64,000 bases of DNA from Anaeromyxobacteraceae bacterium (GCA_035455425.1 DATIFE010000207.1:5637-69636); one strand, 5' to 3'; numbered from the stretch's first letter, positions 1 to 64,000 are shown. A program made the numbers and translations. The notes: generated by a model from the letters alone, not told the origin.

Positions 1-596
1 ACAACCCCGCCCTGCGGCGCGCGCTGCAGAACGCGCGCGGCGCCAACATGCCCAAGGACAAGGTCGAGGCCGCCGTCAAGCGCGCCAGCGGCCAGGACCA
101 GCAGGCCTTCGAGGTGGTGCTCTACGAGGGGTACGGGCCGCACGGCGTCGCCCTGGTCGTCGAGACCGCCACCGACAACCCGGTGCGCACCGTGGCCAAC
201 GTGCGGATGCACTTCAAGGACCACGGCGGCAGCCTCGGCACCGCCGGGAGCGTGGCCTACCTGTTCCGGCGCGTGGGCGTGTTCCGCCTCGCGCCCGAGG
301 GTCTCGACCTGGAGGCGCTCGAGCTCGACCTCATCGACCACGGGCTCGAGGAGATGGGCGAGGGCCGGGGCGACAAGGGCGAGCCCCAGATCGTCGTCCG
401 CTGCGGCTTCGGCGACTTCGGCCGGCTCCAGGCCGCCATCGAGGAGCGCAAGCTCCCGCTGCTGTCGGCCGAGTCGGAGTACCTGCCGCAGACGCCGGTC
501 GAGCTGCCCGAGGAGCAGGCCAACCAGGTCCTGGCCCTGGTCGACGCGCTCGAGCAGGACGAGGACGTCCAGCGGGTGTTCCACACCCTCGCCTGA
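1..596 (+). CDS. yebC: YebC/PmpR family DNA-binding transcriptional regulator, 5'-truncated by the window edge
   Basis: The frame of ORF 48..596 stays open back to base 3 ([28 protein letters not shown]...), which is the conserved mid-region of YebC-family proteins. Codons are GC3-rich. TGA stop at 594-596. Confidence 0.9.
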
Positions 597-639
597 TCCC
601 CGCCGGCGCCCCGACGGGCGCGGCGCGCGGGCCGGGCCC

Positions 640-1425
640 TCAGGCCCGGCGGCGCCAGGGGGCGAACCAGCCGAGCCCGGCCGCGGTCCCGCGCGCGGGG
701 CGGTACTCGCAGCCCACCCATCCCCCGTAGCCAAGGTCGTCGAGCAGCCGGAAGAGGTGGGGGTAGCTGAGCTCGCCCGTGTCGGGCTCGTGCCGATCCG
801 GGACGCTCGCGATCTGAACGTGGCCGACCTGGCTCACCCAGCGCCGGAGCTTGGCGGTGAGGTCCCCCTCCACGATCTGCGCGTGGTACAGGTCCATCAG
901 CACCTTGAGGTTCGGCGCGCCCACCTCCTCGCGCAGCGCGTGGGCCTCCGCCTGGGTGTTCAGGAAGTAGCCGGGGATGTCGCGCGTGTTGATGGGCTCG
1001 ATCACCAGGGCGATGCCGTGGCGCGCGGTCTCCCCGGCGGCGTGCCGGAGGTTCTCGAGGTAGGTGGCGCGGCAGGCGGCCCGGCCTGCTCCGGCGGGCA
1101 CCAGCCCCGCCATGGCGTGCAGGGTGGGAGTCTCCAGGGCCCGGGCATAGCGGATGGCGGTGCGCACGCCCTCGCGGAACTCCTCCTCGCGGCCCGGCAC
1201 GGCGCCGATCCCGCGCTCGCCCGCCGCCCAGTCGCCGGGCGGCATGTTGAAGAGCACGTTCCGCAGGCGGCCGGCCCCGAGCCGGGAGGCGACCTCCTCC
1301 GGCGGGTGCTCGTAGGGGAAGAGGAACTCGACCGCCTCGAAGCCGGCCTCGGCGGCCGCGGAGAAGCGCTCCAGGAAGGGCACCTCGTTGAACATCAGCG
1401 TCAGGTTGGCGGCGAACCGCGGCAT
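640..1425 (-). CDS. hyi: hydroxypyruvate isomerase family protein (TIM-barrel sugar-phosphate isomerase/epimerase)
   Basis: 261-aa ORF. The N-terminus [39 protein letters not shown] parallels E. coli Hyi (MLRFSANLSMLF...) as I recall it. Full-length ORF with ATG start. Confidence 0.85.
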
Positions 1426-1500
1426 GGCTGCGCCTCCCGTGGGGGAGGGAGCGTAAGCACACGGCGCCGAGCGGTTGCAAGCGCTGCGGCCACGTCCCGG

Positions 1501-1535
1501 TTGACACCCGCCGCGGGGATCCGCAGAGTGGATGC
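1501..1535 (+). promoter_or_regulatory. candidate sigma70-type promoter (perfect TTGACA -35, weak -10)
   Basis: TTGACA at 1501-1506 is conspicuous in this GC-rich DNA. CAGAGT lies 17 nt downstream as a poor -10. The site is in the 280-nt divergent intergenic region between hyi and the 1706 membrane-protein gene. This is sequence inspection only. Confidence 0.25.
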
Positions 1536-1705
1536 GGGTGCGGGGCCCCTCCCGGGCGCCGCAGGCTCAACGGGGCGGTCGGGCCGCTGTCCCACGAAAC
1601 GGAGCGGGTCGCGGGAGCGACTCGGCCGCTCGTGGGGCCAGCCGGACGCCATCCCTCCCACGGCGCTCGAATCGCCCGCCGCCGGCGCCGCCCGGCGAGG
1701 CGAGA

Positions 1706-2209
1706 ATGGCTATTGCGCGAGTAGAGGTGGCGGGCGCCCCGTTGCCCGCGGCGCAGGCGTTGCCGCGGCAGGAGTGGCTCGCTTCCGGGGTCGGGGGCGG
1801 GCTCTTCGCCGGCGCCGTCATGGCGCTGTTCCTGATGCTGGCGACCGGCGCCGGGACGCCGTGGGGACAGCCATTCCGGGCCATCGGCGCGACGTTCATC
1901 GGGGCAGGAGCGCTCGAGGGGGGGGCCGGGGCCATCGCCTTCGGCGCCATCCTGCACGCGCTCACCTCGGCGGTGCTCGGGCTGGGGTTCGTCGCCCTCT
2001 TCCCGCGGGACTTCCCCCGGGCGTCCGGTGCCGTCGTCGGACTCGGATACGCCCTCTTCGCCATGGCGATCATGACGTCGCTGGTGGTGCCCGCGGTGAA
2101 CCCGGCGTTCGCGAGTGCGGTGCAGCCCACGGGCGGTACGTGGGTGGTCGCCCACGCGCTCTTCGGCGCGGTGCTGGGCCTGTACCGGGCGCGCGGGCGA
2201 CGGGCGTAG
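1706..2209 (+). CDS. hypothetical integral membrane protein (about 4 hydrophobic helices)
   Basis: The internal ATG at 1706 of ORF 1532..2209 gives [10 protein letters not shown]... followed by Gly/Ala-rich hydrophobic segments ([79 protein letters not shown]). The part of the ORF upstream of 1706 is Arg/Pro-rich and non-protein-like. Confidence 0.6.
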
Positions 2210-2368
2210 CCCGGCCCGTCGGGGGGCCTCCCGTAACGTCGCGGCGATTGCCGGGTCCCTGGGACCACGCCGGGCGAAGAGGCCCGTGCGCGGCGGCGGC
2301 CGCGGCCCTATGGCTCCCGGGCACGGCCTGCCGGGGGCGGGGGCCGTGGCCTCCAGGAGGACCCGAAG

Positions 2369-2848
2369 ATGGCGACCTTCCAGAAGCCTTCCGACGACGA
2401 GCTCCGCAAGCGGCTCACGGGCGAGCAGTACCGCGTGACCCAGCACGAGGGAACCGAGCCGCCCTTCCGCAACCCCTACTGGGACGAGCACCGCCCGGGC
2501 ATCTACGTGGACGTGGTCTCGGGCGAGCCGCTCTTCAGCTCCCTCGACAAGTTCGACTCCGGTACGGGCTGGCCCAGCTTCACCCGGCCGCTGGAGCCGG
2601 GCAACGTCGTCACCCGCACGGACACCAAGATGGTGCTTCCGCGCACCGAGGTGCGCTCCCGCCTGGCCGGCTCGCACCTGGGGCACGTCTTCGAGGACGG
2701 GCCGGCTCCCACCGGCATGCGCTACTGCATGAACTCGGCGGCCCTGCGCTTCGTGCCCGTCGATCGGCTCGAGGCCGAGGGGTACGGCCGGTACCTGCCG
2801 CTCTTCCCGTCCGGCTCGAAGGCGGCGGGCGGCGGGGCCGCGCCGTGA
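2369..2848 (+). CDS. msrB: peptide-methionine (R)-S-oxide reductase MsrB
   Basis: 159 aa with the SelR/MsrB signatures [28 protein letters not shown] and the catalytic RYCMNSAAL. Confidence 0.95.
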
Positions 2849-3495
2849 GGGTCGCTGCGATGCTGGGCGCGGCGGCGGCCGCGCTCGTCGCCGCCGGGGG
2901 GCTCTTCACCCGGACCGGGAGCGGAGGCAAGGTCATGGTCGGCAATCCATCCTGCGGCACGCGGCCGGGCAACGTGGGCCGCGGCACGCCTCTCGCTCCC
3001 TCGGGCCAGAACCAGCTGGCCGCCTTCGCCCAGGGCTGCTTCTGGGGCGTGGAGGAGCGCTTCCGCAAGGTGCCCGGCGTGGTGGCCACCGCCGTCGGCT
3101 ACACCGGGGGCCACACCGAGCACCCGACCTACGAGGACGTCTGCGGGCACGGGACGGGCCACGCCGAGGCGGTCCTGGTCGAGTTCGACCCCACCCGGGT
3201 GAGCTACCGGGACCTGCTGCGGTTCTTCTGGGAGACGCACGACCCGACCAGCGGCGACCGGCAGGGACCGGACGTGGGCGACCAGTACCGGTCGGCCATC
3301 TTCACCTTCGGCCCGGAGCAGCTGGCGGAGGCGCAGGCCTCCCGCGCCGAGGAGCAGAAGCGGCTCGCCGATCCCATCACCACCCAGATCGCGCCCGCCG
3401 GGCCGTTCTGGGTGGCGGAGGCCTACCACCAGCAGTGGGACGAGAAGCACGGCGCCCTCTCCTGCCCGGCGCCGCACGCGGCCCGGCACCGGTAG
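2845..3495 (+). CDS. msrA: peptide-methionine (S)-S-oxide reductase MsrA, possibly with an N-terminal hydrophobic anchor
   Basis: This is the 3' part of ORF 757..3495. It carries the GCFWGVE catalytic motif, [16 protein letters not shown] and [12 protein letters not shown] 2845 overlaps the msrB stop (GTGA). Alternative starts are ATG 2860 and ATG 2935 (the latter preceded by GGAGG). GC3 stays high from 2845, which supports the long form with [18 protein letters not shown]. Confidence 0.9.
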
Positions 3496-3510
3496 CGCCG
3501 CGGGGGCACC

Positions 3511-4170
3511 TCACCCCCCGCCGAGGGTGGCCCGCAGCGCCCGCCAGAGCCGGCGCGGCGAGAGCGAGATGCGGAAGGCCAGCCACCGGACGCGGCGGCG
3601 GAGCGCGCCGCGCGCCCGCGGGTCGAGCCCGTCGAGGAGGTCGAGCGCCTCGTCCTTCCGGCCGCTCCTCGCCAGGACGCGCGCCAGCAGGGTGGTGGCC
3701 CGGGGGTGCCACGGCTCGATCTCCAGGGCGCGCCGCAGCACCCGGCCGCCCACGGCCAGCTCCCGCGCGTGGAGCAGGCGCCGCCCACCGCCCACCAGCA
3801 CCGCGAGCGCGTCCGCGCGCCGGCCCCGCTGCAGGTGCAGCCGGGTGATCTCGTCCCAGAGGGCGTACTCCCCGGGGAAGGCGTCGGCCGCCTGGACGAG
3901 CAGCGAGACGCCGCGGTCGGTGAAGCCCGCCTTGATCTGCGCCGCGGCGGCGATCCGGAAGCTGGCGAGCGCCTCGTCCCTCCGCCCGGTGCGCGCCAGG
4001 AGGGGCGCCAGCCGGGCGTGCACGGCCGCGTCGCCCGGCGCGACCTCGAGCACCTTGCGATAGCCGGCGATGGCCTTCTTGGTCCGGCCGCGGGCGCGCG
4101 CCCGGTCCGCGGCCGCGATGAGCTCGCTGCGATCGAACTTCTTCTTCTTCCCCCAGAGCACTGCGGCCAT
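3511..4170 (-). CDS. TPR-repeat protein
   Basis: This is the 3' portion of ORF 3511..6048, starting at ATG 4170 (MAAVLWGKKKKFDR...) with GGAG upstream. It has repeated 34-residue-like helical Ala/Leu/Arg motifs (AIAGYRKVLEVAPGDAAVHARLAPLLARTGRRDEALASF...). The rest of the long ORF is Arg/Pro/Gly junk antisense to the next gene. Confidence 0.6.
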   Translation of the reverse strand: MAAVLWGKKKKFDRSELIAAADRARARGRTKKAIAGYRKVLEVAPGDAAVHARLAPLLARTGRRDEALASFRIAAAAQIKAGFTDRGVSLLVQAADAFPGEYALWDEITRLHLQRGRRADALAVLVGGGRRLLHARELAVGGRVLRRALEIEPWHPRATTLLARVLARSGRKDEALDLLDGLDPRARGALRRRVRWLAFRISLSPRRLWRALRATLGGG

Positions 4171-4217
4171 CCTAGCTCCGCCCCGGGCCGCGGTCCCGAT
4201 TCCTTCCGCCGGCGGGC

Positions 4218-6557
4218 TCAGGTCGGCCGGCCGGCGCCGCGGTGCAGGGCCTGCCAGACGCGGGCAGGCGTGAGGGGCATCTGGACGGCCTCCGCCGCGC
4301 GCCCCAGGCCGGAGGACGCCAGCGCGTCCACGACCGCGTTCACCACCGCCGGGGTGGCGCCGATGGTCCCCAGCTCGCCCACCCCCTTCGCGCCCAGCGG
4401 GTTCATCGCTGTGGGGGTGGACTCGTCGAGCTCGGTCCGGAAGCCCGGGGCCATCTCGGCCCGCGGGAGGGCGTAGCCCAGCAGGCTGCCGGTCAGCGCC
4501 TGGCCCGAGGCGGGGTCGTAGGCGAATTCCTCGCACAGCGCCTGTCCGATCCCCTGGACCGCGCCGCCGTCGAGCTGGCCGACGACGATGGCCGGGTTGA
4601 CGACGCGGCCCACGTCGTTCACCGAGGAGTAGGACGCGATCTCCACCTGGCCGGTCTCGGGATCGACCTCCACCTCGCAGACGTGGCAGCCGTTGGGCCA
4701 GGTCGGACCGGACACCGAGCTGGTCGAGTCCACGGCGATGCGCCGCGACGGCTGGCGCGCGGCCAGCTCGAAGAGGCCCACCGCGCGGTCGGTCCCCACC
4801 ACGCGGAAGACGCCGTCGCGGTACTCGACGTCCCCGGCCGCCGCCTCCAGCTCCTCGGCGGCGAGGTCCCGGCCCTGCCGGACCGCCTGCTCGGAGGCGA
4901 CCCGGATGGCGGAGCCGCCGGTGAACAGCGAGCGGCTGCCGGCGCTGCCGAACCCGTTGGCCCGGTCGGTGTCGCCCTGCACGATGCGGATCCGCTCGAT
5001 GGGGACGCCGAACACGTCGACCGCCAGCTGCGCGTAGGTGGTGGCGATGCCCTGGCCCATGGCCTGGGTGGCGGAGACGATCTCGATCTCGCCGTCCCCG
5101 GAGACCTCCACCGCCACGCGCTCCTCGAAGGCGTTGCCGCCGGTCCACTCCAGGAAGGTGGCGATGCCGCGGCCGCGCAGCCTGCCGCGCCTCGCCGACG
5201 CCGCCCGGCGGGCCTCGAAGCCGTCCCAGTCGGCCAGGGCCAGGCCCCGGTCGAGGACCGACTCGAACCTGCCGCAGTCGTAGGTCTGGCCCATGGCGTT
5301 GCGGTAGGGCATCTGCTCGGGGCGGATCAGGTTCCGGCGCCGGAGCTCGGCGGGATCCATGCCCAGCTCGCGGGCGGCCGCGTCCATGAGGCGCTCGACG
5401 AGGTAGATGGCCTCGGGCCGCCCGGCGCCGCGGTAGGGGGCCACGGTGCCGGTGTGGGTCAGGACGGCCCGCAGCTCGAGGTCGACGACGCCGATGTCGT
5501 AGACGCTGGTGGAGACCCAGGGCCCGATGAGGAGCTGGATGGCGATGCCGGCGACGGAGGGATAGGCGCCCACGTTGGCGAGCGACGAGACCCGCAGCGC
5601 CAGCGCCCGTCCCTCCCCGTCGAGCGCCAGCTCGGCCCGGCTGCGCAGGTCGCGCCCGTGGGTGGCGGCCAGCAGCTCCTCGCCGCGCTCGGCGCACCAC
5701 TTCACCGGGCGCTGGAGCGAGCGGGCGCACCAGGCGACCGCGACGTACTCGGGGTAGAGCCCGGTCTTCATGCCGAAGCCGCCGCCCACGTCCCCCACCA
5801 GGACCCGCACCTTCTCCCGCGGGATGCCGAGCTCGTCGGCCAGCCCGTTGCGCACCGCGGTCGGCATCTGCCCGCTGATGCGGGCGGTGAGGCGGTCGGT
5901 CTCCGGGTCGTAGCTGGCCAGCATGCCGCGCGGCTCGATGGGCGTCGGCGCCAGCCGCTGGTTCACGATCTCCAGCGAGACCACGTGCGCCGCGCGCGCG
6001 AAGGCGGCGGCGGCCTCCGCGGCGTTCCCGTGCCTCGCCTCGGCGCACAGGTTGTCCGGTGCCTCGGCGCAGACGCGCGGGGCGCCGGGCGCCAGCGCCG
6101 CGACCGGGTCGACGACGGCCGGCAGCTCCTCGTAGTCCACCTCGATCCGCGAGAGGGCGTCGCTCGCCTGGCCCGGCGTCTCCGCGATCACCGCGGCGAC
6201 GGCCTCCCCCACGAAGCGGACGACCTCGTGAGCCAGCGCCCGGCGCGGCGGGGAGGCGGCCGGCGCCCCGTCCCCCCGCCGGAAGGCCTTCCCCAGGGGA
6301 GTCGCCCGGACGCCGGCGTCGACCAGGTCCCGTCCGGTCACCACCGCCAGCACGCCGGGCATGGAGGCGGCCGGGGAGACGTCGATCGAGCGGATGCGGG
6401 CGTGGGCGTGCGGCGAGCGGAGGAACCTGAGGTGGGCCTGCCCGGGAAGCGAGAGGTCGTCCACGAAGCGTCCCGCGCCGGTCAGCAGCGCCGGGTCCTC
6501 GATGCGGCGCACGGGCCGCCCGCTGCCGAAGCGGAGCTGGGGCGATCCGGGGGTCAG
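4218..6557 (-). CDS. xanthine dehydrogenase/CoxL-family molybdopterin-binding large subunit (aldehyde oxidase/CO-dehydrogenase-like)
   Basis: About 779 aa from ORF 4218..7814. It shows the FGSGRPVRRIEDPALLTGAGRFVDD N-terminus typical of CoxL/XdhB, then GGGFGMK, PYRGAGRPE, GQGIATTYAQ and NPLGAKGVGE. There is no ATG or GTG at the conserved N-terminus. Candidate starts are CTG 6557 (overlapping the upstream TGA) or GTG 6512. Confidence 0.85.
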   Translation of the reverse strand: MTPGSPQLRFGSGRPVRRIEDPALLTGAGRFVDDLSLPGQAHLRFLRSPHAHARIRSIDVSPAASMPGVLAVVTGRDLVDAGVRATPLGKAFRRGDGAPAASPPRRALAHEVVRFVGEAVAAVIAETPGQASDALSRIEVDYEELPAVVDPVAALAPGAPRVCAEAPDNLCAEARHGNAAEAAAAFARAAHVVSLEIVNQRLAPTPIEPRGMLASYDPETDRLTARISGQMPTAVRNGLADELGIPREKVRVLVGDVGGGFGMKTGLYPEYVAVAWCARSLQRPVKWCAERGEELLAATHGRDLRSRAELALDGEGRALALRVSSLANVGAYPSVAGIAIQLLIGPWVSTSVYDIGVVDLELRAVLTHTGTVAPYRGAGRPEAIYLVERLMDAAARELGMDPAELRRRNLIRPEQMPYRNAMGQTYDCGRFESVLDRGLALADWDGFEARRAASARRGRLRGRGIATFLEWTGGNAFEERVAVEVSGDGEIEIVSATQAMGQGIATTYAQLAVDVFGVPIERIRIVQGDTDRANGFGSAGSRSLFTGGSAIRVASEQAVRQGRDLAAEELEAAAGDVEYRDGVFRVVGTDRAVGLFELAARQPSRRIAVDSTSSVSGPTWPNGCHVCEVEVDPETGQVEIASYSSVNDVGRVVNPAIVVGQLDGGAVQGIGQALCEEFAYDPASGQALTGSLLGYALPRAEMAPGFRTELDESTPTAMNPLGAKGVGELGTIGATPAVVNAVVDALASSGLGRAAEAVQMPLTPARVWQALHRGAGRPT

Positions 6558-7483
6558 CGGGCCCCTCCGGCGTGCGCCCGGCGGTGCTCGGCCCGGGCGG
6601 CCACCCGGACGGCGATCAGCCGGCGGTCGGCGCGCGCCATGGTCTGCTCCAGCCGCTCGGCCCGCCAGCGCGACGCCCAGCCGAGGGAGAAGGGCACCGG
6701 GCCTCCCCCCCGCGCGGCGCGGACCAGGCGGCGAACCACGCGGGAGGTCCCCGGGCCCCTCGACCCGGAGAGGAGGATCATGAACTCGTCGCCGCCCAGC
6801 CGCACCACCGCGTCGCTGGCGCGGCACAGCCCTCCGAGGAAGCGCCCCATGCGCACCAGCACCTGGTCGCCCCGCTCGTGGCCGTGGCGGTCGTTGTAGG
6901 CCTTGAAGTGATCCACGTCGATGACGATGCAGGCCCATCCGCGCTCGCGGCAAGCGGTCTCGAACTGCGCCAGGTAGCGGCGGTTGAAGCAGCCGGTGAG
7001 GGGATCGCGCTGCCCCATCTCGACGAGCTGGCGCTCGAGCCGCTTGCGCTCGGTGATGTCGATGAGGATGCCGCAGTACAGCGTCCTCCCCGTCCGGCGA
7101 TCGCGGCTCTCGAAGGCGGTGTCGATCACCGTCCGCACCTCGCCCCCGGGCCGGCGGAAGGTGAACTCGAAGTCCCGCACCACGCCCCGCTCCTTCAGGA
7201 TGGCGTGCTCCTGGGCCCGCTGCAGCGGGTCGATCCACTCCTGCACCTTCCGGCGGCGCAGCTCCCCGGTCGAGCGCACGCCGAACATCGCCAGCATGGC
7301 GGGGTTGGCGTCCAGGATCTCGCCGTCGGCGCCGGTGATGTAGACGCCCTCGCGGAGGTTGAGGACCAGGTCCCGGAGGGTGTCCGGCGACGACAGCGAG
7401 GAGGACGGAGTCCACCGGGGGCCGGCGGCCGGTCGGCCAGGATGCGGCGGCAAGGGGCGCCTGCCCGTGCTGGTTCGAGCCAC
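6554..7483 (-). CDS. PAS-domain diguanylate cyclase (GGDEF)
   Basis: 309 aa with a PAS-like segment (REGVYITGADGEILDANPAMLAMFG ... LYCGILIDITERK). The GGDEF domain follows (DPLTGCFNRRY, IDVDHFKAYNDRHGHERGD, RLGGDEFMILL). Confidence 0.9.
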   Translation of the reverse strand: MARTSTGRRPLPPHPGRPAAGPRWTPSSSLSSPDTLRDLVLNLREGVYITGADGEILDANPAMLAMFGVRSTGELRRRKVQEWIDPLQRAQEHAILKERGVVRDFEFTFRRPGGEVRTVIDTAFESRDRRTGRTLYCGILIDITERKRLERQLVEMGQRDPLTGCFNRRYLAQFETACRERGWACIVIDVDHFKAYNDRHGHERGDQVLVRMGRFLGGLCRASDAVVRLGGDEFMILLSGSRGPGTSRVVRRLVRAARGGGPVPFSLGWASRWRAERLEQTMARADRRLIAVRVAARAEHRRAHAGGAR

Positions 7484-7548
7484 TGGTCGAGAGGCAGCCT
7501 ATCAGACGTCCCCCGGTGCACGTCAGCCCGCCTCCCGTGCCGGGCGCC

Positions 7549-8313
7549 TCAGGCGCGCCCGCGGACCGCCCAGGCCCGGGCCCGCAGCCCGAAGGCGCCG
7601 GCGGGCGAGCCCAGCCGGCGCCGGCACTCCTCCCGGAGCGCCGCCCGCGGCCCCTCGGCGAGCGAGAGGCAGTAGGCGCTGTCCGGGCCGATGCCGGTGA
7701 GGAAGCCCGCCCAGTAGTCGTCGAAGCCCTGGTACTCGGCCTCGACCTCCAGCGCCTCCGTCTCGACGCCGGAGAATCCCGCCTGCTGCCACAGGGCGCG
7801 CAGCTCGTCCGCATCGCGGCAGCGTCCCGCCGGAGCGTCCCGCAGCGCCGCGGCGTCGAGGGCCCGCGCGGCCTCCCCGAAGACGTGCAGCATCTGCACG
7901 CCCGGGCCGCGGTCCCAGGTGCAGGCCGCGGCGACGCCGCCCGGGCGGGCGACGCGCCTCATCTCTCGCGCCCCGGCCCCGGCGTCCCGCAGGAAGTTGA
8001 CGACCAGCTGCGAGAGCACGGCGTCGAACGATCCGTCCGCCCAGGGGAGCTTCTCGGCGGCGGCCACCCGCGCGTCCGCCCCCGGCAGGCGCGCCCGGCA
8101 CGCCTGCACGAAGGGCTCCGAGGGGTCCGCGGTCGCGACCCGCGCGGCGCCGACGCGTCGCGCCAGCTCCTTCGCCAGTGCTCCCGGCCCCGCGCCCACG
8201 TCGAGCACCCGCGCGCCCGGCGCCACGCCCGCGAAGTCGGCGAAGCGGGGTGCCAGCGGGACGGAGTAGCGCCCCATGAAGCGGTCGTACGCCTCCGGCA
8301 CGGCGAAGGTCAT
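7549..8313 (-). CDS. class I SAM-dependent methyltransferase
   Basis: 254 aa with motif I VLDVGAGPGALA, a post-I acidic residue (ATADPS) and the FDAVLSQLVVNF / ARPGG motifs of Methyltransf_11/25-type enzymes. Confidence 0.85.
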   Translation of the reverse strand: MTFAVPEAYDRFMGRYSVPLAPRFADFAGVAPGARVLDVGAGPGALAKELARRVGAARVATADPSEPFVQACRARLPGADARVAAAEKLPWADGSFDAVLSQLVVNFLRDAGAGAREMRRVARPGGVAAACTWDRGPGVQMLHVFGEAARALDAAALRDAPAGRCRDADELRALWQQAGFSGVETEALEVEAEYQGFDDYWAGFLTGIGPDSAYCLSLAEGPRAALREECRRRLGSPAGAFGLRARAWAVRGRA

Positions 8314-8429
8314 CGCGGCTTCCTAACGGCACCGCCGCCGGAGGGCAAAGGCCCGCCCGCCGCTTCCCCTTTCGTGACCGGACCGGGCGCGCGCGCGCCG
8401 TTAGGTGCCCGGCGCAGGCGGGAGGAGGA

Positions 8430-11120
8430 ATGGGCGATCCCGGCGGCCCGGCGAAGCGCAGGACCCCCGTCCCCGGCACGCCGGAGGCGGTCGCCGGCGA
8501 GGCCCGCTGGAGGCGGCTGAGCCCCCTGCTGGACGAGGTCCTCGACCTCGGCCCCGAGGCGCGCGCCCGGCGCCTGGCCGAGCTGGCGCGCGAGGACCCC
8601 TCCCTGGGCGCCGAGCTGTCCGATCTCCTGGCGCGGCAGGAGGCCGTGGACCGCAGCGCCTTCCTCGAGGGCCAGGTGCTCGGAGCGGCCGCGACCCTGG
8701 CCGGCCGCACCGTGGGGGCCTACACCATCGAGCGAAGCCTGGGCCAGGGCGGGATGGGCTCGGTCTGGCTGGCCCGCCGCAGCGACGGCCGCTTCGAGGG
8801 CCTGGCGGCGGTCAAGCTCCTGAACCTGGCCCTGCTGGGCCGCGCCGGTGCCGAGCGCTTCCGCCACGAGGGCAGCATCCTGGCGCGGCTGTCGCACCAG
8901 AACATCGCCCGCCTCGTCGACGCGGGCGTGGTCGAGGGGCAGCCCTACCTGATCCTGGAGTACGTGGAGGGCGAGCACATCGACCGCTGGTGCGACGCAC
9001 GCGGCCTGGAAGTCGCGGCGCGCCTCAGGCTCTTCCTGGGCGTGCTCGAGGCCGTGGCGCACGCCCACGCCAACCTGATCCTCCACCGCGACCTCAAGCC
9101 CTCCAACATCCTGGTGACCGCCGACGGCCGGGTGAAGCTGCTGGACTTCGGCATCGCCAAGCTGCTCGACGACCCCGTCTCGGCGGCGGGCTCGAGCGAG
9201 CTCACGGAGGCGGCGGGGCGCCCCCTGACGCCGGAGTTCGCCTCGCCCGAGCAGCTGCGGGGCGAGCCGCTGACGGTGGCCAGCGACGTGTACTCGCTGG
9301 GCGTCGTCCTCCACCGGCTGCTCACGGGGGCGCCGCCCCAGGGGCGCCCCGCCGAGGCGGGCGATCCCCTGCCGGCCAGCACCGCGGCGGCCGACCGCGA
9401 GCTCGGACGCCGCCTCCGCGGCGACCTCGACGCCATCCTGGGGAAGGCGCTCAAGGCCTCCGCCGACGAGCGGTACCCGGCGGTCACGGCCATGGCGGAG
9501 GACATCCGCCGGCATCTCGACGGCCGCCCCATCCTGGCCCGGCCCGACAGCACCTGGTACCGGGCCCGCAAGTTCGTGCTCCGCAACCGGTGGAAGGTCG
9601 CGGCCACGTCCGCCGCGCTCCTCCTGGTGCTCGGCGCCGGCGGGCTGGCGCTGTGGCAGGGGCGGGTGGCGGCGCGCGAGCGCGATCGGGCCCTGGTGCA
9701 GCTCGAGCGCGCCCAGGCCGCCCAGGCCTTCGTCGAGACCATGATCAGCGAGGCCGCTCCCGCGGGCGAGAAGCTCACGCTGGAGGAGCTGCTGGATCGG
9801 AGCGAGCGGCTGGCGTTCGCCGCGCTCCGCAACCGGCCGGAGCAGCAGGCGGTGATCCTGAACACGCTCGGCAGCTACTACCTCTCGCTCGGGAACCACG
9901 ACAAGGCCGAGGCGCTCCTGCGCCGCGCCCAGGAGGTGATCCGCCACTCCTCCGACGCCTCGCTGTGCGCCGACGTCGAATGCAACCACGCCCTGGCCGT
10001 CGCCGGGAGCGGCCGGGCCCGGGCCGGCGAGGTGGAGGCCGCCAGGCGCGCCATCGACGCTCAGCTGTCCCGGGCCGACGTCGAGCCGGAGACGGCCATC
10101 CAGTGCGAGAGGTACCTCTCCGAGATCGGCTACATGAACGACGACGCCGCCGGCGCCCTGCAGCACGCGCTCCGGGCCAAGGCGCTCCTCCGCGACGTCC
10201 GGCGGCCGACGCCCGGGCTCGAGGCGGGAGTCCACGCGGAGCTCGGCTACGCCTACTACCTCGCCGGGCGGAACGACGAGGCCGATCGGGAGTACGGGGA
10301 GTCGCTGCGGCAGTTCCGCGAGCAGGGCCGGGAGGACGCCCCGGGGGCCATCGCGGTCCTGAACAACTGGGGCCTCGCCAGCTTCGGGGCCGGCGACGTC
10401 AAGCGGGCGCTGCAGCTGGTGGAGGAGGACCTGCGGCTCGCCGCCCGGCGAGGGACCACGCCTCCGCCCTACGCGGTGAACAACCACGCGTCGGCGCTGC
10501 TGGTGCTGGGGCGGAGCCGGGAGGCGCTGGAGGAGGCGGATCGGGCCGTCCGCGTGGCCCGGGAGGCGCGCGAGACGCCCTTCGTCGTCGCCGCCCTCAC
10601 CACCCGGGCGGGGGCGCTGGCCGAGCTCGGCCGGCTGGACGCTGCCGAGCGCGCGCTCGAGGAGGCGGCGCCCCTGGGCGCCGGCCTTCCCCCGGAGGGC
10701 TTCGCCGCCGCTGCCGTCGCCTACCGGCGGGCGCAGGTCGCCCTGCTCCGCGGCCAGCCCCGGCGCGCCCTGGCCGCGCTCCAGCCCACCGCCGCGCTGC
10801 TGGAGCGCCGCGGGCTGCGCAACGCGACGCTGGGGAGGCTCCTGCGCGCCCGGGCGGGGATCCAGGAGAAGCTGGGGGACCGGGATTCCGCCGAGCGCGA
10901 CGCCCGCGAGGCCCTGGCGATCTCCGAGCAGCTCCAGGGAGGGAAGCCGCACTCCCTGTACACCGGCCAGAGCTGGCTGCTGCTGGCGAGGCTGCGGCTC
11001 GACCGCGGCGACGCCGAGGGCGCCAGGGCGGCCGCGCGGAGCGCCCTGGAGCACCTGTCCGACATGCTCGGCGAGGAGCACCCCGACACCCGGGCGGCGC
11101 GGGAGCTGGCGGGCCCCTGA
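8430..11120 (+). CDS. serine/threonine protein kinase with one TM segment and a C-terminal TPR-like sensor region
   Basis: 896 aa. The Hanks kinase motifs are GQGGMGSVWLA, AVKLL, HRDLKPSNIL, DFGIAK and SPEQLRG. A TM helix (WKVAATSAALLLVLGAGGLALW) is followed by about 500 aa of TPR-like repeats. The N-terminal 90 aa (RWRRLSPLLDEVLDL...) are typical of ECF-associated kinases. Confidence 0.9.
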   Translation: MGDPGGPAKRRTPVPGTPEAVAGEARWRRLSPLLDEVLDLGPEARARRLAELAREDPSLGAELSDLLARQEAVDRSAFLEGQVLGAAATLAGRTVGAYTIERSLGQGGMGSVWLARRSDGRFEGLAAVKLLNLALLGRAGAERFRHEGSILARLSHQNIARLVDAGVVEGQPYLILEYVEGEHIDRWCDARGLEVAARLRLFLGVLEAVAHAHANLILHRDLKPSNILVTADGRVKLLDFGIAKLLDDPVSAAGSSELTEAAGRPLTPEFASPEQLRGEPLTVASDVYSLGVVLHRLLTGAPPQGRPAEAGDPLPASTAAADRELGRRLRGDLDAILGKALKASADERYPAVTAMAEDIRRHLDGRPILARPDSTWYRARKFVLRNRWKVAATSAALLLVLGAGGLALWQGRVAARERDRALVQLERAQAAQAFVETMISEAAPAGEKLTLEELLDRSERLAFAALRNRPEQQAVILNTLGSYYLSLGNHDKAEALLRRAQEVIRHSSDASLCADVECNHALAVAGSGRARAGEVEAARRAIDAQLSRADVEPETAIQCERYLSEIGYMNDDAAGALQHALRAKALLRDVRRPTPGLEAGVHAELGYAYYLAGRNDEADREYGESLRQFREQGREDAPGAIAVLNNWGLASFGAGDVKRALQLVEEDLRLAARRGTTPPPYAVNNHASALLVLGRSREALEEADRAVRVAREARETPFVVAALTTRAGALAELGRLDAAERALEEAAPLGAGLPPEGFAAAAVAYRRAQVALLRGQPRRALAALQPTAALLERRGLRNATLGRLLRARAGIQEKLGDRDSAERDAREALAISEQLQGGKPHSLYTGQSWLLLARLRLDRGDAEGARAAARSALEHLSDMLGEEHPDTRAARELAGP

Positions 11121-11129
11121 CGTCGTCCC

Positions 11130-11705
11130 TCAGCCCACCAGGAACCGGTGGAGGTACAGCCGCGCCTTGTTCCAGTCGCGCTGCGCGGTCCGCTCCGAGA
11201 CGCCGCGCATGGCCGCGATCTCGCCCAGCGAGAAGCCGCAGAAGAACTTGAGGTCGACGAGCTCTGCCAGCCGGGGCTCGCTCGCCGCCAGCGCGTCGAG
11301 CGCGTCGCTCAGTCCCGACAGGTCCTCCGCCGGGCGCTCCCCGGCTGCCTCGGTGTCGAGGGCGGTGAGGTGGAAGGCGCCGCCGCGCTTCAGGGCCCGG
11401 CGCGCCCGCACGTGGTCGAGGATCAGGCCCCGCATGGCGCGGGCGGCGTAGGCGAAGAAGCGCGCCCGGTCGGGAAAGGTGGCGTCCCCCGAGGCCAGGC
11501 CCAGGTAGGCCTCGTGGAGCAGGGTGGTGGCACCCAGGGTGACGCCGCTCGAACGGAGCTGGGCCTGCGCCAGGCGGTGGAGCTCCGCGTAGAGCGTGGC
11601 GAAGAGCTCCGCCGGGGCGCTCCCCTGGAGCCGCTCCGCCTCGCGGATCAGGCCGCCGATCCTGGCCCCGGCGCCCGCGTGGGGCCCGGGCTCGCCGCTG
11701 CCCAT
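11130..11705 (-). CDS. ECF-type RNA polymerase sigma factor (kinase-associated Sigma70_ECF / TIGR02999-like)
   Basis: ATG 11705 within ORF 11130..12314 gives 191 aa. Motifs include LLHEAYLGL, RARFFAYAARAMRGLILDHVRARRALKRGG and a region-4 HTH (FSLGEIAAMRGVSERTAQRDWNKARLYL). Confidence 0.85.
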   Translation of the reverse strand: MGSGEPGPHAGAGARIGGLIREAERLQGSAPAELFATLYAELHRLAQAQLRSSGVTLGATTLLHEAYLGLASGDATFPDRARFFAYAARAMRGLILDHVRARRALKRGGAFHLTALDTEAAGERPAEDLSGLSDALDALAASEPRLAELVDLKFFCGFSLGEIAAMRGVSERTAQRDWNKARLYLHRFLVG

Positions 11706-11928
11706 GGAGCAGGCCTCCCCGGCGCTGGCTCCTCGCCGGTATAGCCGCCCGTGACGGCGGGTGCAGGGGAGCGGCCGCGGGCGTGCGCCACGTACCCGGC
11801 CGGGTTCCCGGTCCGCGGGGACCGCCCCCCAAGCGGACCGCATCACACCTGTCGGGTTCGGATCCCGGTCTCCGATGGGAGGGGAAGAGGGCCGGGCACT
11901 ACCGCCCGCACAGAACCCGAGGGAAGAC

Positions 11929-13338
11929 ATGCCAGGTGCCACGAGCAGGGTCGCGCTCACCGCCGCCGCCGCACTGATGGCCGTCGCCTGCGATCCGACG
12001 ACGCCCGTCGCCCCGGCCGCCTCGTCCGCCGTCGAGGCAGCCCGATCCAGCAGCGTCTTCAGGGCCTCGAACGACTCCGGCGCCGCCGAGACCATCAACG
12101 CCTCCGGCGGGCCGGTGGTCGACCCGGGCAACCCGTTCTTCCAGTCGCTCGGAACCAACGGCCGGTCCTGCGCCACCTGCCACGACGCGCGCGACAACAT
12201 GACCATCACGCCGCGGCGCGTCCAGGCGCGCTTCGCCGCCACCGGCGGGAGGGATCCCATCTTCCGCACCGTGGACGGGTCGAACTCCCCGCTGGCCGAC
12301 GTCTCGACGGTCATCGCCAGGCGGGCCGCCTACAGCATGCTGCTCACCAAGGGGCTCATCCGCGTCGGCATCGGGATCCCCGACGGCGCCGAGTTCGAGC
12401 TGGTCGGGGTCCAGGACCCGTACGGCTACGCCAGCGCCGCCGAGCTGTCGCTCTTCCGCCGACCCCTGCCCTCCTCGAACCTCCGGTTCCTCTCCACCGT
12501 GATGTGGGATGGACGGGAGACGTTCAAGGACGCGGGCCAGCCGACCGGCTTCGCGCCGCTGGGCTTCGACCTGGCCGACCAGGCGAACGCCGCCACCCTG
12601 GGCCACGCGCAGGGCGCCGTGGCGCTGACCGACGCCCAGCGGCAGGCCATCGTCGACTTCGAGATGCAGCTCTTCACGGCGCAGGTGGAAGACGACGCCG
12701 CCGGCGACCTGGACGAGGGCGGCGCCACCGGCGGGCCGCGCTTCCTCTCGGGGCAGCCGTTCGCCTTCGGGATGAACGACCCGCTCGACGGCGGCCCGTT
12801 CGACCCGGTGGTGATGACCGAGTTCGCGGCCTGGAGCGGCTCGCCCCGGAGCGGGCGGGCCTCGGTGGCGCGGGGCCAGGACATCTTCAACAACCGGCCC
12901 CTGTCCATCACCGGCGTCTCGGGGCTGAACGACGACCTCGGCGTGGCCTCGATCCAGGGCACCTGCACCACCTGTCACGACACGCCCCACGCCGGCGATC
13001 ACTCGGTCCCGGCGCCGCTGCGCATCGGCGTCGACCTGCCGGCTCCGGGGGGAGGCCTCGACACCTCGGGGATGCCGGTCTACACGCTGCGCAACAAGGC
13101 GACCGGCGAGGTCCAGGTCACGACCGACCCCGGGCGCGCCCTCATCACCGGCAAATGGAAGGACGTCGGGCGCTTCAAGGGACCCGTCCTCCGCGGCCTG
13201 GCCGGCCGGGCCCCGTACTTCCACAACGGCTCCGCGCCCGACCTCGAGACGGTGGTGGGCTTCTACGACGTGCGGTTCGGGCTCGGCCTCACCGACCAGG
13301 ACAAGGCGGACCTGGTGGCCTTCCTGCGGTCGCTCTGA
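11929..13338 (+). CDS. di-haem cytochrome c peroxidase-like lipoprotein
   Basis: ATG 11929 (GAGGGA upstream) within ORF 11761..13338. It has a lipobox-like ALMAVAC and two CXXCH motifs (CATCH, CTTCH). The C-terminal FKGPVLRGLAGRAPYFHNGSAPDLETVVGFY is typical of CCP/MauG-type enzymes. Confidence 0.7.
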   Translation: MPGATSRVALTAAAALMAVACDPTTPVAPAASSAVEAARSSSVFRASNDSGAAETINASGGPVVDPGNPFFQSLGTNGRSCATCHDARDNMTITPRRVQARFAATGGRDPIFRTVDGSNSPLADVSTVIARRAAYSMLLTKGLIRVGIGIPDGAEFELVGVQDPYGYASAAELSLFRRPLPSSNLRFLSTVMWDGRETFKDAGQPTGFAPLGFDLADQANAATLGHAQGAVALTDAQRQAIVDFEMQLFTAQVEDDAAGDLDEGGATGGPRFLSGQPFAFGMNDPLDGGPFDPVVMTEFAAWSGSPRSGRASVARGQDIFNNRPLSITGVSGLNDDLGVASIQGTCTTCHDTPHAGDHSVPAPLRIGVDLPAPGGGLDTSGMPVYTLRNKATGEVQVTTDPGRALITGKWKDVGRFKGPVLRGLAGRAPYFHNGSAPDLETVVGFYDVRFGLGLTDQDKADLVAFLRSL

Positions 13339-13339
13339 C

Positions 13340-13356
13340 GGCCCGGCGGCCGGGCC
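13340..13356. terminator. GC-rich hairpin between convergent genes (possible bidirectional terminator)
   Basis: GGCCCGG-CGG-CCGGGCC forms a perfect 7-bp stem two nt after the 13338 stop and 12 nt before the 13368 stop on the other strand. There is no U-tract. Confidence 0.35.
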
Positions 13357-13367
13357 CAGCGCGCCGG

Positions 13368-13769
13368 CTACCGCGGGGTCATGGTGCGGCGCTTCCCGGC
13401 GAGCTCGCGCTGGAGCGCCTGCGCCTCCTCGCGGCGGCCGGCGCAATCGGCGCACTCGAGCGCGAAGGGGAGCGCCTCGAGGCGGCCAGGCTCGATCTCC
13501 TCGCCGCAGTCCCGGCAGACGCCGTACTCGCCGGCCTCGAGCCGCCGCAGGGCGGCGTCGATCTGGGCGACCTCGCTCCGCTCCACCTCGCCCAGCCGCG
13601 AGAGGTCGTACTGCAGCTGCTCGCTCTGGGACGCCTCCTCGATCTCCGCGTCGCGCTCCGCCCTCCGCAGCTGGTCGATCCCGGCCGCGGTCCGGCGGCC
13701 CGCGATCAGGATGGCCTGGCGGCGGCCCAGGAGACGCAGCTTGAGGGCCTCGAGCTCGCTGGCGCGCAT
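13368..13769 (-). CDS. DksA/TraR family C4-type zinc-finger protein
   Basis: ATG 13769 (GGGAGG upstream) gives MRASELEALKLRLL..., a coiled-coil region plus the CRDCGEEIEPGRLEALPFALECADC four-Cys zinc finger. Confidence 0.8.
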   Translation of the reverse strand: MRASELEALKLRLLGRRQAILIAGRRTAAGIDQLRRAERDAEIEEASQSEQLQYDLSRLGEVERSEVAQIDAALRRLEAGEYGVCRDCGEEIEPGRLEALPFALECADCAGRREEAQALQRELAGKRRTMTPR

Positions 13770-13844
13770 GGCGCACCTCCCGTCTCGCCCTCGAGCATCT
13801 GCCCGTCGGGCCCGGGATGCCTGCGGCAATCGGCCGCCGGCCGC

Positions 13845-14915
13845 CTAGCCCACCCGGACGTGCTTGCGGATCCACTGCGAGAAGGCGCGCCCGTCGTAGT
13901 AGTGGCCCATGGTGTAGAAGCAGGTGGACGAGCACTGGGGGAGGCACCTCTCCTTGACCGCGCGCAGCCGCTCGCCGTCGAAGCGCGGCTCCCCGATGCG
14001 GCCCCAGTCGCCGTCGTAGGTGATGAGGTCGAAGCAGGGCGACAGCGTGCCGTCGGGCCGGATGAGGGCGCCGTTGTGGCCGGCGCGGCAGTCCCACGGC
14101 TGCATCCGTCCCCGCATCCGGTCCTTGAAGGCCTCGAGGTGCTTGATGGAGTTGACCATGGGCCAGCCCGCCCGCTGCCGGGCGATGAGCCAGTCCAGCA
14201 GCGCGTCCACCTCGTCGTGCTGGTCGGGGGTGATGTGCACCCCGTCCTTCCGGTGGCCGTAGTGGTCCAGGCCCACGAACCCCTGGGGGGGCTCGTTGAG
14301 GTGGTAGTCGGTCGCGATCCGGTGCTGGTGTGCGATCTCGGTCAGCAGCTTCACGTCCCGGATGTTGGTGCGGCAGATGTTGATGTTGAAGAAGACCAGG
14401 TACCCGTACCTCGACTGCCGCTCGACGAGATGGCGGAACTGCGGCTCGACGGCGAGCAGCGCCTTGGGCAGGCCGCGGCGGGGCGCGACGCAGTCCACCG
14501 CCAGGTTGATGGCCGCCACCCCGGCGCGGCCGACCTCGTCGATGAAGGCCTCGTCGAGGAGGTACCCGTTGGTCGGCAGGTAGACGAAGAAGCCGTGGCG
14601 CGCGCCGTAGCGCACGATCTCCAGGATCAGGTCCTTTCGCAGGAGAGGCTCGCCCCCCATGATGGCCAGCACCCGGCACCCCACCGACTTCAGCCAGTCG
14701 ATGGCGGCCTTGGCCGTGGGGAGGTCCATGCCCGGCCGGCGGTTGTCGAACTGGAAGCAGTAGTGGCAGTCGATGTTGCACTGCCACTCGGTGAACAGGT
14801 AGCAGAGCACCGGCCGGAACTCGTCCGCGCGGATGCGGGAGTTGATGTAGGGGATCGCCCAGCAACGCAGGGCGCGGACCCCGTTCCGGCCCTTGTAGGA
14901 GATGGCTTCGAGCAC
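13845..14915 (-). CDS. radical SAM protein with a Cys-rich (SPASM/twitch-like) C-terminal region
   Basis: GTG 14915 (GGAGG 7 nt upstream) within ORF 13845..15131 gives 356 aa. The CX3CX2C cluster is CNIDCHYC, and GGEPLL is present. C-terminal cysteines are WDCRAGHNG...SPCFD...CLPQCSSTCFY. Confidence 0.8.
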   Translation of the reverse strand: MLEAISYKGRNGVRALRCWAIPYINSRIRADEFRPVLCYLFTEWQCNIDCHYCFQFDNRRPGMDLPTAKAAIDWLKSVGCRVLAIMGGEPLLRKDLILEIVRYGARHGFFVYLPTNGYLLDEAFIDEVGRAGVAAINLAVDCVAPRRGLPKALLAVEPQFRHLVERQSRYGYLVFFNINICRTNIRDVKLLTEIAHQHRIATDYHLNEPPQGFVGLDHYGHRKDGVHITPDQHDEVDALLDWLIARQRAGWPMVNSIKHLEAFKDRMRGRMQPWDCRAGHNGALIRPDGTLSPCFDLITYDGDWGRIGEPRFDGERLRAVKERCLPQCSSTCFYTMGHYYDGRAFSQWIRKHVRVG

Positions 14916-15033
14916 GGCTGAACCTCCGTGGGGAGCGATTCTGGGGGAGGCACCGGAGGCGGTCGCACCCGAAACGCGACTGCGACAACGTGCCGCGGCC
15001 GCGCGCCCGTGGCGGTGCGCTCCATGTCCCGGC

Positions 15034-15846
15034 ATGCGCGATGTGGAATGCGTTGCCCTGCTGCAATGGGCGCTTCCCCGGCTGGGGCTGCGCTGGGAAG
15101 GGTTCCGCAAGGTGCGCCGCCAGGTCTGCAAGCGGATCGCGCGGCGGATGCAGTCGCTCGCGATCGGGAGCGCCTCGGGCTATCGCGACCGCCTCGGGTC
15201 GGACGCAGGGGAATGGGAGGTGTTCGATGGGATGTGCCGCGTCACCATCTCGCGATTCCTGCGCGATCGCGCGGTGTGGAAGCATCTGCAGGAGAGGGTG
15301 CTGCCCGAGGTGGCTCGCCTCGCCACGCTCCGCGGAGGGCCGGAGCTCCGCTGCTGGAGCGCCGGGTGCGCCTCGGGCGAGGAGCCCTACGGGATCGCGC
15401 TGCTCTTCCGGCTGGCGGTGGCGCCGGCCTTCCCGGGGCTGCGCCTCCGCCTGGTGGCGACCGACGCGGACGAGGCGATCCTCGAGCGCGCGCGCCGCGC
15501 CTGCTACCCGCCGCGCGCGGCCCGCTCGCTTCCGGCGGAGTGGCTCGCGCGCGCCTTCGAGACGCGCGATGGGGAGCTCTGCCTGCGCCCGGAGTTCCGC
15601 GAGCCGGTGGAGCTTCGACGCGAGGACCTCCGCCGCGCCATGCCGGAGGGCCCCTTCCACCTGGTGCTCTGCCGCAACCTGGCCTTCACCTACTTCGACG
15701 GCCCCCTGCAGCGGCGCGTCCTCGAGGGCATCGCGGTCCGGCTCGAGCCCGGAGGGTTCCTGGTCGTCGGGGCGCACGAGTCGCTGCCCGCAGGCAGCGC
15801 CCTCGCCCCGGCCGCCGGCCGCCTTCCCGTCTACTGCCGGCGCTAG
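15034..15846 (+). CDS. CheR-type protein-glutamate O-methyltransferase (orphan)
   Basis: ATG 15034 within ORF 14902..15846. It has the CheR N-terminal helical region (LLQWALPRLGLRWEGFRKVRRQVCKRI), TISRFLRD and the SAM site LRCWSAGCASGEEPYGIALL, plus LVLCRNLAFTYF. Confidence 0.85.
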   Translation: MRDVECVALLQWALPRLGLRWEGFRKVRRQVCKRIARRMQSLAIGSASGYRDRLGSDAGEWEVFDGMCRVTISRFLRDRAVWKHLQERVLPEVARLATLRGGPELRCWSAGCASGEEPYGIALLFRLAVAPAFPGLRLRLVATDADEAILERARRACYPPRAARSLPAEWLARAFETRDGELCLRPEFREPVELRREDLRRAMPEGPFHLVLCRNLAFTYFDGPLQRRVLEGIAVRLEPGGFLVVGAHESLPAGSALAPAAGRLPVYCRR

Positions 15847-15990
15847 GCGCCGGGGCCGGCGGGTACGCCGCGCCCGCGGCACGTTGTCGCTGCGCGGGCG
15901 CGGCCCCATCTTCGGCGCCGCGGGGGGCTACCGTGAGAGCACCCCCGTCCACCGCGCGCGTGACCCGCCGCGCAGGCCGGAGGTGGCGAC

Positions 15991-17700
15991 ATGGAGAGGT
16001 ACCGCCTCACGACGGATGCGGAGGGCCGGCCCGGCGTCGAGGTCCCCCACCGGGGCCCGGGCTCGCTCCGCCACCCGATGTTCAACAAGGGCGCCGCCTT
16101 CACGCACGAGGAGCGGGCCGACCTGGGCATCGAAGGGCTCCTGCCCGACGCGGTGAGCACCCTCGACCAGGAGCAGGCGCGCGCCTACCGGAACGTCATG
16201 CGGGCCGCGGACCCGCTGGGGCGCTACATCGCCCTCGCCGACCTCCAGGACCGCGACGAGATCCTCTTCTACCGGCTTCTCGTGGATCACATCGCGGAGC
16301 TGATGCCACTCGTGTACACGCCGACGGTGGGCCAGGCCTGCCAGGAGTACAGCCACGTCTTCCGCCGCCCCCGGGGTCTGTGGATCACGCCTCGCTTCCG
16401 CGGGCGCATCCGGGAGGTGCTCGGGAACGCGCCCTTCGACGACGTCCGGCTGATCGTCGTCACCGACAACGAGCGGATCCTGGGCCTGGGAGATCAGGGC
16501 GCGGGCGGGATGGGGATCCCCATCGGCAAGCTCGCCCTGTACACCGCCGCCGCTGGAATCCACCCGGCCCAGTGCCTGCCCGTGAGCCTGGACGTGGGCA
16601 CGGACAACCAGGCCCTGCTCGACGACGACCTGTACCTCGGCTGGCGCCACCGGCGCCTGCGGGGCGAGGAGTACGACGCGCTGGTGGACGAGTTCGTGGC
16701 CGCGGTGCGCTACCGGTTCCCCGGGGCCCTCCTCCAGTGGGAGGACTTCAAGAAGGGCAACGCGTTCCTGCTCCTCGACAGGTACCGGAAGGTCCTCACC
16801 TCCTTCAACGACGACATCCAGGGCAGCGCCGCGGTGGCCGTTGCCGGGATCCTGGCCAGCGGGCGCGCCACCGGGATCGCCCTCCGGGATCAGCGCACCG
16901 TGGTCCTGGGCGCGGGCGCGGCGGGGATCGGCATCTCGCGGCTCCTCCGCTCGGCCCTGAGGCGGGCAGGCCTCGCGGGCGAGGCGCTCACCGCGGCCAT
17001 CGCCGTCCTGGACAGCGGGGGCCTTCTCGTGGACGACCGGGAGATCGCCGAGCCGCACAAGCGGGACTTCGTCTGGCCGGCCGCCCTGGCCGAGCGGCAC
17101 GGCCTCGGCAGGGGAAGGCCGCGGGACCTGGAGTCGGTGGTGCGGGCCCTGAGGCCCACGGTGCTCGTCGGCGTCTCCGGCCAGCCGGGCCTGTTCACCG
17201 AGGCCGTCGTGCGCGGCCTGGCCGAGGGCGCGCCGAGGCCGGTGGTGCTGGCCATGTCGAACCCGACGAGCCGGGCGGAGGCCGTGCCCGCCGACGTCAT
17301 CCGGTGGACCGAGGGTCGCGCGCTCGTCGCCACCGGCAGCCCCTTCGAGCCGGTCTCGTTCGGGGAGCGCACCATCCGGATCGGCCAGAGCAACAACGCC
17401 TTCGTCTTCCCGGGGACGGGCCTCGGAATCCTGGTCTCCGGGGCCCGTGAGGTGACCGACGGGATGTTCGCGGCCGCCGCCGACCGCCTGGCGGCGGAGA
17501 TCCGGGACGCGGACCTGGCGGCGGGCAGCCTCTTCCCGCCCCCGTCGGATCTCCGCCGCGTCCAGGTCGCGATCGCCGAGGCGGTGGTGAAAGCGGCGCG
17601 CGAGGACGGGGTGGGAGCGCCGATCCCGGACGACGCCATCCCGGAGGCAGTGCGATCCCGGATGTGGGACCCCTGCTATCGAAGGGCGCTGCCCATGTAG
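15991..17700 (+). CDS. maeA: NAD(P)-dependent malic enzyme (oxaloacetate-decarboxylating malate dehydrogenase)
   Basis: 569 aa with NKGAAFTHEER, LMPLVYTPTVGQAC, VVTDNERILGLGDQG, GIPIGKLALYTAAAGI and GAGAAGIGI. This is a full-length large-type malic enzyme. Confidence 0.95.
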   Translation: MERYRLTTDAEGRPGVEVPHRGPGSLRHPMFNKGAAFTHEERADLGIEGLLPDAVSTLDQEQARAYRNVMRAADPLGRYIALADLQDRDEILFYRLLVDHIAELMPLVYTPTVGQACQEYSHVFRRPRGLWITPRFRGRIREVLGNAPFDDVRLIVVTDNERILGLGDQGAGGMGIPIGKLALYTAAAGIHPAQCLPVSLDVGTDNQALLDDDLYLGWRHRRLRGEEYDALVDEFVAAVRYRFPGALLQWEDFKKGNAFLLLDRYRKVLTSFNDDIQGSAAVAVAGILASGRATGIALRDQRTVVLGAGAAGIGISRLLRSALRRAGLAGEALTAAIAVLDSGGLLVDDREIAEPHKRDFVWPAALAERHGLGRGRPRDLESVVRALRPTVLVGVSGQPGLFTEAVVRGLAEGAPRPVVLAMSNPTSRAEAVPADVIRWTEGRALVATGSPFEPVSFGERTIRIGQSNNAFVFPGTGLGILVSGAREVTDGMFAAAADRLAAEIRDADLAAGSLFPPPSDLRRVQVAIAEAVVKAAREDGVGAPIPDDAIPEAVRSRMWDPCYRRALPM

Positions 17701-17730
17701 TGACGGCGCGAGGGCGCCCCGGAGGAAGCC

Positions 17731-18531
17731 ATGAGGAAGCAGAGCCGTGCCGGAACGTTGCCCGAGGTTCGCACCCTGCACATCGCCTTCGGAGACGGGC
17801 GGAGGGTGGACCGCCGCAGCGTCCGCTGTCCCGGCGACGGCCGGACGGTGGAGCTCGGCGAGTGCATGGCCTGCGCCGACCACGGCGGGCTGGCCGAGGA
17901 CCGGGCCGCGGGCGTCGAGCGGGTCGCCTGCCGGCGCGTGGCGAGCGCGCGGGGCGCGCCGCGGGGGCGGGCGAGGGGCAGGCGCCGCGCGGGGACGGGG
18001 GAGGAGGCGGGCCGGGCGCGGCTCTCGGAGATCATGACGGTGGACGTGCTGGCGGTGCGGCCCGACGTCAGCCTCGAGGCGTTCGCCGAGCTCCTCCTCG
18101 AGCGCGGCATCGGCGGCGCACCGGTCGTCGACGAGGAGGGGCGCCCCGTGGGCGTCGTCTCCAAGACCGACGTCATCGGCGAGCGCCTGCTCGCGGGCGA
18201 CACCGAGGAGGCCCTGGGCCCGGGCCTCCAGGCGAGCCGCGGCCACTTCCGCGTCGAGGTCGGGCCCGGCTTCCACGCCGAGTCCCTGCCGCGGACCACG
18301 GTGGCCGATGCCATGACGCACGCCGCGATGAGCCTGTCCGAGGACGCGCCGGTGGCCGAGGCCGCGGTGCTCCTGGCGACCCGCGGGATGCACCGCGTTC
18401 CGGTGATCTCGGGCGACGGCAGGGTCGCCGGAATCGTGACCAGCGCGGACGTCGTGCGGTGGGTCGCCCAGCAGGCCGGCCGCCTGCCGGACCCCGGGGT
18501 CGCGCTGCGCCGCAAGCCACGGCGCCGGTAG
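17731..18531 (+). CDS. CBS-domain pair protein with a Cys-containing N-terminal extension
   Basis: 266 aa with two CBS motifs (IMTVDVLAVRPDVSLEAFAELLLERGIGGAPVVDEEGRPVGVVSKTDV; AMTHAAMSLSEDAPVAEAAVLLATRGMHRVPVISGDGRVAGIVTSADV). The N-terminus carries RCPGDG...ECMAC. Confidence 0.8.
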   Translation: MRKQSRAGTLPEVRTLHIAFGDGRRVDRRSVRCPGDGRTVELGECMACADHGGLAEDRAAGVERVACRRVASARGAPRGRARGRRRAGTGEEAGRARLSEIMTVDVLAVRPDVSLEAFAELLLERGIGGAPVVDEEGRPVGVVSKTDVIGERLLAGDTEEALGPGLQASRGHFRVEVGPGFHAESLPRTTVADAMTHAAMSLSEDAPVAEAAVLLATRGMHRVPVISGDGRVAGIVTSADVVRWVAQQAGRLPDPGVALRRKPRRR

Positions 18532-18540
18532 GGGCCCGCG

Positions 18541-19485
18541 GTGTCGCCGGCGCCGGGCCCGGCCGCGGCCTTCCAGCCCGCCTACCTCCTGCTGGGCCCG
18601 GGCGAGCTGGACGAGCGCGCGCGGATCGCCGGGCGCCACCTGGAGCGCTGCGACCTGTGCGGCCGCCGCTGCGGCGTGAACCGGAAGCAGTCGATCCGCG
18701 GCGCCGTGTGCCGGACCGGCGAGCGCGCCCGGGTCCACGCCGCCTTCGCCCACTTCGGCGAGGAGGCCTGCCTCACCGGGTGGGCCGGCTCGGGGACCAT
18801 CTTCTTCTCCTGGTGCAACCTCCGGTGCGTCTACTGCCAGAACTGGGAGATCTCCTGGTGCGGCGCGGGACGCGAGGTGGGCCCCGACGACCTGGCCGCG
18901 ATGATGCTGGCCCTGCAGCGCGCCGGTTGCCACAACGTGAACCTCGTCTCCCCGAGCCACGTGGTGGCGCAGGTCCTGGCTGCCGTGGCCGTCGCCGCGC
19001 GCCGGGGGCTGCGGCTCCCCCTGGTGTACAACACCGGCGGCTACGACAGCCCCGAGGGCCTGGCGCTCCTCGACGGCGTGGTCGACGTCTACATGCCCGA
19101 CGTGAAGTACGGCGACTCCGAGGTGGCCCGCCGCTACTCCCACGTGCGGGACTACGTCGCCGTGAACCGCGCCGCCGTGCGGGAGATGCACCGCCAGGTG
19201 GGCGACCTGGTCGTCGACGGAGACGGGATCGCGCGGCGGGGGCTCCTGGTGCGGCACCTCGTCCTGCCGGGCGGCCTCTCGGGCACGGAAGAGGCGCTCC
19301 GGTTCATCGCCGAGGAGATCTCGCCCGACACCTGGCTGAACCTCATGGGCCAGTACCGGCCCTGCTTCCAGGCGCCGGAGCACCCCGCCCTGGCACGGCG
19401 GCCCACCGGCGCGGAGCTGGCGGCCGCGGCCGGCGCGGCGCGCCGCCTGGGCCTGCGGCGGCTCGATCCGGGCTCGGTCCGGTGA
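18541..19485 (+). CDS. radical SAM protein, PflX-like (COG1313, putative glycyl-radical/PFL-type activase family)
   Basis: 314 aa with a GTG start. An N-terminal Cys cluster (CDLCGRRCGVNRKQSIRGAVC) precedes HFGEEACLTGWAGSGTIFFSWCNLRCVYCQNWEIS, the radical SAM CX3CX2C. Confidence 0.8.
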   Translation: MSPAPGPAAAFQPAYLLLGPGELDERARIAGRHLERCDLCGRRCGVNRKQSIRGAVCRTGERARVHAAFAHFGEEACLTGWAGSGTIFFSWCNLRCVYCQNWEISWCGAGREVGPDDLAAMMLALQRAGCHNVNLVSPSHVVAQVLAAVAVAARRGLRLPLVYNTGGYDSPEGLALLDGVVDVYMPDVKYGDSEVARRYSHVRDYVAVNRAAVREMHRQVGDLVVDGDGIARRGLLVRHLVLPGGLSGTEEALRFIAEEISPDTWLNLMGQYRPCFQAPEHPALARRPTGAELAAAAGAARRLGLRRLDPGSVR

Positions 19486-19566
19486 GGGTCCCGCCGGCTG
19501 CGCCGGCCCGGACGCCCTGCTCGAATGGGCAGGCGTGGCCTCCCCGCCCATGCTACGCGTGAGGCC

Positions 19567-20877
19567 ATGGGACATCTCGGCCGGCTCAAGGAGCAGTACC
19601 GCGACCTCGCGGACCGGCTCCAGGCCGGGCCCGTGGCCTTCCCGGAGCCGCCGGATCCCGGGGCCTGGCAGGGCTGGCGGGAGATCCTCGAGATCCTCTA
19701 CACGCCGGAGGACGCCGCCCTGGCGGCCCGCCTGCCGGTGCGGCCCATGTCGCTCGACCGCCTGGCGGAGCGGCTCGGGATCCCGGCGGCCGAGCTCCAG
19801 CCCCGGCTCGACGGCATGTGCGACAAGGGCCTGGTGATGGACCTGGTGAACCCGCGCACCGGGCGGGCCGCCTACCTGCTCTCGCCGCCCGTGGTCGGCT
19901 TCTTCGAGTACTCGCTCATGAGGGCGCACGACTCCGTTCCCAAGAAGCGGATGGCCGAGGCGCTCCACGCCTACACCCACGGCGACGAGACCTTCGCCCG
20001 CGAGGCCTTCGGGGGCGACACCACCATCGGCCGGGCGCTGGTGCACGAGACGGCGCTGGCCGACGACCCGCTGCCCGACGTCCTCGACTGGCAGCGCGCC
20101 ACCGCGGTCGTCGGGGAGGCGCGTTCCTGGGCGGTCTCGCTGTGCTACTGCCGGCACAAGGCCGAGCACCTGGGACAGGCCTGCGGCGCCCCGCAGGAGA
20201 TCTGCCTCTCGCTGAACGGCGGGGCCGACTTCGTGGTCCGCCGGCGCTTCGGCCGGGCCATCGAGCGGAGCGAGGCGCTCGAGGTCCTGGAGAGGTCGCG
20301 TGCGGCGGGCCTGGTGCAGATCGCCGACAACGTCCGCAACCGGCCCACCTTCGTGTGCAACTGCTGCGGCTGCTGCTGCGAGCAGCTCCAGGGCGCGAGC
20401 CGGTGGGGGCTGGCCGCGGTGAACCCGAGCGGCTTCGCGCCGCGGCGCGATGCGGCGGTGTGCAGCGGCTGCTCGCGCTGCGCCCGCGCCTGCCCGCTGG
20501 CGGCCATCGAGATGGTCCCGGAGCGGCACCCCGGCAGGCAGAAGAGCGGCCTCGCGCCCTCGGTCGACGAGACTCGCTGCATCGGCTGCGGCGCCTGCGC
20601 CACCGCCTGCCACAAGGGCGCGATGCGGATGCACCCCGGCGGCTCGCCGCGGCCGGTGCCGGCGACCGCGGTGGAGCGCGTGGTGCGCATGGCGCTCGAG
20701 CGCGGCCGCCTGGCCGACCTCCTCTTCGACGAGGGTGCCGGGCTGGGCAGCCGCTTCCTCCACCACGCGGTGCGGGCCATCGGCCGGCTCCCGCCGGCGT
20801 CGCGGCTGCTGGCCTCGGAGCAGGTGCGCTCGCGCTTCGTGCGGTCGGCGCTCGGGCGCTTCCGCGACGAGGCGTAG
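19567..20877 (+). CDS. Fe-S protein: N-terminal winged-helix-like region, poly-Cys motif and 2x[4Fe-4S] ferredoxin domain
   Basis: ATG 19567 within ORF 19525..20877. Motifs are CYCRHKAEHLGQAC, CNCCGCCCEQ, then CSGCSRCARACP and CIGCGACATACH. Confidence 0.75.
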   Translation: MGHLGRLKEQYRDLADRLQAGPVAFPEPPDPGAWQGWREILEILYTPEDAALAARLPVRPMSLDRLAERLGIPAAELQPRLDGMCDKGLVMDLVNPRTGRAAYLLSPPVVGFFEYSLMRAHDSVPKKRMAEALHAYTHGDETFAREAFGGDTTIGRALVHETALADDPLPDVLDWQRATAVVGEARSWAVSLCYCRHKAEHLGQACGAPQEICLSLNGGADFVVRRRFGRAIERSEALEVLERSRAAGLVQIADNVRNRPTFVCNCCGCCCEQLQGASRWGLAAVNPSGFAPRRDAAVCSGCSRCARACPLAAIEMVPERHPGRQKSGLAPSVDETRCIGCGACATACHKGAMRMHPGGSPRPVPATAVERVVRMALERGRLADLLFDEGAGLGSRFLHHAVRAIGRLPPASRLLASEQVRSRFVRSALGRFRDEA

Positions 20878-20911
20878 GGGAGGGTGCCCCGGGTGGCCGG
20901 GAACGTCCCGC

Positions 20912-21169
20912 CTAGCCGACCATCTCCTCGTCGGCGTAGCACCAGGTCCAGCCCTCGTCCGGCTGGAACGACCGGATGAGCGGGTGCCCGGTGTCGCGGA
21001 AGTGCCTCGTGGCGTGCTTGCCGGGCGAGGAGTCGCAGCAGCCGACGTGGCCGCAGGCCCGGCACAGCCGGAGGTGCACCCAGCGGCCCCCCGTCGCCAG
21101 GCACTCCTCGCAGCCCCTGGGCGTTTTCGGCGGCGGGTCCCTGGCTTCCCGGAGGTGCGTGCAGGCCAT
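20912..21169 (-). CDS. stand-alone UBP-type zinc-finger protein
   Basis: ATG 21169 gives 85 aa: GCEECLATGGRWVHLRLCRACGHVGCCDSSPGKHATRHFRDTGHPLIRSF...WTWCYADE. This is the zf-UBP Cys/His pattern. Confidence 0.8.
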   Translation of the reverse strand: MACTHLREARDPPPKTPRGCEECLATGGRWVHLRLCRACGHVGCCDSSPGKHATRHFRDTGHPLIRSFQPDEGWTWCYADEEMVG

Positions 21170-21320
21170 GGGCGTCTTCTCCCCGTCGGCGCGCTGCCAC
21201 GTCTCCTTCCCCGGCAGGGCCGCCGCCGCCACGGTTTCCGCCGGCGCACCCCGAGTGGATGCCGGGGGCCTCCCCGGGGCCTTGCGGGCGCGAGGCGACG
21301 TGCGCTTGGTACGGGAGCCC

Positions 21321-22559
21321 ATGCCTGCCGACGCGGCCCCCCGCACCGCCCCCCTCCTGGCCGCCCTCCTCGGCCTCGCCCTGGCGGGTTGCGGTGGCGG
21401 GGGAAAGGGCACGGGAGGCCCGGCGACCGGATGCCAGGATCTGGACGGCGATGGGTTCACGACCTGTGGTGGAGACTGCTGTGACGTGGCCGGCCCTGGC
21501 TGCCCCGACCCGGCGAGCGTCAACCCGGGCGCCTTCGACGTGCCCGGGAACGGCGTGGACGACGACTGCAGCGGCGCGGCCGACGACGCCCCGGCGACCT
21601 GCGACGTGGGGCTGGCCTCCAACTCGTCGAGCGCGGCCGACTACGCCGCCGCCATCGACCTCTGCCAGACCTCGACCGGGCCCGGGGTCCGCTGGGGGGT
21701 CCTCTCCGCGGGCCTGGTCCTGGCGGACGGCACCGGCGCTCCCGACGCGGCGCAGGCCTCGATCCGGCCGGCCTTCGGCGGGACGGCGAGCCTCTCGGGG
21801 AGCTCCCTGGTCGTCCTCTCGACGGGGCACGCGGCGGCGACCGGGCAGGCCAATCCCTCCTTCATCGCCTTCCAGCCCGGGCTCGCCGTGGGAACGTCCT
21901 CGTCGGCCCCGGCCGACTGGCTCGCCGCGAACGGCGGCGCGATGCCGGCTGCCCCGGGCTGCCCCGCCCCGAGCGGCACCACCGTCGTCGACCCGGTGAT
22001 GCTCGTCCTGCGGGTCCGCGTGCCCACGAATGCCCGCTCCTTCGAGCTCCCCGTCAAGTACCTCACCAGCGACTACCCGGAGTGGGCCTGCAGCCCCTAC
22101 GACGACCGTGCCGTCGTGCTGCTCGACTCGAGCTGGACCGGATCTCCCGCCAACCCCGGCGACAAGAACCTGGCGGTCTACCGGACGCCCGGCGGCCTCG
22201 GCTACCCGCTCGACGTCAACCTGGCCACCGGGAACACCGGGCTGTTCACCGCCTGCGTGAACGGCAACCTCGGCTGTACCGCGGGCGCGACCCCGGGGAC
22301 GGCGAGCACCTGCACCGAGGTCGCCTCGCTCGCGGGCACCGGTCTCGACGGCTCCGATCCGGGCAACTGCGATGCGGGCAGCCTGGTCGGCGGCGGCACC
22401 GGCTGGCTCGCGGTCCGGGGCAACGTCGTCGGGGGCGAGATCATCACCCTGCGCATCGGGCTCTGGGACACCTCCGACGGCGTCAACGACTCGGTGGCGC
22501 TGCTCGACGGCTTCCGCTGGTCCACCCAGGTGGCGCAGCCGGGGCTGTTCATCCGCTAG
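21321..22559 (+). CDS. lipoprotein with MopE-like 'putative metal-binding' Cys/Asp motif and a large beta-rich C-terminal domain
   Basis: ATG 21321 within ORF 20976..22559. The lipobox is [28 protein letters not shown]...[12 protein letters not shown] is the DGDG/CDD motif common in myxobacterial lipoproteins. The remainder has no family I can name with confidence. Confidence 0.7.
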
Positions 22560-22570
22560 GATGTCCCTTC

Positions 22571-22963
22571 ATGGACGTCCTCCAGCCGCCCGGATGGCCC
22601 AGGCCCCGGGGCTACTCGAACGGAATCGTCGCCCGCGGGCGCCTGGTCTTCGTCGCCGGGCAGGTGGGCTGCAACGCGCAGCAGAAGTTCGAGAGCGGCG
22701 ACCTCGTCGGGCAGGCGAGGCAGGCCCTGCGGAACGTGCTCGCCGTCCTGGCCGAGGCCGGGGCCGGGCCGGAGCACGTCTGCCGGATGACCTGGTACCT
22801 GGCCGACCGGGACGAGTACCTCTCGCGCCTCGCCGACCTGGGGGCCGCCTACCGGGAGGTCATGGGGAGGAGCTTCCCGGCGATGACCGCGATCCAGGTC
22901 GCGGGCTTCGTCGAGCCCGGCGCCCGGCTGGAGATCGAGGCCACCGCGGTCGTCCCCGAGTAG
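22571..22963 (+). CDS. RidA/YjgF family reactive-intermediate deaminase
   Basis: ATG 22571 within ORF 22082..22963 gives 130 aa. Motifs are [19 protein letters not shown], the [17 protein letters not shown]-type helix and [11 protein letters not shown]. Confidence 0.9.
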
Positions 22964-22968
22964 CCGCC

Positions 22969-23709
22969 TTGCCCTCGCTCCGCGACTGGCTGGCGGAGGC
23001 CCCGTTCGCGCTCGGCCTCTCGTCGGGGTTCTTCGGGTTCTTCGCCCACGCCGGCGTGGTCTCGGTGCTGGAGGAGGAGGGGCTGCTGCCGGAGCGCATC
23101 TGCGGCTCGAGCGCCGGCGCCCTCGTCGGCGGGCTCTGGGGCGCTGGCCTGCCGGCCCGGCGGATCCGCGAGGAGCTGCTCTCCCTGCGCCGCGAGCACT
23201 TCTGGGACCCGGGTCCCGGCCTCGGGCTCCTGCGCGGCGAGCTGTTCCGGGCGCGGCTCGAGGCGCTGCTGCCGGTGCGGACCTTCGAGGAGTGCCCGCG
23301 GCCGGTGGCGCTCTCGGCGTTCGACGTGCTCGGGTGGCGCACCGCCGTGCTGGCGAGCGGCCCGCTGGCGCCGGCCATCCAGGCGTCCTGCGCCGCCCCG
23401 CTGCTGTTCCACCCGGTGCGCATCGGCCGCCGGCTCTACGCGGACGGCGGCGTGCGCGATCGCCACGGCCTCGGGGCGCTGGGCGCGGAGGAGCGCGTGC
23501 TCTACCACCACCTGACGTCAATCTCGCCGTGGCGGCGCCGGGGGAGCCCGGCCCTGCGCGTGCCGGTTCGCCCCTCGCTCCGGGCGGTGGCGCTCGAGGG
23601 GTTGCCGCGCCTCGGCCCCTTCCGCCTCGAGCGCGGGGCCGAGGCGATGGAGCGGGCGGCGGAGGGCATGCGCCGGGCGCTGGACGCCCCCGGAGGCGCC
23701 GCCGGGTGA
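22969..23709 (+). CDS. patatin-like phospholipase
   Basis: This is the 3' part of ORF 22372..23709. It has the oxyanion [15 protein letters not shown], the nucleophile elbow GSSAG and the catalytic Asp in YADGGV. The start is uncertain; TTG 22969 is the first plausible codon after the RidA stop. Confidence 0.75.
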
Positions 23710-23720
23710 CCCGAGGCGAC

Positions 23721-23770
23721 TTGACGCAGGTCCCGCCGGCCTGCTAGCAATTAAACCGGCTGGCCGGTTT
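23721..23770 (+). promoter_or_regulatory. candidate promoter plus perfect palindromic operator upstream of the TetR-led operon
   Basis: TTGACG (23721-26), an 18-nt spacer and TAGCAA (23745-50) form a possible promoter. It is immediately followed by AAACCGGC-TG-GCCGGTTT (23753-23770), with 8-nt perfect inverted arms. This is the only AT-containing patch in the 86-nt intergenic region. Confidence 0.4.
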
Positions 23771-23795
23771 TTCTCGGCTCCCCCGGGAGGCGACC

Positions 23796-24419
23796 TTGAA
23801 CGCGATGAGCGAGAAGGAGCTCCTCCGGAAGGAAGCCATCGGCCGCGCGGCCGCCAAGCTCTTCGACGAGAAGGGCTACCTGGAGACCAGCCTCAAGGAC
23901 ATCTCGGCCGAGGCGGGCGCCAGCAAGGGCGCCATCTACTACTACTTCTCCAGCAAGCACGAGATCCTGTTCTTCATCCTCGACACCTACATGGACAGCC
24001 TCCTCCACGGGCTGGAGGACGAGCTGCGGGGCCTGCCGCCCGGCGTGGCGCGGGTCGAGTACATCACCCGGCGCCACCTGTCGCTCTACAACAACCGGGT
24101 CCCGGAGGCGAAGGCCCTCCTGGTGGACGCCACCAACCTTCCCAAGAAGGACTTCCGGATCGTCGCCGGCAAGCAGAAGCGGTACGCGGGCATCCTCGTC
24201 GACGCGCTGTCCGAGTACTTCGGCAGGAGGATGCCGCCGGTCCACCTCAAGGCCATCGCCTACATCCTCTTCGGGATGTGCAACTCGGTCATGCACTGGC
24301 ACGACCCCGAGGGGCCCATCAAGCTCGATGAGCTCACCGAGATGTGCGTGAACATCTTCCTCCGAGGAACGGCCCATTACTTCGGGGCGGGCGGCCGCCG
24401 GAGGGCGGAGGGCGCATGA
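23796..24419 (+). CDS. TetR/AcrR family transcriptional regulator
   Basis: 207 aa. The N-terminal HTH is AAAKLFDEKGYLETSLKDISAEAGASKGAIYYYFSSKHEIL. The start is TTG 23796 (5 nt after GGGAGG) or ATG 23805. The stop overlaps the next gene's ATG (ATGA at 24416-19). Confidence 0.9.
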   Translation: MNAMSEKELLRKEAIGRAAAKLFDEKGYLETSLKDISAEAGASKGAIYYYFSSKHEILFFILDTYMDSLLHGLEDELRGLPPGVARVEYITRRHLSLYNNRVPEAKALLVDATNLPKKDFRIVAGKQKRYAGILVDALSEYFGRRMPPVHLKAIAYILFGMCNSVMHWHDPEGPIKLDELTEMCVNIFLRGTAHYFGAGGRRRAEGA

Positions 24420-25375
24420 CGGATTCCAGCCGGGAGCTGCTCGACATCCTCGCGTCGATGGTGCGGATACGCCGGGTCGAGGAGCGCCTCACCGAGCTCT
24501 TCAGCCAGGGGAAGATCCCCGGCTTCATCCACACCAGCATCGGCCAGGAGGCGGTCGCGGCGGGCGTCTGCTCGGCCCTGGAGCGGGAGGACTCGATCCT
24601 CACCACCCACCGCGGCCACGGTCACGCGGTGGCCAAGGGCATCGACCTGAAGCGCTTCATGGCCGAGATCTTCGGACGCCGCAACGGCTTCTGCAAGGGC
24701 AAGTCCGGCTCGATGCACGTGGCCGACCGGGAGATCGGGGTCGCCGGGGCGAACGGCATCGTCGGCGGCGGCCTGCCCATCGCGCTCGGGACCGCCTTCG
24801 CCGCGCAGTACCGCGGCGGGAAGGCGGTCACCGTCTGCTTCTTCGGCGACGGCGCCTCCAACCAGGGCACCTTCCACGAGGCCCTGAACATCGCCGCGCT
24901 GTGGAGCCTGCCGGTGGTCTTCTGCTGCGAGAACAACCGGTGGGCGCAGTTCACGCCGCAGAGCCGCTACATGAAGGTGGAGCACGTCGCCGCGCGGGCG
25001 GAGTCGTACGGGATGGTGGGCGTGACCGTGGACGGCAACGACGTGCTGCAGGTGCGCCGGGCCGCGCAGGAGGCGGTGGCCTGGGCGCGGCGGGGCGAGG
25101 GCCCGACGCTGCTGGAGTGCGAGGTCGGCCGGTGGTTCGGCCACTACGTCGGCGACGCTCAGAAGTACCGCTCGGCGGACGAGGTGAAGACGGCCCGGAC
25201 GCTCGATCCCATCCAGCGGTTCGCGAGCGCGCTGGTGGAGTCGAAGGCCCTCGGCTGGGACGGGCTGGAGGCCATCGAGGCGCGGATCCGGGCGGAGATC
25301 GACGCCGCCGTCGCCTTCGCGGTCGAGAGCCCGGCCGCCGATCCCGAGGAGCTCCTCACCGACGTCTATGCCTGA
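24416..25375 (+). CDS. thiamine-diphosphate-dependent dehydrogenase E1 component, alpha subunit (pyruvate/acetoin/2-oxoacid family)
   Basis: ATG 24416 within ORF 24344..25375. Motifs include IPGFIHTSIGQEAVAAG, SMHVAD and the TPP motif GDGASNQGTFHEALNIAALWSLPVVFCCENN. Confidence 0.9.
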   Translation: MTDSSRELLDILASMVRIRRVEERLTELFSQGKIPGFIHTSIGQEAVAAGVCSALEREDSILTTHRGHGHAVAKGIDLKRFMAEIFGRRNGFCKGKSGSMHVADREIGVAGANGIVGGGLPIALGTAFAAQYRGGKAVTVCFFGDGASNQGTFHEALNIAALWSLPVVFCCENNRWAQFTPQSRYMKVEHVAARAESYGMVGVTVDGNDVLQVRRAAQEAVAWARRGEGPTLLECEVGRWFGHYVGDAQKYRSADEVKTARTLDPIQRFASALVESKALGWDGLEAIEARIRAEIDAAVAFAVESPAADPEELLTDVYA

Positions 25376-25430
25376 GCGCGGGCCCGCGGCCGCGGGCCCG
25401 GCACGAGCGACCACAGCCCGGAGAACCCCG

Positions 25431-26399
25431 ATGAGGGAAACGCGCTACGTCAAGGCCGTCAACGAGGCGCTGTTCGAGGAGATGGCCCGGGACGAGAACG
25501 TCTTCGTCGTGGGCGAGGACGTGGGCGGCGCCGGCGGTGCGTTCAGCGCCACGCGCGATCTCCTGCAGCGCTTCGGCGAGCGGCGCGTCCGCGACACCCC
25601 CATCAGCGAGGCGGCCATCGTCGGGATCGCCACCGGCGCCGCCATGCAGGGCTTGCGGCCGGTGGCGGAGATCATGTTCGCCGACTTCCTGACGCTCTCG
25701 ATGGACCAGGTCGTCAACCAGCTGGCCAAGGTCCGCTACATGTTCGGCGGGATGTACCGGATGCCGGTGGTGATCCGGGCCGCCACCGGCGGCGGCCTCA
25801 ACGCCGGGCCGCAGCACTCGCAGTCCCTCGAGGCCTGGTTCGCCCACGTGCCCGGGCTCAAGGTGGTGATGCCGGCCACGCCCTACGACGCGAAGGGCCT
25901 CCTCAAGGCGGCCATCCGCGACGACAACCCGGTCCTCTTCCTCGAGCACAAGGCCCTGTACGCCTCGAAGGGAGACGTCCCGGAGGAGGAGTACCTGGTC
26001 CCCATCGGCAAGGCGGACGTGAAGCGGGCCGGGAAGGACGTGACCATCGTGACGGCCTCCCGCATGGTCCACCACTGCCTCGAGGCGGCCGCGGCGCTCG
26101 CCGGCGAGGGGATCGAGGCCGAGGTGATCGACCTGCGCACCATCAGCCCGCTCGATCGGGAGGCGATCCTCCGGTCCGTCGAGAAGACCTCGCGGCTGGT
26201 CGTGGCCCACGAGGCGGTGAAGGCCTTCGGCTTCGGCGCCGAGATCGTGGCCATGGTCTGCGAGGAGCTGGGCGGCCGCGTGCGCCGGCCCGCGCGGGTG
26301 GGTGCGCCGTTCGTTCCGGTGCCGTTCGCCCAGGAGAAGCAGTACCTGCCCGCCGCCGCCGACGTGGTCCAGGCCGTGAAGCGCGTGATGGTCTCCTGA
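25431..26399 (+). CDS. dehydrogenase E1 component, beta subunit (transketolase-like)
   Basis: ATG 25431 within ORF 25368..26399. Motifs include VFVVGEDVG, RVRDTPISEAAIVGIATGAAMQGLRPV, FADFL, GPQHSQSLEAWFAHVPGLKVV and VIDLRTISPLD. Confidence 0.9.
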   Translation: MRETRYVKAVNEALFEEMARDENVFVVGEDVGGAGGAFSATRDLLQRFGERRVRDTPISEAAIVGIATGAAMQGLRPVAEIMFADFLTLSMDQVVNQLAKVRYMFGGMYRMPVVIRAATGGGLNAGPQHSQSLEAWFAHVPGLKVVMPATPYDAKGLLKAAIRDDNPVLFLEHKALYASKGDVPEEEYLVPIGKADVKRAGKDVTIVTASRMVHHCLEAAAALAGEGIEAEVIDLRTISPLDREAILRSVEKTSRLVVAHEAVKAFGFGAEIVAMVCEELGGRVRRPARVGAPFVPVPFAQEKQYLPAAADVVQAVKRVMVS

Positions 26400-26409
26400 G
26401 GGAGGGCTC

Positions 26410-27423
26410 GTGGCCATCGAGCTCCAGATGCCCAAGATCGGCCTCACGATGACCGAGGGCAAGGTCGTCGAGTGGCGCAAGCAGGTCGGCCAGCGCGTGG
26501 AGAAGGGCGAGGTGGTCTTCGTCTTCGAGACCGAGAAGACCACCTTCGACGTCGAGTCGCCGGGGGCGGGCTTCCTGGCCCGCATCGTCGTCGAGGAGGA
26601 CGAGACCGTGCCGGTGGGCGCGGTGGTCGGCCTGCTGGCGGAGCGCGAGGGGGAGAAGATCGAGTGGACGGGCCGGGCCGACGCACCCGCCGCGCCGCCC
26701 GCGGCGGCGGCATCCGGAGTGCCCGCGCCGGCCGGGGGCAGGCTGGTGGTGCCGTCCGGCATGCGCCGGGTGATCGCCGAGCGGATGTCGGCCTCCCGGC
26801 GCGAGGCGGCCCAGGCCGAGATGACCGTCTCGATCGACGCCACCCGGCTGCTGGAGGCCCGGGAGGCGCTCGGCGCCGGGGTGGAGCGGGAGGCCGGCGC
26901 CCCCCTCACCGTCACCGACCTGGTGCTGGCGGTGACCGCGGCCGCGGTTTCGTCGCACCCCGACCTGAACTCCCGCTGGACGCCGGAGGGCATCCTGTAC
27001 CTCGACGCCATCCACATGGGGGTGGCCCTGTCCGTCCCGGACGGCCTGGTGGTCCCGGTGATCCGGGACATCGGGCGGAAGACGCTCGCCCAGGTGGCCG
27101 GGGCCCGGGCGCGGCTGGTGGAGCGCGGGCGGGCCGGCGAGCTCACTCCCGACGAGATCAAGGGGAGCACCATCACCGTCTCGTCGCTGGGGATGTTCGG
27201 CGTCGAGCAGTTCACCGCCATCCTCAACCCGCCCGAGAGCGCCATCCTGGCGGTCGGCGCGATCCGGGACGTGCCGGTCGCCGTCGACCGGCAGGTGGTC
27301 GTGCGGCCGGTGATGAAGGTGACGCTGAGCTACGACCACCGGGTCGTCGACGGGGCGGCGGCGGCCCGGTTCCTGAAGACGTTCCGCGAGCTCGCGGAGA
27401 GCCCCTCGTCCGTCGTCGCCTAG
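26410..27423 (+). CDS. dihydrolipoamide acyltransferase E2 component (lipoyl domain + catalytic domain, no recognisable subunit-binding domain)
   Basis: 337 aa with a GTG start. The lipoyl-Lys motif is VFVFETEKTTFDVESP, and the catalytic domain carries LSYDHRVVDGAAAARFL. The Ala/Pro linker runs directly into VVPSGMRRVIAERM. Confidence 0.9.
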   Translation: MAIELQMPKIGLTMTEGKVVEWRKQVGQRVEKGEVVFVFETEKTTFDVESPGAGFLARIVVEEDETVPVGAVVGLLAEREGEKIEWTGRADAPAAPPAAAASGVPAPAGGRLVVPSGMRRVIAERMSASRREAAQAEMTVSIDATRLLEAREALGAGVEREAGAPLTVTDLVLAVTAAAVSSHPDLNSRWTPEGILYLDAIHMGVALSVPDGLVVPVIRDIGRKTLAQVAGARARLVERGRAGELTPDEIKGSTITVSSLGMFGVEQFTAILNPPESAILAVGAIRDVPVAVDRQVVVRPVMKVTLSYDHRVVDGAAAARFLKTFRELAESPSSVVA

Positions 27424-27447
27424 GAACGGGATGGGAGACCGAGACCG

Positions 27448-28230
27448 ATGAGCGCGGGCGCGAGCGAAGGTCCGATCCTCCGGTGCGACGGCGTCGGCCT
27501 CTCCTTCGGGAGCGTCCAGGCCCTCTCCGACATGACCTTCGAGGTGGCCCGCGGGGAGTTCGTCAGCATCATCGGCCCGAACGGCGCCGGGAAGACCAGC
27601 GTCATCAACACCATCACCGGCTTCTACCGGCCCACGCAGGGGCGCATCCACTTCAAGGGGCGGGACATCACCCGCCTGCCGCCGCACAAGGTGAGCCGGG
27701 CCGGGATCGCCCGGACCTTCCAGAACACCGAGCTCTTCGCCGGGCTGACGGTCCTGGAGAACCTGCTCGCGGCCCGGCACATGTACCTCAAGTCCAACAT
27801 CCTCTCCTGCGCGCTCTACTACGGGCTGGCCGAGCGGGAGGACATCGAGGCCCGGCAGGTCGTCGAGGACATCATCGACCTGCTCGAGATGGAGGCCATC
27901 CGCAAGCAGGAGGTGGGGACGCTCCCCTATGGGCAGCGGAAGCGGGTGGAGCTCGGGCGGGCGCTGGCCCTGGAGCCGGAGCTCATCCTGCTCGACGAGC
28001 CCACGGTGGGGATGAACCTGGAGGAGAAGGAGGACATGGTCCGCTTCATCCTCGACGTCAGCGAGGAGAAGGGGACCACCATCGTGCTGGTGGAGCACGA
28101 CATGGACATCGTGATGGACATCTCCGACCGGGTCATCGTGTTCGACTTCGGCACGAAGATCGCGGAGGGGACCCCCGCCCAGATCAAGACCCACGACCGG
28201 GTCATCCAGGCCTACCTGGGAACGGGGTGA
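27448..28230 (+). CDS. livG: branched-chain-amino-acid-type ABC transporter ATP-binding protein (LivG-like)
   Basis: 260 aa with Walker A GPNGAGKTS, the LivG-specific insert (RHMYLKSNILSCALYYG), signature YGQRKRVELGRAL and Walker B LILLDEP. Confidence 0.9.
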   Translation: MSAGASEGPILRCDGVGLSFGSVQALSDMTFEVARGEFVSIIGPNGAGKTSVINTITGFYRPTQGRIHFKGRDITRLPPHKVSRAGIARTFQNTELFAGLTVLENLLAARHMYLKSNILSCALYYGLAEREDIEARQVVEDIIDLLEMEAIRKQEVGTLPYGQRKRVELGRALALEPELILLDEPTVGMNLEEKEDMVRFILDVSEEKGTTIVLVEHDMDIVMDISDRVIVFDFGTKIAEGTPAQIKTHDRVIQAYLGTG

Positions 28231-28253
28231 CGCCTGCTCCTCGAGCGCCGACC

Positions 28254-30197
28254 ATGGCCGACCTCGACACCTACCCCAAGCTCCTGATCCGGAACCGCCA
28301 GACGTCGGGCGACCGGGTGGCCCTGCGCCGCAAGGACCGGGGGATCTGGAAGAGCTACACCTGGAGCGACTCCTGCGAGCAGGTGCGCCTGCTCTGCCTG
28401 GGACTGGTGGCGCTGGGCCTCCGGCCCGGCGACAAGGTCGGCCTCATCGGCGACGACGAGCCGGAGGGCTTCTGGGCCGAGGCCGCCATCCAGTCGGCGG
28501 GGGCGGCGGTGGTGGCGATGTGGAGCGACTCGATCCCATCCGAGATCGCCTACGTCCTCCAGCACTCCGACGCGCGATTCGTCATCGCCGAGGACCAGGA
28601 GCAGGTCGACAAGCTCCTGGAGATCAAGGATTCCGTCTCCGGGGTGCAGAAGGTGATCTTCTGGGACCGCAAGGGGATGCGGCGGTACGACGACCCCATC
28701 CTGCTCGGCTTCGACGCGCTGCGGAGCCTGGGGAGGAGCCACGGCGAGGCCCACCCCGGCGCCTTCGAGGACCTGGTGGCGCGGACCCGCGGCTCGGACG
28801 TGGCGCAGATCTCGTACACCTCCGGGACCACCAGCCTCCCCAAGGGGGCGGTCCTCACCCACGACGCCATCCTGGCCTCCGCCCGGCGGATGCAGGAGAC
28901 CTGCCCCCTCGCGCCGGGCGAGGACGTCATCACCACCCTGGCCACCGCCTCGGTCTTCCACTCCTGGTTCGCGGGCTACAACTACATGAGCCGGGTGGTC
29001 ATCAACTTCCCGGAGGAGCCCGAGACCCTGATGCAGGACTTCCGCGAGATCTCGCCGCGGTTCCTGCTCATCACCCCGCGCCAGTGGGAAAGCCTCTCCT
29101 CGATGACGCAGACGCGGATCGGCGACGCCGGCCTCCTGAAGCGCTCCGCCTACCGGCTCTTCCTGCCCGTCGGCTACCGGGTGGCGGACTGGCGCTCCCA
29201 GGGCCGGGCCGTTCCCCTCGGGTGGCGGCTGCTCCACGCGCTCGCAGACCGGATCGTCTTCGCCCCGCTCCGCGACAAGCTCGGCGTCACCCGGACGCGG
29301 TATCCGTTCACCGGCAGTGCGTTCCTGAGCCCGGACTTCTTCCGGTTCTTCCAGGCGGTCGGCATCAACCTGCGCCAGATCTACGGGAGCACCGAGGCGG
29401 GCGTGGTGAGCATGCACCGCGAGGACGAGATCGACAACCACAGCGTGGGCCGGATCTGCCGCGGTGCCGAGGTGCGGATCTCCGAGGCCCAGGAGATCCT
29501 GGTGCGCGGGCCCAGCGTCTTCTCCGGGTACCACAAGGATCCGGAGAAGACCGGGCAGGTCATCCGCGACGGCTGGTTCCACACCGGCGACTCGGGCCAC
29601 GTGGGCGAGCGCGGGCACCTCTACTACCAGGACCGGATCGACAACCTCGACGAGCTCCGCGGCGGGCACCGCTACGCCCCGGCGTACATCGAGGGGAAGC
29701 TGAAGTTCAGCCGGTACATCCAGGACGTGATGGCCGTCGGCGGCAAGGACCGGGACTTCCTGTCGGTCATCATCAACATCGACTTCGACAGCATCGGCAA
29801 GTGGGCCGAGGCCCGCCGCCTCTCCTACACCACCTTCGCCGACCTCTCGCAGAAGGAGGAGGTGGGCGAGCTCATCCGGGGCGACCTGGACCGCGTGAAC
29901 CAGGTGCTCCCCGCGCCGGCGCGGGTCCAGCGCTTCGTGCTGCTGCCCAAGGAGTTCGACGCCGACGAGGGGGAGCTGACCCGGACGCGCAAGCTCAAGC
30001 GGAAGTTCCTGCAGGACCGGTACCGCGAGCTCATCGACGCCATCTACCAGGGAAGGCCCGAGGTCCCCATGGTGACCGAGGTGCGGTACCGGGACGGCCG
30101 GAGGGGAAAGGTCACGACGAGCCTCAAGGTGCGGTCGGTGTCCCCGGCGCGGGGCGAGCTGCGCGAGCTGGCTCCGGCCCGCGAGGCGAGGGCCTAG
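28254..30197 (+). CDS. AMP-dependent synthetase/ligase (long-chain acyl-CoA synthetase-like) embedded in the ABC operon
   Basis: ATG 28254 within ORF 26472..30197 gives 647 aa. Motifs include the AMP-binding motif I YTSGTTSLPKGAVLTH, YGSTEAG, GWFHTGDSG and the C-terminal RTRKLKRKF. Confidence 0.85.
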   Translation: MADLDTYPKLLIRNRQTSGDRVALRRKDRGIWKSYTWSDSCEQVRLLCLGLVALGLRPGDKVGLIGDDEPEGFWAEAAIQSAGAAVVAMWSDSIPSEIAYVLQHSDARFVIAEDQEQVDKLLEIKDSVSGVQKVIFWDRKGMRRYDDPILLGFDALRSLGRSHGEAHPGAFEDLVARTRGSDVAQISYTSGTTSLPKGAVLTHDAILASARRMQETCPLAPGEDVITTLATASVFHSWFAGYNYMSRVVINFPEEPETLMQDFREISPRFLLITPRQWESLSSMTQTRIGDAGLLKRSAYRLFLPVGYRVADWRSQGRAVPLGWRLLHALADRIVFAPLRDKLGVTRTRYPFTGSAFLSPDFFRFFQAVGINLRQIYGSTEAGVVSMHREDEIDNHSVGRICRGAEVRISEAQEILVRGPSVFSGYHKDPEKTGQVIRDGWFHTGDSGHVGERGHLYYQDRIDNLDELRGGHRYAPAYIEGKLKFSRYIQDVMAVGGKDRDFLSVIINIDFDSIGKWAEARRLSYTTFADLSQKEEVGELIRGDLDRVNQVLPAPARVQRFVLLPKEFDADEGELTRTRKLKRKFLQDRYRELIDAIYQGRPEVPMVTEVRYRDGRRGKVTTSLKVRSVSPARGELRELAPAREARA

Positions 30198-30198
30198 C

Positions 30199-30987
30199 GT
30201 GCTGACCCTGAGCAACGTCGAGGTCAAGTACGCCGGGGTCATCCTGGTCCTCCGCGGCGTGTCCCTCCAGGTCCCGGAGGGGAAGATCGTGTCGCTGCTG
30301 GGCAGCAACGGCGCCGGCAAGACCACCACCCTCAAGGCCATCTCCGGGCTGCTGCGCACCGAGCTGGGCGAGGTGACCGCGGGCGCCATCGAGTACCAGG
30401 GCCGCCGCATCGACAGGCTCGACCCCGAGCAGATCGCCAAGATGGGGATCATCCAGGTGATGGAGGGGCGGAAGGTGCTGAAGCACCTGACCGTCGAGGA
30501 GAACCTGCGGCTCGGCGGCTACATCCGGCCCAACGGCGAGGTCCGCCGGGACCTGGAGCGGGTCTACGGGTACTTCCCCCGGCTGCGGAGCCGCCGCAAC
30601 GCGGTGAGCGGGTACCTCTCCGGCGGGGAGCAGCAGATGATGCTCATCGGGCGCGCCATGATGGCCCGGCCGAGGCTCATGCTGCTCGACGAGCCGTCGA
30701 TGGGGCTGGCGCCGCTGATCGTCCGGGAGATCTACGAGATCGTGCGGCGGCTTAGCGCCGAGGAGAGGACCACCATCCTCCTCGTCGAGCAGAACGCCAA
30801 GGCCGCCCTCGCCACCAGCGAGCTCGCCTACGTGCTGGAGAACGGCCGCGTGGTCCTCGACGGCCCGGCCGCGGCCCTGGCCGACAACGAGGACATCCGC
30901 GAGTTCTACCTGGGCCTCGGGAAGCTCGGCGAGAAGAAGAGCTACCGGGCGGTGAAGACGTACAAGCGGAGGAAGAGATGGCTGTGA
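30199..30987 (+). CDS. livF: branched-chain-amino-acid-type ABC transporter ATP-binding protein (LivF-like)
   Basis: 262 aa with a GTG start one nt after the previous stop. It has Walker A GSNGAGKTT, signature LSGGEQQMMLIGRAM and Walker B LMLLDEPS. Confidence 0.9.
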   Translation: MLTLSNVEVKYAGVILVLRGVSLQVPEGKIVSLLGSNGAGKTTTLKAISGLLRTELGEVTAGAIEYQGRRIDRLDPEQIAKMGIIQVMEGRKVLKHLTVEENLRLGGYIRPNGEVRRDLERVYGYFPRLRSRRNAVSGYLSGGEQQMMLIGRAMMARPRLMLLDEPSMGLAPLIVREIYEIVRRLSAEERTTILLVEQNAKAALATSELAYVLENGRVVLDGPAAALADNEDIREFYLGLGKLGEKKSYRAVKTYKRRKRWL

Positions 30988-30999
30988 CGGGAGGCTGAG

Positions 31000-31872
31000 G
31001 TGGAGCTCTTCGGAATGCTGGTGATCTCCGGCGCGATGAACGGGGCCATCTACGGCCTCGTCGCGCTGGGGTTCGTCCTCGTCTACAAGGCCTCGGCGGT
31101 CCTCAACTTCGCCCAGGGCTACATGCTGCTCCTCGGCGCCTACCTCTTCTGGTTCTCCAGGGTCACGCTGGGCCTCCCGCTCGTCGCCGCCCTGCTCCTC
31201 TCGGTCGGGGCCGGGTTCCTGGTCGGGATCCTCATCGAGCGCCTCACACTGCGCCGGCTCATCGGGCAGCCCCTGATCTCGATGATCACGGTGACCATCT
31301 TCCTCTCGCTGGTGCTGGAGGGGCTGGTCTCGATGATCTGGGGCACCTACCCGCTCCAGCACGTGACCGTGTTCCACGACAGCACCATCCGGCTCGGCCG
31401 CCTGGTCCTCACCACCCAGAGCCTGCTGGCCTTCGGGCTGGCGCTGTCGGTCGCGGGCGCGCTCATCGCCTTCTTCCGCTTCACGCGGATGGGGCTGGCG
31501 ATGCGCGGCGTGGCCGAGGGCCACCAGATCGTGCAGAGCATGGGGATCAGCGTCCGCAGGATCCTCAGCCTCTCCTGGGGGCTGGCCGGGATCGCCGCCA
31601 GCATCGGCGGGATCCTCATGGGGGGCACGCTCGGGTTCCAGCTCGGCCTGAGCCAGATCGGGCTGCTGGCCATCCCCGCCGCCTTCATCGGCGGCCTGGA
31701 GTCGCCCGAGGGCGCCGTCCTGGGCGGCCTCCTCATCGGCCTGAGCGAGAGCATCGTCTCGGGCTACGTCGGCAACGCCGCCGGGGTCCCGGCGGCGTTC
31801 GTCATCCTCATCGCCACCATGCTCTTCAGGCCCTACGGGTTCTTCGGCCTGGAGCGGATCGAGCGGGTGTAG
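31000..31872 (+). CDS. livH: ABC transporter permease (LivH-like)
   Basis: 290 aa, polytopic. The opening MNGAIYGLVALGFVLVYKASAVLNFAQG is typical of LivH/BPD_transp_2. Confidence 0.9.
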   Translation: MELFGMLVISGAMNGAIYGLVALGFVLVYKASAVLNFAQGYMLLLGAYLFWFSRVTLGLPLVAALLLSVGAGFLVGILIERLTLRRLIGQPLISMITVTIFLSLVLEGLVSMIWGTYPLQHVTVFHDSTIRLGRLVLTTQSLLAFGLALSVAGALIAFFRFTRMGLAMRGVAEGHQIVQSMGISVRRILSLSWGLAGIAASIGGILMGGTLGFQLGLSQIGLLAIPAAFIGGLESPEGAVLGGLLIGLSESIVSGYVGNAAGVPAAFVILIATMLFRPYGFFGLERIERV

Positions 31873-31876
31873 CGCC

Positions 31877-32947
31877 ATGGCGAGGGTACCGTTCTATCCG
31901 CCCAGCGGCGTCTACGCGGACAGCTACGCGAAGGACATGCGGATCCTCAAGACCGGCACCCAGCGGTTCCTGACGGTCGCCGGGCTGGTGCTGCTGTTCG
32001 CCCTGCCGCTCATCCCCGGGCTCAACGGCAGCTACTACCTCCGCCTGATCATCGGGGCCGGCATCACGGTGATCGCCTGCCTGGGCCTCAACATCCTCAC
32101 CGGCTACTGCGGCCAGCTCAACGTGGGCCAGTCGGCGTTCGTGATGGTGGGCGCGTTCGCCTCCGGCATGCTGACCGCCTTCCACGGTTGGTCGTTCTGG
32201 GCCTCGGTGGTCCCGGGCGGCCTGGCCGCCGCGGCAGTCGGGGTCCTCTTCGGCATCCCCTCGGTGCGGCTCAAGGGCCTGTACCTGGCCCTCACCACGC
32301 TGGGCGCGCAGATCATCCTCACCTGGGTCGCCCTCTACGGCATCACCGTCACCGCCGCCGGCTTCTCGGTGAGCCCGGTGCGGCTCGGCCCGGTGGTCTT
32401 CAACACGCCGCAGAAGTTCTACTACCTGGCCATGGGCTTCACGGTGGTGATGACCTTCGTCGCCCGGAACCTGATGCGCTCGAGGCTGGGGCGGGCCTTC
32501 ATCGCCATCCGGGACAACGACCGGGCGGCGGAGGGCATGGGCATCGACATCTTCAAGTACAAGCTGCTGGCCTTCGCCATCTGCACCTTCTACGCCGGGG
32601 TCGCCGGTGCGCTGCTGGTCCACTACATGATGTGGGCCCAGCTCGAGTCCTTCACCCTCCAGGACTCCGTCTGGTACCTGGCCATGATCATCGTGGGGGG
32701 GCTGGGCAGCATCGAGGGGACGGTCTTCGGGGTCCTCTTCATCACCGTCCTCAAGGAGCTGGTCCTGGTGGTCGGCCCCATGGCCCAGGGCAAGCTCTCC
32801 TTCCTGCCGATGGGAGCGGCCAGCGGGCTCCTGCTGGTGATCATCGGCAGCATCGCCATCTTCTTCGGAGTCCTCGAGCCGCGCGGCATGGCCCATCGCT
32901 GGAGCCTCATCAAGGCGTTCTACCGGCTGTGGCCGTTCGGCTACTAG
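31877..32947 (+). CDS. livM: ABC transporter permease (LivM-like)
   Basis: 356 aa, polytopic. It has LNILTGYCGQLNVGQSAFVMVGAF and LKGLYLALTTLG, typical of LivM. Confidence 0.9.
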   Translation: MARVPFYPPSGVYADSYAKDMRILKTGTQRFLTVAGLVLLFALPLIPGLNGSYYLRLIIGAGITVIACLGLNILTGYCGQLNVGQSAFVMVGAFASGMLTAFHGWSFWASVVPGGLAAAAVGVLFGIPSVRLKGLYLALTTLGAQIILTWVALYGITVTAAGFSVSPVRLGPVVFNTPQKFYYLAMGFTVVMTFVARNLMRSRLGRAFIAIRDNDRAAEGMGIDIFKYKLLAFAICTFYAGVAGALLVHYMMWAQLESFTLQDSVWYLAMIIVGGLGSIEGTVFGVLFITVLKELVLVVGPMAQGKLSFLPMGAASGLLLVIIGSIAIFFGVLEPRGMAHRWSLIKAFYRLWPFGY

Positions 32948-33039
32948 GTGCGGGCAGTGCAGGGAATCGCCGTCGCGTCGAGTCGAAGCCGGTGTCGTCG
33001 AACGTCGCCGTGGAACCCATGGAGTCCAAGGAGGCTGCG

Positions 33040-34275
33040 ATGAGGAAGGGAACGTCTCGATCCGCCGTGCTGGCGCTGGCGGCGATGGTGTCGCTGCCGG
33101 CCGCCGCGGCGGCCCAGGCCGGGGAGGTCGTGGTGGGCAACATCAGCGCCATGACCGGACCCACCAGCGGGACGCACATGATGTGCCAGTCCGGCTCCCG
33201 CGAGTACCTCGAGTACCTGAACCAGCAGGGCGGCATCGCCGGCAAGGACGGCAAGGTGAAGGTCAAGTACCTCGCCTATGACTCCCAGTACGTGGCGACC
33301 AAGGCCAAGGACGGCTTCTCGCGGCTGCTCGAGCAGAAGATGGCGGTCTGGACCCAGTGCGCCTCGGCCCACTCCGACGCGCTCATCCCGGACTACGAGG
33401 CCGCCCAGGTGCCGCTGGTGACGGGGTCCCACGGGATCGCCAGCCTCTACTCCGACTGGGCCTACGGGAACTACCACTCGGGCATCGCCAACATGATCCG
33501 CACCTGGATCGTGTGGGAGAAGGCGGTGTGGGAGAAGGCGGGCAAGCCGGGCGGGACGCTGGTCCTCGGCACCGTCACCAGCGACGAGCCCTTCGTGCCC
33601 CTGGCCCTGTGGGACATCGACGCCTTCGCCCAGCAGCAGGGGGTCAAGCTGGTGAAGGAGACCTTCCCCAAGGGGACCACCGACGCCGGCCCGCAGCTCC
33701 TGCGGCTCAAGGACGCCGGGGTGAAGCAGATCTACGTCATCGCCTCCGCCACCGGCGCCGTGGTGGTGCTGAAGTCCGCCAAGGCGCTGGGGCTCAAGAT
33801 CCCCATGACCCAGTGCGCGGCCGCCACCCTGGGCGACGTCATCGCCCTCGGGGGGCCGGAGCTGGCCGAGGGATACCAGGGCGAGTACTTCTTCGAGCCC
33901 ATGTCGAAGGACCCGGCCCTGGGCGGCTCGCCGGGGCTCAAGCTGGCCCGCGAGCTCTGGGCCAAGAACCACGGCAAGGAGGCGCCCAACGACATGTACG
34001 TCAACGGCGTCCTCTCCGGGATGGTGATCGCCGAGGGCATCCGCCATGCGCTCGACGCCGTCCCCCCCGGCAAGCTCACCGGCGCGGCCATCAAGCACGG
34101 GCTGGACCAGGTCAGCGGTTTCACCGGGATGGGGCTGACGCAGCCCATCACCTACGCCAAGGACGACCACATCGGGCAGAAGCAGGTCCGGTACTGGGTG
34201 GTGGTGAAGAAGGGGTACGTCGAGCCGGTGAGCGACTGGATGCCGACCACGACCTACCGGATCCCGAGGAAGTAA
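33040..34275 (+). CDS. ABC transporter periplasmic substrate-binding protein (type I PBP, Leu/Ile/Val-binding family fold)
   Basis: ATG 33040 lies 5 nt after AAGGAGG, within ORF 32188..34275. A signal peptide (AVLALAAMVSLPAAAAAQA) is followed by VVVGNISAMTGPTSG, typical of LivK-family binding proteins. Confidence 0.85.
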   Translation: MRKGTSRSAVLALAAMVSLPAAAAAQAGEVVVGNISAMTGPTSGTHMMCQSGSREYLEYLNQQGGIAGKDGKVKVKYLAYDSQYVATKAKDGFSRLLEQKMAVWTQCASAHSDALIPDYEAAQVPLVTGSHGIASLYSDWAYGNYHSGIANMIRTWIVWEKAVWEKAGKPGGTLVLGTVTSDEPFVPLALWDIDAFAQQQGVKLVKETFPKGTTDAGPQLLRLKDAGVKQIYVIASATGAVVVLKSAKALGLKIPMTQCAAATLGDVIALGGPELAEGYQGEYFFEPMSKDPALGGSPGLKLARELWAKNHGKEAPNDMYVNGVLSGMVIAEGIRHALDAVPPGKLTGAAIKHGLDQVSGFTGMGLTQPITYAKDDHIGQKQVRYWVVVKKGYVEPVSDWMPTTTYRIPRK

Positions 34276-34381
34276 GGGGCCGGCCAGGCCGCGAGCGGCT
34301 CGCGCGGGCGACCGGGCCGCGACCGCACCTGCCTCACCCGGGTGCGGCCGCGGCTCCGGGGCCCGGTAAGGAGAGAGGACC

Positions 34382-34966
34382 ATGGTCGAGATCCGGTTCC
34401 GGGCACGGGTGGACGAGGAGAAGTGCGTCAGCTGTCCCATGTGCGAGAACGTCTGCCCCACCGCGGCCATCACGCTCCCCGCCAAGGGCGCCAAGGCGGT
34501 GGTCGTGGACGAGAAGTGCGTCGGCTGTCCCAACTGCGCCGGCGTCTGCCCGGTAGACGCCATCGACCTGGTGCTCCGCGAGAAGCCGCTCCTCCTGGGC
34601 GTGGACGCGAGCCAGGTGGACGAGGCCCGGCTCCTGGACCTGTGCCGCAGGGCCAACCTCCACCCGCAGCAGTGGCTCTGCCTCTGCACCGGCACGCGGG
34701 TGCGGGAGGGCGCCGCCGCCGTCCTCCAGGGCGCCACCTCTCCCGAGACGGTCGCCCTCATGACCGGGACGCGGTCGGGCTGCACCGTCTACTGCCTCCA
34801 GCCGACGCTTCGGCTGCTCAAGGCCCACGGGGTGAAGGTGGTCCAGCCGGAAGGCTACCGCTGGTACGACACCTCGCAGACCTGCTGGGACGTCCCCGAG
34901 GAGGTGCGGAAGAAGTATCCGGGCCACTTCCTCGAGGAGGACCTCCAGGTCTTCCGGAAGTTCTGA
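34382..34966 (+). CDS. 2x[4Fe-4S] ferredoxin domain fused to a BFD-like [2Fe-2S]-type Cys motif domain
   Basis: 194 aa with CVSCPMCENVCP and CVGCPNCAGVCP. These are followed by WLCLCTG...(31 aa)...GCTVYC, a CxC...CxxxC arrangement reminiscent of BFD-like domains. AAGGAGAG RBS upstream. Confidence 0.8.
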   Translation: MVEIRFRARVDEEKCVSCPMCENVCPTAAITLPAKGAKAVVVDEKCVGCPNCAGVCPVDAIDLVLREKPLLLGVDASQVDEARLLDLCRRANLHPQQWLCLCTGTRVREGAAAVLQGATSPETVALMTGTRSGCTVYCLQPTLRLLKAHGVKVVQPEGYRWYDTSQTCWDVPEEVRKKYPGHFLEEDLQVFRKF

Positions 34967-34993
34967 GGACGCCCCCAGGCGAAGGAGAGCGCC

Positions 34994-36415
34994 ATGCCGA
35001 GCCAGCCCACCCCGTCGTTCGTGCGCAGGTCGATCTACGGCCCCGAGCCGAAGCAGCGCGCCGCGTCGCTCCCCGGCCTCGTCGGCCTCGAGATCCGGAG
35101 CCTCTTCCCCGACGTCCCCGAGGCCCTCTACGTCGAGGGCGGGGACTTGTCCGCCGTCCGCGAGGCCACGCGGAACGCCCTGCGGGACGTGCGGATGGAC
35201 ATGATCCGGGAGGGGGACTCGGTCAACATCCTCGCCTCCCAGTACGGCTTCACGCTGATGGGCGGCTACGCCTACGCCGAGATGCTGAAGACCATCAAGG
35301 ACGTGGTCGCGGAGCGGACCGGCTGCAGGAGGATCCGCCTGCGGGTGTGCACCGGGTTCCGGATCCGCGAGCCCGACGAGATCATCCAGCACTACGAGCT
35401 CGACCGGTACTTCCCCCATGCCGCCTCGGCGGTGCGCCCCATCGACAAGGGGGTCGCCATCCAGACGGACATCGGGACCCTGTACGGCGTCGCCAAGGTC
35501 TACGACGCCGACTGGATCATCCACGCGCACCACGGGGAGCTGCGCGAGCTGGACATGCACCGGATGATCAACCGAGCGCACAAGCCGTTCGCCATGTCCT
35601 ACGCCCGGATGGAGACGCGCGCGGTGGCCCACATGAACTTCGGGCCCCGCAGCTCCAACTTCATCGCCAAGGTGATCTTCGATTCCCCCTTCGTGCAGAG
35701 CAAGTTCACCTTCGGCTGCTTCCTCCTCACCTCGCCCCAGGGCATCACCGGCGTCGCCGCCGGGAGCGACCTCGACGCGCTGGATCGGCGGCTCATGCGG
35801 ATCGGCTTCCAGTCCTACGGGAAGATCCGGGAGCTGTTCGCCGAGATCAAGGAGTGCATCGCGGTCCTCGATGCGACCGGCGAGCCGCGCTACATGGTCG
35901 GCGGCGGGATGACCTTCGGGAACGCCACCGAGGCCGAGCTCGACCTCTTCGACCTCGAGGTCATGCCGGTGAGCCTCGGGTTCGGGATCTACGAGCGCCC
36001 CCCGAGCCAGCCCAAGGCGAAGTCGGTCAACCCGGCCCTGCGGGCGCTGGTCATCAACCACATGTGGCTCGGCGTCCCGCAGCTCGAGCTCGCCACGCAC
36101 ATCCCGACCTTCGCCGTGGGGCAGGACATGGCGGCGCTGCTCCGGGACGATCCCATGAACCACGACTTCATGCGCCACTGCGTCACCGCGGAAAATCTGG
36201 AAACCGCGATGAAGTTCGCCCGCGCCATCGCCCGGACCGATCACGTCATGGTCTTCGACGGCAGCTTCGGGAAGATGACCGTGAGCCCCTCCCTGGCGGA
36301 ACACCTGACCGCGCGCGCGCCCGAGGTGAGCCGGCGCGTGGACCAGGAGCTCATGCCCAAGTGGCTGCGGCAGCGGGGCATCGACCCGGCCGCCGCGGCG
36401 GAGGTGGCGACGTGA
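34994..36415 (+). CDS. hypothetical protein (473 aa), no family recognisable by inspection
   Basis: ATG start with GGAGAG upstream. The composition is globular and protein-like with very high GC3. The stop overlaps the next start (GTGA). Notable motifs are RIRLRVCTGFRIREPDEII and DADWIIHAHHGELRELDMH. Confidence 0.75.
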   Translation: MPSQPTPSFVRRSIYGPEPKQRAASLPGLVGLEIRSLFPDVPEALYVEGGDLSAVREATRNALRDVRMDMIREGDSVNILASQYGFTLMGGYAYAEMLKTIKDVVAERTGCRRIRLRVCTGFRIREPDEIIQHYELDRYFPHAASAVRPIDKGVAIQTDIGTLYGVAKVYDADWIIHAHHGELRELDMHRMINRAHKPFAMSYARMETRAVAHMNFGPRSSNFIAKVIFDSPFVQSKFTFGCFLLTSPQGITGVAAGSDLDALDRRLMRIGFQSYGKIRELFAEIKECIAVLDATGEPRYMVGGGMTFGNATEAELDLFDLEVMPVSLGFGIYERPPSQPKAKSVNPALRALVINHMWLGVPQLELATHIPTFAVGQDMAALLRDDPMNHDFMRHCVTAENLETAMKFARAIARTDHVMVFDGSFGKMTVSPSLAEHLTARAPEVSRRVDQELMPKWLRQRGIDPAAAAEVAT

Positions 36416-37257
36416 CCCGCCCCGCTCGCAGGGCCTGGCCCCGGCCGGCCATCGACGTCCGGGAGGAGATTCTGCGGTCGGTCCGCGCCCCCCGCGTCGC
36501 CGCCGCCATCGTGGCCGACCAGGCCGGCGTCATCGCCGGCGTTCCCTCGGCGACGCGGGAGGCGGCGCAGCTCGGCCTCTCGCGCGTGGAGATCGTCGGC
36601 GAGGGCAGCGCGGTCGAGGCGGGCGACGAGATCGCCCGGCTGGCCGGGACGCCGAGGCAGATCGTGATGGCCGAGGACGTTCTCATCGGAGCACTGGCCA
36701 AGCCGTCCGGGATCGCCACCCGGGCGCGCGCCTTCGTGGCGCGGACCAACGGCCGGCCCCGGGTGGTCTCGGGCGGCTGGAAGAAGATGCCGGGAGCCCT
36801 GAAGGAGATGATCCGGAGCGCCGTGTCCGCGGGCGGGGGAGAGCCGCGCATGGTGCCGGGGCCGTTCGCCTACCTGGACAAGAACTACGTCGAGCTCCTG
36901 GGCGGCATCCGCCAGAGCCTGGCGGCGGTGGCGCACCTCGAGGACCTGGCCAAGGTGGTGCAGGTGAAGGGGCGCTACGCCGACGTGGCCACCGAGGCCT
37001 GCCAGGCGGCCGAGCACGGTGCGGACGTGGTCTTCGTCGACACCGGCCGGGCCGAGGACGTCTCGCGCGCCACCGCGGAGCTGGTCCGGCGGGGGCTGCG
37101 GGCCCGGGTGCTGGTGGCGTTCGGCGGGGGGGTGGCCCTCGAGGACCTGGACGCGCTCCGCGGGCTCGACCTCGACATCCTCGACATCGGGCGGCAGATC
37201 GTGGACGCGCCCCTGCTCGACATGCGCCTGGAGATCGTCGAGGAGCGCCGGGCATGA
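36412..37257 (+). CDS. quinolinate/nicotinate-nucleotide phosphoribosyltransferase-fold protein (NadC/ModD-like, divergent motifs)
   Basis: GTG 36412 within ORF 34342..37257 gives 281 aa. The order of segments follows NadC/ModD as I recall them: GVIAGV...EGSAVEAGDEIARLAG, AEDVLIGALAKPSGIATRARAFV, SGGWKKMPGALKEMIRSAVSAGGGEPRM, LDKNY and VVQVK...ADVVFVD. Confidence 0.65.
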   Translation: MTRPARRAWPRPAIDVREEILRSVRAPRVAAAIVADQAGVIAGVPSATREAAQLGLSRVEIVGEGSAVEAGDEIARLAGTPRQIVMAEDVLIGALAKPSGIATRARAFVARTNGRPRVVSGGWKKMPGALKEMIRSAVSAGGGEPRMVPGPFAYLDKNYVELLGGIRQSLAAVAHLEDLAKVVQVKGRYADVATEACQAAEHGADVVFVDTGRAEDVSRATAELVRRGLRARVLVAFGGGVALEDLDALRGLDLDILDIGRQIVDAPLLDMRLEIVEERRA

Positions 37258-38183
37258 AGGGCATGGACGTGGCCGACTACGACCTGATGAACAAGACCGA
37301 GCTGACGATCCGCCGGATCGCCCTGCACAACGCCGACCTGGCGCAGGTGGCCGACGCGGTGGCGGAGACCCTGGGGCTGGAGCGCGGCGACGTGCTGGTC
37401 ACCGACGTCCTCGGGGACCAGGTGGTCATCGACGTCCTGCGGCGCGGCGTCGATCCGCACGCCCTGGTGGGGAAGAGGGAGGAGCTGCAGCGGAGGCTGG
37501 GCCGGATCCCCGGCGTCGCCTGCACCGACGAGACCGAGTTCTTCTCCCGGGGGATGCTGAGCTGGATCGCGCTCGGGTCCGCCGAGGGCGAGGAGATCCT
37601 CCGGCGCTCGGAGGAGATGGCGCAGGAGATCCGGCGCCGGCTGGAGAAGACCGCCCTGGTGTTCTCGACCGGCGGCGAGGTGGCGGGCGGCCAGGTGATG
37701 GACACCAACTCGCCGCTCCTCCGCGAGCGGCTGCAGGCCGCCGGGTACGCGGTGAGGCTCGGCGGCACCCTGGGGGACGACGAGATCCTGATCGCCGCCC
37801 GGCTGGGCCAGGCCGCCGACGACGGGTACGGGCTGGTCCTCACCACCGGCGGGGTGGGAGCGGAGGACAAGGACCGCACCATCGAGGCGGTGCTCCGGGC
37901 GGCCCCCGCCGCCGCCACGCCCCCCGTCGTCCGGTACGAGCTGGGCGTGGGCCGCCACCGGCACAAGGACAGCGTGCGGATCGCGGTCGGGAAGATCGCC
38001 GGCACCCTGGTGGTGGCGCTGCCCGGCCCGAACGACGAGGTGCAGGTGGGCGTCGGCGCCCTCCTGGACGGGCTCGCCGCCGGCGCCGGCGTGGAGGCGC
38101 TGGCGGAGGGGATCGCCGCCCGGCTGCGGGAGCGGCTCCGGCAGAAGCGCGCCGGGATGGCGGGACACGGCGGGGAGCGCTGA
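37254..38183 (+). CDS. MoCF-biosynthesis (MogA/MoaB/CinA N-terminal)-like domain protein with a unique ~130-aa N-terminal region
   Basis: 309 aa. The ATG overlaps the previous stop (ATGA). The C-terminal half has ALVFSTGGEVAGGQVMDTNSPLLRERLQAAGY and LVLTTGGVGAEDKDRTIEAV. These parallel the CinA/MoaB GDELL-GxxxDTN and TGGLGPTxDD segments. Confidence 0.65.
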   Translation: MKGMDVADYDLMNKTELTIRRIALHNADLAQVADAVAETLGLERGDVLVTDVLGDQVVIDVLRRGVDPHALVGKREELQRRLGRIPGVACTDETEFFSRGMLSWIALGSAEGEEILRRSEEMAQEIRRRLEKTALVFSTGGEVAGGQVMDTNSPLLRERLQAAGYAVRLGGTLGDDEILIAARLGQAADDGYGLVLTTGGVGAEDKDRTIEAVLRAAPAAATPPVVRYELGVGRHRHKDSVRIAVGKIAGTLVVALPGPNDEVQVGVGALLDGLAAGAGVEALAEGIAARLRERLRQKRAGMAGHGGER

Positions 38184-38186
38184 CCG

Positions 38187-38276
38187 ATGGCGGACGGCCA
38201 GGGCGCACCCATGGCGCAGGACGGGAAGTCCATCGACGACGAACGCCCGCAGGGCGAGAGCAGGGAGGCGCCGTGA
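38187..38276 (+). CDS. possible 29-codon small ORF (MADGQGAPMAQDGKSIDDERPQGESREAP)
   Basis: ATG 38187 lies 3 nt after the upstream stop, and the TGA at 38274-76 overlaps the GTG start of the next gene (GTGA). 27 of 29 codons end in G or C, whereas the frame of the downstream gene has low GC3 here and no start codon. There is no SD and no homology evidence. Confidence 0.3.
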   Translation: MADGQGAPMAQDGKSIDDERPQGESREAP

Positions 38277-38809
38277 GCGGATCGCTCCTGGAGGAGCTCG
38301 GCTGGACGAAGTACATCGGCAAGGAGACCGGGACGTACACGGGCGAGCCGGTGCTGGCCCGGGACATCCGGCGGTACGCGCTGGCCATCGACGACCCGGA
38401 TCCCGCCTACCGGGATCCGGCCGCCGCCGGGCGATCCCGGCACGGGGGCATCGTCGCCCCCCTCTTCTACGTGACCTGGGCCGTCGGCGTGCCCGGCGCG
38501 GAGAAGAGCGCCCGGGAGCTGGGGGAGGACGGCCTGGCCACGTTCGTGGGCGTCCCCGAGATCCCCAACGTGTGGGACCTGGGGTGGGTGCGCGGCGGGG
38601 AGGAGCTGGAGTTCTTCGGGCGCGTCCGCGTGAACGACCGCGTGACGGTGCGGGGCAAGATCGTCGACATGAAGGAGAAGGAGGGGAAGAGCGGCAAGCT
38701 CATCCTGGTCACCTCCGAGTTCGTCTACACGAACCAGGACGGCGAGCGGCTGGCCACGCACCGCCTCACGATGATCGGGACGCCGAGGAAGGAGTCGCGC
38801 GATGGGTAG
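38273..38809 (+). CDS. MaoC-family dehydratase, N-terminal-type hotdog subunit
   Basis: GTG 38273 lies 5 nt after GGGAGG, within ORF 37019..38809. IRRYALAIDDPDPAYRD, IVAPLFYV and VTVRGKIVDMKEKEGKSGKLILVTSEFVYTNQDG are typical of MaoC_dehydrat_N / FAS1-DH-like proteins. Confidence 0.75.
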   Translation: MSGSLLEELGWTKYIGKETGTYTGEPVLARDIRRYALAIDDPDPAYRDPAAAGRSRHGGIVAPLFYVTWAVGVPGAEKSARELGEDGLATFVGVPEIPNVWDLGWVRGGEELEFFGRVRVNDRVTVRGKIVDMKEKEGKSGKLILVTSEFVYTNQDGERLATHRLTMIGTPRKESRDG

Positions 38810-39242
38810 CCAGGTCTTCTTCGAGGACGTGAGCGAGGGCCAGGAGATCCCGTCCCTGCGGAAGGACGTGTCCACCATCCACATCCTCATGTACGTGGCC
38901 GCGGTGTGGCTCCTGGACCGCATCCACTTCGATCACCCCTTCGCCACCCGGCGGCGCGGCCTCCCCGACGTGGTCGCCCCCGGGAACATGGGGGGCGACT
39001 ACTACGCCCAGCTCCTGAGCGAGTTCGCGGGCGAGGCGGGGCAGGTCCGGAAGATGTCCTTCCAGTTCCGCAACTTCATGCTCGCCGGGGACGTCCTGGA
39101 CGTCGGCGGCCGCGTCGCCAGGAAGTACCTGGGCGACGGCAAGGGGCTCGTCGAGCTGGAGCTGTGGATCAAGAACCAGGGCGGGGTGAACTGCGTGCCC
39201 GGCAAGGGGCTGGTGGCGCTCCCCCTCAGGGCCCGCGGCTGA
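38802..39242 (+). CDS. MaoC-like (R)-specific enoyl-CoA hydratase/dehydratase hotdog subunit
   Basis: 146 aa. The start overlaps the previous gene by 8 nt. DRIHFDHPFATRRRGLPDVVAPGNM and VLDVGGRVARKY...GLVELELWIKNQGG form the MaoC_dehydratas pattern. Confidence 0.8.
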   Translation: MGSQVFFEDVSEGQEIPSLRKDVSTIHILMYVAAVWLLDRIHFDHPFATRRRGLPDVVAPGNMGGDYYAQLLSEFAGEAGQVRKMSFQFRNFMLAGDVLDVGGRVARKYLGDGKGLVELELWIKNQGGVNCVPGKGLVALPLRARG

Positions 39243-39275
39243 CCTCCGCCCGGGGTCCGGCCGCCGGCCCGGCGC

Positions 39276-40166
39276 TCACCGGTCGCCGCGGGCGCTCTCG
39301 GCGATGGCGACCACCGCCGGGTGGCGCAGGCGCCGCTCCACCGAGATGGCGTAGAAGCGCTCGCGGATCTCCTCGGCGCGCCCGACGACGACCACGTCGA
39401 GCTGGGCGCAGATCTCCTTCTCGATCATGGCCGGGGCCGCGAAGAACCCGAGCCCGCGGGCGCCGAAGGCCTGGAGGAGCGCGTCGTCGTCGAACTCGCC
39501 CGCCACGGCGGGCTGCGCGCCCCGCGCCTCGAACCACTCCTCCAGGGCGCGCCGCAGCGCGGTGCCGGGCGCGGGCAGGAGCACCGGCGCGCCCCCGAGT
39601 GACGCCGGGAACCCCTTGCGGAGGCCTGCCATCCGCGGGGACGCCAGGAAGGTCACGCCGCACTCCCCCAGCAGGTGGCTGAAGGCCTTGACCTTGACGG
39701 ACTCGGGCGGGGGGCCGTCCGCCAGCACCACGTCGAGCTCGTGCAGCGCCAGCGAGGCCATGAGCTGCGGCAGGGGGCCCTCCTGGCAGACCAGGCGCAG
39801 GTTCTCGACGGCGGAGACGGCCGACTGGAGCAGGCGCTCGGCCACCATCTTGGGGACGACGTCGGTGACGCCCACCACCAGCGGGATCCGCTCCCGCGTC
39901 TGGACGCCCTTCAGCGCCTGCATGAGCTCGCGCCCGGTGTGGAAGATGTCGTCCGCGTACCGGAGCACGGTGCGGCCGACGTCGGTGAGCACCAGGCTGC
40001 GCCCCTGTCGCTCGAACAGCTTCTGATCCAGCGCGGCCTCCAGCGTCTTGATCTGGTTGGAGATGGTGGGCTGCGACAGGCGCAGCTCGCGGCTCGCCTT
40101 GGCGATGCTGCCCGCCCGGGCCGCCGTCCAGAAGTAGAAGAGGTGGTGGTAGTTGAGCCAGTCCAT
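39276..40166 (-). CDS. LysR family transcriptional regulator (NhaR-like)
   Basis: 296 aa. MDWLNYHHLFYFWTAARAGSIAKASRELRLSQPTISNQIKTLE is the NhaR-type HTH opening. A LysR substrate-binding domain follows. Confidence 0.9.
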   Translation of the reverse strand: MDWLNYHHLFYFWTAARAGSIAKASRELRLSQPTISNQIKTLEAALDQKLFERQGRSLVLTDVGRTVLRYADDIFHTGRELMQALKGVQTRERIPLVVGVTDVVPKMVAERLLQSAVSAVENLRLVCQEGPLPQLMASLALHELDVVLADGPPPESVKVKAFSHLLGECGVTFLASPRMAGLRKGFPASLGGAPVLLPAPGTALRRALEEWFEARGAQPAVAGEFDDDALLQAFGARGLGFFAAPAMIEKEICAQLDVVVVGRAEEIRERFYAISVERRLRHPAVVAIAESARGDR

Positions 40167-40182
40167 TCCTTCAGAATACCTT

Positions 40183-40203
40183 AGATACTCTGCAAAACTA
40201 TCT
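40183..40203. promoter_or_regulatory. LysR-type T-N11-A palindrome in the AT-rich divergent promoter region
   Basis: AGATA-N11-TATCT (40183-40203) lies in the only AT-rich stretch of this part of the window (40167-40241). It sits between the LysR gene and the divergent TerC gene. Confidence 0.4.
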
Positions 40204-40241
40204 CATTTCGGACCGGAGGCCCGCGCCCTAGACAACCCACC

Positions 40242-41204
40242 ATGGAAATCGGCATCTGGGAATGGGCGGCCTTCCTCGGGTTCGTGCTGGCGATGCTGGC
40301 GCTGGACCTGGGCGTCTTCAACCGGAAGGACCACGTCGTGCGCCCGCGCGAGGCCCTCGGCTGGTCGGCGGTCTGGGTCGCGCTGGCCCTGGCGTTCGGG
40401 GGGCTGGTATGGGCCCGCCACGGGAGCGCGCCGGCCCTCGAGTACCTGACGGGCTACGTCATCGAGAAGTCGCTCTCCATCGACAACATCTTCGTGTTCG
40501 CGGTGATCTTCGGCGCCCTGGGGATCCCGCCCCTGTACCAGCACCGGGTGCTGTTCTGGGGCATCGCCTCGGCGCTGGTCCTGCGCGGCGCCATGATCGC
40601 CGGCGGCGCGGCGCTGCTCACCCGCTTCCACGCGGTGGTCTACGTCCTGGGCGGGTTCCTGGTGCTCACGGGCGTGAAGCTCCTGCTCGTCCGCGGCGAC
40701 GCCTCCCATCCCGAGCGGAGCGCCGTGTTCCGGGCGCTCCGGCGGCTCGTGCCGGCGACGCCCCGCCTGGAGGGGAACCGCTTCTTCGTGGTCGAGAACG
40801 GGAAGCGGCTGGCGACGCCGCTCTTCTTCGCGCTCGCGATGGTCGAGCTCACCGACGTGGTCTTCGCGGTGGACTCGATCCCCGCCATCTTCGCGGTGAC
40901 ACGCGATCCGTTCATCGTCTTCACCTCCAACATCTTCGCCATCCTCGGCCTGCGGTCGCTCTACTTCCTGGTGGCGGGCCTGGTCGAGCGGTTCACCTAC
41001 CTGAAGCCGTCGCTGGCGCTGGTGCTGGTGTTCGTCGGAGCCAAGATGGCGCTGGTGGACGTGGTCGAGGTCCACCCCGCCGTGTCGCTGGGGGTGATCG
41101 TGACCATCCTGGCGGGCGGCGCGGTCGCCTCCGTCCTTCGGGCCCGGAGGGCGGAGCGCCGCCCCGTGGCCCCGGCGGCTCCCGTGCGCGCCGGGGGCGC
41201 CTGA
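40242..41204 (+). CDS. TerC/Alx family integral membrane protein
   Basis: 320 aa with EYLTGYVIEKSLSIDNIFVFAVIF and ELTDVVFAVDSIPAIFAVTRDPFIVFTSNIFAILGLRSLYF, the duplicated TerC signature. Confidence 0.9.
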   Translation: MEIGIWEWAAFLGFVLAMLALDLGVFNRKDHVVRPREALGWSAVWVALALAFGGLVWARHGSAPALEYLTGYVIEKSLSIDNIFVFAVIFGALGIPPLYQHRVLFWGIASALVLRGAMIAGGAALLTRFHAVVYVLGGFLVLTGVKLLLVRGDASHPERSAVFRALRRLVPATPRLEGNRFFVVENGKRLATPLFFALAMVELTDVVFAVDSIPAIFAVTRDPFIVFTSNIFAILGLRSLYFLVAGLVERFTYLKPSLALVLVFVGAKMALVDVVEVHPAVSLGVIVTILAGGAVASVLRARRAERRPVAPAAPVRAGGA

Positions 41205-41224
41205 GCGCCCGCCGCGAGGACCCC

Positions 41225-41530
41225 ATGGTCATCGAGGCAAGGGGCAAGGCCGTCGTCGTCCGGCTCGGAGGGCGCTTCGCCGCCCCCGAGGTGAGGCGCC
41301 TCGCCGAGAGCCTGCGGTCGCTCGCGCCGGTGGCCCTCGTGACGCTGGACTTCGGCGCCGTCCGGGAGTTCGACCCGGCCGCCATCGCCCCGCTCGCCGA
41401 GCTCCTGGGGAGCGCGGGCGCCGCCAGGGTCCGCATCCGGGGGCTCACGGCGCACCAGGCCCGCCTGCTCGAGTACTTCGGGCTGCGGGACGGGGCGCGC
41501 GCCCCGGACCCCGGCGGGCGGGCGGGCTAG
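41225..41530 (+). CDS. small STAS-like / anti-sigma-antagonist-like protein
   Basis: ATG 41225 within ORF 40262..41530 gives 101 aa. VVVRLGGRFAAPEVRRLAESL...LVTLDFGAVREFDPAAIAPLAELL...VRIRGL resembles the STAS beta-alpha pattern. The assignment is weak. Confidence 0.45.
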   Translation: MVIEARGKAVVVRLGGRFAAPEVRRLAESLRSLAPVALVTLDFGAVREFDPAAIAPLAELLGSAGAARVRIRGLTAHQARLLEYFGLRDGARAPDPGGRAG

Positions 41531-41558
41531 GGATGCGGCTCGCCCGGGCGCGGGCCCG

Positions 41559-43205
41559 TCACGGCGACTGGAGCACCAGCACCCAGTCCGTCGATCCGTC
41601 GGCCGTGTTCCCGGGCGGTGTGAACTGCCGCGAGCCCGAGTTCAGGAACGGGCTGCCCGGGACGGCGCTGGTGGCGCCGTTCGAGGGGTCGAACCAGCTG
41701 GCGGTGGTCGACCCCTTCATCCGGGTCATGTCCACCGTGAAGCTCGCCAGGGAGATGGTGTAGACCAGCGCCGTGCCGCCATCCGCGGAGCGGGTCCCCA
41801 TGGCGTCCCCTCCCGACTGCACCGAGCCGGCCGTGATCAGGGGGGTGCCGCCCAGGTCCGGGACCAGGCTCTGCCAGGGGAGGCCGGAGAACAGCTGGCC
41901 GGCGCGCTGGGCGCTGGCGGCGCCCGGGCTGCCGAGGGCCGTCTTCCAGCCGCCCGGGTACTTGCCGTCGTTCGAGTAGGCGTTGCCGTTGGACCCGCCG
42001 GTCCCCGGGGACCAGAAGTTCCACACGGTGCCCACGCCCATGACGAAGCCGGCCTCTCCGGCGAGGAGCGGCTGGTACATCTGGGAGCGAAGCTGGAGCG
42101 GCGTGGTGCCGTGCTCGTTCTCGTAGTTCCCCTCGATGAAGAAGACGGGGCGCACGCCGCCGTCCTGCAGGTACCCGGGGACCGCGTACATCGAGATGTT
42201 GGGCGGGCTGGTGTAGTAGATGGTGTCGACGTCGATCCAGGGAGGGTGCGGCGTGTAGCCCTCTCCCGGGTAGGTCGAGTAGCCGCCCCAGTGCGCCGTG
42301 TGCAGGTGCGCGTCCCCGGCCGCCTGGATGCCGTCGATGATGGCGGTCACCAGGGCCATCTCGCCGGCGTTCGCCGGCGTGTAGTCGCCGCCGTCCACCC
42401 AGATGACGTTCGGCTGGTTCTTGTACCGCGCCCCGAGGTACTGGCCGTAGGTCCCGAGCTTGGCGGTGCCGGTGGCCTTCATCTCGTTGATCCATCCGTC
42501 CTGCGTCCCCCCCCAGCCCATGTAGGCGGGGGCCAGCAGCACCAGGATGCCCCGGGACAGGGCCTGGCCCAGGAACCAGTCGACGTGGGCGAAGTAGGCG
42601 TCGTTGGTCGTCGACATGTCGTAGCAGGGATGGTCGGACGGCTGGGCCGGCGTGCAGGTGGCGAGGCCCGTGAAGGGCAGGTCGCCGGCCGCGTTGGCGG
42701 GGTAGGGCGTGTGGTCGGTGAACTGGTGCTCCACCAGGTTCACCAGGATGGTGTTGAAGCCCCGGCTCTTCCGGTCGTCGAGGTAGAGCTGCGCGTCCGC
42801 CTCGGACAGCTCGGCGATCGCCGACCAGGCGGCGTCGCCCTGCATCAGGAAGGGCCGGCCGCTCGCGTCCACCAGGGCGTTCTTGCTCGGGGAGATCGCG
42901 AGCGGGAAGACCGAGCCCGGGGCGACGCAGGCGGACGTGTTGAAGGTGCAGTTGACCGCGCAGGCGAGGGCGTTGCCCGGAAGCCCCAGGGACGTGCAGG
43001 TCTGGCCGGCCAGGTTGGCGCCGTCGCACTGCTCCCCCGCGTCGACGGCGCCGTTGCCGCACGTCCCCTGGCCCTGGCCGCCGGCCGGAGCCCGGGCCTT
43101 GTGGTCCGCGCACGCGCCGGCCAGCACCAGGGCGGCCGCCGCCAGGGCCAGGGTGCCCCCGCGCGCGCCCCGGCCCCCCGGCGCGGAATCCTTGCTGTCG
43201 ATCAT
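41559..43205 (-). CDS. lipoprotein: Myxococcus cysteine-rich repeat + DUF4038/GH140-like glycoside-hydrolase domain + collagenase-type C-terminal beta domain
   Basis: 548 aa. The lipobox is LVLAGC, and CGNGAVDAGEQCDGANLAGQTC is a TIGR02232-type repeat. The TIM-barrel-like core has PFLMQGDAAWS, GFNTILVNLVEH, NVIWVDGGDY and FFIEGNYENEHG. The C-terminus is ASWFDPSNG...TDWVLVLQS. Confidence 0.7.
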   Translation of the reverse strand: MIDSKDSAPGGRGARGGTLALAAAALVLAGACADHKARAPAGGQGQGTCGNGAVDAGEQCDGANLAGQTCTSLGLPGNALACAVNCTFNTSACVAPGSVFPLAISPSKNALVDASGRPFLMQGDAAWSAIAELSEADAQLYLDDRKSRGFNTILVNLVEHQFTDHTPYPANAAGDLPFTGLATCTPAQPSDHPCYDMSTTNDAYFAHVDWFLGQALSRGILVLLAPAYMGWGGTQDGWINEMKATGTAKLGTYGQYLGARYKNQPNVIWVDGGDYTPANAGEMALVTAIIDGIQAAGDAHLHTAHWGGYSTYPGEGYTPHPPWIDVDTIYYTSPPNISMYAVPGYLQDGGVRPVFFIEGNYENEHGTTPLQLRSQMYQPLLAGEAGFVMGVGTVWNFWSPGTGGSNGNAYSNDGKYPGGWKTALGSPGAASAQRAGQLFSGLPWQSLVPDLGGTPLITAGSVQSGGDAMGTRSADGGTALVYTISLASFTVDMTRMKGSTTASWFDPSNGATSAVPGSPFLNSGSRQFTPPGNTADGSTDWVLVLQSP

Positions 43206-43348
43206 GGTCGCCGCTCCCGGGAGCTGGGTCTCGCCATCCTCTATCCGTCCAGGCGGCGCGCATCATGACCCCGGGTGCCACGACACCGGATCGCGGTGCC
43301 GGGTCGGGGATGCGAGCTCCCCCCGGCTGAACACGCGGTGCCCTCCGG

Positions 43349-44017
43349 CTACTCCGGCTTCTCCCCGCGGGCGCGCTCGAGCGCCTTCCGCTCGAGGAGG
43401 CGGGTGTAACGCTCCCATTCCGCCTTCTCGCCCTCCTTCGCCTTCCAGAGGGTGAAGTGGCAGGTCTGCGCGCCCGAGGGGATGGTGGTGTCGAAGCGCA
43501 CCTCGAAGCCCCAGAGCCGCGAGAACTCACGGGCCGCCTCGAGCATGCCCTGCACGAAGTACCGCTGCACGCGGCAGTCGAAGGGGCGGTAGTGGTCCTG
43601 GTGCGGGCACCACACGATGTCGAAGGTGACCTTGTCCTCGGCGTCGATGCGCGGCTCCTCCAGCGAGGCGTAGGCGATGCGGTTGAGCACGGTCGCGTAG
43701 AACGACGCGAACTCCGCCGGCGTCATGCCCTCGGGGAGGGTGGTGCCGGCCAGGATCTGGCGCCCGACGTCGAGGCCGATCTTCCGGAGCGACTCGAGGA
43801 CCACCTTCTGCCCCGCCTCGCCGAACGCCGCCTCCGAGTCCTCGAGGACCTGGATCAGCGCCATCGCCTGCATCGTTCCCCATTGCCAGAGCGTGGCGGG
43901 ATCGAAGTCGGTCTGCGCGAGCACCTCCTCGCGCAGCCGCCGCAGGCCCCTGGCGTAGGGCTGGTTGAAGCGGAACTCCTTCCACCTGGTCTCGGGTCGG
44001 TGCTCCCAGTGCGCCAT
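43349..44017 (-). CDS. hypothetical protein (222 aa)
   Basis: ATG 44017 within ORF 43349..44149. The composition is globular with Trp, Phe and charged residues (MAHWEHRPETRWKEFRFNQPYARGL...WCPHQDHYRPFDCRVQRYFVQGMLEAAREF) and high GC3. It possibly belongs to the ATC-hydrolase-like family, but I cannot confirm that. Confidence 0.6.
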   Translation of the reverse strand: MAHWEHRPETRWKEFRFNQPYARGLRRLREEVLAQTDFDPATLWQWGTMQAMALIQVLEDSEAAFGEAGQKVVLESLRKIGLDVGRQILAGTTLPEGMTPAEFASFYATVLNRIAYASLEEPRIDAEDKVTFDIVWCPHQDHYRPFDCRVQRYFVQGMLEAAREFSRLWGFEVRFDTTIPSGAQTCHFTLWKAKEGEKAEWERYTRLLERKALERARGEKPE

Positions 44018-44220
44018 CCGGGCATCATCCCTCGCGGCCTGCGCCGGGCCAACCGGGGTCGCGCCCGGCAGGCGTCCCGTGGGCCCACGTCTTGTGCGTT
44101 CCGCACCGACAGGGCTACCGTTCGCCGACTCGTCGGTCTGCGAAGGCACCCAAAGAGGGCGCTCCGCGCGAGCGGGTTCCTTCGCTGCGAGCCGCCGCCA
44201 CCTGAGGAAGGAGAACCGCC

Positions 44221-45564
44221 ATGAAGCTCCGCCTTGCAGCAGGAATCCTCCTGGGCGCCTGGGCCGCGACCGGCCTGGGCCAGTCGCTCCCGGTCTACTC
44301 GACCTGGGACGCCGACATGATCAACAGCGAGAGCGTCTCGCAGACCGGCGCCGGGGTATACGTCGCGGTTCTCGACACCGGGCTCGTCCCCTACTGGCGC
44401 GACTACTTCCCGCAGGCGCGCGTCGCCGTGCAGCTCGGCACCGGGTTCGACCAGTCGGTGACCTTCAAGACCAAGGCCAACCCCTGCGAGTTCGACGTCT
44501 CGGTGGGCCCGCTCCGGCAGACGACCTGGGTCGGCTCCACCGGCTCGACCCACGGCACCCACGTGACCAGCACCATCATCGGCTACAACTACTACAGCAA
44601 CTTCGACGCCGTCGCCGGCTTCCTCCTCCCGCCCATCTACGTGAAGGGCATCGCGCCCGGCGTCACCATCATCCCGGTGAAGGTGCTCGCCGACTACCAG
44701 GTCCCCGCGATGCCCAAGTGCACCGACCCGGGCCCCACCCCGGCGCAGGGGGTGGTCTTCGGCACGAACGAGATGGTCGCCGCAGGGATCGACTACGCGA
44801 CGGACCTGGCCATCGCCGGCTACAAGCCCATGGTCATCAACATGAGCCTGGGCGGGCCGGAGCTCAGCGCCGTGGAGCAGGCGGCCATCGACCGGGCCAT
44901 CGCCAACGGCGTCATCGTGGTCGCCGCCGCCGGGAACGAGGGCGAGGAGGGCATGGGCTATCCGGGCGCCTACGCGCCGGTCATCTCGGCCGGGGCCGCC
45001 GGCTGGACCGGGGAGTGGCTCTTCCCCGGCTCGGGTCCGCGCTACCGCATGTGGTGGCTCAAGTACGACGCCGCGCCGATGCTGCCCGGGAGCGGAAACG
45101 TGGCCGATCCGACGGTCGCCGGCGACGTCTACGTGACCGACTTCTCGAGCCGCGCCCTGCCTGGCCAGCAGCTCGACGTCCTGGCCCCCGGCTCTTGGGT
45201 GCGCGGGCCGTTCCCGGGAGGCGACGGCTACTCGCGGATGCCCTGGTACTCCCGCGGGGTGGGCGACCTGCATTCGGGGAAGACCAACTTCTTCTACGTG
45301 GGCGGCACCTCGATGGCGACGCCGCACGTGGCGTCGGTCGCGGCGCGCATGCTGCAGAAGAACCCGGCCCTGACCCAGGGCCAGGTGGAGTCGATCCTCA
45401 CCTCGACCGCGCTCGACATTCCCTCGACCGGCAGCCGGCACATCTTCGACTTCGACCATTTCACCGACATCACCTGGGACACCGACTGCAACGGTGTCGC
45501 CTGCGACGCGGTCGGCGCCGGACTGATCCAGGCGGACGCGGCCGTCGGGGCGGCAGGTCCCTAG
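44221..45564 (+). CDS. secreted S8 family (subtilisin-like) serine peptidase
   Basis: 447 aa with GAAGGAGA RBS and a signal peptide. The catalytic triad contexts are VAVLDTG (Asp), HGTHVTS (His) and GGTSMATPHVA (Ser). Confidence 0.9.
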   Translation: MKLRLAAGILLGAWAATGLGQSLPVYSTWDADMINSESVSQTGAGVYVAVLDTGLVPYWRDYFPQARVAVQLGTGFDQSVTFKTKANPCEFDVSVGPLRQTTWVGSTGSTHGTHVTSTIIGYNYYSNFDAVAGFLLPPIYVKGIAPGVTIIPVKVLADYQVPAMPKCTDPGPTPAQGVVFGTNEMVAAGIDYATDLAIAGYKPMVINMSLGGPELSAVEQAAIDRAIANGVIVVAAAGNEGEEGMGYPGAYAPVISAGAAGWTGEWLFPGSGPRYRMWWLKYDAAPMLPGSGNVADPTVAGDVYVTDFSSRALPGQQLDVLAPGSWVRGPFPGGDGYSRMPWYSRGVGDLHSGKTNFFYVGGTSMATPHVASVAARMLQKNPALTQGQVESILTSTALDIPSTGSRHIFDFDHFTDITWDTDCNGVACDAVGAGLIQADAAVGAAGP

Positions 45565-45597
45565 CCGCGGCGCGTCACGCGCCTGGAGCTCCACCGG

Positions 45598-45632
45598 GGG
45601 GCGCCCTCTCGCCGTCGCGAGCGGGGCGCCCC
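45598..45632. terminator. long GC-rich hairpin between convergent genes
   Basis: GGGGCGCC...CTCGC-CGTC-GCGAG...GGCGCCCC gives 8 bp plus 2 bp (one G-U) plus 5 bp of pairing with a single-nt bulge and a 4-nt loop. It is followed by TTCGG. It sits between the 45564 stop (+) and the 45652 stop (-). Confidence 0.45.
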
Positions 45633-45651
45633 TTCGGCCCAACACGCCGCG

Positions 45652-45900
45652 TCAGCCCCGGGCCTGACCCTGGGCGGCGCGTTCGAGCCGATCCGCCTCG
45701 CCCACGCCGGCCGACCAGGCGTCGGCTGCCGACTCGTAGCGGTGCGGGTCCAAGGTCTGGTCCACGGCGACGTGCCAGACGCCGTTCTCTTCGGTCAGCA
45801 GCACCTGATGGCCCGAGACCTCGAACGCCTGGGGCTTCGATGCGCTCTTCTTCACTGGTTTTCTCAAGGTCGCCCTCGCCGGAAGCCAAGCAACGCCCAT
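45652..45900 (-). CDS. hypothetical small protein (82 aa)
   Basis: ATG 45900 is preceded by GGGAGG with 5-nt spacing. The central part FEVSGHQVLLTEENGVWHVAVDQTLDPHRYESAADAW looks like a folded small domain. I recognise no family. Confidence 0.45.
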   Translation of the reverse strand: MGVAWLPARATLRKPVKKSASKPQAFEVSGHQVLLTEENGVWHVAVDQTLDPHRYESAADAWSAGVGEADRLERAAQGQARG

Positions 45901-46038
45901 GGAGTCCTCCCGGGTCGTCCTGTTCTGGCCCGTTGTCCCGGAAACACGGCTGGAGCGTGCTGGTTGCGGTGGGGCGGGCGGCGGTCCCTCCTCGGGGTGG
46001 GTCCGGTGGACGCCCGTCCGGCGGGGGGCGGACGTCCC

Positions 46039-47292
46039 TCACTCCGGATCGGGCACGAAGTCGATCCGGCCGAACAGCCCGTGGCTCTCGTCGCCCGGCC
46101 CGGCCGCGAAGAAGAGGGCGTTCGCGGGCCCGGCGGCCGAGTCGTTCCCGAAGCCGATGCCCCACAGCCCCTCGATGGTGATCCGGCCGCCCGGGCCGGT
46201 GAGGTACTGGCCTCCGGCTCCGTCGTCGTCGCCCTCGCCCCTGTCGTCGGCCTCGCCGTCGCCATCCCCGTCTCCGTCGTCGTCGCCGCGGTCGAGCCGG
46301 TAGACGATGACATGGCCGTCGCCGAAGTTCCCGACCAGGAGCTTCCCGCTGAAGCGCCCGAAGCCGCTGGCGGGGGCCAGCGCCACGCCCCAGGGCGAGT
46401 CGAGCTTCCCTCCCGACGCCACCCGGCGGACCCAGGTGCCGTCGGTGGTGAAGGCGCTGACGAAACCGAGGTGCTTGCCGGCCACGTCGTCGTGCCTCGT
46501 CGCATCCTGCATGGCGTAGGTGACGTACACGGTGTCCCCCACCACCTGGATCCCGAAGGGCGCGAAGCCGTCCGGGATCCCCGGATCGACGAAGGCCCCG
46601 GCCTTCGCCACCGGCGCGAAGGCGCCGTCGAAGACGTCGACGCGGCCCTGGCGGAAGTCGGTGGCGTACAGCCGGTCCCCGTCGGGCGTCGAGGCGATCG
46701 CCAGGCCCTTGTACACGGAGCCGCCGAGCGGGTCGGCGGAGGACTGGTCGACGGCCACGATGGTCTCGGTGGAGCGGGTGGCGGGCGGCGTCGGCGGCGG
46801 CACGCCCGGGTTCCAGCCGCTGATGGTCCCGTCCTCGCTGGCGAACAGGAAGCGCGCCGGGCCGCTCCCGCCTCCTGCCGAGACCACGAAGCTCGAGGTG
46901 GGGTTGGCCACCGCGCCGTCGGGGGCGCCCGGTCCGCCGCCGGCTCCGGTGATGCCAACCACCAGCGGCGGCGTGCCGAACTGCGCCACGCCCTCCCCGT
47001 CGTAGAGGGTGGTGACGCCCGCGCCGTTGTCCGCGATCCACCAGGGGCTGGTGGCCAGGCGCGCCATGCCCCAGGCGTTCACCAGGTTCGGGTCGGTGTG
47101 CTCGGCGGGGACGAAGCCGTCGGAGACCAGGTTGCGCTGCACGTAGTGGCCCTGGCCGCGGCCGTGCCCGGAGCCGCCGGAGGAGGCGGAGCGCGAGGTC
47201 AGGGAGGCGGAGGACGGCCCAGCGCCGGCCGAGCAGGCCGCGGCCAGGAGCGCGGCGGCGACGGATGCGACGGGGTTGCGGATGGACGCCAT
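46039..47292 (-). CDS. TIGR03118-type secreted beta-propeller protein
   Basis: ATG 47292 (AAAGGAGA RBS) within ORF 46039..47382, with a signal or lipo-type N-terminus (AALLAAAC). NLVSDGFVPAEHTDPNLVNAWGMA...SPWWIADNGAGVTTLYDG matches my memory of the TIGR03118 family opening. An acidic D/G insertion lies near the C-terminus. Confidence 0.75.
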   Translation of the reverse strand: MASIRNPVASVAAALLAAACSAGAGPSSASLTSRSASSGGSGHGRGQGHYVQRNLVSDGFVPAEHTDPNLVNAWGMARLATSPWWIADNGAGVTTLYDGEGVAQFGTPPLVVGITGAGGGPGAPDGAVANPTSSFVVSAGGGSGPARFLFASEDGTISGWNPGVPPPTPPATRSTETIVAVDQSSADPLGGSVYKGLAIASTPDGDRLYATDFRQGRVDVFDGAFAPVAKAGAFVDPGIPDGFAPFGIQVVGDTVYVTYAMQDATRHDDVAGKHLGFVSAFTTDGTWVRRVASGGKLDSPWGVALAPASGFGRFSGKLLVGNFGDGHVIVYRLDRGDDDGDGDGDGEADDRGEGDDDGAGGQYLTGPGGRITIEGLWGIGFGNDSAAGPANALFFAAGPGDESHGLFGRIDFVPDPE

Positions 47293-47520
47293 GGCATTTC
47301 TCCTTTGCGGGTCGCTCGGGCCCGGGAGGCGCGGCCGCGCCGCGGTGCCGCTGCGGTGCGCCGCATCACCTCGCGTGCGCACGACACCCGGGGCCGCCGC
47401 GCAGCGTCAGCCCCTGCGGTGCCGACCCGACCGGGCCTGCCCGGAGCGGCGCGCCGTCCCCTCCGGGTGATGCGGTCGCGGACGAACCGTCCGCTTACGC
47501 CCCGGAGCCGGCGCCCGGGG

Positions 47521-48546
47521 TCAGCGCCGGGCGGGCACCCGGACGTCCCAGGCCTCCTCGCCCGCGTGCCGGACCTCGATGGCCGTGCCGAGGAACGCCT
47601 CGAGCAGCTCGGCGTGCGTCCGGGTGTGGCCCGAGGGCTCCAGCGTCCGGAACACGCCGCCGGCCCCGAGTGCCATGGGGAGGACGAGCTGGTCGGCGAG
47701 GTGGCGCCCCACCGGGACCCCGGCGCGGAGGTACTCGGCCGTCTCCTCCGCGACGGCCGCGCCGACCTGCTCGGCGGGAACGCCCTTCCGGCCGAACGCG
47801 GTGAACAGCTCGGTCACGTGCTCGCTCTCGACCCGCGCCGAGACGACGTTCCCGGGCCCGATGGAGCCCTGGACCGGCTCGACGGCCAGCCACCCCGGCT
47901 CCCAGCCCAGGCGGTCCCGGATCTCCTTCAGCTCGCGCTCGGCGATGGTGCGCGGCAGCCGTGCCACGAGCGCCGTGGCTCGCAGGGCGCGGATGGCGCC
48001 GCGCTCGGGAAGCTCCAGGCGGCCCAGCTCGGGCACGGGCTGGATGTCGACGCGCAGCCTTCCGCCGCCGGCCGGGGCGAAGCCCGGGCGCTCGAGGACG
48101 GCCCTGCACCGCGGCCCCATGCGCCCGACCAGGGGCAGGAAGACGTCCGCGAGGAAGTCGAACGTCGGCGCGGCCGGGTTGTGGGTGCCGCCCTCGATCG
48201 CGACCGTCGAGCGGCCCCTGGCGAGGGCCAGCGCCGGGAAGATGGTCTGGAAGACCAGCGTGGCGCTCCCGGCCGTTCCCACCGAGAAGTGGTGCTCCCC
48301 GGAGCGGACGGCCCCGGGCCGGAAGGTGAGCTCGCGCGAGCCGAGGTCCGCGCCGGAGACCCGTGCGGCGCCCACCTCCGCTGCCGCCTGGACGGCGGTG
48401 AGGTGCTGGCGCATGAGGCCCGGGCGGCGGCGGCCGGCGCGGATGGCCACGATCCGGAACGGGACCCCCGTGACCAGGGAGAGGGAGAGCGCCGAGCGCA
48501 GGACCTGCCCTCCGCCCTCTCCGCGCGCCCCGTCGATCTCCAGCAT
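47521..48546 (-). CDS. rtcA: RNA 3'-terminal phosphate cyclase
   Basis: ATG 48546 within ORF 47521..48651. MLEIDGARGEGGGQVLRSALSLSLVTGVPFRIVAIRAGRRRPGLMRQHL is the canonical RtcA N-terminus including the catalytic His region. 341 aa. Confidence 0.9.
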   Translation of the reverse strand: MLEIDGARGEGGGQVLRSALSLSLVTGVPFRIVAIRAGRRRPGLMRQHLTAVQAAAEVGAARVSGADLGSRELTFRPGAVRSGEHHFSVGTAGSATLVFQTIFPALALARGRSTVAIEGGTHNPAAPTFDFLADVFLPLVGRMGPRCRAVLERPGFAPAGGGRLRVDIQPVPELGRLELPERGAIRALRATALVARLPRTIAERELKEIRDRLGWEPGWLAVEPVQGSIGPGNVVSARVESEHVTELFTAFGRKGVPAEQVGAAVAEETAEYLRAGVPVGRHLADQLVLPMALGAGGVFRTLEPSGHTRTHAELLEAFLGTAIEVRHAGEEAWDVRVPARR

Positions 48547-48649
48547 CGGCGGCCCCCCTCGCGGCGCCCGGTCCCCAGGATACGGCGCGGCTCCGCCGCC
48601 GGGTAGCGAGCGCTGCGGCGGAGGGCTCCCGCCTGCTAACATCCCGCGC

Positions 48650-49195
48650 ATGCTCCCGCGGGCGCGGGTCCTGCTCCTCGCCGGGTGGGCGGCAGCCCTC
48701 GCCGCCTGCCAGGCCGCGGCCCCCGCCGCTCCGGCCCGGGCCCTCGACGTCCCCTACGAGCCCACCTCTCCCGAGATCGTCCAGGCGATGCTCCGCCTGG
48801 CCCGCGTCCGGGCCGACGACGTGGTCTACGACCTCGGGTGCGGCGACGGGCGCATCGTGATCGAGGCGGCCCGGCTCGGCGCCCGCGGCGTGGGCGTGGA
48901 CCTGGACCCGCAGCGGATCCGGGAGGCGCGGGCCAACGCCCGGGTGGCGGGCGTGGAGGGGCGGGTGGACCTCCGGCTGGGCGACCTCTTCGAGGCCGAC
49001 CTGCGCCCCGCGACGGTGGTGATGCTCTACCTGTGGCCCGAGGTGAACCTGCGCCTGCGCCCGAAGCTGCTCTCCGAGCTGCGCCCCGGAACCCGGGTGG
49101 TGTCGCACACCCACGACATGGGCGACTGGCAGCCGCAGGAGACGACCGTGGTCTCCGGGCACCGCCTGTACCTCTGGACCATCCCGGCCCGGTGA
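48650..49195 (+). CDS. SAM-dependent methyltransferase with N-terminal signal/lipoprotein-like sequence
   Basis: ATG 48650 within ORF 47579..49195. LLLAGWAAALAAC is followed by motif I VYDLGCGDGRIVIEAA and GVDLDP. Confidence 0.8.
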   Translation: MLPRARVLLLAGWAAALAACQAAAPAAPARALDVPYEPTSPEIVQAMLRLARVRADDVVYDLGCGDGRIVIEAARLGARGVGVDLDPQRIREARANARVAGVEGRVDLRLGDLFEADLRPATVVMLYLWPEVNLRLRPKLLSELRPGTRVVSHTHDMGDWQPQETTVVSGHRLYLWTIPAR

Positions 49196-49230
49196 GGGCC
49201 GCCGCCGGCTTCCCGCCGGGAGGCCGCCCG

Positions 49231-49830
49231 TCAAGGGCGCGGCAGGCGGGCCTGGAACCGGCGCATGTTCCCGCGGGCGCGCCGGCCCTCCTCCTCGATG
49301 CGGAAGCCGGCCGCCTCCACCGTCCGCTCGGTGTCGCGGTTCGGGTGGCAGCCCCCGGCCAGCCACGTCCAGGCGGGCTGGATCCGGTCCTGCACCCGGG
49401 CCCAGAGGCGGTGCCGCGAGCGCACGTGCTCCATCATGCGCAGCGCGCCGCCGGGCTCCAGCACGCGCCTCACCTCGGCGAGCCCCCGGGCCGGATCGGG
49501 CACCGAGCAGAAGACGAGGCTCGACACGACCGTGTCGAAGGTGCCGCTCCGGAACGGGAGTGCCTCGGCGCTGGCCTGCACCAGGGGCACCCGCGCCCCG
49601 CGGCGCCGGGCGCGGGAGAGGTTCTGCCGCGCGGGGTCGACGGCCACCAGGCGGGCTCCGGCCGGGTAGAGGGCCAGGTTGCGGCCGGTGCCGCAGCCGA
49701 CCTCCAGGGTCAGCCCGCGCGCGCCGCCCGCGAGCCACCGCCGCCAGCGCCCGAGCCCCCGGAGCTCCGAGAGCGCCATCATGGCGTCGTACGCCCAGGG
49801 GGTCTGGTCGATGCCGGGCACGGGCCTCAC
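49231..49830 (-). CDS. class I SAM-dependent methyltransferase
   Basis: 199 aa. The GTG start overlaps the stop of the upstream MoaD-like gene (GTGA). It has motif I LEVGCGTGRNL, then VAVDP, FDTVVSSLVFCSV and LEPGG. Confidence 0.85.
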   Translation of the reverse strand: MRPVPGIDQTPWAYDAMMALSELRGLGRWRRWLAGGARGLTLEVGCGTGRNLALYPAGARLVAVDPARQNLSRARRRGARVPLVQASAEALPFRSGTFDTVVSSLVFCSVPDPARGLAEVRRVLEPGGALRMMEHVRSRHRLWARVQDRIQPAWTWLAGGCHPNRDTERTVEAAGFRIEEEGRRARGNMRRFQARLPRP

Positions 49831-50090
49831 TCGCTGCCGCCGCTGAGCGCCTGGACGATCTGCACCTCGTCGGCGGGGCGCAGCGCCAGCGACAGGTCGA
49901 ACACCTGCTCGCCGTTCACGAAGAAGCGGATGTGGGGACGCATCCGGTCCTGCTCGTCGACCATCCGGAAGCGGATGCCCGGGTACCGGCGGTCGAGGTC
50001 CGAGAGCACCGCCGCCAGTGTCGGGCCGCTGGCCTCGACCTCGCGCTCGCCGGTGTAGGAGCGCAGCGGGGTGGGGATCAGGACCTTCAT
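49827..50090 (-). CDS. MoaD/ThiS-family ubiquitin-like small protein with GG followed by two extra residues
   Basis: ATG 50090 within ORF 49827..50816 gives 87 aa: MKVLIPTPLRSYTGEREVEASGPTLAAVLSDLDRRYPGIRFRMVDEQ...FVNGEQV...DEVQIVQALSGGSE. This is the beta-grasp pattern of MoaD-like proteins. Confidence 0.8.
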   Translation of the reverse strand: MKVLIPTPLRSYTGEREVEASGPTLAAVLSDLDRRYPGIRFRMVDEQDRMRPHIRFFVNGEQVFDLSLALRPADEVQIVQALSGGSE

Positions 50091-50125
50091 GCGCCGGGCC
50101 TCGCGGGGAGGGCGGGCCGCACCGC

Positions 50126-51340
50126 CTACTGCGCGGCGGTCTCCACAGCGTAGATCTCCGGGAGGTGCCGCGCCACGCACGTCCAGCGCGCGCCCTCGTC
50201 GCGGCTCGCCCACAGCTCGCCGCTGGTGGTGCCGAAGTACAGGCCGACCGGGTCGTGCGCGTCGGCCGCCATGGCCTGGCGCTTGACCGTCCACCACGCC
50301 TGGCTCCGGGGCAGGCCGGCGTCGAGCCGCCGCCAGGTCTTCCCGCCGTTGCGCGTCACGTAGGCGGCCGCCTTGCCGCCGGGGCTGGTGCGCGGCCAGA
50401 CGCTGGTGCCGTCCATCGGGAACATCCAGGCGGTGTCGCGATCGCGGGGATGCACCACCATCGGGAAGCCGATGTCGCCGACCTTCCCGGGCATGTTCCG
50501 GCCGATGCGCACCCATTCGTCCGACGGGCGGTCGAGCCGGTAGTTGCCGCAGTGGTTCTGCTGGTAGAGGCGGTCCGGGTCGCTGGGGCAGAGGCGGATG
50601 CAGTGCGGATCGTGGAAGTTCAGCTTGGCCGCGTCGAACCCCTCGACCACCTCGAGGCCCTTCACGAGCGGCGTCCAGGTCCTGCCGCGGTCGAGCGACT
50701 CGTGCACCCCGCCGCTCGACATGCCTACGTAGAGGTGGGCGGCGTCGCGCGGGTCGACGATGATCGAGTGGAGCTTGGGCCCGTCCGGCGTGCCGGCCTG
50801 CGGGTCGCTCATCCACTCCAGGTACCCGGGGTGATCGTTCAGGCCGGAGATGGCGTACCAGGTGTCGCCGCCGTCGTCGGAGCGGAAGAGCCCCTGCGGC
50901 GAGGTGCCGGCGTACCAGGCGCCCGGCTCGCTGGCGTGGCCGGGGGTGAGCCAGAAGGTGTGGTCGACGACGCGGCCCCTCTCGCCCTCCGGCGCCTTGG
51001 GAAAGGCGGGCGGCCGCGCCGCCTCCTTCCAGGTCCTGCCGAGATCCGTGGAGCGGAACACGGTCGGGCCGAGGTGGCCGGTCTTGGCCGCCGCCAGCAG
51101 GGTCCGCCCGTCGCGCGGGTCGAGGACCAGGTGGTTGATGACGTTGCCGAGGAAGTGCGGCCCGTCGGCGCGCCAGCTCCTCCGCGCGGAGTCGCCCCGA
51201 TAGAGCCAGGCGCCCTTCCGCGTCGCAACCAGGACCAGCACCCGCCCCCCGCGCTTCCCCGCCCTCGCCGGCGCGGCCGGGCGCCGGCTTCGGGATGCGG
51301 GCTTCTTCCGGGCGGTGGGCATCGGGCTGGCCTCCTGCAA
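50126..51340 (-). CDS. BNR/Asp-box repeat beta-propeller protein (sialidase-fold, function unknown)
   Basis: 404 aa (alternative start ATG 51322). Asp-box-like motifs are STDLGRTW, SDDGGDTW, SLDRGRTW, RNGGKTW and SRDEGARW. Confidence 0.8.
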   Translation of the reverse strand: MQEASPMPTARKKPASRSRRPAAPARAGKRGGRVLVLVATRKGAWLYRGDSARRSWRADGPHFLGNVINHLVLDPRDGRTLLAAAKTGHLGPTVFRSTDLGRTWKEAARPPAFPKAPEGERGRVVDHTFWLTPGHASEPGAWYAGTSPQGLFRSDDGGDTWYAISGLNDHPGYLEWMSDPQAGTPDGPKLHSIIVDPRDAAHLYVGMSSGGVHESLDRGRTWTPLVKGLEVVEGFDAAKLNFHDPHCIRLCPSDPDRLYQQNHCGNYRLDRPSDEWVRIGRNMPGKVGDIGFPMVVHPRDRDTAWMFPMDGTSVWPRTSPGGKAAAYVTRNGGKTWRRLDAGLPRSQAWWTVKRQAMAADAHDPVGLYFGTTSGELWASRDEGARWTCVARHLPEIYAVETAAQ

Positions 51341-51416
51341 GGGTGCTCTGCTCGTGGAGTAGACGACCGAACGCGGCCCGGATCGTCGACCCGTGTGGAG
51401 ATCACCCCATCGGGGA

Positions 51417-52967
51417 TCACCGCGGCGGGCGCCCGGGACCGCCCTGCCGCTGGTACAGGGCCCGCACAGCGGCGATGGTGTCGGCGTCCTCGGCCCGCTT
51501 GTCCTCGCGGTAGCGCTTCACGCGGGCGAACCGGAGGGCGAGGCCGGCCGGGTAGGTCGGGCTCGCCTGGATCCCGTCGAAGGCCACCTCCACCACCAGC
51601 TCGGGCCGGACGTGGACGACATGGCCCTCGTGGCGTGTGCCGAGCGCCCGCAGCTGCTCGGTCTGCCATCCCAGCATGGCGTCGGTCATCCCCTTGAAGG
51701 TCTTCCCCAGCATGGCGAAGCCGCCGGCCTCCGGGTCGCGGGCACCGAGCCAGAGGTTGGAGAGGAGCCCGCGGCGCCGGCCGCTGCCCCACTCCGCCGC
51801 CAGCACGACCAGGTCGAGCGTGTTCGCCCTCTTCACCTTGAGCCAGGCGGCGCCGCGCCGGCCGGCCTCGTACGGCGCGTCGAGCGCCTTGGCGACCACG
51901 CCCTCGTGGCCCCGGTGGAGGGCATCCTCGAAGAAGCCCTCGGCCGCGGCCCGGTCCCCGGTGACGAGGCGCGGGACGAGATGGGCGGGGGGGACGAGCC
52001 GCGCCAGGACCTCCCAGCGCCGGCGGGCGGGCAGATCGAGAAGGTCCTCCCCGTCGGCGTGGAGCACGTCGAAGAAGAAGGCCGAGAGCGGGAGCTCGGC
52101 CACCAGCCGCTCGACGTCCAGCTTGCGGCCGAACCGCTGCATCGTGACCTGGAACGGCTCGGGCGAGCCGTCCGCGCGGAGCGCGATCGCCTCGCCGTCG
52201 AGCACCAGGGTGCGAGCCGGCGCCGCCCGGGCGAGGGCGGCCACCTCGGGGACGGCCGCGGTGACCTCGCGGAGCGAGCGGGAGAAGACCTTCACCACCT
52301 CGCCGTCCCTGTGGACCTGCACCCGGGCCCCGTCGAGCTTCCACTCGAGCGCGGCCTGGCCCAGGGTGCCGAGCGCCTCGCCCACGTCGGCGGCGGGCTG
52401 CGCCAGCATGGGCTGGACCGGCTCGCCCACGCGCAGCCGGAACCGGGCGAGGCCGGCGGCGCCCTCGGCCAGGGCGGCGGCGGCTACCGGCGGGAGCGCC
52501 CCGGCGAGCATCACCGCCCTGCGGACGTCCTCGGCGGGCAGCCCGGCGGCGCGGGAGACGGCCTCGACCAGCACGCCCTCGAGCGCGCCCTGCCGGAGCT
52601 CGCCCAGGACCAGCCGGACGAGGAAGCCGCGCTCGTCCGCGGTGGCCGCGCCGAGCAGGTCGGCCAGGGCGCGGGTGCGTGCGGCGCCGCGGAGGGCGGC
52701 GATGGCCGAGAAGGCCGCATGCACCTCGGCGACGGCCAGCGAGGGCGCGGCGGGCGGGGGAGGGGCCGCCTCGAGCGCGGCGCGGGCCGAGGCATACCCG
52801 ATCCCGATCCGCCCCTGCGGCAGGTCGCCCGCCAGCCAGCTCGCCGCGACGGGCCGCTCCTCGGCGGCCGCGGCCGAGAGCGCGGACGCGAGCAGGGCGA
52901 TCTTCTCCAGCCGGGCCGGGGTGGCGGCGACGTCGCGGGAAACGGCGACGATCTCGGCGAGGCGCAC
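51417..52967 (-). CDS. ATP-dependent DNA ligase (Lig1/LigB-type with N-terminal DNA-binding domain)
   Basis: 516 aa. Motif I is EWKLDGARVQV, motif III LVLDGEAI, motif IV EGVVAK and motif V AWLKVK. An OB-fold C-terminus follows (VVEVAFDGIQASPTYPAGLALRFARV). Confidence 0.9.
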   Translation of the reverse strand: MRLAEIVAVSRDVAATPARLEKIALLASALSAAAAEERPVAASWLAGDLPQGRIGIGYASARAALEAAPPPPAAPSLAVAEVHAAFSAIAALRGAARTRALADLLGAATADERGFLVRLVLGELRQGALEGVLVEAVSRAAGLPAEDVRRAVMLAGALPPVAAAALAEGAAGLARFRLRVGEPVQPMLAQPAADVGEALGTLGQAALEWKLDGARVQVHRDGEVVKVFSRSLREVTAAVPEVAALARAAPARTLVLDGEAIALRADGSPEPFQVTMQRFGRKLDVERLVAELPLSAFFFDVLHADGEDLLDLPARRRWEVLARLVPPAHLVPRLVTGDRAAAEGFFEDALHRGHEGVVAKALDAPYEAGRRGAAWLKVKRANTLDLVVLAAEWGSGRRRGLLSNLWLGARDPEAGGFAMLGKTFKGMTDAMLGWQTEQLRALGTRHEGHVVHVRPELVVEVAFDGIQASPTYPAGLALRFARVKRYREDKRAEDADTIAAVRALYQRQGGPGRPPR

Positions 52968-53063
52968 CCGGGGTTCCTAACCGGGACCCGGGGCCCGGGC
53001 CGCACGCTCCGCGGCCCTGTCGATCTCGCTGACCCTCGCTCGACGCGGGGATAGGAGGAAGGC

Positions 53064-53477
53064 ATGAGCGCACCGAACGTCGTCTCCAGGTGGCCCACCT
53101 GGGCCCCGCGGATCCGGAGCGTGCTCCGCATCGTTTCCGCGTTCATGTTCATGCTGGCCGGAACCATGAAGCTGTTCGCCTTCCCGGCCGGCGTCCCCCC
53201 GCGCGGGGGCACCGTCCCGCTCCTGTCCCAGGCCGGCCTGGCCGGCGGCCTCGAGGTGGTCGGCGGGGGCCTGCTGCTCCTCGGCCTGTTCACCCGCCCG
53301 GCCGCCTTCCTCCTCTCCGGCGAGATGGCCGTGGCCTACTTCCAGTTCCACGCTCCCCGGGGCTTCTGGCCGGTCCTGAACGGCGGCGAGCCGGCGGCGC
53401 TCTTCTGCTTCCTCTGGCTCTACTTCTCGGCCGCCGGCGCCGGGCCGTGGAGCCTCGACGCCCGGCGGGGGAGGTAG
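53064..53477 (+). CDS. DoxX family membrane protein
   Basis: 137 aa. VLRIVSAFMFMLAGTMKLF, GGLEVVGGGLLLLGLFTRPAAFLLSGEMAVAYF and LFCFLWLYFSAAGAGPWSLD form the DoxX pattern. Confidence 0.85.
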   Translation: MSAPNVVSRWPTWAPRIRSVLRIVSAFMFMLAGTMKLFAFPAGVPPRGGTVPLLSQAGLAGGLEVVGGGLLLLGLFTRPAAFLLSGEMAVAYFQFHAPRGFWPVLNGGEPAALFCFLWLYFSAAGAGPWSLDARRGR

Positions 53478-53576
53478 CCGCCCCGCCGGCGGGGGCCGCC
53501 GGCGACATTGCCTCCGCTCCTCGGAGCATGCTGTGCTGCCGCGGGAGGCGCGGCCAGGTCGTCCGCGCCGGGGGGA

Positions 53577-54248
53577 ATGCCGATGCGGGAGCCGCCGCCG
53601 CGAGGACTGCCGGTGTTGCGCCTCTCCCTCCTCCTCCTTGCCGGCTGCCCCTCGCTCCTCACCATGGGCCCGGCGCGCACCGTCCCCCCCGGGAAGGCGC
53701 AAGAGTTCGTCTCCGCGGGGGCCTACCGGGCCACGCTGGTGTCGGGCACCCCCCCGGAGCCGGTCGACCGCAGCGTCGAGTGGATCCCGTTCGCCGAGGC
53801 CGGCGTGCGCTTCGGGCTCGGGGAATCCGTCGATCTCTCGATCCGGGCTGGAACGGGTGGGGGTTCGGTCGGGCCGCGGATCCAGGTCATTCGCTCGGCC
53901 ACCGAGGACTCGGGCGTCGACGTCCTGATCGATCCCAGCGTCGGCTGGACCGGCTTCTTCCCCGGCGACCGCGAGGGCGTGGTCACCGGGATGACCGTGT
54001 CCCTGGCGCTCCCGGTGGGCTGGAACCTCGGCGGCGGCAGCCAGCTGGTCCTGTCGCCGCGGGTGGCCGTGGTGAACGACAGGGCGGTCGGGACCGACGC
54101 CATGGCCGGAGCCTCGCTGGGGCTGGTCCTCGCCCTGGGCACCGGCCCGGCCTCCTGGCTCCTCACCCCCGAGTGCGCCCTGGCGAGCTCGCGGCGAACC
54201 GGAGATCCGGTGCTCCAGTGCGGCCTCGGGCTCTTCTGGCCGCGGTAG
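53577..54248 (+). CDS. hypothetical lipoprotein
   Basis: ATG 53577 or 53583 within ORF 53508..54248. The lipobox is LSLLLLAGC. The mature part is beta-rich and Gly/Val-rich. I recognise no family. Confidence 0.6.
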   Translation: MPMREPPPRGLPVLRLSLLLLAGCPSLLTMGPARTVPPGKAQEFVSAGAYRATLVSGTPPEPVDRSVEWIPFAEAGVRFGLGESVDLSIRAGTGGGSVGPRIQVIRSATEDSGVDVLIDPSVGWTGFFPGDREGVVTGMTVSLALPVGWNLGGGSQLVLSPRVAVVNDRAVGTDAMAGASLGLVLALGTGPASWLLTPECALASSRRTGDPVLQCGLGLFWPR

Positions 54249-54266
54249 CGTCTACAATGCGGCCGC

Positions 54267-54455
54267 GTGGACAAGAAGCGGCTGCCAGACGTGTCGGAGA
54301 CGGGCCGGCGCTACGTCGATCGGACGCGCGGGGGCTGGCTGGTGAGCTCCCCGGTCGAGCGGCACGTCTTCCCCCGCCGCCGGCGCGGCCTGGGAGTGCT
54401 CGTCGTCGTGGCGATCCTCGTCGCCCTGGGGCTCCTGCTCTACTGGCGCTCCTGA
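54267..54455 (+). CDS. hypothetical small single-pass membrane protein (62 aa)
   Basis: It has a GTG start and near-saturated GC3. A basic stretch RRRRG is followed by the TM helix LGVLVVVAILVALGLLLYW. No SD is seen. Confidence 0.5.
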   Translation: MDKKRLPDVSETGRRYVDRTRGGWLVSSPVERHVFPRRRRGLGVLVVVAILVALGLLLYWRS

Positions 54456-55288
54456 CCCGTGGGGGGCTGCGCCGGGCGCAGCACCGATCCGCCGCGCCGC
54501 TGCGCGACGACCTCCCTCCGGACCAGGCTCACGGCCCAGGCGATGACCAGGGCCGAGGTCGCCGCCGCGACGAGACCGCGCGCCGCGGCCGTGGCCGAGA
54601 AGAAGTTGAAGACGACGTGCCACCCCACGGCGAGGAGCACGCTGTCCCTGCAGCGGTGGTAGACGTGCGCCAGGACGACCGAGCCCGCGGCCAGGCCGAC
54701 CAGGAAGCCCAGGAGCAGGAGGGGCGAGAAGGCCCGGTACGAATCGCTGAGGAGGAAGGCCGGCCAGTGCCAGAGCGCCCACAGCGGCGCCAGGACCAGG
54801 CTGGCGGCGAGCGGGGAGAGACGCCGCTCCAGGGCGGGGAGGGCGAAGCCCCGCCAGCCGGCCTCCTCGCCGAAGCCGTTGAAGACCGCGGCCAGGCAGA
54901 TCGCCGGCGGGAGCCCCCACGAGGGAGCGCCCGGGTAGAGCGCGAACCCGGCGAGATCCGGGGCCCGGCCCTCCACCACGGCGGACGCCGCCACCCCCGC
55001 CGCGCCGAAGGTGAGGGGAGTGCCGAGCGCCACCGCGGCAGCGCGCCAGCCGACGCGCCAGCGGAACATCGAGCGCAGCAGGCTGCCGACGCCGGGGCGA
55101 CCGTCGAGCAGGGCCGCGACCGCGAAGGCAGAGAGCATGGGGCCGAGGTGGCCGGCGAGGTAGGCGCTCCCCGCGCCCGGCCGCACGCGGACGCCGGCGG
55201 CCGCCATCGGAATCCAGACCGACCAGGTGAAGAGGTAGGCCAGGCCGAAGAAGAGCGGAAGCCGCCAGCGATTCCCGGGGCGGGGCAC
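54440..55288 (-). CDS. CPBP family (CAAX-type) intramembrane glutamic endopeptidase
   Basis: 282 aa, polytopic. The motifs are NGFGEEAGWRGF (EExxxR) and WHVVFNF (HxxxN/D), plus WALWHWP. Confidence 0.85.
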   Translation of the reverse strand: MPRPGNRWRLPLFFGLAYLFTWSVWIPMAAAGVRVRPGAGSAYLAGHLGPMLSAFAVAALLDGRPGVGSLLRSMFRWRVGWRAAAVALGTPLTFGAAGVAASAVVEGRAPDLAGFALYPGAPSWGLPPAICLAAVFNGFGEEAGWRGFALPALERRLSPLAASLVLAPLWALWHWPAFLLSDSYRAFSPLLLLGFLVGLAAGSVVLAHVYHRCRDSVLLAVGWHVVFNFFSATAAARGLVAAATSALVIAWAVSLVRREVVAQRRGGSVLRPAQPPTGQERQ

Positions 55289-55342
55289 GGGAGGGCAGGC
55301 TACAACGGCGGGGCCGGCTCCGCGACGGCGGGGAGCCGGGCG

Positions 55343-55696
55343 TCAGAGCGCGCCGCCCGGTCCGCCCAGGTGCGGGCGCCCCGGCCTGAGCGGGTTCACC
55401 CACCAGGCGTGCCGGCGGTCCCAGATCGGCAGCAGGAGGAGGTGGTTCTCCCCAGATCCTTCCGTCCGGAGCTCCCGGTCGCCTCCCGCGACCTCCACGG
55501 CCTGGACCAGGGTCGGACACGACGTCCCCGGGATCACCGTCGCCAGCAGGCCGTCGCCGGCGAGCCGGGAGGCCTCGAGCCTGTCGATGACCACGAGCAG
55601 GCCGTGCTCCCGGACGACCAGGCCGGCGATGGCGCCGGCGACCTGGCCCTCGGGGCTGCGGACCGTGCCCACCACCTGTGCGATTGCCACGCCCAT
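55343..55696 (-). CDS. hypothetical protein, possibly PRC-barrel-like
   Basis: ATG 55696 within ORF 55343..55789. VVGTVRSPEGQVAGAIAGLVVREHGLLVVIDRLE resembles the PRC-barrel opening (xVxxxxGxxxGxIxDLvvd). The assignment is weak, and the C-terminus is Gly/Pro-rich. Confidence 0.4.
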   Translation of the reverse strand: MGVAIAQVVGTVRSPEGQVAGAIAGLVVREHGLLVVIDRLEASRLAGDGLLATVIPGTSCPTLVQAVEVAGGDRELRTEGSGENHLLLLPIWDRRHAWWVNPLRPGRPHLGGPGGAL

Positions 55697-55870
55697 GGGC
55701 TCACCGTCGCTGGGGGTTTCCTGCGCGCTGCCCGGGGGGAGTGGCTGCAAGGGGGCGGCCAGGCCGCGGCGCCACCGGCCCGGCCTCATCCCCAGGGGGA
55801 GCGCCGGTTCGGCGGCTCCCCCGGGGCAGGATGTCGCGAGTCCCGGGCCACCCCGGTTCGCGCAGGACCG

Positions 55871-56530
55871 CTACTCGCGGGCGAACTGCTGGGCCAGCTC
55901 CTCGGGGTCGAGGACCACCTTCCAGCTGGCGGCGCCGGCCTTGCCGAGACGCGTCCCCCACTCGCCGAGGCGGCTGCGGTACCCGGCCGGATCGAGGTTG
56001 TCGGCGGCCAGCCGCTTCACGTTGATGGCCGTGACGTCGATGCCGGCCAGCTCGCCGGGGTCCAGGCTGCGGCGGGAGCCGCGCGGCAGCTCCTCCTTCA
56101 TGTCGCTGAAGACCACGATGCTCTTGCGGCCGGCCCGGGTCTCCCGCAGGTACTCGGAGGCCAGGAGCAGGGCGCCGCTGATGTCGGTGTACCGGGCGTG
56201 GGACCGCGCCTGGGCGAAGCGGTCGAGCTTGGCCGCCAGGGCGAGCTTCTGGGCGTTGGCCCGGCTCGGCTGGGAGTCGAGCTCGACGCTCGCCTCCACG
56301 CTGGCCCGGTCGTAGCTCCGCTCCTCGATGCGGATGACGAACAGGCTGTCGCCGGGCCGGAGCCGGGGCAGGAGCCCGCGCTCGACGATGCGCACCGCCT
56401 CCGTCCGCTGGTCGGCGTAGGTGCCGGAGACGTCGATGAGCACGCAGGTGGCGCGGGCATGCGCCCGGCCGTCGCTGCAGGCGCAGGCGAGGAGCAGGGC
56501 CGAGGCGGCCAGGGCGCGCGGCGACGTCAT
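55871..56530 (-). CDS. lipoprotein with von Willebrand factor A (MIDAS)-like domain
   Basis: ATG 56530 overlaps the stop of the upstream gene (ATGA). The lipobox is SALLLACAC. MIDAS-like elements are VLIDVSGTY (DxSxT), YTDISGAL and SIVVFSDMKEE. 219 aa. Confidence 0.7.
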   Translation of the reverse strand: MTSPRALAASALLLACACSDGRAHARATCVLIDVSGTYADQRTEAVRIVERGLLPRLRPGDSLFVIRIEERSYDRASVEASVELDSQPSRANAQKLALAAKLDRFAQARSHARYTDISGALLLASEYLRETRAGRKSIVVFSDMKEELPRGSRRSLDPGELAGIDVTAINVKRLAADNLDPAGYRSRLGEWGTRLGKAGAASWKVVLDPEELAQQFARE

Positions 56531-58017
56531 CGGTTCACCTTGACCGGGCCGGTGCGATCGGCCGGGTTGCGGATGGCCGCGGCTCCCAGGGGGTGGAAGC
56601 CCTCGGGTCCGCGCGCCCGGACCAGGCGCTCGAGCTGCAGCGGGACGATGATGTAGATGTCGTAGACGTGGGTCAGGGCGCCGGCGAGGGTCCGCGCCCC
56701 GTGGCCCAGCAGCCGGAGGAGCACCCCGGCGCCGCGGACGGCGAGCGCCAGCGCCCGGCCCAGCACGTGCCGGCCGCTCTCCACCAGCATCTCCAGCGGC
56801 ACCGCGATCATCGCCAGGATCCACGGCAGGATGAAGCCCAGCACCGCCTGGCCGATCATGGGGATGCGGGAGAGGAGCGGGGCGGCCACGGTCTCCTTGC
56901 CCCGGATCGCCTCCCCGGCCAGGGCCAGGGCCAGGGCCTTGTCGGCATCCAGGAGCTGCTCGCGCAGCACGGCCAGCGAGGCCTCGATGCAGGCCAGCAG
57001 GGCGAGCCCGGTCAGCGCCACCCCGAAGACGATGCGGCGGCGCGAGGGCGCGATCCCGGCGAGGCGGGGGAAGAGGTGGGTGATGCCCAGGGTCTCCATG
57101 ACGAAGATCCCGGCCGCGACCTCCATGAGCACGATCACCAGGGCGGCGATGGTGGAGATGGGCATGCCCAGCACGTAGGCGCCGCCGGGGACCAGCTCCG
57201 ACATGGGCCGGGCGATGAGCTGGAAGTTGACCAGGCCGCCGAAGCCGGCGACCGAGACCACGAAGAGGGAGATGACGAAGAGGTTGAGAGCGCTCGCGCC
57301 CAGCACGCGCTCGACCGCGGCCTCGCCGGCGCGGATCTTCTCGTACCGCTCCATGTAGCCGTCGATGCGGCTCGAGGCGTCGAGGACCCCGGTCGCCACC
57401 CGGTGCACCTCGCCCAGCAGCCCCCGGATGACCTTCCAGGTGGCGGCGCCCTGGGCCAGGATCCGGTGGCGCCGGGCGGTGGCCTCCCGGTAGTCGGCCA
57501 GGGCCTTCTTGTCGGCGGCCTGGGCCGAGCGGTGGATCTCCTCCAGAACCTTCTGCACGGTGCGGTCCCCGGCCCTGGGCATGCCGGCCACGGCCTGCAC
57601 CGCCTCGGGCCACCCGGGGGCCTCGGGCGGCACCAGGCTCGAGGCCGCGAGGTCCTCCTCGACCCGCTTCACGCACTCGTCGAGCCGGCGGTGGAGCTCG
57701 GGGTACTGCTTGAGGTCCGTGGTGAAGGTGGTGGCCAGCCGGGTGAACTCGCGCTGCAGCTTGGCCTCGGCCTCGAGCCGGCCGGCCTCGAGCAGGACCT
57801 CGCGGTTGCGCGACCGGAGATCCTCGGAGGCGCTCGCCGCCGAGCGCGCCGCGATGCGCAGGCCTCCGCCCACGGCGCTGCCCAGCTTGCGCAGCAGGCG
57901 GTGCATGGGGACGCGCGCGGCGTAGAGGAGCAGCTGGGTGACGAGCCAGAGGGCGAGCAGCGAGAGCGCCGGACTGTCGGGCCACAGGTACAGGCTTTTC
58001 ATGATGGGCGGCATCAT
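56527..58017 (-). CDS. hypothetical polytopic membrane protein with ~200-aa cytoplasmic coiled-coil insert
   Basis: 496 aa. An N-terminal TM segment (LSLLALWLVTQLLLYAA) is followed by a charged helical region (EAGRLEAEAKLQREFTRL...KKALADYREATARRHR). At least four TM helices follow (LNLFVISLFVVSVAGFGGLV, ISTIAALVIVLMEVAAGIFVM, IVFGVALTGLALLACIEASLAVL, AVLGFILPWILAMIAVPLEML). I recognise no family. Confidence 0.75.
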   Translation of the reverse strand: MMPPIMKSLYLWPDSPALSLLALWLVTQLLLYAARVPMHRLLRKLGSAVGGGLRIAARSAASASEDLRSRNREVLLEAGRLEAEAKLQREFTRLATTFTTDLKQYPELHRRLDECVKRVEEDLAASSLVPPEAPGWPEAVQAVAGMPRAGDRTVQKVLEEIHRSAQAADKKALADYREATARRHRILAQGAATWKVIRGLLGEVHRVATGVLDASSRIDGYMERYEKIRAGEAAVERVLGASALNLFVISLFVVSVAGFGGLVNFQLIARPMSELVPGGAYVLGMPISTIAALVIVLMEVAAGIFVMETLGITHLFPRLAGIAPSRRRIVFGVALTGLALLACIEASLAVLREQLLDADKALALALAGEAIRGKETVAAPLLSRIPMIGQAVLGFILPWILAMIAVPLEMLVESGRHVLGRALALAVRGAGVLLRLLGHGARTLAGALTHVYDIYIIVPLQLERLVRARGPEGFHPLGAAAIRNPADRTGPVKVNR

Positions 58018-58295
58018 GTTGGCCAGCCGTGTGGGGATTCAAACCACCGGAACCGCCTTGCCGGGAATCCACGGGTTGGCCTCTGCGGCCGGGGATCCCC
58101 CAGGCCATCCCGCCATGCTGCGCTGCGTCGCGTGGGCGGAACGCGCACAGCGGTACTTGCGGGAGTACCCGGAACCAATGGTCTTTGGCTGCCTACCCCA
58201 CGATCGTGTGACCCACGATCGAGGGGTAAAGGGAGCGTCGCCGGGCCTCTCGCCCTGCGGCGCGGTGCAGCGAACTCAACGTGGAGGAAGACAGC

Positions 58296-59627
58296 ATGAC
58301 GCAGCGCACCAGCCTCACGATGCTCCTCGGCGCAGTCGCGGCGGGCCTCGCCCTCGGCGCCTGCGGCTCGGCGCACGAGTCCCCGACGACGGTGTCTGGC
58401 GTGGCCTCGACGGACGCGACGGGCGTGACGATCACGGTGAAGGATGCCTCGACCCCGGCCCAGGTCGTGACGACCATGGCCGATGCCGAGGGAGCCTTCG
58501 CGGCCGACGTGACCGGCCTCACCGCTCCGTTCCTCGTCAGGGCCCAGTGGAAGGGCGCGACCGGGAGCGACCGCCTCTACTCCATGGCCACCGAGGCCGG
58601 GACGGCCAACGTGAACCCCCTCACCGACGCGGCGATGGCGGCGGCGAGCCCATCGGGCAACGCCGACGACGTGTACGCCTCCTACGGCGGCAAGGACGGC
58701 CGGCAGACGGCGACCAGCTTCATGGACGTGATGCGGCAGCTCCAGACCGTGCTGGCCCCGCTCTTCGACCTGTACGGGGTCGCCAATCCCATCAGCGACG
58801 ACGCCAGCCGCAAGACCAGCGGCATCAGCGCGCTCCTCAAGGACGTCAGGATCACCATCTCCAACGGGACCGTGACCGTGACCAACCGGGCCACCGGCGC
58901 CGTCATCTTCACCGGCTCCCTGGCCAACCTCGCCTCCGGGACGTTCTACCCCGAGAACATGCCGTCCGGGCCGGTGGCTCCTGCCACCTGCACCGCGTTC
59001 ACCTACTCCGAGTGGAGCGCCTGCCAGGCCGACGGCACGCAGACCCGCACCGTCCTCACCTCGTCCCCGGCCGGCTGCACCGGCGGCTCGCCGGTGCTGA
59101 CGCAGGCCTGCACCTACGTCCCGCCGCCGGCAGGCACCTGCACCTCGTTCACCTACTCGGCCTGGGGCGCCTGCCAGCCGGACGGGACGCAGACCCGCAC
59201 CGTCCTCACCTCGTCGCCGGCCGGCTGCACCGGCGGCTCGCCGATGCTGACGCAGGCCTGCACCTACGTCCCGCCGGCCTGCACCTACACCTACTCGGCC
59301 TGGAGCGCCTGCTCCATGAGCGGGACGCAGACGCGCACCGTCCTGTCGGCGTCGCCGGCCGGCTGCACCGGGACCCCGGTCCTGTCGCAGACCTGCACGC
59401 CGCCCGTGACGAACCCGGTCACCTTCTCGATGGTGGTCTCGTCCTGCACCAGCTGCCACGGGCTCACCTCGAACACCACCGTCTTCAAGTCGGGCGGCTT
59501 CACGGTGACCGGGCGCAGCGCCTCCCAGTGGCTGACGACGGTCAACAACATGGTGGGCCTGGGGACCACCCTGGCGCCGGGCACGACCGCCCAGAACTAC
59601 GCCGACTACCTGGCGAACGTGCCGTAG
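58296..59627 (+). CDS. lipoprotein with three tandem Cys/Trp repeats (thrombospondin-type-1-like) and a C-terminal CXXCH cytochrome-c-like module
   Basis: ATG 58296 lies 7 nt after GGAGGA, within ORF 58281..59627. The lipobox is LALGAC. It has a CarboxypepD_reg-like segment (VTITVKDASTPAQVVTTMADAEGAF). Three repeats of CTxFTYSxWSACQxDGTQTRTVLTSSPAGCTGGSPxLTQAC follow, and CTSCH is at 59445-59459. Confidence 0.8.
   Translation: MTQRTSLTMLLGAVAAGLALGACGSAHESPTTVSGVASTDATGVTITVKDASTPAQVVTTMADAEGAFAADVTGLTAPFLVRAQWKGATGSDRLYSMATEAGTANVNPLTDAAMAAASPSGNADDVYASYGGKDGRQTATSFMDVMRQLQTVLAPLFDLYGVANPISDDASRKTSGISALLKDVRITISNGTVTVTNRATGAVIFTGSLANLASGTFYPENMPSGPVAPATCTAFTYSEWSACQADGTQTRTVLTSSPAGCTGGSPVLTQACTYVPPPAGTCTSFTYSAWGACQPDGTQTRTVLTSSPAGCTGGSPMLTQACTYVPPACTYTYSAWSACSMSGTQTRTVLSASPAGCTGTPVLSQTCTPPVTNPVTFSMVVSSCTSCHGLTSNTTVFKSGGFTVTGRSASQWLTTVNNMVGLGTTLAPGTTAQNYADYLANVP
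58989..59405 (+). repeat. three tandem intragenic repeats (150, 141 and ~126 nt)
   Basis: The units start at TGC codons 58989, 59139 and 59280. Units 1 and 2 differ by roughly ten substitutions over ~138 aligned nt by eye. Unit 3 is more diverged. Confidence 0.85.
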
Positions 59628-59738
59628 CTTCCGGGCTCCGTGCCGGTCGTCCGGGGACGTCCCGCGCCCGCGCCGGGCGGGACGTCCCCCACGGCTGCGT
59701 CTCCTGCGCCCTCGGGCTTCGACCTCGTCGCCGGATCC

Positions 59739-60512
59739 TCACGGCGGCGCCTCGAACCCGGCCCGGGCGAAGCGGGCCCGAGCGAGCGGGCCGGTGAGGA
59801 AGCGCAGGAAGGCCGCGGCGGCCTCCGGATGCCGGCCGGCCGTGGGCAGGACGCCGGAATAGGTGGTCGAGGCCTGGAGATCCCCGGGGTACGGTCCGAT
59901 CAGCACGACCTGCGGGACGGAGAGGATCTCGCTCACCTGGGTGAGGCCGATGGCCTCGGCCTTGGACCGCGCCATCGCCACCATGGCCTCGCGGCCCCCC
60001 GGAGCGACGTGCCCCTTGCGCCGCACCTCGTCCCCGACGCCGAGGCGATCCGCGACTTTCAAGAGGTGGGCCCCGGCGGTCGCAGTGGCGGGGTCGGCGT
60101 AGTACACCTCCGCCGCCCGCAGGAGCGCCCGCCTCAGATCCTCGGGCGTGCCCACCGCAGGCCGCGGCGCGCCGGCGCGGACGGCGATTCCCCCGCCCAC
60201 CTGGCCCAGGTCGACCCGCGAGCCAGCCCGCACCAGGCCCCGGGCCGCGAGCTGCTCGACGATGACCGGGGTGACGATGACGACGTCGGCCCGCTCTCCG
60301 GACTGGACCCGGTCGCGGAGCTTGCCGACGGCGCCGAAGGACAGGGCCACGGTGTGCCCGGTCTCCCTCTCGAAGGTCCCGACCACGTCCCGCACGGTGG
60401 ACTCGGTGGCTCCGGCCGCCAGGACGACGAGGTCGTCGGCGAGCGCCGGGGTGCCGCCGCCGAGGAGGAGCGCGGCGGCGATCCCCTTCGCGCTGCGAAT
60501 CGGCCTGCGCAC
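59739..60512 (-). CDS. periplasmic substrate-binding protein (ModA/PBP2-like), orphan
   Basis: GTG 60512 (GGGAGG 9 nt upstream) within ORF 59739..60773. A signal-like AAALLLGGGTPALA is followed by DLVVLAAGATESTVRDVVGTFERETGHTVALSFGAVGKLRDRVQSGERADVVIV. This follows the molybdate/sulfate-type binding-protein pattern. Confidence 0.65.
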   Translation of the reverse strand: MRRPIRSAKGIAAALLLGGGTPALADDLVVLAAGATESTVRDVVGTFERETGHTVALSFGAVGKLRDRVQSGERADVVIVTPVIVEQLAARGLVRAGSRVDLGQVGGGIAVRAGAPRPAVGTPEDLRRALLRAAEVYYADPATATAGAHLLKVADRLGVGDEVRRKGHVAPGGREAMVAMARSKAEAIGLTQVSEILSVPQVVLIGPYPGDLQASTTYSGVLPTAGRHPEAAAAFLRFLTGPLARARFARAGFEAPP

Positions 60513-60620
60513 TGGAGTCGGCCTCCCGGCGGACCCTACCCCCCGCCCTCGCGGTCCTTCAAGCGGCCCCGCCCCGGGTCCGGCCGGTGTAGAACCAGGG
60601 CCCGGGAAGGGAGGCCGCCC

Positions 60621-61022
60621 ATGAGGAAGGCGATGGTCGTGGCGGCCCTGCTGCTGTCCTGTCGCGGCGGGGCGCCTGCGGGGGGTGGGGAGCCGCGCCG
60701 CTACACGGTGCGCGGGGAGATCGTGCAGCTGCCCGCGGCCGACCGCCCCGGCTCCGACCTGATGGTGCGGCACGAGGCCATCGACGACTTCGTCGATGGC
60801 ACGGGGCAGGTCGTCGGGATGGACTCGATGGTGATGCCCTTCCGGGTGGATCCGGCCGTCTCGCTGCGGGGACTGGCCGTCGGCGACCCGATCGCGCTCC
60901 GCTTCGCCATGGACTGGGAGAAGCCGTCGCTTCGCGTCGAGAGCGTGGAGCGGCTTCCTCCCGGCACCGCGCTCCGGTTCGGCCCTGCCCGCCGCCCGCC
61001 GGCGAAGGCGCCCCGGCCGTAG
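60621..61022 (+). CDS. CusF-like small periplasmic (copper-binding-type) protein
   Basis: ATG 60621 (GGGAAGGGAGG upstream) with a signal or lipobox (AALLLSC). YTVRGEIVQL...LMVRHEAIDDFVDGTGQVVGMDSMVMPFRVD...LAVGDPIALRF follows the CusF_Ec-type pattern (H...M.M.F). Confidence 0.5.
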   Translation: MRKAMVVAALLLSCRGGAPAGGGEPRRYTVRGEIVQLPAADRPGSDLMVRHEAIDDFVDGTGQVVGMDSMVMPFRVDPAVSLRGLAVGDPIALRFAMDWEKPSLRVESVERLPPGTALRFGPARRPPAKAPRP

Positions 61023-61087
61023 ACGAGCGCCGCCACCGGGGTCGGGTAGACTGGCCGCATGGGCTCGTCAGGCTGCGGCGTCACCTG

Positions 61088-62452
61088 GTGACGGAGGCGG
61101 GCAAGGCGGACGTGGCGGTGGCCTCCGGCCCGGCGCCGGGGGCCCTGCACCGGGTCCTGGGCCTCGGGTTCGGGATCGCCATCGTCATCGGCAATGCCGT
61201 CAGCGCCACCTTCAACACCTCGGCCCAGGTGGCGCAGGTCCTCAGCGACGGGACGCTCATCCTCCTCGCCTGGGCGGTGGGAGGCCTCTACGCCTTCCTG
61301 GGCGCCAACGCCCAGGCCGAGCTCGGGGCCATGCTCCCGCTGGAGGGCGGCCCCTACGCCTACGCCCGCCACGCATACGGCGAGTACGGGGGCTTCATCG
61401 TCGGGTGGGCGGACTGGATCGCCAACAGCGCGGCGGTGGCGGCCTTCACCCTGCTCATCGGCCAGAGCCTGGCCGAGATCTGGCCCGCCGTCGGCCGGGC
61501 CAGCGGCTCCATCGCCGCCGGCTCGGTGATCGTCTTCGCGGCCCTCAACTGGATCGGGATCCGGGTGGGGGACGGCGTCCAGAAGGCCATGAGCGCCCTG
61601 TGGGCCCTGGTCCTGCTGGCCTTCGTCGTGGCCGCCTGGGCCTGGAGCGGGCCGGTTCCCGGCGGACCCGCGGCGCCGGCGCTCGCCGGCGGAGGGCACC
61701 TGGGCACGCTGACCGCCTTCCTGGTGGCCCAGCGCTTCGTCCTCTACGCGTACGGCGGGTGGAACGCCCCCCTCTACTTCGCGGAGGAGCACCGCGACGC
61801 CCGCAGGCACCTCCCCCGCGCCATGTTCGGCGGCGTGGCCCTGATGATGGCGCTCTACCTGCTGGTGAACGCCGCGCTCCTCCGGGTGCTGCCCGTCGAG
61901 CCACTGCGGTCCTCGACGCTGCCGCTGGTGACCGCGACGCGTGTCCTGGCCGGCGAGTGGACCGCCGCCGCGCTGGTGATCCTGACCGTCGTCGCCCTCC
62001 TGGGAGGGCTGAACGCCAACATCCTCTCCACGCCGCGGACGCTCTTCGCCATGGCCCGCGACGGCCTCTTCGCGCGCCGGGCTGCGGCGGTCAACCGCGG
62101 CGGGACTCCCGGCGTGGCCCTGTGGATCACCGCCGGCGCGATCCTGGCCTTCATCGTCTCCGGCACCTACGACGAGCTGCTCTCCGTGTTCGCCTCGGTG
62201 TCGGTGGCGAACGACATGCTGCTGGTGCTGGCGGTGCTCCTGCTCCGGCGGCGCGAGCCGGGGAGGGCGCGGCCGTATCGCGCCTGGGGGTACCCCTGGA
62301 CGCCGCTCGCCCTGCTGGCGGTGGATCTGGCGCTGGGCGTCGGCCTGGTGGTCGGGAGCCCGGCGCAGACGGCCTGGGCGCTGGCGCTGCTGGGGTGCAG
62401 CATCCCGGCCTACCTGCTGGTTCGCCGCGGGCGGCGTGCGAGCCGCGCGTGA
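61088..62452 (+). CDS. APC-superfamily amino acid/polyamine permease
   Basis: 454 aa with a GTG start and about 12 hydrophobic segments. GLGFGIAIVIGNAVSATF and ELGAMLPLEGGPYAYARHAYGEYGGFIVGW are typical of APC transporters. Confidence 0.85.
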   Translation: MTEAGKADVAVASGPAPGALHRVLGLGFGIAIVIGNAVSATFNTSAQVAQVLSDGTLILLAWAVGGLYAFLGANAQAELGAMLPLEGGPYAYARHAYGEYGGFIVGWADWIANSAAVAAFTLLIGQSLAEIWPAVGRASGSIAAGSVIVFAALNWIGIRVGDGVQKAMSALWALVLLAFVVAAWAWSGPVPGGPAAPALAGGGHLGTLTAFLVAQRFVLYAYGGWNAPLYFAEEHRDARRHLPRAMFGGVALMMALYLLVNAALLRVLPVEPLRSSTLPLVTATRVLAGEWTAAALVILTVVALLGGLNANILSTPRTLFAMARDGLFARRAAAVNRGGTPGVALWITAGAILAFIVSGTYDELLSVFASVSVANDMLLVLAVLLLRRREPGRARPYRAWGYPWTPLALLAVDLALGVGLVVGSPAQTAWALALLGCSIPAYLLVRRGRRASRA

Positions 62453-62898
62453 GCGGCGACGGCCCGCATGGGCGTCGAGCTCGACGCGTACGTGCCCGGC
62501 CGGTCCCGGAGCACCAGCGCCCCGCGCGCGGCGAGCAGTTCTCGCAGGATCGAGCGGTGACAGCGCCCCTCGTCGGCGCAGTAGCACCCGACCGAGAAGT
62601 CGGCCGTTCGCGAGAGCGCAGCCAGGAGGTCGAGGGCCCGGCTCGCGGCCGGCGCGCCCATCTCGCGGCGGTAGGCGCGGGCGAAGGCGCTCCACTCGCG
62701 GTCCCCCGAGGCCCGCCTCCCGCGCTGCACGGCGGCGGCGCTCGGCGCCAGCTCGGGGTACCAGACGTCGTACCAGTTCCCCGAGGCGTGCCTCGACTTC
62801 GGGACGCCGCGGGGCGGGTGGCGCACGGTGCCGATGCGAAGCCCTTCGCCCGGAGCGCGCGGCGAGCCGAGGCGGACGATGCGCACGGCCATCTCCAT
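62410..62898 (-). CDS. DUF488 family protein
   Basis: ATG 62898 within ORF 62410..63966. It has VRIVRLGSPRAPGEGLRIGTVRHPPRGVPK, W..ELAPS and VGCYCADEGRCHRSILRELL, the DUF488 hallmark. The 3' end overlaps the convergent permease gene by 43 nt. Confidence 0.8.
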   Translation of the reverse strand: MEMAVRIVRLGSPRAPGEGLRIGTVRHPPRGVPKSRHASGNWYDVWYPELAPSAAAVQRGRRASGDREWSAFARAYRREMGAPAASRALDLLAALSRTADFSVGCYCADEGRCHRSILRELLAARGALVLRDRPGTYASSSTPMRAVAAHARLARRPRRTSR

Positions 62899-62936
62899 CA
62901 CCCCCGGACGGATCCTAGCGGGCCCCGGCCTGCCGG

Positions 62937-63764
62937 TCACCGCCTCCACCCCGGCGGCGGCTCGGCGTAGCCCGCCGGGAAGGGGTGGGCGTTGCGGCGC
63001 CGCCAGGCCTCGTCCCGGCTCAGGGCGCCGTCGAGGTCGATTCCCTGGGCGACGAGGCCGCGCGCGTCGTCGTAGCGCAGGGTGAGGACCGCCGCCGGCG
63101 ACTCGCTCTCCCGCTCGAAGGACACCTGCTGGACCCGGGAGCCGTGCTCCTCGCCGAAGGCGGTGCCGAGGCCGGGGCGCTGCGGAGCGGACTTGCGGGC
63201 CTCGGCCGAGGCGCCCGGTGCCGGTGCTCCCTCGGCGCGCCCGGCCCCGTCCCGGACGTCGGGCTCCGAGCGCTCCCGGAGCCCGATGGGCGGCGGCATG
63301 GGGCGCCGCCACCGCTCGGGGAAGATGGCGGCGCCGACGACGCCGACGTCCCGGGCGTCGCCCATGCGGGCGGCGTAGGAGTCGGGGACGCTGGAGAAGC
63401 GGAAGGCGGCCACCGACTCGGTGGAGAGCCGGAAGCCGTCGATGGTGACCTCGCCACGCGGCTCGACGATGTAGCCGCGCTTGCCGGTGGAGGCCGGGCG
63501 CCCGTCGACCACGTCGCGGCCGTCGACCGAGGCGACGACCTCGATGCGCCGCCCCGAGCCGTTCCTCACCCGCAGGAGGTAGCGTTCTCCGAGCCGACCC
63601 AGCACCCAGGTCCGGCCCCGGTGCTCGAAGGTGGGAAGGGTACGGCCCGACTCGTCGAGGATCTCCAGGCTGTAGGGCCCGCTCCGGGAGGGCGCCTCCC
63701 GGGCGCGGGCAGGGCTCGAGGCACAGGCGAGGGCGGCGAGGGCGAGGGCGGGTGCGAGGCGCAT
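62937..63764 (-). CDS. hypothetical secreted protein (275 aa)
   Basis: ATG 63764 within ORF 62937..63980. A signal peptide (MRLAPALALAALACASSPARA) precedes a beta-rich N-domain (YSLEILDESGRTLPTFEHRGRTWVLGRLGERYLLRVRN...RGYIVEPRGEVTIDGFR). I recognise no family. Confidence 0.6.
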   Translation of the reverse strand: MRLAPALALAALACASSPARAREAPSRSGPYSLEILDESGRTLPTFEHRGRTWVLGRLGERYLLRVRNGSGRRIEVVASVDGRDVVDGRPASTGKRGYIVEPRGEVTIDGFRLSTESVAAFRFSSVPDSYAARMGDARDVGVVGAAIFPERWRRPMPPPIGLRERSEPDVRDGAGRAEGAPAPGASAEARKSAPQRPGLGTAFGEEHGSRVQQVSFERESESPAAVLTLRYDDARGLVAQGIDLDGALSRDEAWRRRNAHPFPAGYAEPPPGWRR

Positions 63765-63858
63765 GGTCGTTCTCCTTCCCCGGTGAACGCGCCAGGCCGG
63801 GAAAGGATCTGCGCCCGGCCGCGCGCCTCGAGGCTGGCATCCGCCTGCGTTCTCGGGC

Positions 63859-64000
63859 ATGACTCCGCCGATGGCGCTCCCGTCCACGCTCCACCACTTC
63901 GACCTCCGCTTCTCCCGGACCGACCACGGCGTCGAGGGCGAGGCGGCGCTCAAGATCGCGCGCCACCCGTCGGAGACCATGGAGCGGGTGTGGCTGCGGG
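63859..64000 (+). CDS. yaeQ: YaeQ family protein, 3'-truncated by the window edge
   Basis: MTPPMALPSTLHHFDLRFSRTDHGVEGEAALKIARHPSETMERVWLR contains the YaeQ hallmark ARHPSET-ER. The start is ATG 63859 or, more likely, ATG 63871 (MALPSTL...). Confidence 0.75.
   Translation, partial: MTPPMALPSTLHHFDLRFSRTDHGVEGEAALKIARHPSETMERVWLR

Follow-up and report, generated by a model that had tools for sequence, protein, structure and literature searches.

A conserved four-gene module around a predicted LarA-fold protein points to a probable nickel-pincer nucleotide redox enzyme system

Here, we analysed a 64,000-nucleotide stretch of DNA from an Anaeromyxobacteraceae bacterium (the window), in which genes were called by GC3 frame analysis and a read-out of the gene junctions, and domains were assigned with Pfam and NCBIfam. 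A dense group of plus-strand genes contains an Fe-S electron-transfer subunit (Fd/BFD, 34382-34966), assigned from Pfam Fer4_21 and Fer2_BFD and its cysteine motifs, followed after a gap of 27 nt by the gene of a 473-aa protein (34994-36415), hereafter X473. A GTGA overlap joins the X473 gene to that of a QPRT-like protein of the QPRTase fold (36412-37257; Pfam QRPTase_N and QRPTase_C), and an ATGA overlap joins the latter to the gene of a MoCF-like protein of the MogA/MoaB/CinA-N type (37254-38183; Pfam MoCF_biosynth), the second half of what we call the accessory pair. A 29-codon open reading frame (38187-38276) is followed by the two subunits of a putative split MaoC/HadAB-type hydratase, identified with both libraries: a 178-aa MaoC-N subunit (38273-38809; FAS1_DH_region) and a 146-aa hotdog subunit (38802-39242), whose genes overlap by 8 nt. 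A LysR-type regulator (39276-40166; Pfam HTH_1 and LysR_substrate) is encoded divergently on the minus strand. The genes up to 39242, their tight packing and each of these junctions had been described in an earlier interpretation made from the sequence alone (the sequence-only reading), and all were borne out, as were its domain calls; X473 matched no Pfam or NCBIfam model.

The same reading let the packed unit start at 34382. The packing stands, but the closely spaced co-directional row begins at 23796, with a TetR-family regulator (23796-24419; Pfam TetR_N and TetR_C_24) whose stop overlaps a possible start, at 24416, of the gene for E1alpha (24344 or 24416-25375; Pfam E1_dh; NCBIfam PDH_E1_alph_y at 370 bits, below its cut-off of 394). 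Together with E1beta (25368-26399; Pfam Transket_pyr) and E2 (26410-27423; Pfam 2-oxoacid_dh), E1alpha belongs to a PDH-like 2-oxoacid dehydrogenase complex. Next in the row, also on the plus strand, is a Liv-type ABC uptake system (27448-34275; Pfam) in the order LivG/ACS/LivF/LivH/LivM/SBP, i.e. ATPase, ligase, ATPase, two permeases and substrate-binding protein; the embedded ligase is a 647-aa AMP-binding (FadD11-like) protein, and the substrate-binding protein (33040-34275; Pfam) is the last gene of the set. The region from 23000 to 41500 yielded no terminator-like site.

The 29-codon reading frame, formerly proposed as a bridging sORF, was rejected as a gene by comparison with the closest relatives, in which a 424-aa PaaK-like CoA ligase occupies this site. 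It is the relic of a deletion: about 1.25 kb is missing from the window, while the ligase start and its C-terminal '...DERPQGE' are retained. The stop of the relic overlaps the GTG start of the MaoC-N gene (38273), and a metagenome contig of 99% identity carries the same relic. Heterodimeric (R)-hydratases of the HadAB/ChsH type combine an FAS1_DH/MaoC-N subunit with a hotdog subunit that bears the catalytic Asp/His. Here, the MaoC-N subunit scored 79.8 bits on PF13452; the hotdog subunit gave weak HadB-like matches only and contains a 'DRIHFD' stretch that, read by eye, resembles the hydratase motif.

Which of these genes form a conserved unit? Co-conservation far above chance was found for four genes only (34382-38183), encoding the Fe-S protein, X473, the QPRT-like protein and the MoCF-like protein. 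In 75 of 80 loci the gene immediately upstream of X473 is that of the Fe-S subunit, the accessory pair is present in 41 of the 46 well-flanked X473 loci and, in the reverse direction, X473 is found in 33/35 well-flanked loci seeded with the MoCF-like protein. This core spans Firmicutes, Thermodesulfobacteriota, Myxococcota, Acidobacteria, Chloroflexi, Spirochaetes and Archaea; its gene order varies among them, and fusions occur. Clustered at 90% identity, the X473 family counts over 1,200 groups across bacteria and archaea, and its hosts include gut Oscillospiraceae as well as cultured Alicyclobacillus and Aneurinibacillus. Mining neighbourhoods with the 473-aa protein, as the sequence-only reading had suggested, returned three recurrent partners but not the MaoC pair, which adjoins the module in only 11/80 loci; with this pair and the deletion scar removed, the proposed six-gene set does not hold as a unit, while the claim of a real, co-conserved and uncharacterised unit with the 473-aa protein at its centre does. 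The linkage is seen in both directions. The synteny with the Liv set recurs in 10-14 of the closest loci and in Desulfomonile tiedjei, and E1/E2 genes adjoin the module in different arrangements in five loci (L005, L009, L018, L107, L143). Like the MaoC pair, the transporter and E1/E2 genes are clade-specific pathway genes. The LysR gene is also present on the 99%-identical contig and is not conserved elsewhere; its membership of the unit is uncertain. In the literature searched, we found no published description of the module.

The AF2 model of X473 reached a pLDDT of 79 and a pTM of 0.86, with low confidence at residues 185-191 and 214-220, which flank the Lys/His motif described below. In a Foldseek search of the PDB, the seven best matches of this model all belonged to the LarA family (E 3e-9 to 1e-7, probability 1.00, 436-518 aligned columns), and the next match had an E of 1e-2; the two-domain LarA fold is recovered in the predicted model, at TM scores of just 0.39-0.51 against the LarA structures. 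Judged by this model, X473 is a LarA-fold protein. Sequence comparison did not place it in the LarA superfamily: Pfam Lar_N (Lar_N/DUF2088) returned nothing for 49 family members even at E<=5, the family profile retrieved no LarA from the PDB sequences, and none was among its 220 matches in 1.84 billion representative proteins. Within the 49 sequences, which extend down to 43% identity, Lys197 and His213 of a K-x10-T-x4-H motif are invariant and Thr208 is near-invariant. These residues fell on LarA K184/T195/H200 with the same spacing in an hhalign alignment of 1-4% probability, which a second run shifted by three residues (L. plantarum numbering; LarA reference sequence checked against 5HUQ). 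The spacing is that of the NPN tether and the Ni ligand in LarA; Lys197 is a candidate tether and His213 a candidate Ni ligand. The positions of the catalytic His108 and His174 of LarA are, in the weak hhalign alignment, occupied by Arg123 and Asp187; His177 and His189 of X473 are near-invariant and lie close to the replaced catalytic-His position. X473 also resembles LarA in its frequent company of larB, larC and larE, and it differs from LarA by an obligate Fe-S partner and by two additional conserved partner proteins. The Fe-S partner, at times joined to an NAD(P)H/FAD module in a single protein, implies that the chemistry is net redox rather than isomerisation.

The Fe-S subunit itself carries two CxxCxxCxxxCP motifs (Cys15/18/21/25 and Cys46/49/52/56; 2x[4Fe-4S]) and a BFD-like [2Fe-2S] domain (Cys100, 102, 134 and 138). 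Fer4_21 scored above its cut-off; Fer2_BFD reached 22.3 against a cut-off of 26 here and 32.7 in a relative (L056). A GltD-like NAD(P)H/FAD module of about 500 aa is inserted in the Fe-S protein of two close relatives (L004, L005), fused to it in L056 and encoded beside it in L080. The relatives' subunit carries Fer4_20 and Pyr_redox_2 domains, the standard input device from NAD(P)H to clusters, and shares this module with GltD/NfnB-like reductases such as dihydropyrimidine dehydrogenase PreT, NfnAB and the small subunit of glutamate synthase. With the module inside the relatives' Fe-S subunit, X473 is probably not a racemase but a net oxidoreductase. The GltD/NfnB-type systems have a flavin, TIM-barrel or amidotransferase partner, whereas the partner here is the LarA-fold protein and, unlike those systems, the window's Fe-S subunit has no flavin module. 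We know of no precedent for a hydride-transfer cofactor that feeds one-electron clusters without a flavin. Neither the relationship to LarA nor this redox wiring appears in the sequence-only reading.

LarB, LarC and LarE build the niacin-derived nickel-pincer nucleotide (NPN), and the pathway is thought to be complete with these three proteins. Genes for all three, with scores above the NCBIfam equivalog cut-offs, lie beside the module in 19 of the 80 genome loci, 14 of them without a canonical larA, and the association recurs in 6/80 metagenome loci. There, compact operons of the order Fd-X473-MoCF-LarE-LarB-LarC were found, with the QPRT-like gene on either flank. About three quarters of the loci have no lar genes, and none is present in the 64-kb window. 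With the predicted LarA fold and this linkage, the earlier idea of a system that matures a nucleotide-derived cofactor for the 473-aa protein comes close to what we consider the best reading.

What could the accessory pair contribute? NadC is a type II PRTase, and ModD is its uncharacterised relative. Like NadC, the QPRT-like protein has both QPRTase domains and retains the glycines of the phosphate-binding loops, K139, R161 and D222 (human QPRTase numbering); its score on the nadC model TIGR00078, 111.7 bits against a cut-off of 198.4, places it outside the NadC equivalog. Conserved, family-specific changes affect R102 (to E/D), R138 (to W in 51/55), K171 (to D, followed by an invariant K) and E201 (to K/R). 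Together with the retained three, we take these to be the quinolinate- and PRPP-binding positions of QPRTases, so that about half of the substrate and catalytic residues are lost. This loss makes a role in ordinary pyridine-nucleotide synthesis, to which the fold had first seemed to point, unlikely. In contrast to NadC, the protein is always paired with a MoCF-domain protein, and the two are fused in four genomes (L015, L039, L043, L061).

In the MoCF-like protein, the MoCF_biosynth domain (residues 136-271; PF00994, 70 bits) lies behind an N-terminal domain of about 135 aa. It shares with MogA/MoaB/CinA-N and MoeA/Cnx1E proteins this domain, the TTGGxG nucleotide/phosphate motif (here an invariant TTGGVGAEDKD) and conserved acidic residues including Asp, and Foldseek matched its AF2 model to MoeA, gephyrin-E and Cnx1E, then to CinA, MoaB and Mog. 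It differs from the Moco enzymes in the additional N-terminal domain and in scores below the cut-off of every equivalog model. No molybdenum enzyme or Moco pathway gene was found in the conserved neighbourhood. MogA/MoeA-type enzymes adenylylate and de-adenylylate a sulfur-ligand cofactor and insert the metal, which may serve as a useful analogy for the handling of a thiocarboxylate nickel cofactor.

The recurrent neighbours have a 2-oxo-acid theme: MhpD-family hydratases in 36 loci, DmpG and DmpF in 24 each, above their equivalog cut-offs, and further PFOR, AFOR and E1/E2/E3. BenE transporters in 26 loci, UbiD/UbiX and AFOR suggest an aromatic or heteroaromatic acid. In strict anaerobes the module is often joined to a lower route of the meta-pathway type, a link that points to a pathway of anaerobic catabolism not recognised so far.

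Taken as a whole, the locus is best explained, with a confidence slightly above even, by a four-protein NPN redox enzyme system (34382-38183). X473 would be its catalytic subunit, most likely carrying NPN around Lys197 and His213. The known LarA enzymes take up a hydride only to give it back, i.e. they are redox-neutral racemases and epimerases; X473 would instead oxidise or reduce, by two electrons net, a carboxylic acid imported by the adjacent ABC transporter. The Fe-S subunit, with its 2x[4Fe-4S] and [2Fe-2S] clusters, would shuttle electrons between the X473 active site and an external donor or acceptor, which may be a ferredoxin or another partner in the window organism and NAD(P)H, via the inserted FAD module, in the relatives. 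The QPRT-like and MogA/MoeA-like proteins would, as a pair, most probably supply, activate or install the niacin-derived nucleotide cofactor. A 2-oxo acid is probably what the reaction yields or, run backwards, consumes. In the window organism it could pass to the 2-oxoacid dehydrogenase (E1/E2) and the MaoC-type hydratase, and in Firmicutes to an MhpD-like hydratase, the DmpG aldolase and the DmpF acetaldehyde dehydrogenase. Beyond this, we speculate on a new nickel-pincer class, an idea we regard as possible but not probable, in which the hydride-carrying NPN of a LarA-fold enzyme would be charged or discharged through a one-electron Fe-S chain with net redox. Its reaction might be a reduction at low potential that turns a heterocyclic or alpha-substituted carboxylate, such as 2-furoate or pyrrole-2-carboxylate, into a C5 2-oxo-enoate, and the QPRTase-like/MoeA-like pair might make the pincer nucleotide, alter it or attach it covalently.

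Could the pair act on the substrate instead? The QPRT-like protein would then phosphoribosylate an N-heteroaromatic or other carboxylate, the MoCF-like protein would adenylylate or hydrolyse the product, and X473 would bind the substrate nucleotide in the pocket that holds NPN in LarA, while the Fe-S chain reduces the activated ring. This scheme is catabolic and near to the sequence-only idea of a route for a pyridine or dicarboxylate-type acid, which as such found no direct support. Linkage to X473 is tighter for the pair than for the lar genes, the MoCF-like protein keeps TTGGxG and the acidic residues, and the BenE, UbiD/UbiX and AFOR neighbours agree with such a substrate. Furthermore, the pair occurs with X473 out of reach beside an ATP-dependent HgdC/HgdAB-like radical enzyme set (L129) and beside UbiD (L158), which fits a substrate role better than an NPN-specific one, each case being a single observation. 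However, the residues for the quinolinate carboxylate and Mg-PRPP are replaced (R102, R138, E201), and neither the genuine larB/C/E inside the same operons nor the invariant Lys/His pair of X473 is explained, so we consider the scheme unlikely.

The cofactor could also be another, nickel-free one: X473 would keep the LarA fold and bind a different pyridine nucleotide made by the accessory pair, the lar link being secondary. The absence of lar genes from the window and most loci and the isolation of the X473 sequence from LarA would suit this, and new pincer variants such as NPAD were recently reported (cited in PMC13524815). Where lar genes are present, however, they are mixed in with X473, MoCF and QPRT inside a single operon, and the candidate tether and Ni ligand are invariant, which renders the idea improbable. 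Even less can be said for an ordinary, very divergent LarA-type racemase or epimerase of 2-hydroxy acids with a structural, sensing or cofactor-assembly role for the Fe-S protein. All characterised LarA-fold enzymes are indeed racemases or epimerases (PMC7583248, PMC11770544), and a [4Fe-4S] cluster is used by some LarE proteins (PMC9283937); against this stand the alignment of both catalytic-His positions with Arg and Asp, the frequent adjacency of the Fe-S gene (75/80) and, in four loci, a GltD-like module that is sensible only for electron transfer. That chance neighbours or local synteny merely mimic a functional unit is hardly credible, as only the MaoC pair, the transporter and E1/E2 are confined to related delta/myxo lineages, whereas the recurrence of the reordered and fused core across phyla refutes it for these four genes.

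To our knowledge, few types of nickel-pincer enzyme exist: the LarA racemases and epimerases came first, and 2025-2026 added one AKR-fold hydride transferase and one cyclodeaminase. To this small group X473 appears to add an undescribed redox member. [quoted passage not shown] These enzymes were found through a genomic signature that they share with X473, larB/C/E clusters without a recognisable larA, and a His/Lys motif, of which X473 has a candidate counterpart, marks pincer binding in them. They have a TIM barrel or OCD fold in place of the LarA fold and are without an Fe-S subunit or QPRT/MoCF partners, unlike the X473 module; a term search of PMC13524815 turned up neither ferredoxin nor quinolinate. 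If our reading is true, pincer chemistry would extend from hidden redox to net redox coupled to an electron chain, and two candidate cofactor-handling proteins would be added to the LarB/LarE/LarC pathway. Because no domain database recognises the X473 family, its members are labelled 'hypothetical' everywhere.

Four genes at window positions 34382-38183 form a conserved core, consisting of the 194-aa Fe-S protein Fd (34382..34966), the 473-aa protein X473 (34994..36415), a QPRT-like protein (36412..37257) and a MoCF-like protein (37254..38183), all on the + strand. The database holds more than 1,235 relatives of X473, which are 60-89% identical even across phyla; none has a Pfam domain or any name beyond "hypothetical". 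Cultured carriers are Aneurinibacillus danicus, Alicyclobacillus suci, Geosporobacter ferrireducens, Clostridium bovifaecis and Oscillibacter. We compared the surroundings of X473 in 80 genome loci, each from a different species, that span Myxococcota, Thermodesulfobacteriota, Bacillota, Acidobacteria, Chloroflexi, Spirochaetes, Bathyarchaeia and Methanomethylicia, the nearest being an Anaeromyxobacter locus with 90% identity. When the window proteins were searched by tblastn within 9 kb of X473, Fd was found directly upstream in 75 of the 80 loci, the QPRT-like protein in 59 and the MoCF-like protein in 58, and the MaoC pair in 11, transporter genes in 10-14 and E1/E2 in 3-4. The QPRT/MoCF pair was present in 41 of the 46 X473 loci with enough flank, and conversely X473 was present in 33 of 35 metagenome loci that were seeded by the MoCF-like protein and had at least 3.2 kb upstream. 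In four loci (L015, L039, L043, L061) the QPRT-like and MoCF-like proteins are a single protein of 572-595 aa. Partner counts, reverse linkage and fusions therefore define the four-gene core, and the remaining genes of the row are lineage-specific pathway context. The sequence-only reading had proposed a six-gene unit at 34382-39242; neighbourhood mining with the 473-aa query returns Fd and the QPRT-like and MoCF-like proteins as recurrent partners across phyla, but the MaoC pair drops out. Two loci, L027 and L036, each carry two Fd-X473 pairs, a gene for an aldehyde:ferredoxin oxidoreductase and one for a TonB-dependent receptor, with no QPRT/MoCF pair nearby.

Since the window has a G+C content of about 73%, we based gene calling on third-position GC instead of ORF length. 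The calls give an unbroken row of + strand genes from 23796 to 39242, in which the coordinates of the six proposed genes are borne out, as are their junctions: a 27-nt gap between Fd and X473, which contains a AAGGAGAG ribosome-binding site, overlaps of GTGA at 36412 and ATGA at 37254, and one of 8 nt at 38802. According to Pfam and NCBIfam, Fd combines a 2x[4Fe-4S] region with a BFD-like [2Fe-2S] domain (cysteine motifs confirmed), the 281-aa QPRT-like protein has both QPRTase domains (111.7 bits with the nadC model, against a cut-off of 198.4), the 309-aa MoCF-like protein carries a MoCF_biosynth domain at residues 136-271, and the products of the last two of the six genes are a FAS1_DH/MaoC-N subunit and a small hotdog subunit. 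The co-directional genes upstream are those for a TetR regulator, for E1alpha, E1beta and E2 of a PDH-like 2-oxoacid dehydrogenase, and for a Liv-type ABC transporter set that includes a substrate-binding protein and has an AMP-binding protein embedded in it. A promoter and terminator scan found no signals, with no terminator-like site at 23000-41500, and Rfam gave no riboswitch at 22000-42000. Given the co-directional upstream genes and the lack of a terminator-like site, the unit is therefore probably larger than first proposed. The longest E1alpha ORF (24344-24419 region) shares 76 nt with the TetR gene; with an alternative ATG at 24416, after GAGGGCGGAGGG, the junction becomes an ATGA stop/start overlap, and if E1alpha starts there, the regulator would be translationally coupled to the catabolic genes. 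Just beyond the cluster are a TerC membrane protein gene (40242-41204) and, on the - strand, a gene for an apiosidase-like glycoside hydrolase with a collagen-binding-like C-terminal domain (41559-43205), neither of which is conserved with the module.

The stretch at 38187-38276, previously suggested as a possible bridging sORF, is instead a deletion scar. The closest relatives, the Anaeromyxobacter MAGs L001 and L003, have an intact gene for a 424-aa PaaK-like CoA ligase between the MoCF-like and MaoC-N genes. By blastn, window positions 37904-38156 match the end of the L001 MoCF gene and 38215-38500 match the last 50 nt of the L001 ligase plus MaoC-N, such that about 1.25 kb is absent from the window relative to L001. 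The 29-codon ORF retains the ligase ATG and the ligase C-terminal "...DERPQGE", and is the fused start and C-terminal remnant of the deleted gene. An identical scar is found in a 99%-identical metagenome contig (L083). The stop of the 29-codon ORF still overlaps the GTG start of the next gene, so coupling is kept across the scar. Overall, the original observation holds once unit extent, scar and four-gene core are corrected; of its interpretation, the co-conserved unit around the 473-aa protein stands, while the six-gene composition and the sORF as a gene do not.

What kind of protein is X473? Searches of X473 against Pfam, NCBIfam and with phmmer gave no match, nor did the family profile against PDB sequences, and fold comparison was the only route that worked. 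The AlphaFold2 model, built with 44 homologues (database proteins at 60-89% identity), reached a pLDDT of 79 and a pTM of 0.86. Foldseek against the PDB recovered the LarA fold: all seven matches with probability 1.00 (E 3e-9 to 1e-7) are LarA-family structures, namely lactate racemase (2YJG, 8EZH), malate racemase (6D6Z, 7S91), broad-spectrum LarA (9EIA, 9EID) and a single-histidine LarA-like enzyme (9Q3K), and the next match has E = 1e-2. The TM scores to the LarA structures are modest (0.39-0.51), which is a caveat on the match; modest scores are expected for hinged two-domain proteins.

We aligned the X473 family with LarA by hhalign, using the L. plantarum LarA sequence that is identical to 5HUQ. 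In this alignment, which is not significant by itself, Lys197, Thr208 and His213 of X473 align with identical spacing to LarA Lys184, Thr195 and His200. In LarA, Lys184 tethers the nickel-pincer nucleotide (NPN) and His200 is the nickel ligand. Across 49 X473 sequences, with identities down to 43%, all three X473 residues are invariant or near-invariant, and a small set of canonical LarA homologues shows no variation at Thr195 or His200. A second profile-profile run moves the Lys/Thr/His stretch by three residues, so the equivalence of the two triads is likely rather than proven. In the same non-significant alignment, Arg123 and Asp187 of X473 take the places of the two catalytic histidines of LarA, such that the racemase histidines are absent from X473. 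Among 1.84 billion proteins the family profile found only 220 representatives, with no canonical LarA among them, and the family is compact, strongly conserved and isolated at the sequence level. X473 most resembles a LarA-type pincer enzyme in its working, but sequence-based tests do not assign it to LarA; we place it as a LarA-fold relative outside the LarA family.

A link to the pincer cofactor also emerged when all neighbouring ORFs of the 80 loci were clustered: LarC was found in 17 loci, LarB in 15 and LarE in 11, and representatives of LarB, LarE, LarC1 and LarC2 exceed the NCBIfam equivalog cut-offs. In 19 of the 80 loci lar genes directly flank the module, as in Alicyclobacillus (LarE-LarB-LarC-Fd-X473-QPRT-MoCF) and Aneurinibacillus (LarB-LarC-Fd-X473-QPRT-MoCF-MhpD-DmpF-DmpG-LarE). 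Metagenome loci contain compact Fd-X473-MoCF-LarE-LarB-LarC operons, which have QPRT on either flank and are not interrupted by catabolic genes. Canonical larA occurs in only 5 of the 80 loci, and lar biosynthesis genes without larA were the signature that led to the AKR-fold pincer enzyme NphT (PMC13524815). In the 64-kb window itself, tblastn detected neither lar genes nor meta-pathway genes.

How could the accessory pair contribute? Compared with human QPRT, and tallied over 55 members, the QPRT-like family retains K139, R161, D222 and the phosphate-loop glycines, and changes R102 to E/D, R138 to W, E201 to K/R and K171 to D, which is followed by an invariant K. This pattern points to a conserved alternative active site and not to decay: the protein probably still binds a phosphorylated pyridine-type ligand and is unlikely to act as a normal QPRTase. 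In the MoCF-like protein TTGGVG is conserved, as are the acidic residues that characterise MogA/MoaB; Foldseek aligned its model with MoeA, gephyrin-E and Cnx1E over about 245 columns, with CinA, MoaB and Mog as the next matches. Enzymes of this fold adenylylate or de-adenylylate cofactors and insert metal into sulfur ligands. We favour the reading that the pair would supply, activate or install the niacin-derived pincer nucleotide for X473. Two cases speak against a role specific to NPN and fit a rival reading in which the pair acts on the substrate. In L129 (3396-9930) the pair follows genes for a BcrAD/HgdC-type ATPase and two HGD-D proteins, and X473 is missing from the 9 kb on each side; in L158 (117-9885) the pair lies between an ABC transporter and UbiD with no X473 within 5-6 kb. 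A replacement of LarB/C/E by the pair was rejected, because the pair is always present beside lar genes where those occur. The HGD-D proteins of L129 are 2-hydroxyacyl-CoA dehydratase/benzoyl-CoA reductase-like. The gene order in L158, and also in L159 and L162, is SBP, ABC transporter, MoCF-like, QPRT-like, UbiD and a 558-aa protein; in L158 the latter matches no Pfam model, has no relatives in the other loci and is unrelated to X473, as whose counterpart it was rejected.

Variants of the Fe-S protein bear on the chemistry of X473. In two loci whose X473 is 71-73% identical to that of the window and whose synteny is otherwise the same (L004, L005; 7844-9964), a GltD-like module of about 500 aa is inserted inside Fd, whose residues 1-32 and 36-194 match the two ends of the 706-aa protein; the insertion point lies between the first [4Fe-4S] motif and the remainder, and this is not an end-to-end fusion. 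In L056 (8025-9983) the same GltD/NfnB-like NAD(P)H/FAD module, with Fer4_20 + Pyr_redox_2 domains, is fused ahead of the Fer4 + BFD part, and in L080 (7886-9286) it has its own gene immediately upstream of Fd. In modules of the GltD/NfnB type, electrons flow from NAD(P)H via FAD to Fe-S clusters. Together with the adjacency of Fd to X473 almost everywhere, these modules mark the Fe-S protein as an electron-transfer subunit and suggest that X473 most likely catalyses a net two-electron reaction, whereas the characterised LarA-fold enzymes are all redox-neutral (PMC7583248, PMC11770544). The searched pincer-enzyme literature makes no mention of a ferredoxin-linked LarA-fold protein or a QPRT/MoCF partner, and our literature searches returned no description of the Fd/X473/QPRT/MoCF system. 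On balance, we lean towards a LarA-fold, pincer-cofactor-linked, Fe-S-coupled oxidoreductase, and there is a real chance that the system is mechanistically new.

Which substrate might such an enzyme act on? ORF clustering of the 80 loci gave an MhpD/DmpE/DmpH-family hydratase or decarboxylase in 36 loci (below the equivalog cut-off), an IclR regulator in 31, a BenE transporter in 26, and DmpG 4-hydroxy-2-oxovalerate aldolase, DmpF acetylating acetaldehyde dehydrogenase (both above the equivalog cut-off) and an M24 prolidase/ectoine-hydrolase-like protein in 24 each. Rarer neighbours are PFOR, AFOR, UbiD with UbiX, an AbfD/HpaB-like protein, an SDR and an acyl-CoA dehydrogenase. Partners in the window's clade are E1/E2(/E3), CoA ligases, MaoC hydratase and an SMP-30-like lactonase; in the Syntrophales locus L009, E1/E2/E3 genes lie between MoCF and MaoC. 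We infer that all lower routes near the module draw on 2-oxo acids or the CoA products of these. Every neighbour variant would be compatible with a C5 2-oxo-4-enoate or 5-hydroxy-2-oxo acid, and a five-membered heteroaromatic 2-carboxylate of the 2-furoate type would yield that intermediate upon reduction and hydrolysis, with correct mass balance. We speculate that the substrate could be 2-furoate or pyrrole-2-carboxylate, which would fit both mass balance and neighbours; UbiD/UbiX, AFOR, BenE, MhpD/DmpG/DmpF and the AbfD-like protein are compatible with this idea, and we found no literature support for a 2-furoate-type route. The E. barkeri 6-hydroxynicotinate reductase was considered as an identity for X473, on account of its 2x[4Fe-4S] plus [2Fe-2S] content, and set aside; no other nicotinate fermentation genes occur among the clustered neighbours of the X473 loci.

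A 793-aa ORF ("cluster 33") is probably an antisense artefact, because it has no Pfam hit and lies opposite the PFOR gene. An SMP-30/gluconolactonase-like (SGL) gene follows the MaoC pair in Desulfomonile tiedjei (L081, 12534-13400) and six other loci; its carriers are window-type clusters of Desulfomonile/Syntrophales-type lineages, and it is absent from the window. This gene hints at a lactone substrate or intermediate. An HpaB-family protein is found near the module in strict anaerobes (L012, L014, L021, L073), where it is likely of the 4-hydroxybutyryl-CoA dehydratase/vinylacetyl-CoA isomerase type, and some loci also carry an SDR and an acyl-CoA dehydrogenase.
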